Source: Eukaryota sp. TZLM1-RC (lineage: Eukaryota; Protista; Metamonada: BaSk clade). Taken from it: a DNA stretch of 64,000 bases. The notes under the pieces were generated by a model. That model ran no database searches. It worked only from the letters and a program-made list of their open reading frames with translations, and was not told where the DNA came from. A program made the position numbers and the translations under genes. Position 1 is the first letter of the stretch, and each line of letters starts with the position of its first letter. The stretch lies in assembly GCA_040285825.1 (NCBI GenBank), contig JAUPSS010000010.1:742881-806880 (forward strand), written 5' to 3'. Shown here in pieces: positions 1 to 64,000 of this stretch.

Positions 1-784
1 CCCCAAATGGCTGCAGCTTGGTACTTCGATTTCACCCTTGCTGTCCAATGGTTGATTACTATTGGGATACTCTAGTGACTTCTCTCATTCTTGATCAATT
101 TGATGACGAAGTGCCAATTCACCATCAAGTAAGCACCACGTCATCACCACGGATAAATTGCATGGGACGGCAAGTTGTCGGATTACAGGTTTCTCGTAAG
201 TTGAACGTCCCAGAACTAACGTTGACTCTCTTGTTGAATTCCAGCGAACAGTTTGTCATTAAAGCTATCAGTAATTTTGTACATTTTAAGATTAAGAATC
301 TTTTGAAAGATCGAGCAAAGTTTGTGCTACCCCCTGTCGAGACAATCTTTCATCAAGATTTACTTGACTCTACGGAAAAAGGATGAGGTGTGATTTAGGT
401 AGTTGACGTGTTGTTGATGTCTATTATGACCTATGTTTATTGTTAAGGTCTGAATTAGTATTTTGTAATAAAATTTAATTTAATTGTCTTTTTATTTTTT
501 TTCGAAACGTCAAGGTATGAAACTATAAGGTCAAGAATTAACCTGCCACAGAAACGTTTCAACCATCTTCCATCAACCAAATAATTCGATATTATACTAT
601 TCTGGAAACAAACTAACCAAATTTTAATGCTGCCTGACATAAATTGTATTGGGCATGAGAATTTTCATTAACTGAAGAAATGGGTTTCGCATATTTAGCA
701 ATTTAGTATTTTTCGCCTGTAAGAAGAGGATTGTTTACATCCGAGTTAATGAGATGTTCGTTAGAAGTATTACATTGTACTAAT

Positions 785-1383
785 CAGTGTTCGGACACCA
801 CCATGTGGTTCATTTTTACCACTATGTGGACCACGTGGTGCCACGTGGTGGTTGGTGCCACCATGGTGGTTTTCTTGGTGGTCAATTTCATTTCATTATT
901 CCTTTATCCTTTCTTTGTTCCTAATACCATGGCCTGGTAGCAAACACCCTGTATTTGAATACATTTCCCCTAATGAAGTGGAATATCTGAGAGGACGCCT
1001 ACATGCCATATGAGACTTTTATTCATTGGATGAATGTTGAAATAGTGAAAATGATGGAAGAGATGGAGGAAGTTGCAGAGGCAGTCAACGAGCAGGACCA
1101 AGAAATAGATTATCCACTGGACGAGGAAGTCCTATACGATCCTTTTTATTTTAGAAATCTTTATGTTTCGGAGGACATTGAGGAGGAATGATATGATCTG
1201 AAATGCATTGTTCTTTGTGGTTGAGTTGTAGGATTAGTATTAGTTTGCAAAAATAAACATGTTTTATTCATAATGATTTGACAATGTCAGAAGGTAACAG
1301 CACTTTATAGGCTAAAAAATACACCACCATGTGGACCACGCGGTGGCACATGGTGGTCCGCGTGGTCAAAATTCCGAATATTG
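785..1383. mobile_element. Non-autonomous hAT-type DNA transposon (MITE-like), copy 1
   Basis: TIRs CAGTGTTCGGA (785) / TCCGAATATTG (1373-1383). 8-bp TSD gtactaat (777-784) / gaactaat (1384-1391). Subterminal palindromic CCACGTGG/CCACCATGGTGG arrays. Second copy at 55241-55806. Confidence 0.85.
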
Positions 1384-1618
1384 GAACTAATTCTCCTCAT
1401 TTTGACATATGCACATCCTTTATATCACTTGTGCCACAGAACATTCATAAGAATTGACCTTGAAATATGTGAATACAGATAAAACTTGGTCGTTAGACAT
1501 CAACGGCAAGTTGCGGGGAAACAACAAGATGTTGATGAAAGAACAGCAGAAACTGTATAGAAACATGATACTAATGTTGAAGAGTATCAAGACAATCCAC
1601 TGGTCTCTTTGACGCTCA

Positions 1619-2467
1619 ATGCCACTACTACTAACCATCATTCTGATACTTTCACCAATTGCGTCAACTGAAATAGTGTTGCCACCTCGATGTCACATGA
1701 ATACCGAAATAAACACAATATGCGCCATTGAGATTAGCAAGCTTCATCCTACCCAATTTAGTGTGGGAGAATGGCAGGTGTACTGTGAGATTGAGGATAT
1801 TCATAACTATTGGTCCTCATGTTCCGATATTGTCACTCTCTATAAACAAATCAACCCACCAGTGGTACTGTTGAATGATTCATTCTATGTTCTAGATAAT
1901 CACCATTTTCTACGAAGTCTTTATGAGATCAACAACACCGAGCCAATCAACTGTCCTCTTCTATTTGGAAAAGATCCTGGAGAGAGGTTCGTCTTTGTGA
2001 AGTTGGTGGGGCGTTATGGGAAGCAGTTTTGTGCAGAGGAGCAATTTTTCGAGCATATGCTATCCAAACATCATCTCTTTCCATATCATCGAGGCATGCA
2101 CGTTCCACCAGCATTGCTCCCAAGCGCCATTGCTGATCTACGAGATGATCATTACCGGTCACTGGCCTTTATTGTAAGACAGTTTGGTGGTTTCTCTCCT
2201 CAGCAAGCCAAAAATGTTTATTATGCAGAATTTAGGTGGGCTCAGTTTTTTAGAGAGCGTTTGAAATTACCAAAGAACTTCGTCCCAGTAAAACATTATC
2301 AGATTGTATTGGCAGCTTTGGAGCTTGCACATAGTTCAGCAGCATCTTGGTTGCCTGGTTACACGAGGGAAAGATTCCCACCAGGTCAGACATGTTGCAA
2401 AGTGTTAAGAGAATTGCAGCCTATAGTTGAAGCACACATGTTGAAGAAAGCATCCAATGTAAAATAA
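1619..2467 (+). CDS. ParB-like nuclease family (ParBc_2-type) protein with N-terminal signal peptide
   Basis: Motifs LHPTQFSVG, PPVV..YVLDNHHFLRSL, LRDDHYRSLAFIVRQFGG, AEFRWAQFFR and ALELAHSSAASWLPG match the ParBc_2 pattern. Hydrophobic N-terminus MPLLLTIILILSPIAS. Confidence 0.8.
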   Translation: MPLLLTIILILSPIASTEIVLPPRCHMNTEINTICAIEISKLHPTQFSVGEWQVYCEIEDIHNYWSSCSDIVTLYKQINPPVVLLNDSFYVLDNHHFLRSLYEINNTEPINCPLLFGKDPGERFVFVKLVGRYGKQFCAEEQFFEHMLSKHHLFPYHRGMHVPPALLPSAIADLRDDHYRSLAFIVRQFGGFSPQQAKNVYYAEFRWAQFFRERLKLPKNFVPVKHYQIVLAALELAHSSAASWLPGYTRERFPPGQTCCKVLRELQPIVEAHMLKKASNVK

Positions 2468-2740
2468 ATAGATTGATTTGTACATGAATCTAGAACGAAG
2501 AAACCCTGATTTGTTGTTGAATTTCTTGTGTGGCAACACGAAGCAAATTAGGATTAAATTGTGAGCGGAACCATTTTATACCAAGAGCATGAGTTAACTC
2601 AAACCAAAATTGAGAGTGTTGTCAAATTAACTTCTTGGAATATTCAAAAATGATAAACAAATTGTGTAGAGATGTCAATCACTTGATTATTGTTCAAGTA
2701 ATTCTCAATTACTTTCCAAAGCGAGTAAAAGTATTAATCG

Positions 2741-2868
2741 TAGGTATCTCACTAGTGAGTACCTTGGTATATAAGAATAGCAAACAATAAAATTACCTTT
2801 ATCCTAACCCGGTTTACATTATACATAAGTCACAGCTAGCATAATGCCTAACTACAGCATAATCACAG
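2741..2868 (+). repeat. Decayed solo LTR-like repeat (family shared with 3537-3654 and 5199-5328)
   Basis: Shares ctcactagtgagtacct...aataaaatta...gctagcataatgccta with the reverse complement of 5199-5328 and with 3537-3654. Confidence 0.55.
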
Positions 2869-3536
2869 AATTATGTAAAGTATTTGGGTTATAATGAACT
2901 AAAATAGATTCGTTTTATTAAACTACAATCTCTAGTAAAATGAACTCAGAACTAATAAATCGAACTTCGATGAACCAAGATTTTCTCTACAAAAACATGA
3001 TTGGCTTCTGTTTTAACCATTGATACTCTTATTCGATATAAGAACTGAGATGATGTATATTGAACTCAATCTGTAAGCACCACAAAATAACATCAAATCT
3101 CTTCTGATGCTTTTGTTATAACAAAGTAACTAGAGAGTAAGATATTTTTTGAGTTTCACCAGCCCTTATAGAGAGCATCAGTGGTGAAGTCTATACTATT
3201 ATTTCAATTGTTGGAGACTCGTTGTCCACAGGACAACAGGTCATTGTTGTTTCTTGAACAAATATTTGGAAAACATTCACAAATGTTCCTACTACCGATT
3301 CTTTTCCCTTTTTAGCAAATGGGAAAGCAATAAAACAAGTAGTCTTTTCTATCAGCATTAACTTCTTCGATATCATTGTCATATTTTCTATGTTGTTCTT
3401 TGGCTTTGTATTCAAGAGCATCTATAGGATTATGTTTCCTTCTTTGAAACAAAGATTCATTTGTAAAATTGCAAGAAGTAAAATCAACAACAACTTCAGT
3501 GTTTTCAATCCAATAACAGTAAATATCACCTCTACA

Positions 3537-3654
3537 TGTAGGTATCTCACCAGTGAGTTCCTCAATATAGTATAGGTTAAAATAATATTATCTTCTAACC
3601 TTCCTTACATGACACATTCTGACATCCAACTAAATGATATGCCTTTTGGCAACA
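3537..3654 (+). repeat. Solo LTR (~118 bp) inserted in CRE remnant
   Basis: TGTAGG...GGCAACA termini. Interrupts the CRE sequence atcacctcta|tcattggacc. Homologous to 2741-2868 and 5199-5328. Confidence 0.55.
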
Positions 3655-3708
3655 TATCATTGGACCAAAATTGTTTAATCACAGTGTGTCTCTCATAAAA
3701 GGCTCTTT

Positions 3709-4808
3709 TGATGCCGTTGAGCAGATGAACACACGAAGGAGAGAGAGAAATCTAAGTTTATTAATAAAACTGGTTCATAAACGAGTATCACGTCATCAGT
3801 CGAAATGCAAAGAAACCTACTAAATCAATTTCAGTTCAACAACAACACTAATTTTTCCCATTTTTGTGAGGACAAATACAGTACTGTCTCAATAGAGGGA
3901 AGATATGATGTTTGTTATATTCTTCAGTGCATCATGTGTATGACACACGTGATTCACCTCATGTTTGATTTTAGTCGGACAATCGCGGGAGATGTGTCCA
4001 GGCCTGTGGCACTTGAAGCACGATTGATTTTTTTAATCCTGAGAGCGCCAAGAGAACCTCGTCTTAGTGCCATCCGTACATACCACATCATTAACTGAGG
4101 TTTTGAGACCACGAATCTATGAAGCAACCTTAGAGTGGTCTAACAGCTCATCAGTAGTGGTTTCGACCAGAGATTAAAGATCTGGGAATACATTATCTCG
4201 AATACTCGCTAGAAGAGAACGTTGAAGACCTAGGGGAAAAATTCCTCTGGCAAATCGATTCAGAAAAGCTATGTCTGGTAACTTAAGTCCGAAAGCGCTA
4301 CTCTTAATCTGGAGGAAACGTCGCAGGTAACAGGACATACGTTCTCGGACGTCACCAATACGGACATCAAGCTTCAGTTCTGACATAGCCAGACTAAAAT
4401 CTTCGTACGTGGCGAACGATACGACAGACTGTAGATGTCTAAGAAAACATCGTCATTGGAAGAGACGTTAGATTTCTGAAGAGATAGGGATTCTAACAGA
4501 AAAGAATCGACCGAGAGCCTTGCTGGAACAAGATCTTTCTTAGGGGTCACAGAAGAATAGATCTTCCACTCTTGTAGGAACAGAAGAACATTCTCAACTT
4601 TCATAGAAGAAAGAGACGGGAGGTTGACAGAGGGAACAGTCATCTGAAATAAGAAGCGCCAATAATTATTGATGCCGATATGCAGATGAACACACGAAGG
4701 AGAGAGAGAAATCTAAGTTTATTAATAAATCTGATTCATAAACAAGTATCACGTCAACGGTCGAAATACAAAGAAACCTACTAAATCAATTTTAGTTCAA
4801 CAACAACA
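3709..4808 (-). mobile_element. Internally deleted (TRIM-like) LTR retroelement, 1.1 kb, with gag-like remnant
   Basis: 139-bp direct repeats 3709-3847 and 4670-4808 (TG...CA on the minus strand). 4-bp TSD cttt. Purine tract aaatgggaaaaattag before the 3' LTR. Frameshifted gag-like ORFs 4374-4643 and 4174-4386. Confidence 0.85.
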
Positions 4809-5011
4809 CTTTATTACACGAGATTCCTGCAATTGTTGCCACAGAGAAAACAGTGTTCTCTGAGCGCGTTATGTGAGGTAAGTAAGATAAGTGATTAATT
4901 TTGAACAATCTAGAGCATGACGTAGGTTGATCTGTGATGAATTAGAACAAATACCGTTTTCTTTTAATAGAAAATGGTCAATGAGAATATTCAGATATAG
5001 TCTCATTTTTG

Positions 5012-6592
5012 CGGTGTTCTGTGGTGCAATGGTGCGACCGGAGCGACAAATTTGTCAGTCGGTGTACACCCAATTATACACATAATTCACGTGAGCTATA
5101 TACTTACCCTGTTGAACAAGTATGTACAATAGGTATACAAGTATATATAAAAGTAGAGTATATATGATATATATGTATACTTCAGTTTACTTCCTTGTTG
5201 TTGCCGTTAGGCATTATGCTAGCTGTATGTATGTTTAGTTTGTTAGTTAAGGCGGGTTAATATAAAGATAATTTTATTAATGATATTCTATATACTTAGG
5301 TACTCATTAGTGAATTACTTACCTTAGCTTCTCCCGTTTTTTTAATTAAAACTATCTACAGTTGTTCTTCCGCTTCCTTTGTGGATAACGCTTTTGCTGA
5401 GGCACAGGGAAAGCCCGAGCTGCGTTGTTGGATTTAAAAGATTTACGTTTTCCTTTATTTAATTTCTTATTGAATCGTTGATACGCTTCTGAATATCTGA
5501 TAGAATGGAGTGGTTTTTCGGAAGTATCTCTCCCAAACCATCTTACAGCACAGAAGGGTCCTTGAGCAGTATTATACTCGTCACGGATTTTTTCGCTGAC
5601 ATGTTTGCCTGAATCTGTAGCTGCAATTGTTGGCTCCTCGCCAAAATTAGTCAGTGTTAAATTTTACAGTAATCTCGTGATGCCACGTCATCACGTATTC
5701 AATTAGTCTCTCGTACAATTTCCTTTGATTATTCACACCCTCCGTAATAAACTACCCGTTTCTGATTTATTCGTAGTTCATTACCTGATGCATGACTATA
5801 CCGATTTATGTGAGGTCGACTTTTCCATTGAAGCAGATGTGTCCGAAAGTTGGTTGGTGAGTACTTCTATAGGAATGTCCTGATTACCAGGCTGCGGTCT
5901 ATCTGGAGTTTATGAAGGGGTTTTGGTTCCTCTTGCACGTTGAGTTGGATGGATGGCCTGAAAGATCTAATGTTTTGAAAAGGCGTATCATCTATTGCTA
6001 CTATAGGAGGGAAGGCAAAAACCATGTTGTTAACCCAAATGTCTCCAATTTGAACATTATAATGATTAAGAGGAGGCCTATAGGTGGAGATGACTGTCGT
6101 TCTCATATTGGCATGATCTCGTTTGTGAGTAACTCCTTGTTCGACAAAAATTAACCTGAACGGTTGAGAAGCGGGTCTCCTCTCAACGAGATCAGGGTTT
6201 GATGATGATGGGTGATACTCGTAAACCTCTTTGACTACCGTATAATCTACTCAGATGTGCTGTTATCTTTATTAATTCTATCCAGACCTGGTCTAAACCA
6301 GTCAGGAAGGAAATGTAGTCTCGACCATATTCCAGGACCTCGATCCTCCGGATTCTAAAACACACATATCGAGGGTGGCTTTTTTCAAATGAAATCGAAT
6401 CGGTCAGCACGAAACTTGAAGATGATGGATTTGTAAGAGAAGTTTAATGGGGATAGTCTCATTCTGCGTTCAGCAGGTCTACCCGATAACTCCTTACTTT
6501 CGTGGTCGAGAAGCTCTTTAGAGTCCTTCAGTGATTGTGATGTTAGGGGAATTTCGCTGAGACCGTTTACAGTCTTGGTAAGCGTTTGTACC
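5012..6592 (-). mobile_element. Decayed LTR-retroelement 3' segment (pol end, PPT, LTR) flanked by a 27-bp direct repeat
   Basis: Exact repeat gaatattcagatatagtctcatttttg at 4985-5011 and 6593-6619. LTR-like 5199-5328 preceded (minus strand) by purine tract aaaaaaacgggaga. Weak integrase-C/chromo-like peptides (YNVQIGDIWV, HLLQWK). Confidence 0.55.
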
Positions 6593-7410
6593 GAATATTC
6601 AGATATAGTCTCATTTTTGTTAACATTGCTTCTATATTAGCACATAGCCGAACCCTTTGTGGCACAAGGGTGATGAAGAGTCAAGAATCTAATGACTTAT
6701 TCTCACATACACCTTTTTTCAATACCATTGAATGAAGATTTTGATCCAAAGCAGCCGAGCTGCAACAAATTCACGTAATTCAATGCTATTCAAATAGAGA
6801 ATTTGCCATCTGTGACAACAAAAATGTAAATTTCGAATACTAGTGATATGATATGTTTCCTCTCTAAAGAATTGAGAATGATTCGAATAAAACATTGAGG
6901 TGATTTCGCGATATTTGGAAAGATTCTTGATGTTGAAATAAATGACGTTATGGGAAAGTGTATCTACCACGATGTTCAGTTGTCAAAAAACTGCATAACC
7001 GTCAAGAATTCCAAACATTGTTCAAGAAAAACAACAATGTTGCCACGTCACCATGACTCATTTTTTCCTTAAATCATCTTTTCCTCAAATCAACCACAAC
7101 ATCTCATCACAGGTGAGATGCTGTCATTCAAAACTTACATGTTCTGTGATCGATGTTTCAACAGCGGTCTCTATTCATGCAGTGGTATGCCCCTGTTTAC
7201 ATCTCAATTGCTGGGTGATGGTATTTCAGATAACATACACGCTGTCTGAAGTACCTATGTTGTCTATTCCTATCCGTCGATACGTTTCTGTTGATGTTGT
7301 TTCATGCTCGGATATTTGTGTCACTGGTGTCTATGCTCGTATCAGGTGCCAAATCATTGTTATTAAATTGAGGTCCTCCTCTCTGCGGTATCTAATTTTG
7401 ACGATAACTT

Positions 7411-7790
7411 CACTTGGTCCCCAACCATAAACCTCACCAGAATAGGTGAGGAGAAGGATATGGTCAACACTTCTTGAAATGGACTTAACCCCAACCATTC
7501 GATAACTCCATTTGGTCCCCAACCATAAACCTCACCAGAATAGGTGAGGAGAAGGATATGGTCAACACTTCTTGAAATGGACTTAACCCCAACCATTCGA
7601 TAACTCCATTTGGTCCCCAACCATAAACCTCACCAGAATAGGTGAGGAGAAGGATATGGTCAACACTTCTTGAAATGGACTTAACCCCAACCATTCGATG
7701 ACTCCACTTGGTCCCCAACCATAAACCTCACCAGAATAGGTGAGGAGAAGTGTATGGTCAAAACTTCTTGAAATGGACTTAACCCCAACC
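7411..7790 (-). repeat. Tandem array of ~3.9 x 98-bp units derived from an RCC1 repeat (pseudogene)
   Basis: Units start at 7411, 7509, 7607 and 7705. Each encodes VGVKSISRSVDHILLLTYSGEVYGWG (RCC1 blade), but the 98-bp length shifts the frame in every copy. Confidence 0.85.
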
Positions 7791-8099
7791 ACTCTTTCCG
7801 ATCGATCGGCAATTGGGTCGGACGATCTACCTTTATCTTGGCCAATTTTATGGTTTGAGATTATTATGATCAATAGTTGGACTGTTGATCACAAAACATG
7901 TAAGTTTTAATTTAACAACTGTTGATTTTTGCTATTGGTTATTTGTAGTTTAATTTATTTATTATTTTAGTTATTTGTTGTTTAATTTGTCACATTAAGT
8001 TTGGGAATTCACAATCATCGATGCTTCGTTCTTGAAAGAAAAATTGCTGAAATTTGGATAAGGCGTTTTAATTTTGAGCAAACTGTGGTCATCAACACA

Positions 8100-9130
8100 G
8101 CTAATGGGACGAAGTATATTGAACCATGATTTCCTCTAACTAATCTTGTTATAATTGTTGCCTTCCTAGCGTAATATAAAGTGGTGGTAATCTGTTAATG
8201 ATTTGAATTTAAACTCAAGAACTGTCCAAAAGGGAAGCCAAATCGCTGTTTTCCTGGGAACCATAATTCAATAATTAGTTTGAAAAAAGTGTCTGTTGCA
8301 GCTAATTGTGTTATGTTTAGAGATAGTGTGAAAACATTAATTACAAGCTTATTTCTATCATTTTTCAATCTAGAATATGATTCATGTGTATTCATATATT
8401 TTTAATTTATTACTTTAAAAAACTAAACACGAAAATTATAATTCTAAATCTTCACATCCCAAAGCAGCCAACATAAATTGACTGGAAGTTTTTCCTTCAT
8501 AAAAGCGACCAAGAGTTAATAAAGCAGAAGACAATAACGGGACAACACCTTTACAAATTGAAAATACTATTCTGTTCTGCCAATACGTTTTGTCGTAAAT
8601 TCTTCATGTACGTTGTTCTACAATTTCAACAAAATCATCCAAAAAAGACAAAGCAAGTGGTCCAAGCGTACCATGTAAGGAAAAAGCAGATGGACAAAAA
8701 CACAATGAGTGTGAGATTTAGCATTCAAGGAAACCAGCTTTGCTCTATATTTATCAATTTTGGAATTTTCGGCAACAGACAACGTACTTATCACAAATTA
8801 TTGTTAATTTGTGTTGCAATTTTTTAGCACAATACCTCAAATCAACTAGTGTTCTAGGTGGTATTTTCTGCACATTATCGGGAAAGTATTTACTCTAGAT
8901 TTCAGGAGGCAAACAATCAAGGGCATTTACAAGGTCTCTTAAATAATTCTTGCTTGTATATATTCAATAAATTAGCATCATTTGGAAACCGTTTGCAAAA
9001 TTCAAAAAAAATTCCCTCTACCAAAGAAGCAGCTTGACAGAGAATGGACGATTTAGTGAAATTAATTCCACCAAAATTAGATGATGAAAATACATGGTTT
9101 CGAATTAGATCATGATTGACATCAATCAAA
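8100..9130 (-). mobile_element. Cluster of CRE-like retrotransposon fragments (3' ends of two subfamilies plus RT-thumb fragment)
   Basis: ctaatgggacga...gatttcctcta 3'-end motif at 8101 (also 18655, 19975, 28480, 29475). 8430-8570 is an inverted copy of 13590-13740. 8917-9129 encodes NHVFSSSNFGGINF...FFEFCKRFP. Confidence 0.65.
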
Positions 9131-9312
9131 GATGCAAAGAATTTTTTCTCAAGTAATTAAATAAGCGGCAAAACTCACGTGAAATACCAGGAGAAGTTGT
9201 TCTCAAAAAGTGAAAAATTTTCCCTGAATAACAAATTTTTAAAATAGCAAATTAAATGTGTTCCACAAATTTTGTTTTTTGATCCTAAAAATAGCATCAA
9301 TCTTCACTCCAG

Positions 9313-10038
9313 ATGTCCGAAGACACCAGCTATGAAGTGAAACATCCGATTGTAGAGCCAATAACCATATCCCAAGAGGACCTTATGGTGTATTTGTTCC
9401 TCCGTAAAGTTCTTCTACTAGTAGTTATCGTGTTGCTATACTGCGTACTTCTCTCTGTGACACTGTTACAGATACCACAATTCATGTCGTTCTTCTCTTC
9501 ATCCCCGATAAGGCTAACAATCCCTGCATGTGGTTTAATCGTTTCCACAATACTCTTATACATGGTCAAAAGGATCCCGTTCTGGAATATGCTTTCTCTC
9601 TTTCTTTTTACAACTTTTGTCTCTGTCATTGTTGCTTTTGCCTCAGGCCACTTCTCCACAACAGTTACCATATCTTCTCTCGGAATCACTCTAGTCTTTA
9701 TGGTCATGGTGTTTTTCTCCACGTTTTTTTACCGAAAGAAACACCACCCTTTCTACAGAACTCTGATCATTCTATCAGTTACCGTTCTTATCTGCAGCCT
9801 CAGTCTCTCCTTCTTCATGAGCACTGTATCGTTTGTCTTGTATTTTTTAGCAACATCAACTGTGACCATTCTTATTGGAGCGGTTTTGGTATATAACGTT
9901 ACCAATTTGATGGCAAACGTGAGATTAGGTCAATATTCAGCTAATTTGGATGACTATGTGTCAGCAACCGTTACCATTTTTACAGATGTCTTGAGTGTGT
10001 TCCTTTTAATGTTGGCCTTTCTTGGTGGAGAACGATAG
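9313..10038 (+). CDS. Bax inhibitor-1 / TMBIM (lifeguard-like) family membrane protein
   Basis: ~7 TM helices; FLRKV near the N-terminus, PFWNMLSLFLFT, C-terminal DDYVSATVTIFTDVLSVFLLML. Confidence 0.85.
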   Translation: MSEDTSYEVKHPIVEPITISQEDLMVYLFLRKVLLLVVIVLLYCVLLSVTLLQIPQFMSFFSSSPIRLTIPACGLIVSTILLYMVKRIPFWNMLSLFLFTTFVSVIVAFASGHFSTTVTISSLGITLVFMVMVFFSTFFYRKKHHPFYRTLIILSVTVLICSLSLSFFMSTVSFVLYFLATSTVTILIGAVLVYNVTNLMANVRLGQYSANLDDYVSATVTIFTDVLSVFLLMLAFLGGER

Positions 10039-10499
10039 CTGTTTGAATTGTTTGTATTATAGTTGTAAATGTTGTTTTGTTTTGTGTCATAAATTCTTTC
10101 TTAGATTTAATTTTGTTTTTGCAGTTCAATGAATTTGAGCCACTTTGCCTGTTTACGTCATTCCTGGTTTGGAGAAACTGAGCAGCGTTTGAACTGTTCA
10201 TGAATTGACTAAAAGATTTGGACTATATTGCTTTCATAATTGGAACCAAAAACTTCTTATATGGTTGTTGAGACGGTCAATTTAGTCCAAAAATCGGTTT
10301 AGTTCAAATTGCTTGGGTAAATTATTGAATATATAATTTAACTTAATTAATGAACATTTTTACAACTTATTGCTGTTTTTCAATTAATTAAGCATAGCAA
10401 ATCGACTTATATGTGGCGAGAAAAACAAACTGTCATTCATAAATTTTAAATTTAAGTTAAAGTATAAGTGTGTTTTATTTCAAATTCAACATTCTTTCC

Positions 10500-11430
10500 A
10501 CAAACATCTATGCTGTATCTTAGGATGCCGTGTCTCTAAACATTGTCTCTAATGTTGCTTGTTTCAGGAAAGAACATTGAACAGTTTTGTGAAAAAAATT
10601 TCCATGCTTTTGTAGTTCTTTTAAAATTTGATTTATTTGAATAAAGAAAACTTGAAATAATGAGTTTGTGACAATTATTGAACCATGATTCATACTTATT
10701 TCCAACTGAATTGATCCGTTCAACAACGCTAGAATTCAGCTTCACGTTTAATAACTCAGATTCACACAGCGCCAGTAATTATGTCCAGAAAACAAGTGGG
10801 AAGTGAGGTTTTACCAATGTAAAAGAATACATTGCTAATTAATTAATTCCTTCGAATTAATTAATGTTCCAAAATTACTGAAAAATTAATCATCCTTTGC
10901 GGAAATTGAGTTTTGAACTTCTTCTCAAGCATTTCTTATTGTTGAAAGAACTAACTACTACAAAAATTCAAAAATTTCTTCACCAACTACTCCACTTTCA
11001 GTAGTCAATATTTCAAAAGGACACTGAGCAACCAGCACAAAGCAAAAAAAAACAAAAAAGTTCTGAACTTGATACAATTTCTTCATTTGAAATTGAGAAA
11101 CATAATAAGTTTTTTATCTTAAATATTGTTCTCAGGTTTTCTTAGTCGCGTTTTAAAAGGTCAATCCTGAACTAATTCCAAGTCATGTATTTTCATCATC
11201 AAATTTTGGTGGAATTAATTCACCTAAAATGTCTATTCTCTGTCAGGCTGTTTTCTGTGGGAAAAATTTTGTTTTTGAATTTTGCAACCGTTTTCCCAAT
11301 GATGTCGATTTATTGAATACTACATGTCCAAGTCTGTTCCGCAAAGTTGAAAAAACATCGATGCAGACAACTTGCCAATCTTTTGCATTGTAACCATCAG
11401 CTAAAACAAAGCTCCGTTTTTGTTGCAAAG
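10500..11430. mobile_element. Decayed CRE-like retrotransposon fragments
   Basis: 11080-11340 (+) is homologous to the CRE thumb region (HVFSSSNFGGI, GKNFVFEF). 10520-10745 (-) resembles the C-terminal region (SWFN...IISS). Many stops. Confidence 0.5.
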
Positions 11431-11797
11431 TATGTAGATGAACAGATGTTTCCAGTGAAGAGGTGTTTCTGTTTGAGGATTAATCGGTGAATGGTGTTTA
11501 TTGAGATCTAAGGAAAATTTCATTTCTTATTTCTGAATTCTTATGAAGTTGGGAAAGTTGTCTGGATTTTTAGGAAAAAATCCAAAAGCTTTACATAAAG
11601 TTCTATAAATTGCAAAATACAATTTACAATTGCAACTAAACTTGTGACGCATTGAGCCAAAAAATAACTTTATTAATACATTCACTCACCTGTAACTCAA
11701 AGTTAAACATCATTATGATAATAAATCCGGTTGACTTTGGTTGACTTCACTTAAGTCCACTGATTGAATTTCACTAAAGATTTATAAGAAGGATACC

Positions 11798-13492
11798 CTA
11801 CAACCACAAAACTTTTCCTAGCTCGCTACCAAGAAGTTTTTCATACACTTGACCAAAATTTTGGTCTTTTTTATTATTCAAGATGTGTAAAACATGTTTT
11901 AAGGAAATAAACTTGACCCCATAGCAAAAACCGTGGTAATTAGGGTCAAACAAAAGCGTTTCAACATTAGTCAAAAGTGATTGGAATTCCTTATCATAAT
12001 CATTTTTATGGACAATTAAATCAGATTTTGATACAAATTCATTTCCTGATACCTTTTTGTTGTAAACAAGTTGTAATTCATTCCTACTTAATGGTTTAAA
12101 TCCAAATAAATCCAGTGTGTGGGGGTAGTTGAGTATTAAGTTTTGAGGTAAAAGACTTGAGCTATCGACATTTAATTCAGTTTTCAAGGTATTTGCTAAT
12201 TCTTTGCATCTTTCCCTTTTATTTGAATCAGCAAAATTTAAAAACTTTACTGATTCTGGGAATAAAAAGTGTTGCGAAAGTAAAATTGATTGATCATGAC
12301 TGTCTGAAACATGGCCAATCAAATTAACTTCAGTTTCCGATATTTTTGACTCTTTAATGACGTGATTAAGCAATTCTTGACCGTCATCAGGGTCATTGAA
12401 ATAAACAAATAGCATCATTATTGATTGAGATTCCGTTTTTTCACCATTAAGTTCAATGTTAGCCAAGTCTAATAACATTTCCAATCCATTATGGGTTAAT
12501 TCTAATTCTTTTAAATACATAAGACGACCACTGAATTTTTCAGTCATTTTGATTAGTTGTGACGTGTCAATTTGAGCTTTTCTCAAGGAATCAACAAGAC
12601 TAGGAAAGATGGTCAAAACTCTGAAATTTTCAATTCCACTGACAAACCAATAAGCAGCCACATCAATCATTTTTTGATTGATTCCCTTGTTTTGATACCA
12701 TTCCCAACCAACACTGTCTTTTTGTCTATGTTTTTCAGTGAACATCTTATCAGGATATTTACAGTTAATTCCAATCTTGTCCTTCTTCAACACTTGAGCA
12801 ACAGCTTGTCTGTGATGACCATTCCAACTTCGAAGAGCGTCAGGGTCCTTCGGCAAGGGATCTACTCTGACAGGACACTTTGAATGTAAATCCAAACCTT
12901 TAGTTTTAATTGAATGATAAAGTTTATGAAATTCACCAATAAAGTCTTCAGGAGATCTCTTTGATTCCTCGGCAAAGCCAGCTGAATATGACCTTACATG
13001 TTCATAGTAAGAATCTCTAATGAAGCCAGGAATGATGAAAGAGGGGTTAAGTTGAGACTGGTGATAAAAGTAGATGTAAAGATACTTGAAGACAGTTTCA
13101 AAGTGGGTATCATGGATTAGCGAATTAGGATGAACGACACCCTTCCTACAAACTTCAAGTGAACCTCTACTGGCACTGGGATTAGGTCGACTGGAAGGTG
13201 AAGGTGAAGGTTTAGGTTTAGGAGAAGGTCGTTGAGGTGTTCTGGAAGAGGGCTGTCGTTGCGGTTCAGGCGGTGGAGACGGTTGGGTAGCTGGATCTGG
13301 TGGTGAAGGCGGAGTAGGTGGAATTGGAGAATTGAGCAGCTCGTCAAGAGGATGAGAAGCAGTTTCAACGTTTGTGATTGGACGGGAGGTAATCGACGGT
13401 ACCACTAGTATGAAGAATGATGTAGATACAAACAAAACAATAATTGTACCAACCCACAAGCGATTAGAGCATGAGACCTTGAAGGGAGACAT
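11798..13492 (-). CDS. Type II membrane protein: signal anchor, Pro/Ser-rich stem, luminal domain with ParB/Srx-like motif
   Basis: TM segment LWVGTIIVLFVSTSFFILVV; PPTPPSPP...PSPKPKPSP stem; LYHSIKTKGLD..PVRVD..NGHHRQAVA motif; intact 564-aa ORF. Confidence 0.75.
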   Translation of the reverse strand: MSPFKVSCSNRLWVGTIIVLFVSTSFFILVVPSITSRPITNVETASHPLDELLNSPIPPTPPSPPDPATQPSPPPEPQRQPSSRTPQRPSPKPKPSPSPSSRPNPSASRGSLEVCRKGVVHPNSLIHDTHFETVFKYLYIYFYHQSQLNPSFIIPGFIRDSYYEHVRSYSAGFAEESKRSPEDFIGEFHKLYHSIKTKGLDLHSKCPVRVDPLPKDPDALRSWNGHHRQAVAQVLKKDKIGINCKYPDKMFTEKHRQKDSVGWEWYQNKGINQKMIDVAAYWFVSGIENFRVLTIFPSLVDSLRKAQIDTSQLIKMTEKFSGRLMYLKELELTHNGLEMLLDLANIELNGEKTESQSIMMLFVYFNDPDDGQELLNHVIKESKISETEVNLIGHVSDSHDQSILLSQHFLFPESVKFLNFADSNKRERCKELANTLKTELNVDSSSLLPQNLILNYPHTLDLFGFKPLSRNELQLVYNKKVSGNEFVSKSDLIVHKNDYDKEFQSLLTNVETLLFDPNYHGFCYGVKFISLKHVLHILNNKKDQNFGQVYEKLLGSELGKVLWL

Positions 13493-13859
13493 TGGAACAC
13501 TAATAATATATCTAAAAGTGTTTAGCTTTTGTAGTTGCAGTTAAGGACGGGGAAGGGCAAACAATTAAATAAACTTTTGGCAGAACAGAATTGTATTTTC
13601 AATTTGTAAAGGTGTTGTCCCGTTATTATCTTTTGCTTTGTTATGTCTTGGTCGCTTTTATGAAGGAAAAACTTCCAGTCAATTTCTGTTGGCTGATTTG
13701 GGATATGAAGATTTAGAATTTTAGTTTTTATGTTTAGTTTCTTGGTGGAATAAATAGTTAAATTGGTAAAGCAAAGTTAAGTTTTCCAAAAAAAAGTACG
13801 AAAAAAAAATAAAAAAAATCAAAGAAGCAATGAAGATTACCACAAAACAATTCAGAAAA

Positions 13860-15892
13860 CTACAAGATGAATTCACCTTCATAGTCACCGAAAATATCAA
13901 TCAAATACCTTTGAGCTGGATACTGAATCCACCATGGAAAACAAGATAATTCAACTAAATATTCATTCTTGATTAGTTTAACAGAGCCAATTGAACCGTG
14001 ATCAATTAGTTTTGTTGGAGATAGGGGAGAATCCAACAAACCATCTTGAACAGGAGTAATCAGCTGAATGAATTCCAAGGAAGGAAAGTTTTGTTTAGTG
14101 ATATTGCTGGGAACATGATCGTTAATTATCAATTCCTTCAAGTTTGGCAATTGAATTTCAACATTGACTGGTTCTCCTAAACGAACTTCGAATCTAACAA
14201 TCGACTGAGGTAAAGGAACTTCGCCGTCTAACAAAGAATCTGATATAGGTACATAGGTATAGGCATGTGATAGAACTACCAATTCTTTTAGTGAACAAAG
14301 ATGACTGAGATCAACAACATCAATGTCGAAATATTTAAGAACCAACTTCACTAGTGAAGTGGGTAATTGTTCAACTTTGAAAAGATAATCAAGCTCTAGA
14401 CATTTGAGATTTGCTAAATGTGTCAAGTTTAAAGGTAGAATTTCTAAACCTGAAACTCCAGCAAGTTTAACAAACTCAACATTTGGGAAAAATGACAATA
14501 ACTGGGGATTATATTCAACATTATCATAGTAAACATCAAGTTTTTTAATTCTAGTATATATTAATTTGGGGAGATTGTCTGGAGTGAATAGACGGAGATG
14601 CAATTCAATTATATTTTCATTTATATTTAAATCTTGGGGACTGTTTGAAGACACTTTGTTTTGAATTGGGTGATCATCAAGTACTTTTTCGATGAGTTTG
14701 GCTACCCTCTTGCTAATTGAACATTTGGTGCAAAATCTTGCTTTAACAAATGAGCAATAGCCTACTAGAGACGACAAATAATTTACATATTCCAATAAAC
14801 AAGCTTAATTAGACCACTAAACATTCTATCCACAGGTTGATTTTGAGAATGAAAACATTGAGGTGATCGCAGCTCAAATACTTTGACAGGTTGCGGTCGA
14901 TCAATCAAATCACCTGTACCTAATTGACCTTTATCGTTCCTTCCCCAAGCCCAAACAGTGTTTTTGTTGTAGGCAAAAAGGAAGTCATGACCAACTGAAA
15001 TACCTTGTAAATTGTTTAAAGCTTCGACACAAATTGGTTCCTTATTAGTATCATCATAAACATCACTGATCCTACTCAAATCACCCCAAACAAAAACTTT
15101 ACCATTGTTATCAATGGCAGCATAAATACCATCATAACCACTAATAGAAACCATATTATTCAACCCTGGAACTTTGGTGGGTTTATTATTGAAAGGAACG
15201 TCATCATCTCCCTTGTCAAACTCCAAAACTTCACCTTTAGCATTAATGACAAAGAGGCGGTGCTTATCCAAGAAAATAAAAGATTTGGATAGAATAATTG
15301 AAGAATTTCTGAAAACTACATGTTTAGAAACTGGTATTTCGACCAAAGAATTACTTAATTGCTGTGAGTAATTATTAGAATCATCCCAGTCTGAAGACTT
15401 GACTGATGCATCAAAATAGAAAAATCTCAAACATTGTCCTTCGTTTTTCTTGATATATTCAACAGCAACAAAACAATCTCCGCAAGTAAGTAATGTTACA
15501 ATATTATTTAAGTTCTCAAACACTTTAAAAGATCTATAAAATCCCAATAAAACACCTTGACCTTCATTGGTTAAGGCAAAAGAGTAATCATCACCAGCAT
15601 AGAGTTTTTTAATTGTGTAAGGAATTTTGATAAGAGTAGGCGAAAGAGAGAAAGAGTAAGATAAAGTTATTTGGTTGCGGAGATTGCTTCCCCAACCGTA
15701 TAATTTACCATCAGAAGAGAGGGCAAGGGAGTGAGAATAACCAGCTGAAATAGTGACGATATTTGTGATTGGCAATTTTATTGGTGAATTGATTGTTTCA
15801 AATCCATTATAAAGTAAATTTTCATGTTCTTGAATAACATCAATACATTCCATTCTTAAATATCTTTTCTTGAAAGTAAAAAAACTGATCAA
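13860..15892 (-). pseudogene. RCC1-repeat plus LRR protein, split by one frameshift near 14790 (pseudogene or sequence error)
   Basis: RCC1 blades ISAGYSHSLALSSDGKLYGWGSN and VWAWGRNDKGQLG in 14783-15892. LRR-like LPTSLVKLVL and LPNLKELII in 13860-14795. The ORFs overlap at LVYW/EYVNYL. Confidence 0.75.
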
Positions 15893-15982
15893 GCATTGGC
15901 CATGGAAAACCTTTCATTATTTCAGATGTTATAAACTTCAGATGTCAATGTTTCGTTATCCGATAAATAAATATTTTATTAT

Positions 15983-16462
15983 TGGCCGTGTTTTCTGAAC
16001 ACGAATAGGGACAGCAAAGGAATAGCTGGGTGATAAATTAAGACAAAAAATGCGAATGGTTGAGAATAACTACAAGGTCTTGATCTTTCAACACAAGGAT
16101 TAATGAAAAACACAAAAATGACAATCCTACGCAAGCAATCGGATCAAATCAATCTGTGAAAAGAAATGCATTTGAAGAAGTGACGATCAATGAAGCTTTC
16201 ACTTCAGCCGAATGTTCGGTTTGCTTTAAAAGTGTAGATATGTTTTCAAGGGTAACCGATTCTATAGGGGAAAAGAATCCAGTTACCAAATGTCATATTA
16301 TATTGATTTGCAATGATGAAAGTTATAAATTCAGGAACAAAGGCTCTACAGAGCTTTCCAATCAAATATACTGCTTTGTCTGATTATGTTTGGAATCGCC
16401 ATGAAGTTATGAAAACTCTCAATATGGAGGTTGCAGTTAGTTCTTGTAAATATTCCTTGTGA
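15983..16462 (+). pseudogene. Decayed Fanzor/TnpB-like RNA-guided nuclease, C-terminal RuvC-II/Zn-finger/RuvC-III region
   Basis: Frame from 16126 reads PTQAIGSNQSVKRNAFEEVTINEAFTSAECSVC...KCHIILICNDESY. After a frameshift it reads YVWNRHEVMKTLNM (16385-16426). Order and spacing match the Fanzor pattern PTxGxG..DE..TS..CxxC..HGLLxC..WNRD..LN. Confidence 0.6.
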
Positions 16463-16610
16463 ATATATAAATAAGGAAAATACATTGTACGTTTGCAGGT
16501 AACACTTTTCAACAGAAACTTTTGCAAGCTGGCTCAGAATTTTTGTTGTGGAATTCTAAATCTAAACCTAGGACTGTCCAGCAGAGGCTTGGTTCCAAAA
16601 ATGGTTTAAA

Positions 16611-16950
16611 CCCCCTGTCCAATTATTAACACTGAGTTTGACAATTTTGAAGAAAGTTGATATTCTGATAAAATTATTATTCCTGAGCAATAGTCCACAT
16701 GATTTATGTAATATAGATTGATTACTTATCTGAAAAAGAGAAAAAACAAAAAAACCCCTGTCCAAATATTAACACTGAGTTTGACAATTTTTTTAACACA
16801 TTATTTATTTTTAAAACTTACAATTTTGGATTGACAATTTTGGAGAAGAAAGTTGATATTCTGATGAAATTATTATTCCTGAGCAAAAGTCGACATGATT
16901 TATGCAATATAGATTGATTACTTATCTGAAAAAGAGAAAAACAAAAAAGA
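16611..16950 (+). repeat. Tandem duplication (~143 bp) spanning a putative transposon end and its flank
   Basis: cccctgtccaa.tattaacactgagtttgacaatttt...gaaaaagagaaaaa at 16611-16753 and 16755-16950. The second copy has a ~40-bp insert. Confidence 0.8.
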
Positions 16951-17093
16951 GTTGTTAAATATTTATGAGCTAATTTGTATAATACACTCTTATACTGTGA
17001 CTGACACTAGAATTCACGATAGATGACTCCAAAGCTATGAAAATTTAAGACCAAACTGTTTGAAGAATTACTACATTTTGCTAAAAAACATCT

Positions 17094-18517
17094 TTATTTC
17101 TCAAAAAATTTACAACCGCAATTCCTAATATCATTTTCTTTAATAAAATTTATCCATTTTTGACAAGCAGCATCATTATGGTGGACAACCCTTCCTCTCA
17201 GCGGTTTAAAATAGAATTGAAGTAATTGGGCAGCTTTATCGGATAGTTCTACCCTCATTAATGCATGATGACCATCTGAGGGAAGCTGCTTGTCAAAATC
17301 TGTACTGCCTTCAAATTCCCCAAACTGAAAGAAAATTCGAAGTATTGGGAAATTGTCTTTATATTCAGGGAATTCTTCAGCCTTGGAGTTGAAAATCCTG
17401 ATAATTTCTTTAATCAAGATTAATCCAGTCCGAACATACCGAATGTCTTGAATAAATTCAATAGTCGTCATGTGTTTCGTTGGAGTTATCCAAACTTCCC
17501 TAGCATTGCGAGATCGAACAGAAGCTCTTACAACATCAGTACCACACCCTCCACGAAACAAAATAAGAGAATCATCTACACGAAATTCACAGTTTTTTCC
17601 TTGATCAAGACAAGGAAAAACAGCGTGTGTGGCAGTACATTTTTTGAAAGATTTGGCATTTTTCCTATGACAGTTCTGGCCATGCCTGCATACTGGGGGT
17701 AATTCGTGAGGAAAATGGTTTTTAAATTTACCCTCAAATGGTTTGGGTGAAGGAAATGGCAGGAAAAGATTATCCTTGAAACGTTTAACTCGATCCTCAG
17801 AACAAATTTCGCTAAAAATGAAAGGACAAAGTATCAATCTCATCTTCAATTCGTGATCAGTCTCGTCAAAATTACAGGTGAATTGGTATTTCAGTTTGAA
17901 AAGTGGATCAAAAGATTGTAATTTTCTTTGGGCTACATTGAACTGGTTTTGAATTCGCTGGGCAAGTAGATCGGCATCTATGTCAGCAAAGTTTTCAGTG
18001 ATGGGAAAAGAGTCGAGGTTAACTAATGGAGTGTCTGGTTGGTCTTGTACAACCACATGGTGAGGATTCTCTTCAAAGTTGTCAGTTGCAAGTTGGACTT
18101 CAGAATCTGCAAGTGGGGTATTAGTGATAACATTGCGGTTGAGGAAAGTGTTGTTAGGAGTGGGACTGGGTCTAGAGCCAGTTGGATTGGGAGAGATGAA
18201 CTCAAAAGTTGTTTGAGGATGTGGACGAAGTTCAGACTCGGAATGGGCAAATGAACAGAGATCACCATCTAAACAGTTCTTCATCGTACAGCGCTTGGTT
18301 TTATATGAGGGATCACTTTTGAAACCTTCAGGATCGTGTGAAAAACTGCAATTGACTCCATGACCACATAGGCCTTTCAAGTAGAAACGGCAAAGTCGTG
18401 TAGGCTTTTGATCAGAACGTGTGGAAGGATGCTAACATCAGACAAGATGAGAAAACATACCATGAAAGGTCTTCCATGTACCTTCTGTGGACCAACAACT
18501 CTCCAAGGGTTATCCAT
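17094..18517 (-). CDS. CCCH zinc-finger protein with C-terminal HIT-like region; two exons (18461-18517, 17094-18431)
   Basis: Removing the 29-nt GTATGT...TAG intron (18432-18460) gives MDNPWRVVGPQKVHGRPFM/HPSTRSDQKPTRLCRFYLKGLCGHGVNCSFSH in frame. Second finger YKTKRCTMKNCLDGDLCSFAH. VWITPTKH...QFGEFE...GHHA resembles a degenerate HIT fold. Confidence 0.8.
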
Positions 18518-18619
18518 TGAGACACCAACAGTTGTTTTAGTGAATGATTGAGTGTCAAAAAATGTTATGTAATCGAGGCAATTGTTAAATGATTTTCACC
18601 TTTTTTTAAATATATTTTG

Positions 18620-21600
18620 TTTATTGAAATTGCACACTTAATTAAAAGAACTCATAACCAATGGGACGACTATCATTGAACCAAGATTTCCTCTACAAAA
18701 TCTTGATCTGCTTGCTGTCTAGCTAAAGCTTCTCTTATTCGATTGGAAAACCGAGGTAACCTTTTGATAATGGCAAATTGAATCCGTGAACGCCATAAAA
18801 AAATATCAAATCTTTATCATATTTTCTATGTTTCTCTTTTGCTTTAAAATCCAGAGCAGCCACAGGGTTAAGTTTTCTTCTGCGAACGAACGTATCATTT
18901 GCAACACTGCATGAGACAAAGTCAACAATAGCTTCAGAATTATCAGTCCAATCACAGTATACATCACCTCTATCATCAGAACCAAAATTATTCAGAGAAA
19001 GTGTTTCCTTCAGCAGGGGCTCTTTGATACACAATATCATTGCAGTTTGTGCCATATTGAAAACAGTGTCTCTAACAGCATCATGTAATGAAGAACGATG
19101 AGTTATCAATTTAGAGTAATTTAGTGCATGGCGCAAAGTGAGTTGAGGTGAATTCGAACAAATACATTTTTCTTTTGATAATAATTGGTTAATGGGGATG
19201 TTCAAATATAATCTCATTTTTGTTACAAATGCTTCATTAGTGGCACACAATCCAAATCTTCGTGGTACAATGGTTACAAATAGTGAAGAATCTGACGCCT
19301 TGTTTTCACAAACACCCTTTTCCAATAACAATGAGTGAAGATCTTGATTTAAAACAGCCGAGCTGCATATCTTGTTATAAAGATCATTTTCATACATTCC
19401 AGTCAATCGTTTCTGTAATGTTCGAATAGTGTATTTTAAATCAAAACAATCTTTTCTGGAATTCTACCATTGAATGATTGGGAAAACATCGACCCCATTT
19501 TTCTGCATAAATTTTTGAAATTTCTTCATTTAATGCAAAAACAGGTGAACTTTGCGTTGTCATCAATCAATCTTCGCAATCTGCATATCTTTCGGAAAAC
19601 TCAAAGATTGCATTTCTGCATCCACCACCAAAGCACACGAGGTAAGAATAGAAGCCTTCGTCCACCCTAAACCACCATAATGTGGACTAAGGTAAGCATG
19701 ATCTGGAATTTGAAACATTTTACATCCCAGTAATTGAGACAGAACTTTTGCACGTAACTCATTAAACTTTTGAGCCAAAGGTCTAGTGACGAGAGGATTT
19801 GTAGATCGAAATATATGATTAAAATTGGAACTAAAACACAGTCTTATAATGGTAAATTTGATGTGTTTTTTTATATCTAAATTCATCATTCGGTCAATTT
19901 TGTCAGAAATAATTAATTTATTGAATTTTATAATTAATTTATTGAATTTGCACACTTGATTAAATTAAATCATAACTAATGGGACGACTATCATTAAACC
20001 AAGATTTCCTCTACAAAATCTTGATTTGCTTGCTGTCTAGCTAAAGCAGAAATTGTCAGAAATTGAGTTCAACTTCTCAAACAATTTTTTGGTAATTTCA
20101 TCATTATTTCCCCAAAACGGACCCAAATGACGAATAGCATCAATTGAATATAATTTGGCGTGAATTTCAATACCATCAACTATTGTGGAAACTGGAGAAT
20201 TCGATAACAAACCAAATTTAAGTAAATTAAGTCGGAGACCCATTTTGGTAAATAATTTTTTAAAACATACAGTTGCTTGTTTCACAATATTTAAATCACC
20301 AATAAGCACAACATCATCCATATATGCAATCATTTTTAGTGAAGGAAACATCTCTTGAATTTGCGGTAAAATAGGATGAATGGCCAAACAAAACAAAAGA
20401 GGTCCTAACGGATCTCCCTGCTTTACGCCACTTGATGAACTCAAAATGTTGTTACCAAAATGTAAATTCGAATATGTGCAATATGTTGATTGAAAATACG
20501 GTATTAATTCCAGCATATATTGCAATAGAGCACCATGGATACTGCGACGACTCAGTGAATTGAAAGCATTACTAAAATCCAATGACATGCAAACATTGGA
20601 TTCATTTTGGCGAAATAAAACATCAGTAGCAAATATCGCTGAAGAGACTCCATCCGTGGTATTAATTCCATATTGAAAGGGTAATCAAATCTTTTTTGCT
20701 TTCTCGTTGAACCTGCTTAAGCAACACGCAAAAAAAATATTGTGTAAGCTCTCAAAGACTGCAATAGGACGAACATCCATTTTTGAATTTTTGACAAGTG
20801 CAGTCAAATGAGAACTTCTTAATTCTTCTGGGTATTTGAGTTGACTAGATAATATTTGGTTGAAAAATTTGGTCAATAAACCAAGGCAATCTTCTGAAGA
20901 AATAATCGCGGCTTTTACATGATCAATAGTAATACCAGGAAGTCCGGCAGACTTACCACGTGGTCTCTTTTTGATGACCGAAAAAACTTCTGATGGCATC
21001 AATGGATAATTTTCCCAGTATGTGCCGTAAAAATTTTGATCCATTATAGGGTCTTCATAAGGATGAAGTATTTTTAGTTTATCTATTGTGTTTTCATTGT
21101 TGGGTGCTTTAACTCCAGGACTTAAAGCTGACAAAGCCTTGGACCATTTGTTGTCAAAGCATTTGTCTTCAAAAATTTTACTTAATTTCTCGGATGACTG
21201 ATTTCTCGGTGCTATATTAGTTAAATCTTCGGAAATATTTACGAAATTTTGTTCAAAAGGAGGACAAAAAGAACCAAAAAATTCCCAAATAATATTGATA
21301 GCATACTTTCCTTTACATAATTGATCCAAAAATCTTTGAAAAACGAAAGTAAATTCATTGCATTTGGTCGGATGAATTTCTTGAGGTATTCTTATGGGAG
21401 GATGGTAGTTATCAACTACGCGGCATTTCAAGTATCGATCAGAAGTTTTTCCTTTTGCATTTTTTCTAAAAGAAATACTACAATTGTTGCAAGTTTTGTG
21501 CTTCAATCGATTGCTAACTGGTTTTGCAACAACTTGTGGAGCATCATTTATGGGTTCTACCTTAGACTCTTTCCTTCTAATAAATTTTCTTTTACATTTT

Positions 21601-21700
21601 GTTTCAGAATTTGTCACATCATTTTTCATCATTTTGTGATTTTCTAAAAATTCTTGATCTGAATTTTTTTTGTACAAAAAGAGAGAAAAGTTTTTCTCTC
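18620..21700 (-). mobile_element. Near full-length, inactivated CRE-like non-LTR retrotransposon (RT + Zn knuckle + restriction-like endonuclease)
   Basis: ORF pieces 20685-21677 (KSAGLPG, VRPIAV), 20037-20588 (LDFSNAFN, GVKQGDPLGPLLF, YMDD), 19563-19955 (GGLG) and 18735-19406 (CxC..H..HDAV, RGD..D, KxxKY). 3' UTR with AATAAA. Confidence 0.9.
19911..20052 (-). mobile_element. 5'-truncated 3'-end copy of the same CRE-like family inserted into the RT gene
   Basis: Matches the 3' end at 18620-18730. Flanked by 11-bp TSD ttgtcagaaat (19900-19910, 20053-20063). Confidence 0.8.
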
Positions 21701-21999
21701 CCTCCCTTGGTCAATCCTCTCAAATTTTACTTTCTGTGTCGGCGTCAAAGTTGTACTGTGTCATTGCCAAAAGGATGCCAGTGACTGATAGTGACTCCGA
21801 TACTGATTGGAATGCCCAAGTGAAGGTTCTACCCGTCAGATCAAGCTCATCCCGTTGAGTAATCCACTCTCTCCACCCTCCAAGCTATGCTCGAAATTCT
21901 TCTCAAAAAAATCTAAATTCAAAAAATGATCATTCTGCCGCAAAAAACAAAAAACTCTCAAAAAATGTTCCCCGTTGCTCATCCTGTCATAAAATTGGT

Positions 22000-24927
22000 C
22001 ATAAACGAAATTCAAAAAAGTGTGAAAATTACTAAAATCCATCTACTTCTTATTCTGTAACTGCCGCTGCTGCTGAATTAAATAATTTAGAATTTAATTT
22101 ACCTCCCAAAGATGAGTGCACTGCAGAAGACAATGATGCAGTGATGCAGATATTTGTCGTGAAGCAAGTCAAATTGATAATTGTGCTATTTGTTATGAAA
22201 AAGCGGAAAGATATCTTTTAAAAAATAATTGATATGTATGCCATGTTTGCTCCTCGCTGGATACACTACGGCCTCCATGTAAGATTCCGAATGTTCTCAG
22301 TTCCAAGGCTTCCATTGTTCTTTTCTGTTGCGTTTAGCATATTCAGTCTTGCTTAGAAAAAAGGAGAATGGGATGTTTTTTCTATTTGGAAATTTTTCCT
22401 TGAACAAAAATCAGGTTCTCGTCTCCAAAAGGTTTTCACTCCAAAGAAACAACCCAAGAATAAGACCCTACGAAAACTTTTGTTACGTGGGAGATATGGT
22501 TCTGGGAAAAATGCTCTTTTCTCTTCTGATCTTGCTCCTCTGACTGATGAAACTGTGAATCAATTAGTTGATCGATCTGCATCCAACTGAATTTCTTAAT
22601 TTGTATAAACCATCTGCTTCACAATTTTGGAAACAAAATCCACTTTCTGAAAAAGAAGTTGAAACTGTAATTTTTCGTCTTCCATCGGGAATGACTTTTG
22701 ATATGTTGAAATCTATGTGCCGCCAAAACTCATTTATTATTAAAGATTTATGTTCCTTTTTTCATGATGTTTTGACGATGAAAATTGTTCCACCCAAAAA
22801 ATTAAGTGCATCACAGATAGTGGCTTAAACTAAACCTAATAAAAAAGTTTGCCCAATTGCTATTGGTGAAGCCATTTATCGACTGATGTCTTCAGTAATT
22901 TTTCACCGAGTTTCAACAAAAGCTAAAGAATACTTTTCTCCATTCCAATATGGAATCAACACCATAGATGGAGATTCAGTTGCGGCTTTGACATCTGATC
23001 TATTTTTCAATTGTCACCAAAATAGTTGCACTTTTAATCTTGATTTCAAAAATGCTTTCAATTCAGTGAAAAGAGATTCAATTTGAAAAGAAATCAGATC
23101 AAATTTTTCTGAACTCGAAACTTTTTTTATAGGTTTTATGGTAATTCATCTGATTTACTTTTTATTTCCATTAATCTTGATTCGTTATCAGGAGTTTAAC
23201 AAGGAGACCCTTTAGGGCTTTTCTGTTTTTGTCTTGCGATTTACAAATTTTTGAGAAAATTAAAAGAAGAAAATTCTGATCTTCAAGTGGTAGCCTATAT
23301 GGATGACATTTCTTGTATTGGACCAAAAAAACAATTAATAGAGTTGCTAATGAAGCTGCTACATTATACCAATCCATAGGTCTTGAGTTGAATGTTCAAA
23401 AATGTTTTTGTATTTCTAGGAAAAATCTTAAGTCAATAATCAATTCCCTTGAAGTTCCATATATTGATTATACCTCAACTAGTTTCTGCTTCCTTGGTTG
23501 CTATTTAGGTTCCGCCGAAAAGACCCTTGAATTTGAAAAACATTTTAAGTGATTTTCTTTTGAAAATTTGTTATGCTGGAAAAATAACTCATTTACTGAG
23601 ATCATTACCTCCATCCCAAACTCACAATTTTTGTAGACAATTTAACAAAATACGTACAGAATTTTTGGCTTATTTAATGTTTCTTGATCCATCAATTTTG
23701 AAAAATCATATATTTCTGATGTTCAACTTGGCGGTGTTGGATTCAATTCATCAAAATATTTGACCAAAGCTGCATTTATTGGTGGTGGAAAAAAATTTGT
23801 ATTTGAATTCTCTAGAAGATATCCGAAAATCTTCTTGAAACTACAAATAGCCTACTCCTCGATAACTTAAGAGAAGAAAAATCCAGTTTATCTCCTGACT
23901 TATGGCAATCATGTTTCCCCATATCCATTCAAGAAAATCCAGACAGAAGTTTGTATTAATTAAGATTTGCGTTGAAAAAGCTCCAACGACATCTCTTGAA
24001 AAAATTTGAAAGCAAGGATTCTATTGTTCGACTTAGCACGGCTAAGAAAGAAAATCCTGCTTTTGCAAATTTGTTGATTGATTCGAAGGACAGTTCATCT
24101 GCAGTTTTGATGAATCAAATTTTTTAGATTTATGGCCTACTTTTGAATGACGACCAATGGACCACTACTATGAGAATGCGTTGTTATTAATGGCCTTGTT
24201 ATTTGCCCAATGATTTGTTTTGCAGATGTGGAGCTGGTTTGACATTATCACATTTATTTAATTGCAATAGATTTATTTTCTATCGTTCTACGTTGCATGA
24301 TGCAGTCAGAAATCAAATCCATGCAATGTGTAATTCCTATCATATTGAATCTTTTGTAGAACCTTTGCTGAGGTCTCTTGATATAAATGAAAGCGTAAGA
24401 GATTCAGAATATGGAAAACGACGTGCTGATGTTGTTGTGCCCTCGTTTGATGATGTCATGAATGTTGCTGATGTCGTAACAGTGGATGTTTGCAAGAAAA
24501 ATGCTTTGAAAAATGCTCAATCCGAAGTATGCCCCTTTGATGATTCCGAATTGTACAAACGGAAAAAATATGCAAATCTTTTAAAAGAATTGAAACATGT
24601 TCGCCATGTAGATTACCAAATTTGTCCATTTGCTATATCGTTGTATGGTCGTCTTGGTAATACTGCTATCAGTTTTATTGATGATTTTGAAAATCTTGTG
24701 AAAAGAAGAATGAATTAGCGTTTTGATCGTCGCTTGTGGCTAAATCGTATTGTTTTTACTATTTTCAAATCAATTCCTGAAATGATTTCGAAAGCTTTGA
24801 TGTCTGTCAGTGCACATTACGAAGAAATTGCTGTTGTGAGGTTTGATGGTGTGGAAGCTTGTTTTGAAGATATTGACTTTTAGACTGTAGTTTAATAATA
24901 AATTAAAATTTTAATAAAATAAAAATA
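22000..24927 (+). mobile_element. Inactivated CRE-like non-LTR retrotransposon, second subfamily, head-to-head with the 18620-21700 copy
   Basis: PIAIGE, PFQYGI, NLDFKNAFNSV, QGDPLG, YMDD, CRCG..SHLFNC..HDAVR, RRADVV..DV, K.KKY and PFAIS. Ends FEDIDF-stop followed by an A-rich tail (24890-24927). Confidence 0.9.
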
Positions 24928-25949
24928 AGGCAATTGGTGAATCTTTGTCTCGTATTCTTGCTTCAGCAGTTTTTGGCAGGATTGGTAAAAACGCTAAAGA
25001 TTTTTTTGGTCCTTTCCAATTTGAAATTAAAACAGTTGATGGTGCATCATGTGCAGCACTCTCTTCTGATGTCTTTTTTAATTCAAATACTTCGAATTAT
25101 ATTTTTAATTTAGATTTTGAAAACGCTTTTAATGCAGTGAAGAGGTCTTCCATCTTGCCCTTGCTTCAAACTCATTTTTCAGAAGCTGAGTCGTTCTTTT
25201 ATAATTTTTATGGCTCACAGTCGACTCTTGTTTATGAGGAATTCAATCTAATATCATCATCTGGTGTCAAACAAGGTGATCCATAAGGTCCTTTCTTTTT
25301 CTGCCTTGCTATCCATCCTTTAATGTGTGAATTAAAACAAGAATTTCCAGATGTTGATATAACTGCTTATATGGATGACATATCAATAATTGGTCCAATT
25401 GATTCATTGAGAACAATTGCTGGAATTGTTCAACAGCGCTATTATCAAATTGCTCTTTCTCTAAATATTTCCAAATGTTTATTGATTGGTAGAGAGCCTG
25501 CTGATCTCATTATTGATGATCAAAGTGTTCCTTTTATCAATTATTTTGAATCAGGATTTCGTTTTTTAGGTTGTTATGTAGGCAATTTTGATGAAATTCG
25601 AAATCAACTTTCCTCTCTTTTGGATAATTTTGAAGAAGAATTGATGGTTCTTTCAGATATAAATATTGAAAAACATCTTTAATTTTTCTTCCTCAGAATT
25701 TGTTATGCAGGGAAATTTACTCATATTTTACGATCAACATCACCATCTATTTCTCTCGAATTTTGCAGAATTTTTAATGAATTAAGAACAAATTCTTTGG
25801 CTAATTTGCTCGATATTGATTCTTCTTTTTTACGTAGTAATTTTTTTTGTAGCATAGAATTGGGAGGCCTGGATTTTCACAAATTAAAATATTTGTGTAA
25901 AGCCGCATTCATTGGTGCAGGAAAAAATTTCGTTTTTGAATTTTTGAAG
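24928..25949 (+). mobile_element. CRE-like RT fragment, third copy, truncated by the gypsy insertion
   Basis: AIGESLSRI, NLDFENAFN, GVKQGDP, YMDD, RFLG, GGL and GKNFVFEF motifs with in-frame stops. Confidence 0.85.
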
Positions 25950-27660
25950 TGTTGCCTAAAGTCTATTGTAGTAAAGAAAAGTCTGATTTATTTTCTATTC
26001 ATATTATATAAGCCTTAGGGCGCCAACACTGCTTCTTCCCTTTTTCAAAATAAATCAGCCTATATGAATATGAAATAAAAACTATATACAAATAACGAAA
26101 TAACTATAATAAATACATATAATCGATATAATATAAATAATCGATATAAACTAAGAATTAGCTCCTCTTCTTAATTCTACTACTACGTCTAGGCTTCTTA
26201 AGAGGCGTAGACTCATTGGAGGTACCTTGTCGTCGACTAGTGGTACGTTTTCCCATTTTCTTGTTATCCTTACTAAATAACTTATAAGCTTCTGAGTGTT
26301 TAACTGAATGGAGTGGCTCTTCCGTTGTCTCACCGCCAAACCACTGCACAGTACAGAAACTACCTGAATCAGAGTGGTATTCTGAGAGGATTTTCTCTAT
26401 AACGTGTTTTTCGGAATCGCCTGCAGCGACTGCCCTGAGGAACTCAATTTCCTGTGGATTTTCTGCGTTATAGATTTTGCAATCTTTCTTGGCAGCTTTT
26501 AATTCTGTGCCAGTAGTAAGATTCTTCAATAATAAAGTGGAATTGGAAGGAAGGTCAATAACTAAAAGTGGTCCATTCCAAGATCCATGCAATTTATTAT
26601 TTTGCTTGGTTGTACGTAAGACGTAGTCACCAATATTAAATGCTAAAAAACACGAATTAGTATTATCTACTGAAGACGGAGTATTTAATGTTTGGGATCC
26701 TACCAATGAACGAACTTCTTTCACTGTTTTTGGTCTAGGGATTCTCATCAAGGCTTCGATTTTTTTCTTACTTATAAATCTAGTTTTATCCTGGAAGGTA
26801 CTTCCTAAAATGTCGATAGGGTGTTTTGATGTTACGAATATACATTTACGTAAGCCTATATTTACACGTCTATTTCTGGTGCATTGGAGGACTCTTTGTA
26901 ATCTCTTACAAAATTCTTCGAATGTCGTTCCAACTATTATGATATCGTCAATGTATATGAAAACGCCGTCTATTTGGAAAATTTCCATCATTACGTTTTG
27001 AAAAACTGCTGGGATGTTCTTTAATCCGAAGCAAGCTCTTAAAAATGATTGACCTTCCAGGAATTGAGATTGATGTTTTCTCAATATCCTTCTCAGCTAC
27101 ATTCATCTGCCAGAAAGCTTTTAGTAAATCAAGCGTGGCGATGTAATCTGCTCTACTCAAAAATTCTAATATATCACTAATCCTAGGTAGATTAGGCTCT
27201 ACTGAAATCGTATGGGCATTAACTCCATCTTTACCGCTAAAGTCTCCAGTTAACCTGGGTTTCTTGCCGTCAGGATATATAACTAAGACAATAGGAGAGC
27301 TGAATTTATAATTAGATTCAACTGCATAACCCATTTCGATCAGTTCATCAAATATTTTGTTTGCTATTTCCATTTTGCTGGGATTTAACCGTCTAGCAAT
27401 CTTCTGTTCTATAGCATTCTCATCTCTAAAGGGGATTGTTAGAGGATTACAATAGATTCCTTTTCTATTAGGAATATCACTAAAAACATCGCTGAATAAT
27501 TTTAGTAGACTGGTTAATTTTAATTTATTATTACTATCATCTAAATTTATCTCACATCCAGATCTTGCTAATTGCTCCTCAAAATCAGAAGGACTTGGTG
27601 ATTGGTTATCTAAGTTCCCAATCGAATGTTGAGCGATCCTAGAGTCGAATTCTGATTTAC
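25950..27660 (-). mobile_element. Ty3/gypsy (chromovirus-like) retrotransposon remnant: RT, deleted RNaseH/integrase core, chromodomain, PPT and 79-bp 3' LTR
   Basis: SPIVLV..RLTGDF, LDLLKAFWQ, FGLKNIPAVFQ and YIDD; FNIGDYVL..WNGP (GPY/F); VIEKIL..VQW..TEEP chromodomain; PPT gaaaaagggaagaagcag; LTR TGTTG...CAACA at 25950-26028. Confidence 0.9.
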
Positions 27661-27789
27661 ACTTTTTTTACACCTTTTAATTGAAAATTGTTACCCTTTT
27701 TCACCAAGATTTCCTCGACTCTTCGCTCTTGATTTATAGATTTTATGTTTACTTAAATACTACTACTTTATTTTTAAACACTCACATGT

Positions 27790-28300
27790 CTTAACCACTA
27801 CATTGTATTCGGGCTTTTTGACCATAATGATTACATCTGCTACATTTGTTCTTCGTTTTAGCTTCAACAGTTTCATCAGTACCCACGCCGCACTTTCTAC
27901 CAGCCCCATACTTTACACCACGTGGAGTTGTGGGTCTGCCTTGTTGAGGATTACGTACTGGTGGTAAACATACTTCCTTTTGCTGAAGTTCATGTTTCAA
28001 GCTCGTCACTAAACCTAGCCAGCATCAAATCGGTGGTGAGAAAAGGCCTTGATGCCTTGATACATTGACATCAAAGCATCATGTTCTATCAGAAAACGTA
28101 AAAGAGATGCGTGTTTTGTGGCTGTTCCTTACTTTGATCACATCTCCATCAACAAATAAAGAATTATTGGTACACAACTGCTTCAAAAGATTCACTGCAG
28201 GTTTATGTTGTGTTGAATTTCAGTTGTTCAGGAGTATTTTTTGTAAGACTATGCAAGGAAACTATCATCAAGTTAAAAATGGGAGTTTTCGGACTTTATT
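27790..28300 (-). mobile_element. Mutator/MULE transposase C-terminal remnant
   Basis: LPP..GRP..R...KCSRCNHYG..R.QC is the typical MULE C-terminal PP/GRP plus Zn knuckle. Upstream VNLLKQLCT resembles the start of a SWIM finger. Confidence 0.5.
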
Positions 28301-28379
28301 ATTTGAAGAATGGGGAAAAGGTGAAAATGGTATTAAATTCTCAAAATGAATATAGATTAGTCCAGAGAGAAACTAAAAA

Positions 28380-30480
28380 GCAAACTTAAAATTCTAAATT
28401 TTCATATCCCAAATTAGCCAAAAAGCAGTGATTCACTTAATTTATTGAACTTGCACACTTAACAAAATAAACTCATAACTAATGGGACGAAATTCATTGA
28501 ATCAAGATTTCCTCTACAAAATCTTGATCTGCTTGCGGTCTAGCTAGCTTTTCTTATTCGATTGAAAAACTGAGGTAATCTATTAATCATGGCAAATTGA
28601 ATTCGAAGATGCGATAAACAGATATCAAATCTTTTCATTGTATATTCTGGAACCATTGTTTGAAAATCATTTTAATACACTACTGCTTCTAGAGATAGTC
28701 TTCCGTTTATACAAAATTGGAAATCAATAAAAACAAGAGGTCTATTTCTATCAGCATTAGCTTTTTCGATATCTTTGTCATATTTTCTATGTTTCTCTTT
28801 TGCTTTAAATTCAAGAGCACTTACAGGATGAAATTTTCTTTTTTGAACCAAAGTATCGTTTGCAACATTACATGAGACAAAGTCAACAATAGCTTCAGAA
28901 TTATCAATCCAATCACAGTATACATCACCTCTATCATCAGAACCAAAATTATTCAATGAAAGTGTTTCCGTCAACAGAGGCTCTTTGATACACGACAATT
29001 TGCAGTTCGTGCGTTATTAAAAACATTGCCTCTAACAGCATCATGTAATGAAGGACGATAAGTTATCAATTTCGAACAATTCAGAGCATGACGCAAAGTG
29101 AGCTGAGGTGAATTCGAACAAACACATTTTTCTTTTGATAATGATAATTTAATGGGAATATTCAAATATAATCTCATTTTTGTTACAAATGCCTCTTTAT
29201 TTGTTTTCCATAACTTTATTTATTTTGGAACGCAAACAAAAAACTAGACCTCCATATCCTCAATACAGGCATCAAGATCATAAAATTTCTAAAGCGCGCT
29301 ATTTTCATACACTATTCTTAATTGTAACAGTGCTTTGGTTATCATTTCGGGAATTGCTTTATGTATGCTGAAAAATTTCATTTGTGCCAAAAGTTCAACT
29401 CTTTTTCTACTCTTTCCTTTATTAAACATATCGTATTTATTGAATTTGCACACTTGATTAAATTAAATCATAACTAATGGGACGACTATCATTAAACCAA
29501 GATTTCCTCTACAAAATCTTGATTTTTAAACATCTGAAACCTTCAAGAAATTTAATACCATAAGTTTCAATGTTACCAAAAAGAGAAACAGCAAATGAAA
29601 CCAGCTTAAACTTCACATGCTCAACACGCCCAAATAGAGATAAGGGCTCATTGTACTTTTTGATTTTGCTCTTTTCAGCAAAGCAAAGTGGAGTTTCGTC
29701 TATTTAGTAAAATCAATTGCTGATTCCTTACAAACATCAACAGTGACAACATCAACCACATTGATCACACCATCAGACCCAGGAGTAATTAAATCAGCAC
29801 TGCGTTTCCCGAAAGTATTATCATCTTCATTTTCAGGTGACAATTTATGCACCAGTTGATCAACAAAAGCGTCAATATGGTGGTTTTTGCACATAGCCTA
29901 CAGTTGGTCGCTAACAGTATTATAAAGAACTGAGCGCTATGTAATATTAAATTTGCAATTGAATAGATGATTCAGATTGATAAGCTGACCACAACGACAA
30001 ATCAAATCATTTGGCACACTACATGGCCACAGAAAACACCTCATCCTGAAGGCAGTTGTCTATTGATGGTCATTTAACAATAGACCGTAAACATTTGGAA
30101 TTTGGAAAATGAGACAACATGAGCTACTTTCCTCAAGATCAATTCAATAGTTAGCAAAAACGGGATTTTCTCCTTAGCCAAGCTAAGACGTACAGTAACA
30201 TTCAAAATGTGAAAAAACTTTAGTATTTAAGGTTTTTGCACATGGCAAACAGTTGGTCTCTAACAGCATCATGAAGAACTGAGCGATCTGTAATATTAAA
30301 TTTGCATCATTATTATTGGCACACAGTCCAAAACTTCGTAGCACAGTGGTCACAAACAGTGACCAATCTGATGAGTGATTTTCACAACACCTTTTTCCCA
30401 TAACAATGAGTGGAGATCTTGATTTAAAACAGCAGAGCTGTATATACTTTTACAAAGATCATTTTCATACATTTAAGTTG
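28380..30480 (-). mobile_element. Mosaic of CRE-like 3' fragments (RLE domains and 3' ends of at least two subfamilies)
   Basis: 28672-29177 (KEPL, RGDVYCDW, KHRKYD); 29435-29525 3'-end motif; 29525-30200 (RSADLI..DVVTVD), nearly identical to 53650-54310. Confidence 0.8.
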
Positions 30481-30835
30481 TTCCTAAAATAATTGAAGAG
30501 TATTTTAAATTGAAATAATGCGGCAGTCATTGGACATCAAAAGAAAATGTAAAAATAACAAATTGTTGAGAATAGAAAGGTAATATTTATCAATCGAGGA
30601 CACTAAATTCGGGAAACCCAACAAAAGATCTCTAATCACCTCAAAGTGACTTCTAGAATTGGCAATTGAGCAAGTAATTAAAACAATTCTGAGTCTTATA
30701 GCTTATTTCTGTTTATTCTATTTCTATCTAAAACTTTTCAAAAAAAATCAAAAAATGTTTGTACAAACCAATTTTTATAAATTATGAAAAACAACAATGA
30801 AAACTTTTCACTCATAAATACAAGAACATTTACAA

Positions 30836-32131
30836 CTACACCCTCAAATACCCACCTGGAATCCGCACTGGAGCTCTATTTCGAAAGTAAAAATACCCAA
30901 CAATACATAAGGCTATTATTAAAAAAGCGGACCCAATTAATTCCAAATGAAAATTAAAGGGTTGAGAAAAACAACCATATAAATAAGAAGTTTCTTGTTC
31001 ATTATCCAAAGTTATTATGGACAGGACAAAATTTTCATCATGATCCCAATCAATCTTTTTGCTCAGAAAGTTGTGCAATTGATTTGAGATAAAGTACAAT
31101 TTACCGTTGTTAACATCTATAGAAGATGGCCACAATTCTGAATGAAAAAATGACTGTTGATGCTTTATGATATCTTTTCCATCATTATAAAGGTCAGTCT
31201 TCAAAAGTCTCGAGTGGTCAACATCAGTCAAATATAAATGATTGAAGCTTGAAACAAACAGATCATCACTAGAACATTTTTTGTTACCCAGACGTTTGAC
31301 TTTTTTTGAACTTAGGTCAAAACTGAAAAAATCTCGAGAAGTCAAGGGGCTAAAATAGAGGGTTTTAAACTGGCAATCCATCGCGATACCGTGAATACCG
31401 ACATTTAAAGGAAACTCTTCAAACACTTTCTGATTGTCGATTGTAATCCAAATATCTTGAGAGTCGGTAGATTGGTGGTCAGAAACCAAGACTTCAAATA
31501 CATCATCTTCGTACACGTATTTTATCAACCTTCCCTTTGCCTTTTCTTTGCCTGTTTTAGAAATTCCAGCATCAGTGAAGTAAACAATGAGGGACACAGG
31601 GTCTAAAACTAGGTCAGAAAGGAAGGTAGATGATGTCAGCAAAGAGTCTGGAAGTCTTGAGACCCGTCTAACAAGATGATTGATAGGGTCATAAACAACA
31701 ATTTTTGGACCTGAAATCCATTGACCAGACTCATTTTTTCTGCCTTGGTCAAGAATCCACATCCAGCCGTCATGAGGATTAATTTCAAAGCCAAGAACGG
31801 ACTGAAGATTGTCGGGAGAAGCTGTTGCGTTGTTAAACTCGGGACAGGGGAACGGTATGAAGAGCTCTGTGGACGGATTGAAGAGAGCGAACGTAGCAGG
31901 AGTATCGAACGATGTAAAACGAGGAAGCGAAACATAAATGTGATGGCCATATGTACGGATAGTATGGGGTATAACCTGTTGATAAGAGTGATCTTTTACA
32001 TATGAAGCATAATCTTCCTTATTTGTGAAGGTAAAGTTTATAAATTGAAAGTGGAATGAATCAACTGTTTCGTAAGTGTAAGCGAATGCAGCAAGTAGAG
32101 AGATTAAGGTCAACAAAGAAAGAGAGGACAT
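30836..32131 (-). CDS. Yellow / major royal jelly protein family beta-propeller with signal peptide and C-terminal TM anchor
   Basis: YVSLPR, LQSVLG, WILDQG, PKIVVYD, VYFTDAG, HGIAM..LYFSPLTSR and WPSS motifs. Probable start MSSLSLLTLISLLAAFAY at 32131. TM segment LIGSAFLIIALCIVGYFYF. Confidence 0.85.
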   Translation of the reverse strand: MSSLSLLTLISLLAAFAYTYETVDSFHFQFINFTFTNKEDYASYVKDHSYQQVIPHTIRTYGHHIYVSLPRFTSFDTPATFALFNPSTELFIPFPCPEFNNATASPDNLQSVLGFEINPHDGWMWILDQGRKNESGQWISGPKIVVYDPINHLVRRVSRLPDSLLTSSTFLSDLVLDPVSLIVYFTDAGISKTGKEKAKGRLIKYVYEDDVFEVLVSDHQSTDSQDIWITIDNQKVFEEFPLNVGIHGIAMDCQFKTLYFSPLTSRDFFSFDLSSKKVKRLGNKKCSSDDLFVSSFNHLYLTDVDHSRLLKTDLYNDGKDIIKHQQSFFHSELWPSSIDVNNGKLYFISNQLHNFLSKKIDWDHDENFVLSIITLDNEQETSYLYGCFSQPFNFHLELIGSAFLIIALCIVGYFYFRNRAPVRIPGGYLRV

Positions 32132-33156
32132 AAAATCTGTGGAGAATTGCGAAGAACTGAAGTTGACAAATGAATGGCAACTATACACATTTTGGCTTCT
32201 TCAATTGCAAACATATGAAGCCATCTCCACTGGTTTCTTAAGGCAACCTTTGTTTCCCGATTATTACTGGAGTTGCAAGTTCTAGAATTACGAGGCAATA
32301 TAGCATGACATGTAGTCACGTGCGTTTGTCCTAAAAATATTGGTTTGTGTGCCATAAGAAGTTTCACCACCATTTTCAGAACAAATATTTTATTTTGTAT
32401 ATTAAATGCGTTATATGCGATGAAATTAAAATTAAAAGTGAATTCTTTTTATTGTAAGGTGTTGTTTTATTCCATTTACTGTTTCGACCAATACTGCTTT
32501 GCTCCTGAGATAATAGTTGTACGTCTGGAAGATTAATGCATGATCAATCCTGCAAATTTTGGAGAAGCAGCACTTAACCCTTTATTTAATTTCGTTTTTC
32601 CTATTTAAAAACATCACCTTCTCCAGCTGATTTATGCTCTAAAACTAAAATAATACAAATTTCTGTTGACTAGACGAATAGTTGGATTGGTGATTCTGCT
32701 GAGATTCGACGAAATTTACATATTGGAGACACTGTGAAAAACAGCTTCAGCAAAAACTTACAGAAATTTTTGGAGGTGGATTAGTAAGTTCCATTTTACC
32801 CATTCGTACAGAATGTCCATTATGGTTTTGCTTCGTAGTTTGACAAAATGGTAAAATTTTATGGCAACTTTAATCTATTTTTATGGACATTTGCTTCTCC
32901 ATGTTGTAAATTGTAATCGTCACTACAGCTGTCATTCTAACTCCATTTATTTAATTGTAAATCAGGCAACTTTTAAGTCAACAGTTGCCGATGCTCTTTT
33001 CAGCAAAGCAAAGCCTTTCATCTTTATTGGCAAAATCATTTGCTGAATCCTTACAATCATCAACAGTGAACTCAATATCCTCAATACATATCCTCAATAG
33101 TTCTTTCCAAGTAATTAGATTCTAAGTAATATCTAATAGTAATTCTAAGAATCGAC

Positions 33157-33903
33157 ATGGAACCTCCACCATGTCTACCCTATTCTATCTACATTGCAGG
33201 AGGTGGTGGGAAGACTAGTCTCATGTACACTCTTGCACATTTCTATGCTCAACTAAACCTTCGTGTTGTGGTCACCACCACCACCAAACTGGCTCCCGAA
33301 GTGCCTTCCCATATTGTTCCTTCCACTATTGTTTCATCAGACACTAATTATATTCGATCCAAAATCTCGTCTGCCTCTTCACCTTCTCTGGTTGTATCCT
33401 CCACTGTAACCCACAACACCACCACCAGACTCGTTGGCTTTCCTCCTGCAGTTGTTCAATCATTCACTCAGTTCTGTGATGTTCTCATTGTAGAAGCTGA
33501 TGGATCTAGACAATTACCCTTGAAATGTCCAGCAGAACATGAACCTCAGATTGATGCCAACGCAAACACGGTTTACTATGTTGTAGGTGCTGATTGTTTA
33601 GGTGAGGTAGTGAATGATGTTGTCTTTAGGAGTGAATTAATTCCAAACATTACCCAATTTAATAATATTGTTACGCCTTGCTTGGTGGCTGATTTGATTA
33701 AGTCTGATAAAGGAGGACTCAAAATGGTACCTGATGATGCTGATTTCAATGTAGTTATTAATAAAAAAGAGTTAAAACCAGTAGAATGTAGAATTTTAGC
33801 TAAGTTGTTAGTAAAAACGCCAAGAATTGATAATGTTTTTTTGACTAGCCTTAAGGATTTAATTAATTGCTCAATGGAGAAAATTAATAAAAACGAATTG
33901 TAA
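33157..33903 (+). CDS. yqeC: YqeC-like selenium-dependent hydroxylase accessory protein (P-loop)
   Basis: GGGGKTSLMYTLA, VVVTTTTKL, VEADGSRQLPLKCPAEHEP, VVGADCLG..V.R.E, GGLK.VP and VVINK form the full ordered YqeC signature. Intact, intronless, 248 aa. Confidence 0.9.
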   Translation: MEPPPCLPYSIYIAGGGGKTSLMYTLAHFYAQLNLRVVVTTTTKLAPEVPSHIVPSTIVSSDTNYIRSKISSASSPSLVVSSTVTHNTTTRLVGFPPAVVQSFTQFCDVLIVEADGSRQLPLKCPAEHEPQIDANANTVYYVVGADCLGEVVNDVVFRSELIPNITQFNNIVTPCLVADLIKSDKGGLKMVPDDADFNVVINKKELKPVECRILAKLLVKTPRIDNVFLTSLKDLINCSMEKINKNEL

Positions 33904-34600
33904 AGTTAATTTTCTCTTATTTTGGGATACTTTGTTTCGTTTGTATATACAATGGTCACCTAATAAACATTTAGTGTCACATTTACCAGTGATTTTGATA
34001 TTGGATCATTTAATCAATGATATATCTCATTTTAAAAGGGCTGATATTCAAATGAAAATGAATAATAATGGCAGTGTTTTCATTAGTACGATAGTTGTAA
34101 TATTTTTACTTTGTGTCTAAACAAGCTAAACCCACCAGGAATAGAACGCTAAAGTAATACATTGTTGCAAATTGTTTAAAAGTAAGCAAAACTTGATGAA
34201 AAGCGTCTTATCGAGAGAGAAGTACTTTTAAGTTTTTATGGCTGGTGTGACATTTTAAAGGCGAATTTTGGTACATGCTTCAAGACAAAATGGATTATTA
34301 GTTGTACTTTTTACTCTAGTACCACCTGTAGTGGAATTTGTGATGGACCAATGCTGTATCGCAGTTTTAGAGAAAGAATGAGAATATGACACGTCAGCAT
34401 GTGATATACTGTGAAACCTACCAACTCTATTCAACAACAACATTTGACTAAGTAAAGGGGCTATTTCCTCCTCTTGATGAACTTGGAACATTTTTGAGCT
34501 ATATCCGATCAGCAAAGGACAGGAGGAATTTGGACATATCTTGAGATACTGTTGTGGATGAGGTTGATTGTTATGATTTCATCAAATTCAACAATCAACA

Positions 34601-37600
34601 ATGGTACATCTCTCCATTCTTCTTCTGCTCTCATGTTACACTGCCTTGGCCACACAAGTCAACTGGATATCTGTTCATGATGATAGTTTTGGTGACGTTA
34701 ATAATTGGTCATTTTCAGAAAATGAAGACTTTTTCACTCCTGGTTTAATCTTTGTGGTTGATCTTGATGTTCAAATAACTTTATATACAGATTTACTCCC
34801 CAACATCCAAGAAATTAGACTTGGTGGTGGTTCCTCCTCACCATCTCTCAAAATCAGTGCATCTCTTTCAGTTGAGAACTTTGTTTGGAACAGCGGTAGT
34901 CTAGAGATCGACACCAAGTTATTCAACATTCACTCTACCCTTGACTTGGCGTCGCATAGCCCCAAGGAACTACTTAAAGGTACTTTACTTTCATTTGGTT
35001 TTGTCCGAGTTTTTCATTCTTGCATACTTACACTTAAGCACGACTCTGCACTTAGTGTTCGCCATGTTTATAATGATGACAATAAAGTCTTAATATCCCC
35101 TTCATCCGGAATTTTCGAAATTACAAAACCTGCTGGAGAATCAGAGCCACAAGTTGAGTTTTTTGTTCCAATCGAATTGGAAATTAATAGTCATTTAAAA
35201 ATCGGTGTTACTGCACATTTAGTTGGAAATGTTGTGGTTAAAGAAGGTGCGGTTTTGGAGTTTAACCATGATTCGGAAATAAACAGTGAAATAGAGTTGA
35301 ATGGAGAAAATTCTGAGCTCAAAGTTGATGGTTGTACTGTTCAATTTAAGTCAAAATCCTATTATTCTGCAGTAGAAAATGATTTATTAGTTTATTTTAA
35401 CTTTAGGGATCCTCCTAGTAATGGTTACTTCAGTGATTTTTTTGGTAATTTCTATGCGAAAATTATAGGTGATACTCACCACAATGATGATCATGTTTCA
35501 ATGTCAGGTAACAATGGCCATTTACTTAGTAGTTTCAGGCCTGCCCCTACTGGTCCTTTTACAATCTACATGGAATATGAAGTTAGATCCTCATTTAACT
35601 CATGGTCCACAACATCTCAAACGGCTCAATTTGGTATTGATTCTAGTCAAGAATCTTGTAGTTTTGTTACCGGTTTTCGTAGAGATTTTATTGATTACTA
35701 TTATGTTTGGTCGATTTTTCGTGGGTTTTTTGTTGCCTTACTATCGTCTGCTTCATTTACACAGAGTATTCACGGGGAATCAGATTTCGTCGGTTCTTTT
35801 CATCCCCTTGCTTACATTGTATCAGACACTCAAGTAATGGTGATGCACCTGTCTGGCGGTCATTTTTATTATAATTCACATGCTTCATCTCCAATCGGTT
35901 CATGCCAACGGACATTGCCTTTAGATTTTGGTCGTTTGTTCAATTCAAATGGAGTTGTGATCTCTAACCATAATGGTAAACTCCGTGAGTACAGAGTTTA
36001 TGACAGAGCTCTTACTACTTCTTCAACATTGTTTTCGCAATCAGGAGAAGAAGGAATTGCCGAAACTATTACTGTTCCTGAATTCATTGGGTCTGGTTTT
36101 GTCACTCTGACTGAAGGTAGTACCATTTCCCCGATTCCTGCAGAATTAGACCATATTGATTATCCTGGGAGCACAATTTTTGATAGCCAGTTTACTTGTC
36201 TTGGAAACACTGTGGTTGTCATAACGGGAAATGTTGTTGTTAATTCAGGGGAAGATATTTCTGTGAATTGCATGATAAAACTTGAAGGTAGCATGACTAT
36301 CATCAGTGGAAATGTTATTTTCTCCAAAGATTCTCAGTTTGATGGTAGTCTTATCATTGAAGAAGATGGACTGGTTTCATTTAAGGACGCTGTTTACACA
36401 TTTACTACTGATTCTACCCTTGAACAATGTGCCAATTGTGTTGCTACCACAGAGAATACAGTTTTAAATATTGACGGACTTTGGAAAGGAGAGTCTATGC
36501 TTATTTTTCGGAAAGAATTTAATTTGCTTGAGAATTCTAGAATAGAGACTTTAACTTTTGCCCTGGATTTTTCTGGTCTGTATGAATATGAATCAGAGTA
36601 TTTCAACTTTTTAAACATAGTTAATCTTTCTATATTGTCTGGTGATATTTACTTTTTGCTTGAACCCAATGAAGTTGTAGAGTTTGAGTCCTTTGATGTT
36701 AAAGGTGGATCTGTGTTTTTTATCAATGGTGATCTCAAAACAAGTACTTTTACAATCAGTTCTGGTTCTACTTCTTGTGTTGCGTTTACTAACACTATAC
36801 TGAATTCCTTTAATACTCTTTCTCTACAAAATGGTCATTTAAGCTTTGAATATGATGATAGTCTGGATTTGGCATTTGAGGTTGACTTGGAAAATTCTGA
36901 GCTTACTTTGAAAAATTTTGTTAATTATAACTTTGATGAACTCAAATTAATAGATTCTACTAGAAATGGTGCTGGTAATTTGGTAGCCAAGAGTTTGTCA
37001 TTTGCCAATAGTGAATTTGCTGAAAGCGGCGAAACAATTTGTAATGAAAATTGTCAAATTTTAGATCATTCCCCTAATAACAACAAAATAAGTGACCTTC
37101 ATAAGCTTACATTTAATAGTGGAGGTCAAATTAGTTCTGGAAATGCTAGGTTGGAAATATTAGATGGACAATTCATTTTACCTTTAGATTTGGTTTTCCA
37201 ACTCGATTCTACACTTATTGTTTCAACCTCATCTCAAACAGATTTTCAAATATTGGGTACACTGACTATTAAAGAAGAAGGTGCTTTGGTAATTGAGGAT
37301 CCATTTGAATCTGAAGGAACTTTTATTGTAAATGGTAAATTAGAATTAGATTCAGATACTACCATTGGTGGAACTTTGAAGGTTTCAGATGGTGGGGAAG
37401 CTGTTTTCAAAGGGGATTCTTATACTTTTAACGAAAATTCCAAGCTTGAAGTTCATCATCCAAATACCCTAGTTTTACAGGAACCTATTGAATTAACTAT
37501 TGAAGGTACTTATAAAGGAATTGGTTCCATCACTCACTCACATGGAAAGTTGACGTTTACTTCTGGTTCAAAGGTGGATACTGGAGATTTTATTGTTAAA

Positions 37601-40600
37601 ACTGACAATGAATTAAATTTTAATGGTGCTGAATTTAAGTCATTAAACTTGCTAAAAATAGAAAGAGGTGAGGTTACTTTTGACTATGATGACACTTTTG
37701 AAAATATTGACATTGCCTCAATAAAACTCGAAGAAGGTTCTGTTAGCTTTACCAATGGTGATTTAAAGGCAAATACCTTTACTATTAACTCTGAATCTAC
37801 GGCTAGTGCTTCATTCATTAATACTAATCTAGATTCTTTAAGTGATTTCAGTTCAAATAATGGTATTATTGAGTTCCATTATGAGGATGATCTCACCATT
37901 TCCACAGATTTTGATCTTGATAATTCTGTCTTGGAATTAACAAACTCAGATACTATTTATTCTTTTATTGATGTTAATCTCCTCTCCTCAACTCGGAAGG
38001 GTAATGGAAATTTAATGGTTCAAGATTTAAGTTTTTCAAATACTACTTTTGCTGGTAATTCCCAAACTAAATGTACCCAAAGTTGTACTGTTTTCACTAG
38101 TGAATCTAACACTATCATTGTCAGTGATTCTCATGAATTACTATTTGATGCTAATGGTAATATTGATTCTGAATTCCCTGTCAATTTTCAAATTAATTCG
38201 GCTAGTTTTATTTTAAAGAAACACAATTCGATTTCTACAAATACTGAAGTTACAGTATCAACCTCATCTCAAACAGATTTTCAAATTTTGGACACATTGG
38301 TTATTGAAGAAGGAGGTGCTTTGGTAATTGAGGATTTATTTGAATTTGAAGGAACTTTTATTGTAAATGGTAAATTAGAATTAGAAAAAGATAATACCAT
38401 TGGTGGTGCTTTAAAGGTTTCAGATGGTGGTGAAGCTATTTTGAAAGGATATTCTTATACATTTAACGAAAATTCCAAGCTTGAAGTTCATCCAAATACC
38501 CTAGTTTTACAGGAACCTATTGAATTAACAATTGAAGGTACTTATAAAGGAATTGGTTCCATCACTCACTCACATGGAAAGTTGACGTTTACTTCTGGTT
38601 CAAAGGTGGATACTGGAGATTTTATTGTTAAAACTGACAATGAATTAAATTTTAATGGTGCTGAATTTAAGTCATTAAACTTGCTAAAAATAGAAAGAGG
38701 TGAGGTTACTTTTGACTATGATGACACTTTTGAAAATATTGATATTGCCTCAATAAAACTCCAAGAAGGTTCTGTTACCTTTACCAATGGTGATTTAAAG
38801 GCAAATACCTTTACTATTAACTCTGAATCTACGGCTAGTGCTTCATTCATTAATACTAATCTAGATTCTTTAAGTGATTTCACCTCAAATAATGGTAATA
38901 TTCAGTTCAATTATGATGATGATCTCACCATTTCCGGAGATTTTGATCTTGATAATTCTGTCTTGGAATTAACAAACTCAGATACTATTTATTCTTTTAG
39001 TGATGTTAATTTCCTCTCGTCAACTCGAAAGGGTAATGGAATTTTAATGGTTCAAGATTTGAGTTTTTCAAATACTACTTTTGCTGGTAATTCCCAAACT
39101 AAATGTACCCAAAGTTGTACTGTTTTCACTAGTGAATCTAACACTATCATTGTCAGTGTTTCTCATGAATTACTATTTGATGCTAATGGTAATATTGATT
39201 CTGAATTCCCTGTCAATTTTCAAATTAATTCGGCTAGTTTTATTTTAAAGAAACACAATTCGATTTCTACAAATACTGAAGTTACGGTATCAACCTCATC
39301 TCAAACAGATCTCCAAATTTTGGACACATTGGTTATTGAAGAAGGAGGTGCTTTGGTAATTCAGGATTTATTTGAATTTGAAGGAACTTTTATTGTAAAT
39401 GGTAAATTAGAATTAGATTCAGATAATACCATTGGTGGTACTTTAAAGGTTTCAGATGGTGGTGAAGCTATTTTGAAAGGAGATTCTTATACATTTAACG
39501 AAAATTCCAAGCTTGAAGTTCATCCAAATACGCTAACTTTACAGGAACCTATTGAATTAACAATTGAAGGTACTTATAAAGGAATTGGTTCCATCACTCA
39601 CTCACATGGAAAGTTGACGTTTACTTCTGGTTCAAAGGTGGATACTGGAGATTTTATTGTTAAAACTGACAATGAATTAAATTTTAATGGTGCTGAATTT
39701 AAATCCTTAAACTTGCTAAAAATAGAAAGAGGTGAGGTTACTTTTGACTATGATGACACTTTTGAAAATATTGACATTGCCTCAATAAAACTCGAAGAAG
39801 GTTCTGTTAGCTTTACCAATGGTGATTTAAAGGCAAATACCTTTACTATTAACTCTGAATCTACGGCTAGTGCTTCATTCATTAATACTAATCTAGATTG
39901 TTTAAGTGATTTCACCTCAAATAATGGTAATATTCAGTTCAATTATGATGATGATCTCACCATTTCCGGAGATTTTGATCTTGATAATTCTGTCTTGGAA
40001 TTAACAAACTCAGATACTATTTATTCTTTTAGTGATGTTAATCTCCTCTCCTCAACTCGGAAGGGTAATGGAAATTTAATGGTTCTAGATTTAAGTTTTT
40101 CAAATACTACTTTTGCTGGTAATTCCCAAACTAAATGTACCCAAAGTGGTACTGTTTTCACTAGTGAATCTAACACTATCATTGTCAGTGATTCTCATGA
40201 ATTACTATTTGATGCTAATGGTAATATTGATTCTGAATTCCCTGTCAATTTTCAAATTAATTCGGCTAGTTTTATTTTACAGAAACACAATTCGATTTCT
40301 ACAAATACTGAAGTTACGGTATCAACCTCATCTCAAACAGATCTCCAAATTTTGGACACATTGGTTATTGAAGAAGGAGGTGCTTTGGTAATTGAGGATT
40401 TATTTGAATTTGAAGGAACTTTTATTGTAAATGGTAAATTAGAATTAGATTCAGATAATACCATTGGTGGTACTTTAATGGTTTTAGATGGTGGTGAAGC
40501 TATTTTTAAAGGAGATTCTTATACATTTAACGAAAATTCCAAGCTTGAAGTTCATCCAAATACCCTAGTTTTACAGGAACCTATTGAATTAACAATTCAA

Positions 40601-43600
40601 GGTACTTATAAAGGAATTGGTTCCATCACTCACTCACATGGAAAGTTGACGTTTACTTTTGGTTCAAAGGTGGATACTGATGATTTTATTGTTAAAACTG
40701 ACAATGAATTAACTTTTGATGGTGCTGAATTTAAATCCTTAAACTTGCTAAAAATAGAAAGAGGTGAGGTTACTTTTGACTATGATGACACTTTTGAAAA
40801 TATTGACATTGCCTCAATAAAACTCGAAGAAGGTTCTGTTACCTTTACCAATGGTGATTTAAAGGCAAATACCTTTACTATTAACTCTGAATCTACGGCT
40901 AGTGCTTCATTTACTAACACTAACCTAGATTCTTTAAGTGATTTCACCTCAAATAATGGTAATATTCAGTTCAATTATGATAATGATCTCACCATTTCCA
41001 CAGATTTCAATTTTGATAATTCTGTCTTGGAATTAACAAACTCAGATACTATTTATTCTTTTATTGATGTTAATTTCCTCTCGTCAACTCGAAAGGGTAA
41101 TGGAATTTTAATGGTTCAAGATTTGAGTTTTTCAAATACTACTTTTGCTGGTAATTCCCAAACTAAATGTACCCAAAGTTGTACTGTTTTCACTAGTGAA
41201 TCTAACACTATCATTGTCAGTGTTTCTCATGAATTACTATTTGATGCTAATGGTAATATTGATTCTGAATTCCCTGTCAATTTTCAAATTAATTCGGCTA
41301 GTTTTATTTTAAAGAAACACAATTCGATTTCTACAAATACTGAAGTTACGGTATCAACCTCATCTCAAACAGATCTCCAAATTTTGGACACATTGGTTAT
41401 TGAAGAAGGAGGTGCTTTGGTAATTCAGGATTTATTTGAATTTGAAGGAACTTTTATTGTAAATGGTAAATTAGAATTAGATTCAGATAATACCATTGGT
41501 GGTACTTTAAAGGTTTCAGATGGTGGTGAAGCTATTTTGAAAGGAGATTCTTATACATTTAACGAAAATTCCAAGCTTGAAGTTCATCCAAATACCCTAA
41601 TTTTACAGGAACCTATTGAATTAACAATTCAAGGTACTTATAAAGGAATTGGTTCCATCACTCACTCACATGGAAAGTTGACGTTTACTTCTGGTTCAAA
41701 GGTGGATACTGGAGATTTTATTGTTAAAACTGACAATGAATTAAATTTTAATGGTGCTGAATTTAAATCCTTAAACTTGCTAAAAATAGAAAGAGGTGAG
41801 GTTACTTTTGACTATGATGACACTTTTTGAAAATATTGACATTGCCTCAATAAAACTCGAAGAAGGTTCTGTTAGCTTTACCAATGGTGATTTAAAGGCA
41901 AATACCTTTACTATTAACTCTGAATCTACGGCTAGTGCTTCATTCATTAATACTAATCTAGATTCTTTAAGTGATTTCACCTCAAATAATGGTAATATTC
42001 AGTTCAATTATGATGATGATCTCACCATTTCCGGAGATTTTGATCTTGATAATTCTGTCTTGGAATTAACAAACTCAGATACTATTTATTCTTTTAGTGA
42101 TGTTAATCTCCTCTCCTCAACTCGGAAGGGTAATGGAAATTTAATGGTTCTAGATTTAAGTTTTTCAAATACTACTTTTGCTGGTAATTCCCAAACTAAA
42201 TGTACCCAAAGTGGTACTGTTTTCACTAGTGAATCTAACACTATCATTGTCAGTGATTCTCATGAATTACTATTTGATGCTAATGGTAATATTGATTCTG
42301 AATTCCCTGTCAATTTTCAAATTAATTCGGCTAGTTTTATTTTACAGAAACACAATTCGATTTCTACAAATACTGAAGTTACGGTATCAACCTCATCTCA
42401 AACAGATCTCCAAATTTTGGACACATTGGTTATTGAAGAAGGAGGTGCTTTGGTAATTGAGGATTTATTTGAATTTGAAGGAACTTTTATTGTAAATGGT
42501 AAATTAGAATTAGATTCAGATAATACCATTGGTGGTACTTTAATGGTTTTAGATGGTGGTGAAGCTATTTTTAAAGGAGATTCTTATACATTTAACGAAA
42601 ATTCCAAGCTTGAAGTTCATCCAAATACCCTAGTTTTACAGGAACCTATTGAATTAACAATTCAAGGTACTTATAAAGGAATTGGTTCCATCACTCACTC
42701 ACATGGAAAGTTGACGTTTACTTTTGGTTCAAAGGTGGATACTGATGATTTTATTGTTAAAACTGACAATGAATTAACTTTTGATGGTGCTGAATTTAAA
42801 TCCTTAAACTTGCTAAAAATAGAAAGAGGTGAGGTTACTTTTGACTATGATGACACTTTTGAAAATATTGACATTGCCTCAATAAAACTCGAAGAAGGTT
42901 CTGTTACCTTTACCAATGGTGATTTAAAGGCAAATACCTTTACTATTAACTCTGAATCTACGGCTAGTGCTTCATTTACTAACACTAACCTAGATTCTTT
43001 AAGTGATTTCACCTCAAATAATGGTAATATTCAGTTCAATTATGATAATGATCTCACCATTTCCACAGATTTCAATTTTGATAATTCTGTCTTGGAATTA
43101 ACAAACTCAGATACTATTTATTCTTTTTATTGATGTTAATTTCCTCTCGTCAACTCGAAAGGGTAATGGAATTTTAATGGTTCAAGATTTGAGTTTTTCA
43201 AATACTACTTTTGCTGGTAATTCCCAAACTAAATGTACCCAAAGTTGTACTGTTTTCACTAGTGAATCTAACACTATCATTGTCAGTGTTTCTCATGAAT
43301 TACTATTTGATGCTAATGGTAATATTGATTCTGAATTCCCTGTCAATTTTCAAATTAATTCGGCTAGTTTTATTTTAAAGAAACACAATTCGATTTCTAC
43401 AAATACTGAAGTTACGGTATCAACCTCATCTCAAACAGATCTCCAAATTTTGGACACATTGGTTATTGAAGAAGGAGGTGCTTTGGTAATTCAGGATTTA
43501 TTTGAATTTGAAGGAACTTTTATTGTAAATGGTAAATTAGAATTAGATTCAGATAATACCATTGGTGGTACTTTAAAGGTTTCAGATGGTGGTGAAGCTA

Positions 43601-46600
43601 TTTTGAAAGGAGATTCTTATACATTTAACGAAAATTCCAAGCTTGAAGTTCATCCAAATACCCTAATTTTACAGGAACCTATTGAATTAACAATTCAAGG
43701 TACTTATAAAGGAATTGGTTCCATCACTCACTCACATGGAAAGTTGACGTTTACTTCTGGTTCAAAGGTGGATACTGGAGATTTTATTGTTAAAACTGAC
43801 AATGAATTAAATTTTAATGGTGCTGAATTTAAATCCTTAAACTTGCTAAAAATAGAAAGAGGTGAGGTTACTTTTGACTATGATGACACTTTTGAAAATA
43901 TTGACATTGCCTCAATAAAACTCGAAGAAGGTTCTGTTAGCTTTACCAATGGTGATTTAAAGGCAAATACCTTTACTATTAACTCTGAATCTACGGCTAG
44001 TGCTTCATTCATTAATACTAATCTAGATTCTTTAAGTGATTTCACCTCAAATAATGGTAATATTCAGTTCAATTATGATGATGATCTCACCATTTCCGGA
44101 GATTTTGATCTTGATAATTCTGTCTTGGAATTAACAAACTCAGATACTATTTATTCTTTTAGTGATGTTAATCTCCTCTCCTCAACTCGGAAGGGTAATG
44201 GAAATTTAATGGTTCTAGATTTAAGTTTTTCAAATACTACTTTTGCTGGTAATTCCCAAACTAAATGTACCCAAAGTTGTACTGTTTTCACTAGTGAATC
44301 TAACACTATCATTGTCAGTGATTCTCATGAATTACTATTTGATGCTAATGGTAATATTGATTCTGAATTCCCTGTCAATTTTCAAATTAATTCGGCTAGT
44401 TTTATTTTACAGAAACACAATTCGATTTCTACAAATACTGAAGTTACGGTATCAACCTCATCTCAACCAGATCTCCAAATTTTGGACACATTGGTTATTG
44501 AAGAAGGAGGTGCTTTGGTAATTGAGGATCCATTTGAATCTGAAGGAACTTTTATTGTAAATGGTAAATTAGAATTAGATTCAGATACTACCATTGGTGG
44601 AACTTTGAAGGTTTCAGATGGTGGGGAAGCTGTTTTCAAAGGGGATTCTTATACTTTTAACGAAAATTCCAAGCTTGAAGTTCATCATCCAAATACCCTA
44701 GTTTTACAGGAACCTATTGAATTAACTATTGAAGGTACTTATAAAGGAATTGGTTCCATCACTCACTCACATGGAAAGTTGACGTTTACTTCTGGTTCAA
44801 AGGTGGATACTGGAGATTTTATTGTTAAAACTGACAATGAATTAAATTTTAATGGTGCTGAATTTAAGTCATTAAACTTGCTAAAAATAGAAAGAGGTGA
44901 GGTTACTTTTGACTATGATGACACTTTTGAAAATATTGATATTGCCTCAATAAAACTCCAAGAAGGTTCTGTTACCTTTACCAATGGTGATTTAAAGGCA
45001 AATACCTTTACTATTAACTCTGAATCTACGGCTAGTGCTTCATTCATTAATACTAATCTAGATTCTTTAAGTGATTTCACCTCAAATAATGGTAATATTC
45101 AGTTCAATTATGATGATGATCTCACCATTTCCGGAGATTTTGATCTTGATAATTCTGTCTTGGAATTAACAAACTCAGATACTATTTATTCTTTTAGTGA
45201 TGTTAATCTCCTCTCCTCAACTCGGAAGGGTTATGGAAATTTAATGGTTCTAGATTTAAGTTTTTCAAATACTACTTTTGCTGGTAATTCCCAAACTAAA
45301 TGTACCCAAAGTTGTACTGTTTTCACTAGTGAATCTAACACTATCATTGTCAGTGATTCTCATGAATTACTATTTGATGCTAATGGTAATATTGATTCTG
45401 AATTCCCTGTCAATTTTCAAATTAATTCGGCTAGTTTTATTTTAGAGAAACACAATTCGATTTCTACAAATACTGAAGTTACGGTATCAACCTCATCTCA
45501 ACCAGATCTCCAAATTTTGGACACATTGGTTATTGAAGAAGGAGGTGCTTTGGTAATTGAGGATTTATTTGAATTTGAAGGAACTTTTATTGTAAATGGT
45601 AAATTAGAATTAGATTCAGATACTACCATTGGTGGAACTTTAAAGGTTTCAGATGGTGGTGAAGCTATTTTTAAAGGGGATTCTTATACTTTCAACGAAA
45701 ATTCCAAGCTTGAAGTTCATCCAAATACCCTAATTTTACAGGAACCTATTGAATTAACAATTGAAGGTACTTATAAAGGAATTGGTTCCATCACTCACTC
45801 ACATGGAAAGTTGACGTTTACTTCTGGTTCAAAGGTGGATACTGGAGATTTTATTGTTAAAACTGACAATGAATTAAATTTTAATGGTGCTGAATTTAAG
45901 TCATTAAACTTGCTAAAAATAGAAAGAGGTGAGGTTACTTTTGACTATGATGACACTTTTGAAAATATTGATATTGCCTCAATAAAACTCCAAGAAGGTT
46001 CTGTTACCTTTACCAATGGTGATTTAAAGGCAAATACCTTTACTATTAACTCTGAATTTACGGCTAGTGCTTCATTCATTAATACTAACCTAGATTCTTT
46101 AAGTGATTTCACCTCAAATAATGGTAATATTCAGTTCAATTATGAGGATGATTTTACCATTTCCACAGATTTTGATCTTGATAATTCTGTCTTGGAATTA
46201 ACAAACTCAGATACTATTTATTCTTTTATTGATGTTAATCTCCTCTCCTCAACTCGGAAGGGTAATGGAAATTTAATGGTTCAAGATTTAAGTTTTTCAA
46301 ATACTACTTTTACTGGTAATTCCCAAACTAAATGTACTCAAAGTTGTACTGTTCAAGCTGAAACTTCACTTATCAATCAAATCACAGATCAACATAGGTT
46401 GTCGATTACCCCAGTTGTTGTTTTCTCCCACACCGTCTTTTACTTGGCTTCATCATCAATTATTTTCGAACAAAAGGTTAGCTTAATTGAACTTGAAGTT
46501 TTTGGTTCTTTTGGCTCCAGTGTTGAAGTATTTGGACTATGCGAATTACATAACAGTTCTTTTTTCAATATTGCCACCTTTGATAATAATTTGCTTTTTC

Positions 46601-49600
46601 ACCATTCTCTTTCATGTCACAATGTGGTGTATCAATGGACGGTGGATGTGCAAGGTAATCTATTGTTGAGCAACGGTTCGTCTAATTCATTTCTGAATGA
46701 TCTCATCATTCATTCGTCTGTGTATTTTGAACTTGATGCTTTTATGGTCATTGACTCAACAGCCTATCTTCTTCAAAATTCAAACCTTACTTCTGATCTA
46801 GGCCTGATCTTGAGGGAAAACGCTGAGGTTTTTGTCAGTGGTTACTGGAATAGTCCCTTGAAAGTACTGTCGCCTACTGGTGGGCTGTTGGTTTTTGACT
46901 CACTCTCAGTGCTCACCTTTAAGTCAATCAATGCTTTATCATCAACTATTCGTATTTTTTCTACTATATCTGATATTGCGACTGTTGATTTGCGGAATTC
47001 TTCATTATTAATTGAATTTCCCTCTGCAATTTATATTCATAATGTTATGTGTCAAAATTCAACTATCATCATTTCTGATGTTCCAGCGCCTGTTACGTTG
47101 GGTGAAGTGCAAGCTTTGGACTCGGAATTTATTTTTAGTGATCTTGATCCTTTTCTTCTAATAGAAGTGTTAGTTTCGAAAGGGAGTACCTTTCACTTTC
47201 ACACTGGGCAGTTGTGTGTGATCTCCAATGTTTCACAGTCAGATTCATTATTAACTGGAACAGACCCCTACATATTTCTTAATGAACTAGTTTTTGATGT
47301 TGAAATCAACTCTGGCGACAACTGTTGTCCAACAGAAAGTTGTCATTTGACACTTCCATTTGACTATGCTTGGTCTGTCAATGATTACTTGAATGTAGAT
47401 GTACTTGGCACTGAGCAAATTGATCAACATGAATACAGCTACCATTTTGATCTTGTTTTGCGGAATAGTTGGGGGGTTGAAGAGCAATTTCGGTCAGTGT
47501 TTGTCAATTTTACTGTTAATAATCAGTTTGTGTTAACTTCATTTCAAGTTGATCTTTGTCCATTCACTATTATTGAATCTTCTCAACCACCGACTATTGG
47601 TGGTCCTGTTGTTTTTTCTGGTGTCAATTTTGGTTCTTTACTTCATCCTATCCATGTTACTGTGGATACGCTCAATATTTTATTGTTATCCTCAGAATTT
47701 GATCATTCTTCTATAACTTTTCATGTTGGTTCATTTTCAGGATGCCACAATGCAACTTTCTTTCCTACTAACAGAGCCCCTACAGAATTTGAATTTTGTT
47801 ATCAAATTCCGGTGATTATTTCACTTTCCCCTCGACTGGTTCCTTTTTCCTCTGATATTGTCATTTCTGGCATCAACTTTGGTGATAAACCAAATTTTGA
47901 GCTTTATGTAGCTGATACTTATGCTGACTCTGAACCCTTCACTGTTACTTACAGCATGGCTATCCTACATCTTTCATATGTATGCACGTCCAGCTCAGTC
48001 ATCAATATTGCCGTTGTTGTTGGAAACCAATTCAGCAACTTTGTGGATGTGGAATTAATTACTCCTTCGTTTGAGGTAGTTCCCGACATTTTACCAAGTT
48101 CTGGAGGCATAATTACCTTAGAAGGAAATTCTTTCAGCAAATTATTTGAAAGCGAATGCTTAGAATATGCTGAAATCACTTGTAGTGATGGTTTGGTTTA
48201 TTTTGAACCCTCTCGTGATCATTTTGACCGTGTTTCTGTTGGTATCTATCAATTGGATGAATCAACTGAAATTGTTGATTGTATTATTTCTTTTATTCCA
48301 GCTCTCCATGATTCTTTTTCTGTTATAATTGCAGTTATTGAGGCTTTTCCCGATGACGGAGTGTGCTTTGTCAATACTGAGTGTAAGGCTATATTATCTA
48401 GTGTTGAGAGAGGTCTTGATTTTACTACCCTCCATCCCCATGTCAAGGACGAGTCTGCAATTCGTATTGTCAGTTACGTTGCACAAACCAATTATTCTGA
48501 ATTAGTATTTCTTCCTTTTTCCACCAGTCCTGGTCTCGAGTTGTGTTCCAACAAGTCTATTTCTTGCTTTTCTATTTCAAATTTTCCTCCCATCGCCGAA
48601 GTTATCTCCATCTCACCAACTAGGCTCATTTATGATGGCCCTTCCCGAACAAGTTGTGTCGAAATTATTGGAATCAATTTCGATAATTACTTTGATTTTG
48701 AAAGTGCCTTCGCTATTTCGGATTTCTCAATAACAACTAGTAAAGAAGATGCAGTTAGTGTCAGTGCATGTCTAACTGGTCTCGCCATTGGTTCATTTCA
48801 ACTATCCACCCACAGTATGCTCAGTAGTGTTGAAACTGCTTTTACAATTGAAATTTTGGATCCACTTGTTATGCCTACTTTGTTCACCAATAGTAGAGTT
48901 TATTTTCTATTTGACTCTCCATCAAGTGTTAACATCCAGATTTCGTCCCTTAGTTTTTTATTAAATCCTGGATTCAACTTTCTCAATCTTGAACAACTAA
49001 ACGAATGTCCAGTCACTATTCAAGCGGGGGATGGTTCTAATTCCCGTCATATTTTGGTAGATTGTGTTGATTCTTTAGTCATACAACCCTCTCTGTTCTT
49101 CATCAATGTCAGATCATTGGCGAAGATTCCAATTCCTGATGGTTTGAGTGGTGTTTTTAACTTGGCATGTGATTCTTCCACTTGTACCACTGGAGATGTT
49201 TCCACTATTGACTCTGAATTAAATGTCATGGTAGAGTTTTCAACCACTGGGAACTTTGTATTGAGCTTAAGCCTTGTTGAAGGTGATAATTCTATGACCA
49301 AGGATTTTGTGGTCAGTGTTCTCCGTGAGTCGTCCTTTTTTGTCAGCATTTCTGAGCTTTTGTATTATGACAACTCTACTGTGATGGTAGCTGTTCAGAA
49401 TTTCATGTCACAAGGTACATTCCAATGGTCCAGCTCTGAACATGCTGCAAATATACACAGTTTATCATATACAGACTCGCTGACGATGATATCATTAAAG
49501 CTTCCCCTAATTGAAGCCCCTGGAAGTTTTCTGTTTGAACTCTATTGGATTTATCCCCTGGCAATGGGACATAAAGTGTTTGTTTCTAATTTTACTGTTC

Positions 49601-51948
49601 ATCGTTTGTCTTTTGAATCTACTGGTGAGTCATTATCATCAATATCTCCAGTGGACTTTTGTATGGCTTTTGATCACTATGTTCCTGGGTTTGATTTAAA
49701 TTGTTTTATTGATGATGTTTATTTCTTGGCGTTTGTAGACAATAGCAAATTATGTTGCAAGGATGCTCAGTCTAACAGAATTCAACCAAAAACGACTATT
49801 CATATCGTCGATTCTTCTTCAAATGTTTTGGATTCGGTAGAAGTTGATGTCGAGCCCCTTTTTAGTGATGACTGTTATGTTTCTACTGGACCATCTTTGA
49901 TTAAGCTGAACCTTGCAAATTTGGCCTTTTCTGATCATTTGGGTGATGGAAATGCAATTATTGATGGCTTTCGCTGCTGTTCTGGCCTCATTAGTGAGTG
50001 TTCGGTCCTTTTACCTATTAATTCCACATTATCAATCAATTTTGATAGCGAAATTGATATCAGATCTGTGACAATCACTGTAGATTCTGATTGTTCCTCT
50101 GCTAGTAGATCAACTTCCCCACTTGAACTTGTGCAACTAGCCTCCAACTGGGCCTGCCATTCAATACCAAATGGATTTGGGTTTGCTTCACAGTGTATTA
50201 CTTCGTTTTCAGAGTTGGTAGTAGTGGAATCATTGGAATTGATAGCTGCTCAAGATGTAAACTTATTAGAGATTGAAGTGAATGGTTTTAATCCTAACGT
50301 TTGCCTTGTTCCTCACAATGCAGAATATGGAATAACTTCTATTGGCGATCATGTACCTATTCATTCTGTTATTGTTTACAACGATCACTTTTTCTCCAAT
50401 TACACTGCTTTCTTGTCCAGTGTTGCAATGACTTCATCACCACAGCTCAGCATTGCTTCTTTTGATACGCTGGTGTATTCTGTACAATGTTATTTTCCTG
50501 AAAAATCTGTTATTTTAGATTATGTTATCCAAGCTCCCATAACTATTGTGTTTTCTACATTGGAAGTGACTTATAGCAATGATTCGATTTCTGTTAGTGT
50601 TGTTTGTAGAGATATTAATGGCTTTGTAACTTCTTGTGAAGGAATTGCTATTACTTTCCTTCACTCTTCCCTTCATTTATCCTTACAATATTGTTTAATC
50701 TTTGAATGTGTTATTTCTATCGAATCCTTCCAATCATTGGGAATTCAAGATGTTTATTATACTGTTGAGGGTTCAAATCAAATCAAATTGTGGCTGTTCG
50801 AGCTGCACCAGCAAGTACAAACCTTTTTTACTGTCAATGTAATTCAGTCAAGGACCTGTTATAATCCTTTTTTTGGCCCGTTTACATGCACTCACTTTGA
50901 TATGGAGTTTACAATGTTTCTACATAAATCTTTGTCGTCTTTTTCCTACAATTTTTCAGTGATTGACGTTGATGTGAGCTCTTCTGCCGCTAGTTTTAAT
51001 GAATTTCAAATATTCAAAACAGAATCGGGGTTGGAAGTTGTTACTCCACCGTTATTCGATTTTGATTTGATTTTTTCTTTAGATGATCTCAGTTATTCTA
51101 TTCAAGTGACTTCTGTTGACTGTGTTTTTCCAATGGTTTTTAATAACGGAGTTTGTGTTTGTGCTCCTGGCTATGCACTCAACTCCGCTCAATCATGTGA
51201 TAAATGTCCACGAAACACTTTTTCAGACCCCAGAACTGAGCAACAGTGCCAGCAATGTCCACTTGGAAGAATCACTTTTAATGAAGGGTCGTCTAGTCTT
51301 GGTGATTGTGTTTGTCAACGAAATTTTGTTGAAATTGATGGAGAATGTGTCAGATGTCCTGGCAGAACTACTTGCGAATACGGTCACATCAGCTCTTTCC
51401 AAGATGGTTTTCTTTTTTCAAGTGAGTTTCTACCCTTTGAATGTGTTCTTCGCCATTTATGCAGAAATAATACTTGTATTCAAGGTCATGAAGGGGAGCA
51501 TTGTTTAGAATGTTCGGAAGGATTTGAAGCTGCAGGAACTGAATGTATTAAGCAGTCAACAGTTAATTACGTCATTGCTTTTGCAACTGTTTTCAGCTTA
51601 ACAATAATTTGTATTTCAGCTGAGTTTTATTACATGGGAATTACAAAATTTAATATCGATATGGTAGAAAGTGCGGCCATCTTTAAACGAAATGTACCTC
51701 AAAAGGTTTTGAATAAGTTTCTTAAAAAACCAATATTTTCTTTATTTGTCGTTTTTCTTGTGGTTGCAGAGCTTTCTCCTTATGGTCTAAGTGGCTTACT
51801 TTCTATTATTGTTTCTCGCCATTGTTTTATCTTTCCGCGTTTTGCATGTCCTGCAGTTATTTTTTGCAATTTTTTGTTAAAATATTTAATTTTTTACATT
51901 GTTCTGATTATACTTCATGGAAAAAAAGATGAGACTTTGCCGTTTTGA
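34601..51948 (+). CDS. Giant (~5,800 aa) cell-surface protein: signal peptide, LamG/ConA-like domain, ~9 x 344-345-aa beta-rich repeats, IPT/TIG-like domains, Cys-rich GCC2/GCC3-like repeats, multi-TM C-terminus
   Basis: ORFs 34601-41830, 41796-43133 and 43177-51948 join by removing one extra T each at 41824-41828 and 43124-43128. GKLREYRVYDRAL (LamG), SG.NFG (TIG) and CDKCPRNTFS..CQQCPLGRIT motifs. Hydrophobic segments continue out of frame to ~52400. Confidence 0.85.
37220..46350 (+). repeat. Intragenic tandem repeat, ~1032-1035-bp unit, ~8.8 copies
   Basis: tcaacctcatctcaa recurs at ~37222, 38258, 39291, 40322, 41354, 42387, 43420, 44452 and 45487. Units are near-identical at DNA level. 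Confidence 0.95.
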
Positions 51949-53488
51949 AATTGCTGAGTGCTTTTTTTACTGTATTTTTTTGAGCATTTTATTTCCAGTT
52001 ACACTTGTTTCATATTTTTAGTTTATACTTTTATTTTGCAATGTCGACTGTGCTATGTTTGGTATTTTCAATTGCTTGTTTTTAAATCTACTCATTTTTA
52101 TTGGAGTAATCTTTACTGTTTCAATTTATTTTTTTGATATTTTAATTCCTTATTTCTATTTCGTAAAATTAAAGGTTATTCTATTTTTGATTATGGGGTT
52201 GCTTTTGAAGAAAATTGACCGCTATTTGTGTATGTTTGCTGCGATCTTTTTTTATAGTATCGTTTACTATGTAATTTTAGTTTTTTGTCATTTTTAGTCC
52301 AAATTTTCTGTACATATTTTGAATTTTCATCCACAATGTCACATTTTGTTTGAAAAAGTTTCTGATATTTTAACTATCGGGATACTTTGAATAAATATTA
52401 TCTCAAAAGACCTATGAAACAAACTTTATATTTTCAGATAAATAGCTATATTTTGTCCACAAATTTCGAAGAAGAAAACTCTTGTGAAATGTCTCTTCTT
52501 TAAAATTTGACATAGCTGTTTCGAATAAATTGAAATTTTCCAAGCACACAAGAATGATCTTGGTTGGTGGTCTGTGGTCAAGCTTGAGTATGATTTATAT
52601 AAATAGTTGCATTTGCATAAGAATTATCTAATCCAAGGTGAAGTGAGATACAAATATCTAGGGGAAGAGTTACAGCCTATCTGGTGAAGATGGAAGAAGC
52701 TCCATACTCTTCTTATAAAGCAATAATAAATATTGAACTCCAAGACAGTAAAAATAACGCGCTTAAATTCATTTAATGAAGATTTTCATCTAGAAAATCC
52801 TGATCTACTGCTTTCCTTGCTATTGCTTCTCTTATTCGATGAAAAACCGAAATAATCTATTGACTGAAACAAATTCAATTCGTAAGAGTCACAAAAAACA
52901 TCAAATCACTTCCATGTTATGTCTTGCACCGGTTTATGAAACTTTATTTTATTTATTTATTTTTATTTTTATTTTATTTTGCTTTGATGATTTGTATAAT
53001 CCATTTTACGATTTCCCTAAACTTTTTGACTCTACAATGGTGAAAAAACATTGTTCATTATTAATGGTTCACTAGATTAAATTGAATCAAGTCATGACAA
53101 CAATGTGCTTGATCAAATGAATTTATGTCAAGGTAGCGTATTTGAAAAGATAAAAGAATGTTTCCAAGATTTAAGTTTTCTGTGTATATCGCTAACGTTG
53201 AGTAGAGATGTACAGAATGTAGTTTACAATAGAAACCCCAACAAGCTCTAATTAATGAGCTGCAAATTAAGATGAAAAACACCAAAAGAGCAGTTGTCAA
53301 ATTGAAACTTGCATGTTTTGTGATCAACCCTACAACAACTTTGTTCAAAGTGACCTCAAACCACAAAACATTTGGGCGGTTGGTGGCTATCCAAAAATAT
53401 CTGATTTTGAAACCTCGACCAAAAAGTATATTAAATTCTTTATCTTAAAAGTTTGTTACTCAGGTAAAATTACTCACATTTTGAAAAA

Positions 53489-54760
53489 CTAAAACTCAAT
53501 ATCCTCAATACAAGGATGAAGATCATCAAATTTCTTGAGTGCGCGATTTTGATACTGATTTTGAATTGCTTTAAGTATAATAAAAACTATTGTATTGTGC
53601 CAGAAAATGAAGTTCAATTCTTTTCCTGCTCTTCCTTTTATCAAACATCTGAAACCTTCCAGAAATTCAATACCAAATATTCCAATGTTACCAAAAAGAG
53701 AAACAGCAAATGAAACCAGCTTAAACTTCACATGCTCAACACGCCCAAGCTGAGATAAAGGCTCCTTGTACTTTTTGATTTTGCTCTTTTCAGCAAAGCA
53801 AAGCGGGGTTTCGTCTTTTTAGCAAAATCAATTGCTGAATCCTTACAAACATCAACAGTGACAACATCAACAACTTTGATCACACCATCGGGCCCAGGTG
53901 TAATTAAATCAGCACTGCGTTTCCCGAAAGTATTATCATCTTCATTTTCAGATGACAATTTATGCACAAGTTGTTCAACAAAAGCTTCAATATGGTGGTT
54001 TTTGCACATAGCATACAGTTGGTCGCTAACAGCATTATAAAGAACTGAGCGATATGTAATATTAAATTTACAATTAAATAAATGATTCAGATTGATAAGC
54101 TGACCTCAACGACAAATCAAATTATTTGGTACACTGCATGGCCCCAGAAAACACCTCATCTTGAAGGCAGTTGTTATTGTTAATCATTTCATAATAAACT
54201 ATAAATATTTGGAATATGGGAAATGAGACAACTTGAGCTACTTTCTTTAAGATCAGTCAAAAAGTTCTCAAAAACGATATTTTTTTCTTAAGCCAAGCTA
54301 AGACGAACAGTAAAATCCTAGTTTTCAAAAACTTTGAATGTCTTTTTCTGTAAATTGGCATATGTAAATGTCAAGGAAACCAAATTTTGGGGGTGGAATT
54401 TCTTGAATATCGGCAGGAAAGAATTTGAACCAGATGTGAGAAGAGAGTCATTCAATTTCATTTTGCATAGACACTGAACAATCACTAACACAATATTCTA
54501 TAAAATGTTGGTTTTCAGGAAAACGTTTCAAAAATTCAAAGATAAAATTTGCCTCCGCCAATGAATGCGGCTTTACACAAATATTCAGATTTGTGAAAAC
54601 AGAGGCCGCTTAATTGTGCGCTAGAAAACATATGACTACGGAAAAAAACAGAATCAATCTTAATCAAATTAACAGAAACAACAAAATTTTGTTCTTAATT
54701 CATTAAAAATTCTGCAAAATTCGAAAGAGATAGATGGCGAGGTATAAAAAAACCAAAAAG
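53489..54760 (-). mobile_element. CRE-like retrotransposon 3' half (thumb, Zn knuckle, RLE), decayed
   Basis: FCRIFNELRTKF, CKNHHIEAFVE, RSADLI..DVVTVD, SFAVSLFG and terminal IEDIEF-stop. Confidence 0.8.
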
Positions 54761-54789
54761 TAGCCAAGACTTTCCAATTTAACACCATC

Positions 54790-55040
54790 ATCCCCCTTGA
54801 CGAAAGCCCAATATCTCCCAACCTAGATGTCCTCACCACAAGGGTAAAGAGATAGAGCATTCCCACTCCTGTAAGTACATTATCCAATGTCGTTCAGATT
54901 ACCACTGGTGGGTAGATTATTCTTACAAGACTTGATGATGGCACTGTTTACTTATGGAGTATTGAGGTAATGGACAGTTAGACAAGATCAACTTTCACCC
55001 AAAAAATAGAATCATTATCCAATGTTATTGATATACCCAG
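54790..55040 (+). pseudogene. RCC1-repeat gene fragment
   Basis: Frame reads IPTPVSTLSNVVQITTGG*IILTRLDDGTVYLW (RCC1-blade-like) with stops. Confidence 0.45.
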
Positions 55041-55240
55041 AACGTAAATAATAAAAAATAATTATAAAATGACATGAAAAGGTTGGCAACGTTGGAGATC
55101 AGCTGAGAGCGCGTATGAGGAGACCGATAGGAACAGGGCAGTGACATGGCATGACTTGGTCGACTTTTTCCATGGAGCATTGGTGACCTCACAAACTATG
55201 GATTGGGTTAACCCTACGGACAAGGTGAACGCATACAGAG

Positions 55241-55806
55241 CAGTGATCGGACACCACCACGTGGTTCAATTTAACCACCATGGTGGTTTTCTTGATGGTC
55301 AATTTCATTTCATTATTCCTTTCTCCTTTCTTTGTTTCAAATACCATGGCCTGGCAGCAAACACCCTGTATTTGAATACATTCCCCCTCATAATGCTTAT
55401 GATGAAGTGGAATATTCGAGAGGACGCCTACATGCCATATGTGACTTTTATTCAAATGGATGAATGCTGAAATAATAAAAATGATGGAAAAGATGGAAGA
55501 AATTGCAGAAACAGTCAATGAGCAGGATCAAGAAGCAGATTATTCACTGGATGAGGAAGTCCTACCGATCCTTGTTATTTCAGAAATCTCTATGTTTCGG
55601 AGCACATTGAGGAGGAATGATATGATCGATCTCAAATGTTTTTTTCGTTCAATAGTTGAATTATGGGTTTAGTATTTGTTAGTGGAAATAGACATGTGTT
55701 ATTCATAATGATTTGACATGTCAGAAAGTAACAGCATTTTACAGGCTCAAAAAAAACCACCACGTGGTTCAATTTTCCCACTTTGTGGGAAAAATTCCGA
55801 ACCTTG
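55241..55806. mobile_element. Non-autonomous hAT-type DNA transposon (MITE-like), copy 2
   Basis: TIRs CAGTGATCGGA / TCCGAACCTTG. Perfect 8-bp TSD atacagag (55233-55240, 55807-55814). Colinear with 785-1383. Confidence 0.9.
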
Positions 55807-56199
55807 ATACAGAGGGAGAGGGTTACTTCGAGATAAAACTCTTCGGGTGAAGAACAGCATTGCGAGAGACACTGTGTTATCTTTCAGAAAATATTATATC
55901 AAAACAGGTAGAGACATGACGAAGCTTAAACACCATTGAGGAAATGTTGATCAAACAACATGTAAGTTTTGGTTTATGTTTTCCACAAAACTATAGGAAA
56001 TTAGAGCATAAAATTCAAATCATAAATCAATTATCGTGGGAGCAAATGAAACACTAATTATCATACAACAATAAGTAATTGATTATTTTAATTGATATTA
56101 ATATATATATTATATATAATATAATATTAATAATAAAAATAATATTACATTATATTGATATATTAATTAATATTGATTACAAATTTTAATATTTTTATT

Positions 56200-57212
56200 T
56201 TAGTTGATTGTTTTTGTTGGTTATGCTACTTTTGGTAATGCTATTTCTGCATTTAAAGAAGAAACTTCAAAAATCGACGTAGAAAAACGGGGTCGATGTT
56301 TTCCCCAATGTTTCCATGGCAATATTTCTGAAGAGAATAATTTAAATTTAAAATACACTGTTCGAACATTACAAAACGATTGACTGAAATGTATTAACAA
56401 GAAAAATACCTTTTAAAAAATATATCCATCTTGGCTGTTTTAAATCAAGATCTCCACTCATTGTTATGGGAAAAAGGTGTTGTGAAAATCAGTCATCAGA
56501 TTGGTCACTGTTTGTGACCACTGTGCTACGAAGTTTTGGACTGTGTGCTAATGATGAAGCGTTTGTAGCAAAAATGAGATTATATTTGAATATTCCCATT
56601 AATATCAAAAGAAAAATGTATTTGTTTGAATTCACCTCAGCTCACTTTGCTTCATGCTTTGAATTGTTCGAAATTGATAACTCATCGTTCTTCATTACAT
56701 GATGTTGTTAGAGAGACTGTTTTTAATATGGCACGAAATGCAAGAATCTCGTGTATCAAAGAACCTCTGTTGAAGGAAACACTGTCATTAAATAATTTTG
56801 GTTTTGATGATCGAGGTGATGTATACTGTGATTGGGTTGATAACTATAAAGCTGTTGTTGACTTTGTCTCCTGTAATGTTGTAAATGACACTTTGGTTCA
56901 CAGAAGAAAACTTAATCCTATAGGTGCTCTTGGATTTAAAGCTAAAGAAAAACATAGAAAATATGACAAAGATATCGAAGAATCTAATGCTGATAGAAAT
57001 AGACCACTTGTCTTATTGCTTTTTTCATTTTCTATAAACGAAAGACTATTAGTAGAAGGTGCAACTTCTTTGAATGTTTTTTCAAAAAATGGTACAAAAA
57101 AGAAAAAAAAAGATTTGAAATCTTTTTATGGCGCTCTCGAATTCAATTTCCCATTGTTAATAGATTACCTTGGTTTTTCAATCGAATAAGAGAAGCTTTA
57201 GTTAGACAGCAA
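56200..57212 (+). mobile_element. CRE-like retrotransposon 3' fragment (Zn knuckle + RLE), same subfamily as 18620-21700
   Basis: MRLYLNIP, HALNC..HRSSLHDVV, KEPLL, RGDVYCDW and KAKEKHRKYD. Confidence 0.85.
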
Positions 57213-57900
57213 GCACATATATAAACATATATATATATATAAACACATAAGAAACAAAATTCTCCACGCCAACTCTTGATGAATCCTTATACAGCTTGGA
57301 CATCATTAAATTTAAATATTTGGGATCACTTCTATACAAATAAAAAATGATACGATTCTTCCATAAAAACACAGCAAAATTCTTACCACTTGAACGACAA
57401 AAATTATCAAAATCATTGAGAAAATTCAAACCAGACTGACCAATGTTACTAAAAATCGAGAAGGCAAAAGGAACAAAAGAAAACTTGGAGTAATGGTTCT
57501 TATTGAAATCATTCAATAACTCAGTATATTTGTCTCGTTTACAAACCTCAGCCTTGTTCAAGTGGCCATTAGAACTAACTAAGACATCATCAAGGTAAAA
57601 TGAAGCAAAAGGATCAACAGTAGTAAAATCAACAACAATTTGAAAGGAATTTATAAAATGAGTAATTAAATCACCATGACAAGAATCAAAGAAATTATTA
57701 TCGCTATAATGCTTTAACAAGGGTCTACTTTGCAACTCAAATTGTAACACTGAAACATTTCATATGTCACATCACGAACAGCATTATGAAGAACTGACCG
57801 ATATTGAAGAAACTTCTTACAACTCCCAATTTGACGGAAATTGGCAGTCGGTTTTTCGTTACAAATACAAACAGAATTATCCAAAAGTCCACTTAAATAA
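57213..57900 (-). mobile_element. RLE domain fragment of a further, divergent non-LTR subfamily, tail-to-tail with the previous element
   Basis: HGDLI..VVDFTTVDP..KAEVCKRDKY..FVPFAFSIFSNIG (PD-(D/E)xK RLE). Upstream CIC..YRSVLHNAVR. Confidence 0.75.
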
Positions 57901-58889
57901 AACCATTAAATTGTAAAAAAATTTCACTTTGAAATAACTTTCTAAAATGGATTGATCCAACTTGGAACAAAAAAATGTTTCAAGTTGTGTCATCCAAATT
58001 GGTTTCATGTTGTTTTCTAGAGTAAGTCTATCCATCTATCTATCTATGTAAATATTAATACAAAGGATTAATACAAATACAACGTGGCAACCAGGACTGC
58101 ACACTCTTCAAAAGATGTTTTGTTTTGCTGGAAAGACAAACGCTTGATATGTGTTTAATTCTGAAGCAGTCTGATGCACTGATATGTGATATGACAACCA
58201 AAACTTCAATCCATTGTAGATGTGGATGTATATAGTATCTAATGATAAGCAGAACATACTACACTGCATCTTACTCTCTATTAAGTAGCAAACAACTCAT
58301 GAACCATCAAAATGTATTGTAGAAGGACGAATCATTAATATTCTTGGCAAATACAACGAACCTCCCATGACTTTGGACCGACAAGTTTGCAAGGAGAACA
58401 GTGACAAAGACCATAGACCCAACAACTTTCACCAAATGCAACAAGTGCTCTAGAATGATCGTAGCCAACAAGGTTGTTTGATGCTATTGTATTGAAAAAT
58501 ACGGCTGATTTTTGCACAACAGCACAATTTGTCCAGCAAAACTATTTTTCATTTCTGCCCTTTTCAATGAACGTGCTGGAGGTGACTTTTTGTTTTTGCG
58601 TTTTTCACTGTAAATGGTACACTTAACAGATAATTTGAACAAAGTTATTGAATTATTCAGGTCTGTTCAAATTGATAGTTTCCGAACATCTTGAGAGAAT
58701 TCTAATAAGTTTAGAATCAACTATACTATACTATGTTGATACTTTATATTGTATACTTATTGTTGAACTGCTGTGAACAATCAATTCAGAAACCATGAAT
58801 GTAAAAAGTTATAACACTATGTATTCTGTATCAACAATTCCGTTATTTTGATTGAACAAGGTTGAAGTTTATATTATTAGTGACTGGGA

Positions 58890-59060
58890 TGGATGTCGTG
58901 GTTGAGTGATCCGCCGACACCTTATGGGTGTCTGCGACGACTTGCGTGTGGAGATCAATGAATTTTCCTAAATTGGGTACATAAAACAGAGCAATTACAG
59001 GGGCACAGATTTTAGGTGATTTAGGTAGGTCCCGAGTTCGAGTCTCGGCGGAAACATTTT
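58890..59060 (+). ncRNA. Structured Pol III-type RNA locus ending in a tRNA-Val-like 3' half
   Basis: AGGTC-CCGAG-TTCGAGT-CTCGG-CGGAAAC-A-TTTT (59027-59060) gives variable loop, perfect T-arm, Val-type acceptor strand and T4 terminator. A-box-like TGGTTGAGTGA at 58899. No complementary GTTTCCG with a D-arm nearby. Confidence 0.5.
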
Positions 59061-59351
59061 CAATGTTTGTTTATGGTTTATTAGGAGGTGATTACTTGTT
59101 TATTTTCATTGTTGGTAATCACTATGTTAAATTAATTTCTATCTCATCAGTTTTGATTGATAACTGCTCAGATTTAATCATTTGGGTTTGAGTGGATTTA
59201 GGTGAAACTTGGAAAGAATCTATACAAAAAATAGTAGAATTAGTTTACAATAAACGTGAAAAAAAAACAAAAAACAGAAAATATAATAAAAATACATTAA
59301 GATGTTGAAAAACATCCAAAAAACGGTTAATCAACCACCAAAAGCCACCTT

Positions 59352-60032
59352 TTAAGACCGACTGAGGTACTTATGTAAGGATTGGGGTGAACCATCAGAT
59401 TTCTTGGGGGTAACAGGAGGAGCTTCTTCTTCAAACAGACATGAGTAATCAGAAACTTGCTCAAACAAATGAACAAAGTCTACCAAATCAAGTTCAGAAG
59501 AATAATCAGACATTAGAAAATCAGTACTGATTTGGAATTTCTCAAAAGCAACCATTGAGAGAGCCAAAGCAAATGCTAGAGAATCATGAAGAATAGGATC
59601 GACAAGAGCTACATGACAGCCAAGTTTAACAGCGTTTTGGATTAATGAAGTTGATTGAAATTGAGTTAAAACACCTTGGGAAAAGCAATCATTCGCAATG
59701 GTGATGATCTTCTCAGTGATGGAGTGATCAATGTTGTGGACAGACGCTATGAAGAGACTCTTTTCAACTATTTCATCAAATGAATCACCTTTTGGTAACA
59801 ATGATTGAAATCGACCAGCAAAATCAGCAAGATCGAGTTGAGCCACACAACTTTGTTTCAAAGACAATATAAGTGAATATGAGCAAGCTTCAAACCCTGT
59901 GAGAGCTGGCTCCAAGACCTGCAATAGATCGAGATAGTAAACTGCATCTAAAAAAACGCTGGAAGACACCTGAGTAGTTGCTATAGCCTTAGAGATCCAA
60001 TCTACACATTGAGGACGCATTGAGCAAACCAT
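59352..60032 (-). CDS. Divergent cyclin-fold protein
   Basis: MRPQCVDWI...VFLDAVYYLD..ACSYSLILSLK resembles the cyclin box (MRxxLVDW, AVxxLD, KxEE region). C-terminal TPKK CDK-site-like motif. Confidence 0.65.
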   Translation of the reverse strand: MVCSMRPQCVDWISKAIATTQVSSSVFLDAVYYLDLLQVLEPALTGFEACSYSLILSLKQSCVAQLDLADFAGRFQSLLPKGDSFDEIVEKSLFIASVHNIDHSITEKIITIANDCFSQGVLTQFQSTSLIQNAVKLGCHVALVDPILHDSLAFALALSMVAFEKFQISTDFLMSDYSSELDLVDFVHLFEQVSDYSCLFEEEAPPVTPKKSDGSPQSLHKYLSRS

Positions 60033-61471
60033 TGAATACTGTCCCAGTTGGAGATCAGTTTGTTTTGGTTAACGTGAGCGAAATTGTCTTGTCAAGAAAA
60101 AATGTCGTGTTGATTCTGCTGTGTCTGATTATTCCTAGTATGCTCATGTCACTTCTTCCTCAGCCTTGCTTTTGATTGTCTTGTACATAATTATCTTCAT
60201 TAACAATCGCTCAACATAGTTGTAGATCGTAAACCTAGATCCAATGTTGGATAAACTGATTGCAAAGATTTACTTGTTATCTACTTGCTTAACCATTTGC
60301 AATACACGAGTTATTATCTGAAAAACACTGAAATTTGAAGATATCTATTAACCACGTAGAAAACCAAAGTAATATATTTCAAACACCCCAAATAGTTTCA
60401 ACCTCACTGCTATTGCAGATTTTCATTTTATCAATTCTCAATTGAAATCAATTGCCGAAGAACATGCCAACCTAGTCTGACATATTTGCAAGTAAAAATT
60501 GAACAAATTGTTGTCGATATTGACCATTCACCAACTTTTCATCCTTGAATGACAGTTAATTTTTTCAACAAATTTAGTTCACTTTTGGATATAACTTAAA
60601 GAATAATTAAGAATTATAGTAAAACAACTGTAATCTTGGCATCTATGATGAAGAAGATGGGAAAACATAGTGATGTTTTCAGGCAGTCTTTTTGAGAACC
60701 TAAATGTGAAGGCATTTCTGTTTTTTAATAGAACCTAAGTTCTATTACCTGACAACAAGTCTGAATACATAGAAAATATTGCTTTCAGAAGAGCTCTTCT
60801 ACGAACTCTTCCAGTTATGAACTTGCCTTTATGAACTTGCCTGGTAATTTGAAATTTTATTTATCTTCAAAAGAGGTTAAACATTTTTTATTTATTCATT
60901 TTTTATTGAACAACTTATGAATCAACATCGAAGTAATTCGTCACTCCCAAAACACAACAACTCGATGCAACTCCTTAATAGTGAGACTCAACATAAAGCA
61001 GGTCACCAAACACCATCTTCAACTTCTCATTGAAAATAGAAAACACATCTGTATTTTGCCAAAGCAATCTGTTAAAAATTCTATTGGTTTTTTTACAATT
61101 ATTTCAAAATCTGATAAAAAACGAAAAGCGGTCGGCGCAAGTGAAGCAAATGAAGAAAACACAAATGGATACAAATAAAGATAAATGTATATTCCAGGAA
61201 TACAAACAAGAAAACTATAAAAAACTACAATTCAAAGCAAGATTCAAAATAAGTGATCATGAGCAGAATGAAGGAAGAATCTCACTATTTACAGGTTCAT
61301 GAGCACGCATTTTCTGAAACTTTGTGATACTAGAAAGTATTGAGTTAAAATAACGTGGTAGTGCCTTAAAGTGCAAGAACACTATTCTGATTTGGATAGA
61401 CATTGTATTTCACATGATGTTGGGTTGTCAATTCAACAACTGATTTTTCTCTTCTTGTCAAAACTTCATTA

Positions 61472-62210
61472 ATGGATGTCGTTGAACCTCCACCAGCAAT
61501 TAAGCTAGCAGCAGACAAAACAGCCAAGTTCTTTGTTCGAAATGGTCCCAGCTTCTTTGAAAAAGTACGCCGTGAAAAGGGAGATCTTCCTGAATTTGTC
61601 TTCCTCAAAGAGGACCACCCCTACAATGCATTCTACCAACTCTGTGTCAAGAAATACCAAGAAAACCCTGATCTCCTTGAACGCAAGCCTGTTGCTACTG
61701 AACGTCCTCCTGCACCCCCTGAAAAATCAGTGACGGAAGTATCTGCTCAACTAGCCAGATTCAGAGAACGACTCCCTATCCCCTCCACTAAACCCCTCTC
61801 CCTTGACTTTGCCATCTCGCACCCTTCCGACATTGATCTCATTACACTAGAAACAATGAAGGTCACGGCACAGTATGTGGCCAAAAATGGAAGAACTTTT
61901 CTGGCTACATTAGTGAAACAAACTTCTGATGTACCATCGCTAAGCTTTCTCAATCCGTCTTCTCCTTTGTTTTCATTCTTTACAGTTTTGGTTCATAATT
62001 ATCAAAAAATTCAAAAATTTTCCACGCTAAAAGATATGAAAGAAAGGATTCATAATTTTACTCTTATTGAACAGGACAAGTTTTCGTATCTTTCAAAAAT
62101 TAAGGAAAGAGCTGGATGGGATCGAATGCAAAAGAAAAAAGCCGAAGAAACTTCTCAATTAGAAGAAGAATCTGTAGATTGGAGTGATTTTGTTGTTGTT
62201 CAGACTGTTG

Positions 62211-62221
<11 letters not shown>
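61472..62221 (+). CDS. SF3A1: Splicing factor SF3A1/Prp21 (two SURP domains plus Prp21 motif), minimal 249-aa form
   Basis: PPPAIK..DKTAKFFVRNG..FVFL..HPYNAFY (SURP1); MKVTAQYVAKNGRTFL..FLNP (SURP2); VDWSDFVVVQTVDF (Prp21 signature). Confidence 0.9.

Positions 62222-62244
<23 letters not shown>
62212..62244 (+). repeat. (TTGA)n microsatellite overlapping the SF3A1 stop codon
   Basis: About 8 TTGA units. Confidence 0.9.
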
Positions 62245-62246
<2 letters not shown>

Positions 62247-62781
62247 AGTTTTTGTGTATAGTTTTTTTGATAGTGTTTATGTTTGGTTTTATTATTGTTT
62301 CACTTAGTTGATGGAATTATCAAATTTTGATTTAGATTGAACCTTATTGTAATTTTTTGGAATGTCTATTGGACAGATAATTCATTCCCCAAAGTATTTG
62401 TGGCTTATATAAAACTTGATCTATTTATATCCATTGTTTTTCAATTTTTTTAAGTGATTCCATTTATTCAGAAATGTACACGTGTACAAAACTTCTAGGA
62501 TTAAAAAACCAATGGTTAACTTGGTTGTGCATGTTTAGGTGGTACATTGATTGCCAACCAAACCTATTGACTTTGTGTTCTAGAACCAAACTTGTTCATC
62601 AACAGCATAAGCATAGTGCAATTACACCAAAATATTGCTACCAACAAAAAAATACACTACCGAAAGATAACGTGCAGTATTTTAAATGAATTTAAAAGCT
62701 GAATCTCAGAGTTCAAGAACCATGACTACGACTCATTGTACTATTACCGTGTACCTAATAAATTGACTTCAAATATGTTCA

Positions 62782-64000
62782 ATGACATTCCCTACCAAAA
62801 TGCTCTGACCATAAGGGTAAGCAAATCGAGCATTATTGCACCAAGTGCAAGGTCGCTCTATGCGATTCATGTGGCTTGCTCTAAGGCCACTCACTTCACC
62901 ACGAAGCTCTTGTTTCTTTTTCGCAAGCCAAGGAAGCCTTCACAAAGCAAATTGAAGAGTTTCAGGCCAATACTTCCACCATTACCCCCTTGGTAGCTCA
63001 ATCAGGGGATAAAGTGGAATCTGTCGTAAGGGAAACCCTCAATCAATCCCAATCAATTCTTCATGATTTGATTGGTGATTTGATTAGACAGTCAGGCACC
63101 AAACTTCAGCAGTTGGAATCCTCAAATACTGTTGAAGAATCGCTTGCTTTTGATGGTGCTGCCAAGGAAAGAGCTCAAGAAGAGATTCAAAAGATTTATA
63201 ATGTAGTTGATGAATTTAAAACTACTTTATTTTGTTGTTTTGATAATTTAGAATCTGAAACTATTGGTTTTAAGCTATCTTTATTAGGAAAGCTACTTGG
63301 TCAGGAATTGATTGATGTTGACAAGCTGAATATTTCAAAAAGAGCTCAAGAACTTGTCTTTGCTGCCCAAATTGGTCAAGATTGTGTCCCTTCAAGAGAT
63401 GAAATTGATGAATTAATTCCTCTTGAAATTGACTTGGAATTAAAACAAAAATTAATTATCAATTTTATCAATAATTCAAAATCAATTAATGTTTCACATT
63501 TTATTTGGCTCTTTAACCTTGAATCTAATTTAGTTTCTAATATTGATTTTGATTTGGTTATTTCTAAATTGGAATTTGGTAGGGTTTCCAATCAAGAATT
63601 TATTAATGTTGTTAATTTTGCAATTCAACAATCTAATTCTTTGTTATTAAGCAAGGTTATTGATAATTATTCATTTGAATTAGTTCCAGATTTACCAACT
63701 ATTCCAAATAATTTATTATCAAACATTACTTTAACAAATTCTTTAAATATAAGAAAAGAAGAATGGTTGGAGAAGGTAATTAAAAAGAATTGTTCAAGGG
63801 ACAACATTGGTGAAATATCCAGAAATTTATTAGGAAGGGAATTGATGACCAAAATTAGTGTTGGGGTTTGGGTTCATTCAGCTAACATAAACGACCTAAC
63901 CACCAAGCTTAATAAAGGTTTAACTGAAAATTGGGGGGATTTAGAAGTTGTTATTAATTCAAGTAGTAACGCCATCAACAATTACTACGAACTTGAACCC
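62782..64000 (+). pseudogene. B-box zinc-finger / coiled-coil protein gene with a 5' frameshift and an in-frame TAA; runs off the window end
   Basis: Frame from 62792 reads LPKCSDHKGKQIEHYCTKCKVALCDSCGLL*GHSLH (B-box) with TAA at 62882-62884, then stays open to 64000. The ATG at 62782 is one base out of frame. Not listed in the ORF track. Confidence 0.7.

What the first reader, a model, noticed from the sequence alone, without database searches (positions are those of the whole stretch)
33157..33903. Intact yqeC in a eukaryotic chromosome: candidate eukaryotic selenium-cofactor (Se-dependent molybdenum hydroxylase) pathway
Seen: a complete, uninterrupted YqeC-signature ORF embedded among eukaryotic genes and retroelements, with a GC-richer 5' and AT-richer 3' end like neighbouring host genes, which argues against simple contamination. 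Established: YqeC with YqeB and SelD marks the labile-selenium cofactor trait that matures Se-dependent xanthine dehydrogenase, purine hydroxylase and nicotinate dehydrogenase in anaerobic prokaryotes, distinct from selenocysteine and selenouridine. Inference: this probably anaerobic protist acquired that third selenium-utilisation system by lateral transfer. I know it only as a prokaryotic trait but cannot verify novelty here. No partner genes lie in this window.
Basis: partly seen in the sequence, partly recalled or inferred. Interest (0 to 1): 0.8.

Follow-up and report, generated by a model that had tools for sequence, protein, structure and literature searches.

The report
Bacterial yqeC gene in Skoliomonas
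An anaerobic soda-lake protist carries an intact, long-resident gene of bacterial origin (yqeC) that in bacteria marks the maturation of selenium-dependent molybdenum enzymes. This makes a eukaryotic version of that pathway plausible, but it is not shown here.

Summary
Window 33157-33903 (+) is an uninterrupted 248-codon ORF that scores 154 bits against NCBIfam TIGR03172 YqeC (cut-off 73) and 118 bits against Pfam PF19842.

The window is contig JAUPSS010000010.1 (1.38 Mb) of GCA_040285825.1, which by elimination is Skoliomonas litria. The gene lies among eukaryotic genes (Surp/PRP21, RCC1, Bax-inhibitor, reverse transcriptase).

All three sequenced Skoliomonas species carry a yqeC orthologue in Mb-scale eukaryotic contigs. 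The three form one clade (SH-aLRT 95 / UFBoot 99) and have host-like GC (36-39% against 48-70% in bacteria). This points to one old lateral transfer, not contamination.

The protein keeps 33 of 38 family-conserved positions. Its model (pLDDT 92) is a SIMIBI-class P-loop GTPase fold. In bacteria yqeC sits beside XDH-XdhC-YqeB-MocA and is often fused to MocA-like cytidylyltransferases.

The pathway claim is only partly supported. No partner gene lies in the window. YqeB, XdhC and selenocysteine machinery elsewhere in this genome are unchecked notes of this scan. A molybdenum hydroxylase, MocA, selD and transcription could not be tested.

YqeB was already reported in the metamonad Spironucleus in 2014. 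I found no report of eukaryotic YqeC. The scan holds this stretch only as the present finding, not on other DNA.

The parts
33157..33903 (+). yqeC coding sequence, 248 codons plus TAA; single exon
   Evidence: ORF list; TIGR03172 154 bits against cut-off 73; PF19842 118 bits; AF2 model pLDDT 92.1, pTM 0.90
33199..33219 (+). P-loop / G1 motif GGGGKTS (residues 15-21)
   Evidence: Read from the sequence; G15-T20 present in 82-83 of 84 prokaryotic rows
33274..33288 (+). TTTTK motif (residues 40-44), a family signature after strand 2
   Evidence: T42 and T43 kept in 82-83 of 84 rows
33490..33546 (+). VEADGS...LPLKCPAEHEP block (residues 112-130): Walker-B/G3-like E113-A-D115-G116 and invariant K123 and P130
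   Evidence: E113, D115, G116, K123 and P130 invariant in 84 of 84 rows
33628..33630 (+). codon of invariant R158 in the FRSE motif
   Evidence: R in 84 of 84 rows
33760..33771 (+). G4-like motif NKKE (residues 202-205), a variant of the family's NKxD
   Evidence: N in 76, K in 72, D in 65 and E in 11 of 84 rows; RCL has NKSE and GEMRC has NKID
32132..33156 (.). 1-kb AT-rich spacer shared with the divergently oriented MRJP/yellow gene; presumed promoter region, no feature defined
   Evidence: Flank 32189-33156 has GC 33.0%; short-read unitigs match 32579-32880 exactly. A promoter is inferred only.

Best explanation
SHOWN: This is a genuine, intact yqeC gene. An ancestor of the genus Skoliomonas (free-living anaerobic metamonads of soda lakes) acquired it from a bacterium. 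It was then inherited vertically in all three sequenced species and has drifted to host base composition. The protein is a SIMIBI-class P-loop NTPase. It has G1 (GGGGKTS), G3-like (EADG) and G4-like (NKxD/E) motifs, so it is most likely a GTPase. INFERRED: It keeps its bacterial job as a nucleotide-driven accessory factor in making or inserting the molybdopterin-cytosine-dinucleotide cofactor of a xanthine-dehydrogenase-family enzyme. In that role it would work with a MocA-type cytidylyltransferase much as MobB works with MobA, alongside XdhC, YqeB and selenophosphate synthetase, which supply the labile selenium ligand. The client would be a laterally acquired bacterial-type molybdenum hydroxylase, plausibly for anaerobic purine breakdown in a bacterivore. 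Identity and lateral origin: about 0.95. The pathway part: about 0.5.
For: Identity: TIGR03172 scores of 154, 139 and 135 bits for S. litria, GEMRC and RCL, against a cut-off of 73. Conservation: 33 of 38 positions that are at least 85% conserved in 84 prokaryotic YqeC are kept in S. litria, and 29 of 38 in RCL. Three eukaryotic hosts: an exhaustive phmmer search puts GEMRC1_002955 (E 4.9e-33) and RCL1_003792 (E 5e-29) above every prokaryote, the best of which is 5.7e-25. Both lie in 2.5-3.6 Mb contigs among kinases, HEAT, HlyIII, MULE and LTR-retroelement genes. One clade: SH-aLRT 95.4 / UFBoot 99 under LG+F+G4 and SH-aLRT 87 under PMSF. Amelioration: gene GC is 36-39% and GC3 21-33%, against 48-70% GC in three bacterial yqeC genes. 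Fold: pLDDT 92; VIA-align Z 12-14 to SRP54/FtsY/FlhF, about 11 to IcmF-MeaB and UreG; Foldseek finds the same classes. Functional link: a bacterial operon reads XDH(FAD, FeS, Mo)-XdhC-YqeB-YqeC-MocA, and yqeC is adjacent to a MocA-like gene elsewhere. Six of 10 sampled long YqeC representatives are fusions with a MobA-like NTP transferase, in either order. Plausibility in metamonads: YqeB in Spironucleus (PMC3916229) and laterally acquired xanthine dehydrogenase/oxidase in free-living Trepomonas (PMC4967989). Unchecked scan notes report YqeB, XdhC, tRNA-Sec, SBP2 and selenoproteins in this same genome.
Against: No partner gene lies in the window or within 10 kb of yqeC in the other two species. 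I saw no sequence of YqeB, XdhC, MocA, selD, Moco-biosynthesis genes or a molybdenum hydroxylase from any Skoliomonas. Those are notes of other first readers or are unknown. The genome paper does not mention selenium, molybdenum or xanthine. Transcription is untested. In C. difficile a yqeC deletion had no growth phenotype on purines, whereas yqeB and selD deletions did. Peng et al. 2016 state that only YqeB and YqeC together mark the trait. The GTPase assignment rests on motifs and fold only. The three orthologues are only 38-41% identical, so the gene evolves fast.
Confidence: 0.55

Rival explanations
1. The gene is functional and under selection, but in Skoliomonas the YqeC NTPase serves a different client. 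Candidates are a non-selenium molybdenum or tungsten enzyme, or general selenium or metal trafficking linked to the organism's selenoproteome. There would be no selenium-dependent molybdenum hydroxylase.
For: YqeC alone is not a marker of the trait (Peng 2016). A yqeC deletion is silent in C. difficile. The strongest bacterial link found here is to MocA-type cytidylyltransferase, not to selenium genes. The Spironucleus supplement list that names YqeB names no other molybdenum or xanthine protein. The fold class includes many metal and cofactor chaperones. No Skoliomonas molybdenum hydroxylase is on record in the paper or in the scan's notes.
Against: The scan notes YqeB and XdhC in the same genome (unchecked), which would be the full accessory set. 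Every bacterial context read here that held other cofactor genes pointed to XDH-family enzymes. Selenocysteine machinery implies that selenophosphate is available (unchecked).
Confidence: 0.27
2. The gene is a leftover of an old transfer that is no longer used: an orphan still open by chance or under weak constraint.
For: It has no neighbouring partners and no expression evidence. The three species share only 38-41% identity. The C-terminal third in S. litria is very AT-rich, with GC 24.5% in the last 147 nt.
Against: Three independent lineages each keep a 241-250-codon ORF without a stop. All three clear the curated YqeC threshold by about 60-80 bits. The invariant catalytic-type residues are kept. 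The AT-rich C-terminal part still models at pLDDT of about 88 or higher. Neutral drift to 60% divergence would not spare these residues.
Confidence: 0.08
3. The gene is bacterial contamination or a chimeric join in the assembly.
For: The cultures are xenic. The public short-read unitigs I could lay covered only scattered 151-nt pieces of the flanks and none of the gene.
Against: Gene GC is 38.8% and GC3 30.9%, like the host ORFs, and the flanks are 33%. The gene lies 773 kb inside a 1.38-Mb contig, between eukaryotic genes. Orthologues sit in two other, separately assembled Skoliomonas genomes at eukaryotic loci. The three form a clade apart from all sampled prokaryotes.
Confidence: 0.02

Closest known systems
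Bacterial/archaeal YqeC (TIGR03172, PF19842; E. coli b2876, E. faecalis EF_2564, C. difficile CD2071)
   Same: Same family by curated HMM (154 bits). Same length, same invariant motifs (GGGGKTS, TTTTK, EADG, K123, P130, R158, NKx[D/E]) and the same predicted fold.
   Different: Encoded in a eukaryotic nuclear chromosome as a solitary gene, without the usual XDH/XdhC/YqeB/MocA neighbours. Only 30-39% identical to any prokaryotic member. AT-rich host-like codon use.
YqeB-family genes of Spironucleus salmonicida (Xu et al. 2014, PMC3916229)
   Same: The other marker of the selenium-cofactor trait, also in an anaerobic metamonad with selenocysteine machinery. The authors proposed selenium use independent of selenocysteine.
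   Different: A different protein family (TIGR03309, not TIGR03172). No YqeC was reported there, and none labelled Spironucleus appeared among my named hits. Any evolutionary link between the two acquisitions is untested.
MobB, the P-loop GTPase partner of the MobA guanylyltransferase in MGD cofactor synthesis
   Same: Works-like analogy. Both are small P-loop NTPases genetically coupled, by adjacency or fusion, to a MobA-like nucleotidyltransferase of molybdenum cofactor synthesis.
   Different: No MobB match appeared in the sequence or fold searches of solved structures. The partner here is the cytidylyl (MocA) type. The analogy is my inference, not a test.
SIMIBI-class NTPases: SRP54/FtsY/FlhF, and the G3E cofactor chaperones MeaB/IcmF, UreG, HypB
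   Same: Whole-length fold match, Z 12-14 (SRP GTPases) and about 11 (IcmF-MeaB, UreG). Profile hits to FtsY and ArsA P-loop regions. G1, G3 and G4 motifs are present.
   Different: Sequence identity is 10-19%. It has none of the accessory domains of SRP GTPases. The metal-binding motifs of G3E proteins were not examined.
Laterally acquired xanthine dehydrogenase/oxidase of the free-living diplomonad Trepomonas sp. PC1 (Xu et al. 2016, PMC4967989)
   Same: Shows that bacterial-type purine-oxidising molybdoenzymes have entered free-living anaerobic metamonads by gene transfer. That is the kind of client YqeC would need.
   Different: A different organism and a different gene. No accessory YqeB or YqeC was discussed there, and selenium is not mentioned in that paper.

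Membership tests
YqeC (NCBIfam TIGR03172 / Pfam PF19842) | Whole-protein HMM score above the curated cut-off | tested here: met
   154 bits against 73.05; 118 bits against 27.6. The GEMRC and RCL orthologues score 139 and 135 bits.
YqeC (NCBIfam TIGR03172 / Pfam PF19842) | N-terminal P-loop GGGGKT[ST] | tested here: met
   Residues 15-21 read GGGGKTS.
YqeC (NCBIfam TIGR03172 / Pfam PF19842) | Invariant E-A-D-G block, K123, P130 and R158 | tested here: met
   All present. These positions are invariant in 84 of 84 prokaryotic rows.
YqeC (NCBIfam TIGR03172 / Pfam PF19842) | C-terminal NKxD-type motif | tested here: met
   The motif reads NKKE. E replaces D, as in 11 of 84 prokaryotic rows.
Selenium-cofactor (SDMH) utilisation trait: SelD + YqeB + YqeC (Zhang 2008; Peng 2016) | YqeC present | tested here: met
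Selenium-cofactor (SDMH) utilisation trait: SelD + YqeB + YqeC (Zhang 2008; Peng 2016) | YqeB (TIGR03309) in the same genome | not testable with these tools
   Known only from unchecked scan note s1-637405. A search with a verified bacterial YqeB returned over 8000 bacterial hits and listed no eukaryotic one. The by-sequence look-up was blank.
Selenium-cofactor (SDMH) utilisation trait: SelD + YqeB + YqeC (Zhang 2008; Peng 2016) | Selenophosphate synthetase (SelD/SPS) in the same genome | not testable with these tools
   Implied by scan notes on tRNA-Sec, SBP2, Sec synthesis genes and several followed-up selenoprotein genes. No selD sequence was seen here.
Selenium-cofactor (SDMH) utilisation trait: SelD + YqeB + YqeC (Zhang 2008; Peng 2016) | An XDH-family molybdenum hydroxylase client with Moco/MCD synthesis (MocA, XdhC) | not testable with these tools
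   XdhC is known only from unchecked note s1-656891. There is no note on a hydroxylase, and the genome paper mentions none.
Selenium-cofactor (SDMH) utilisation trait: SelD + YqeB + YqeC (Zhang 2008; Peng 2016) | Clustering of yqeC with hydroxylase, XdhC, YqeB or MocA genes (typical in prokaryotes, not strictly defining) | tested here: not met
   tblastn with the seven proteins of bacterial operon L006 finds only yqeC in the window and in the 20-kb RCL and GEMRC loci.
Selenium-cofactor (SDMH) utilisation trait: SelD + YqeB + YqeC (Zhang 2008; Peng 2016) | Enzyme activity dependent on labile, non-selenocysteine selenium | not tested
   Needs 75Se labelling or Se/Mo-dependent activity assays.
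SIMIBI-class P-loop GTPases | Fold plus G1, G3 and G4 motifs | tested here: met
   Z 13.9, rmsd 3.5 A over 184 residues to SRP54; Foldseek probability 1.0 to IcmF, FtsY, HypB and UreG; motifs. Nucleotide specificity and hydrolysis were not tested.

The most novel reading that the evidence does not exclude
Skoliomonas would have the first complete eukaryotic selenium-dependent molybdenum hydroxylase system. It would consist of laterally acquired YqeC, YqeB, XdhC and MocA, a bacterial-type XDH-family enzyme, and the host's selenophosphate synthetase. It would give a possibly mitochondrion-less anaerobic bacterivore a clostridial-style selenium-dependent purine catabolism. This would be the third selenium-utilisation trait in Eukarya, possibly shared with diplomonads that carry YqeB.
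Probability: 0.4. Interest if true: 0.7.

Novelty: new member of a known kind. Interest (0 to 1): 0.5.

Why it matters
The labile-selenium cofactor of molybdenum hydroxylases is the least understood of the three biological uses of selenium, and it is treated as a prokaryotic trait. A eukaryote that has kept yqeC through the divergence of three species shows that at least part of the machinery can live in a nuclear genome. By unchecked notes the same genome also has yqeB, xdhC and a selenoproteome. This extends a forgotten 2014 observation of YqeB in Spironucleus. It also gives a concrete test: look for the client enzyme, and for selenium- and molybdenum-dependent purine use, in a culturable protist. 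The frequent YqeC-MocA fusions point to a role for YqeC in handling the cytosine-dinucleotide cofactor. That may help explain why its deletion is silent in C. difficile.

Tried and rejected
1. Finding the Skoliomonas YqeB. A word search with a verified bacterial YqeB (L006:9193-9996, TIGR03309 362 bits) returned 7995 hits, and the 120 listed were all close bacterial relatives. The scan's by-sequence look-up was blank, which per the operators means nothing.

2. Expression and junction reads. Only three low-depth runs of one sample were offered, and none is on record as RNA. I laid them on window 31000-36500 (5501 letters, within the operators' limit). They gave a few exact 151-nt unitigs on the flanks and none on yqeC. 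This counts neither for nor against transcription or the join.

3. Complex prediction of a native bacterial YqeC + YqeB pair (P0013 + P0121). The verdict was 'no answer', score 0.00. It is not evidence either way.

4. Donor lineage. The nearest prokaryotic rows (P0287, P0011, P0107) join the eukaryotic clade with weak support. They come from unnamed metagenomic contigs with ordinary bacterial neighbours. The donor is unresolved.

5. Synteny among the three Skoliomonas loci. None was found beyond retroelement and kinase-domain similarity.

6. Other eukaryotes with YqeC. Twenty representative hits were looked up by name. All that carried names were bacterial: Clostridium, Alkaliphilus, Ardenticatena.

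7. The 'careful' PMSF tree did not finish within the time limit in four calls on two data sets. I report the quick PMSF tree and a finished LG+F+G4 tree instead.

8. Supplementary data of the Skoliomonas genome paper, including the expression table, are not held.

No spliced model was needed, because the gene is a single ORF.

Full report
OBSERVATION. Window 33157-33903 (+) is a single uninterrupted ORF of 248 codons from ATG to TAA. Its product scores 154 bits (E 4.7e-45) against NCBIfam TIGR03172, 'selenium cofactor biosynthesis protein YqeC'. The curated cut-off is 73. It scores 118 bits against Pfam PF19842.

WHERE IT IS. The exact protein is encoded once in public assemblies: at 776,037-776,783 of JAUPSS010000010.1, a 1.38-Mb contig of GCA_040285825.1.
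- The two closest relatives are annotated proteins of 'Eukaryota sp. TZLM3-RCL' and 'Eukaryota sp. GEM-RC1'. [quoted passage not shown] 2024 (PMC11316075).
- That paper describes a third skoliomonad, S. litria, with 16 contigs, 31.9 Mb and 35.8% GC. The scan lists 16 pieces for this genome.
- By elimination the window is therefore S. litria. This is an inference, because the record's name is masked.
- The window holds clearly eukaryotic genes: a Surp/PRP21 splicing factor, RCC1 repeats, Bax-inhibitor-1 and a reverse-transcriptase fragment, and an MRJP/yellow gene divergent from yqeC.

NOT A CONTAMINANT; ONE OLD TRANSFER.
- An exhaustive phmmer search of 1.84 billion representatives gives 3863 hits. 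The top two are GEMRC1_002955 (E 4.9e-33, 40% identity) and RCL1_003792 (E 5e-29). Both rank ahead of every prokaryote, the best of which is 5.7e-25.
- Both lie deep inside contigs of 2.5-3.6 Mb. Their neighbours are protein kinases, a HEAT-repeat protein, HlyIII, a MULE transposase and an LTR retroelement.
- Both pass TIGR03172, at 139 and 135 bits.
- In a tree of 84 sequences the three eukaryotic proteins form one clade. Support is SH-aLRT 95.4 / UFBoot 99 under LG+F+G4 and SH-aLRT 87 under the site-heterogeneous quick search. The donor is unresolved.
- The three loci share no synteny.
- Gene GC is 38.8%, 39.3% and 35.7%, and GC3 is 21-33%. This matches the host loci and contrasts with 48-70% GC in three bacterial yqeC genes.
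- The three orthologues are only 38-41% identical. Even so, S. litria keeps 33 of the 38 positions that are at least 85% conserved among 84 prokaryotic YqeC, and RCL keeps 29. That is the pattern of purifying selection, not decay.
- The NCBI model of the RCL gene starts at an internal Met and lacks the P-loop. The true ORF (L002:9923-10648, 241 aa) has it.

WHAT THE PROTEIN IS.
- No YqeC structure has been solved. A profile search of PDB sequences gives only weak P-loop-region hits, to FtsY (E 5e-7) and ArsA.
- An AlphaFold2 model built on 86 sequences is confident, with pLDDT 92.1 and pTM 0.90.
- It matches SIMIBI-class NTPases over its whole length. VIA-align gives Z 12-14 to SRP54/FtsY/FlhF, about 11 to ParA/MinD/Get3, 10.9 to the MeaB-like domain of IcmF and 10.8 to UreG. 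Foldseek agrees.
- The family carries a G1 P-loop (GGGGKT[ST]) and an invariant E-A-D-G block. It also carries an NKxD motif, with N in 76, K in 72 and D in 65 of 84 rows. In S. litria that motif reads NKKE.
- I therefore read YqeC as a small GTPase of the class that includes cofactor- and metal-insertion chaperones. This rests on fold and motifs, not on an assay.

WHAT IT DOES IN BACTERIA.
- One contig (L006) shows the canonical arrangement: XDH FAD, FeS and Mo subunits, then XdhC, YqeB (TIGR03309, 362 bits), YqeC and MocA (TIGR03310, 198 bits).
- Elsewhere yqeC is followed directly by a MocA-like gene or is fused to one.
- Twenty-four of the 150 best representatives are 400 aa or longer. I sampled eight of these and two shorter long forms of about 370 aa. 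Six are YqeC + MobA-like NTP-transferase fusions, in both domain orders. Two carry a LysR HTH domain, one a HAD domain, and one has no second domain I could recognise.
- The recurrent fusion is a strong functional link to the cytidylyltransferase that makes the molybdopterin-cytosine-dinucleotide cofactor of XDH-family enzymes. By analogy with MobA/MobB, I propose that YqeC is the NTPase partner of MocA in cofactor delivery. This is an inference.
- The link to selenium comes from phylogenetic profiling. YqeB and YqeC co-occur with SelD and with molybdenum hydroxylase loci (PMC2276186; PMC5029168).
- Genetics is sparse. In C. difficile the yqeB deletion phenocopies the selD deletion on xanthine and urate. 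The yqeC deletion is silent and shows only a hint of a role in a double mutant (PMC11448449).

THE PATHWAY CLAIM.
- No partner lies in the window or within 10 kb of yqeC in the other two species.
- I had no tool that reads the rest of this eukaryotic genome.
- The scan's index holds unchecked first-reader notes on other pieces of the same genome: a YqeB gene (s1-637405), a prokaryotic XdhC (s1-656891), tRNA-Sec, SBP2 and Sec-synthesis genes. It also holds followed-up notes on several selenoprotein genes.
- If these notes hold, then SelD, YqeB and YqeC, the published signature of the trait, would be complete apart from the client enzyme. I could not verify any of them.
- No note and no paper reports a Skoliomonas molybdenum hydroxylase.
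- The literature makes the idea plausible. Spironucleus salmonicida has YqeB-family genes, and its authors suggested selenium use beyond selenocysteine (PMC3916229). Free-living Trepomonas acquired xanthine dehydrogenase and oxidase from bacteria (PMC4967989).
- I put the full-pathway reading at about 0.4-0.5.

RIVALS.
- (a) A conserved NTPase that now serves another client: 0.27.
- (b) An unused relic: 0.08. This is disfavoured by three intact, motif-perfect orthologues.
- (c) Contamination or a chimeric join: 0.02.

NOVELTY. The protein is an ordinary YqeC. What is new is its host.
- I found no paper that mentions YqeC in a eukaryote, and the three genes are annotated as hypothetical proteins.
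- The companion marker YqeB was already reported in a metamonad in 2014, so the general idea is not new.
- I class the gene as a new member of a known kind, of moderate interest. Interest would rise if the client enzyme and selenium dependence were found.

LIMITS.
- Transcription and read-level support for the junctions could not be tested.
- The complex prediction gave no answer.
- The careful PMSF trees did not finish.
- Most homologues carry no taxon name, so absence from other eukaryotes is not established.

Noticed in passing
L002:9923-10648 (Skoliomonas sp. RCL, JAUPST010000001.1): The NCBI model RCL1_003792 (215 aa) starts at an internal Met and lacks the P-loop. The open frame extends 26 codons upstream to an ATG and then reads VGGGGKTSS, giving a 241-aa full-length YqeC (135 bits to TIGR03172).
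   Followed up: yes
window 30836-32131 (-): A major-royal-jelly/yellow family protein (PF03022, 45 bits) with a C-terminal hydrophobic stretch is the divergent neighbour of yqeC. The scan also noted it as s1-645251. I saw no link to yqeC.
   Followed up: partly
window ORFs 30836-32131, 11798-13492, 17094-18380, 61472-62221, 33157-33903: Several ORFs of this window show a marked 5'-to-3' fall in GC, for example 0.47 to 0.30. This may be a general feature of S. litria genes. It is much weaker in the GEMRC and RCL yqeC genes.
   Followed up: partly
P0244, P0248, P0252, P0266, P0291, P0328, P0004 (prokaryotic/metagenomic): YqeC is recurrently fused to a MobA-like (MocA-type) NTP transferase in both domain orders. 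Other fusions carry a LysR HTH (P0003, P0005, P0242, P0338) or a HAD hydrolase (P0278). The MocA fusion suggests a MobA/MobB-like partnership.
   Followed up: partly
window 1619-2467 (+): ORF with a ParB-like nuclease domain (PF08857, 108 bits) in this eukaryotic contig.
   Followed up: no
window 34601-51948 (+): Two very long ORFs (2409 and 2923 aa) of highly repetitive sequence, with a 445-aa ORF between them. They look like one giant repeat protein broken by frame changes. The scan already noted this (s1-644613, s1-645566).
   Followed up: no
L007:15650-19785 (Skoliomonas sp. GEMRC): An LTR-retrotransposon gene set (aspartic protease, RT, RNase H, integrase) lies 5 kb downstream of the GEMRC yqeC. 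Related RT fragments lie at window 26158-27667.
   Followed up: no
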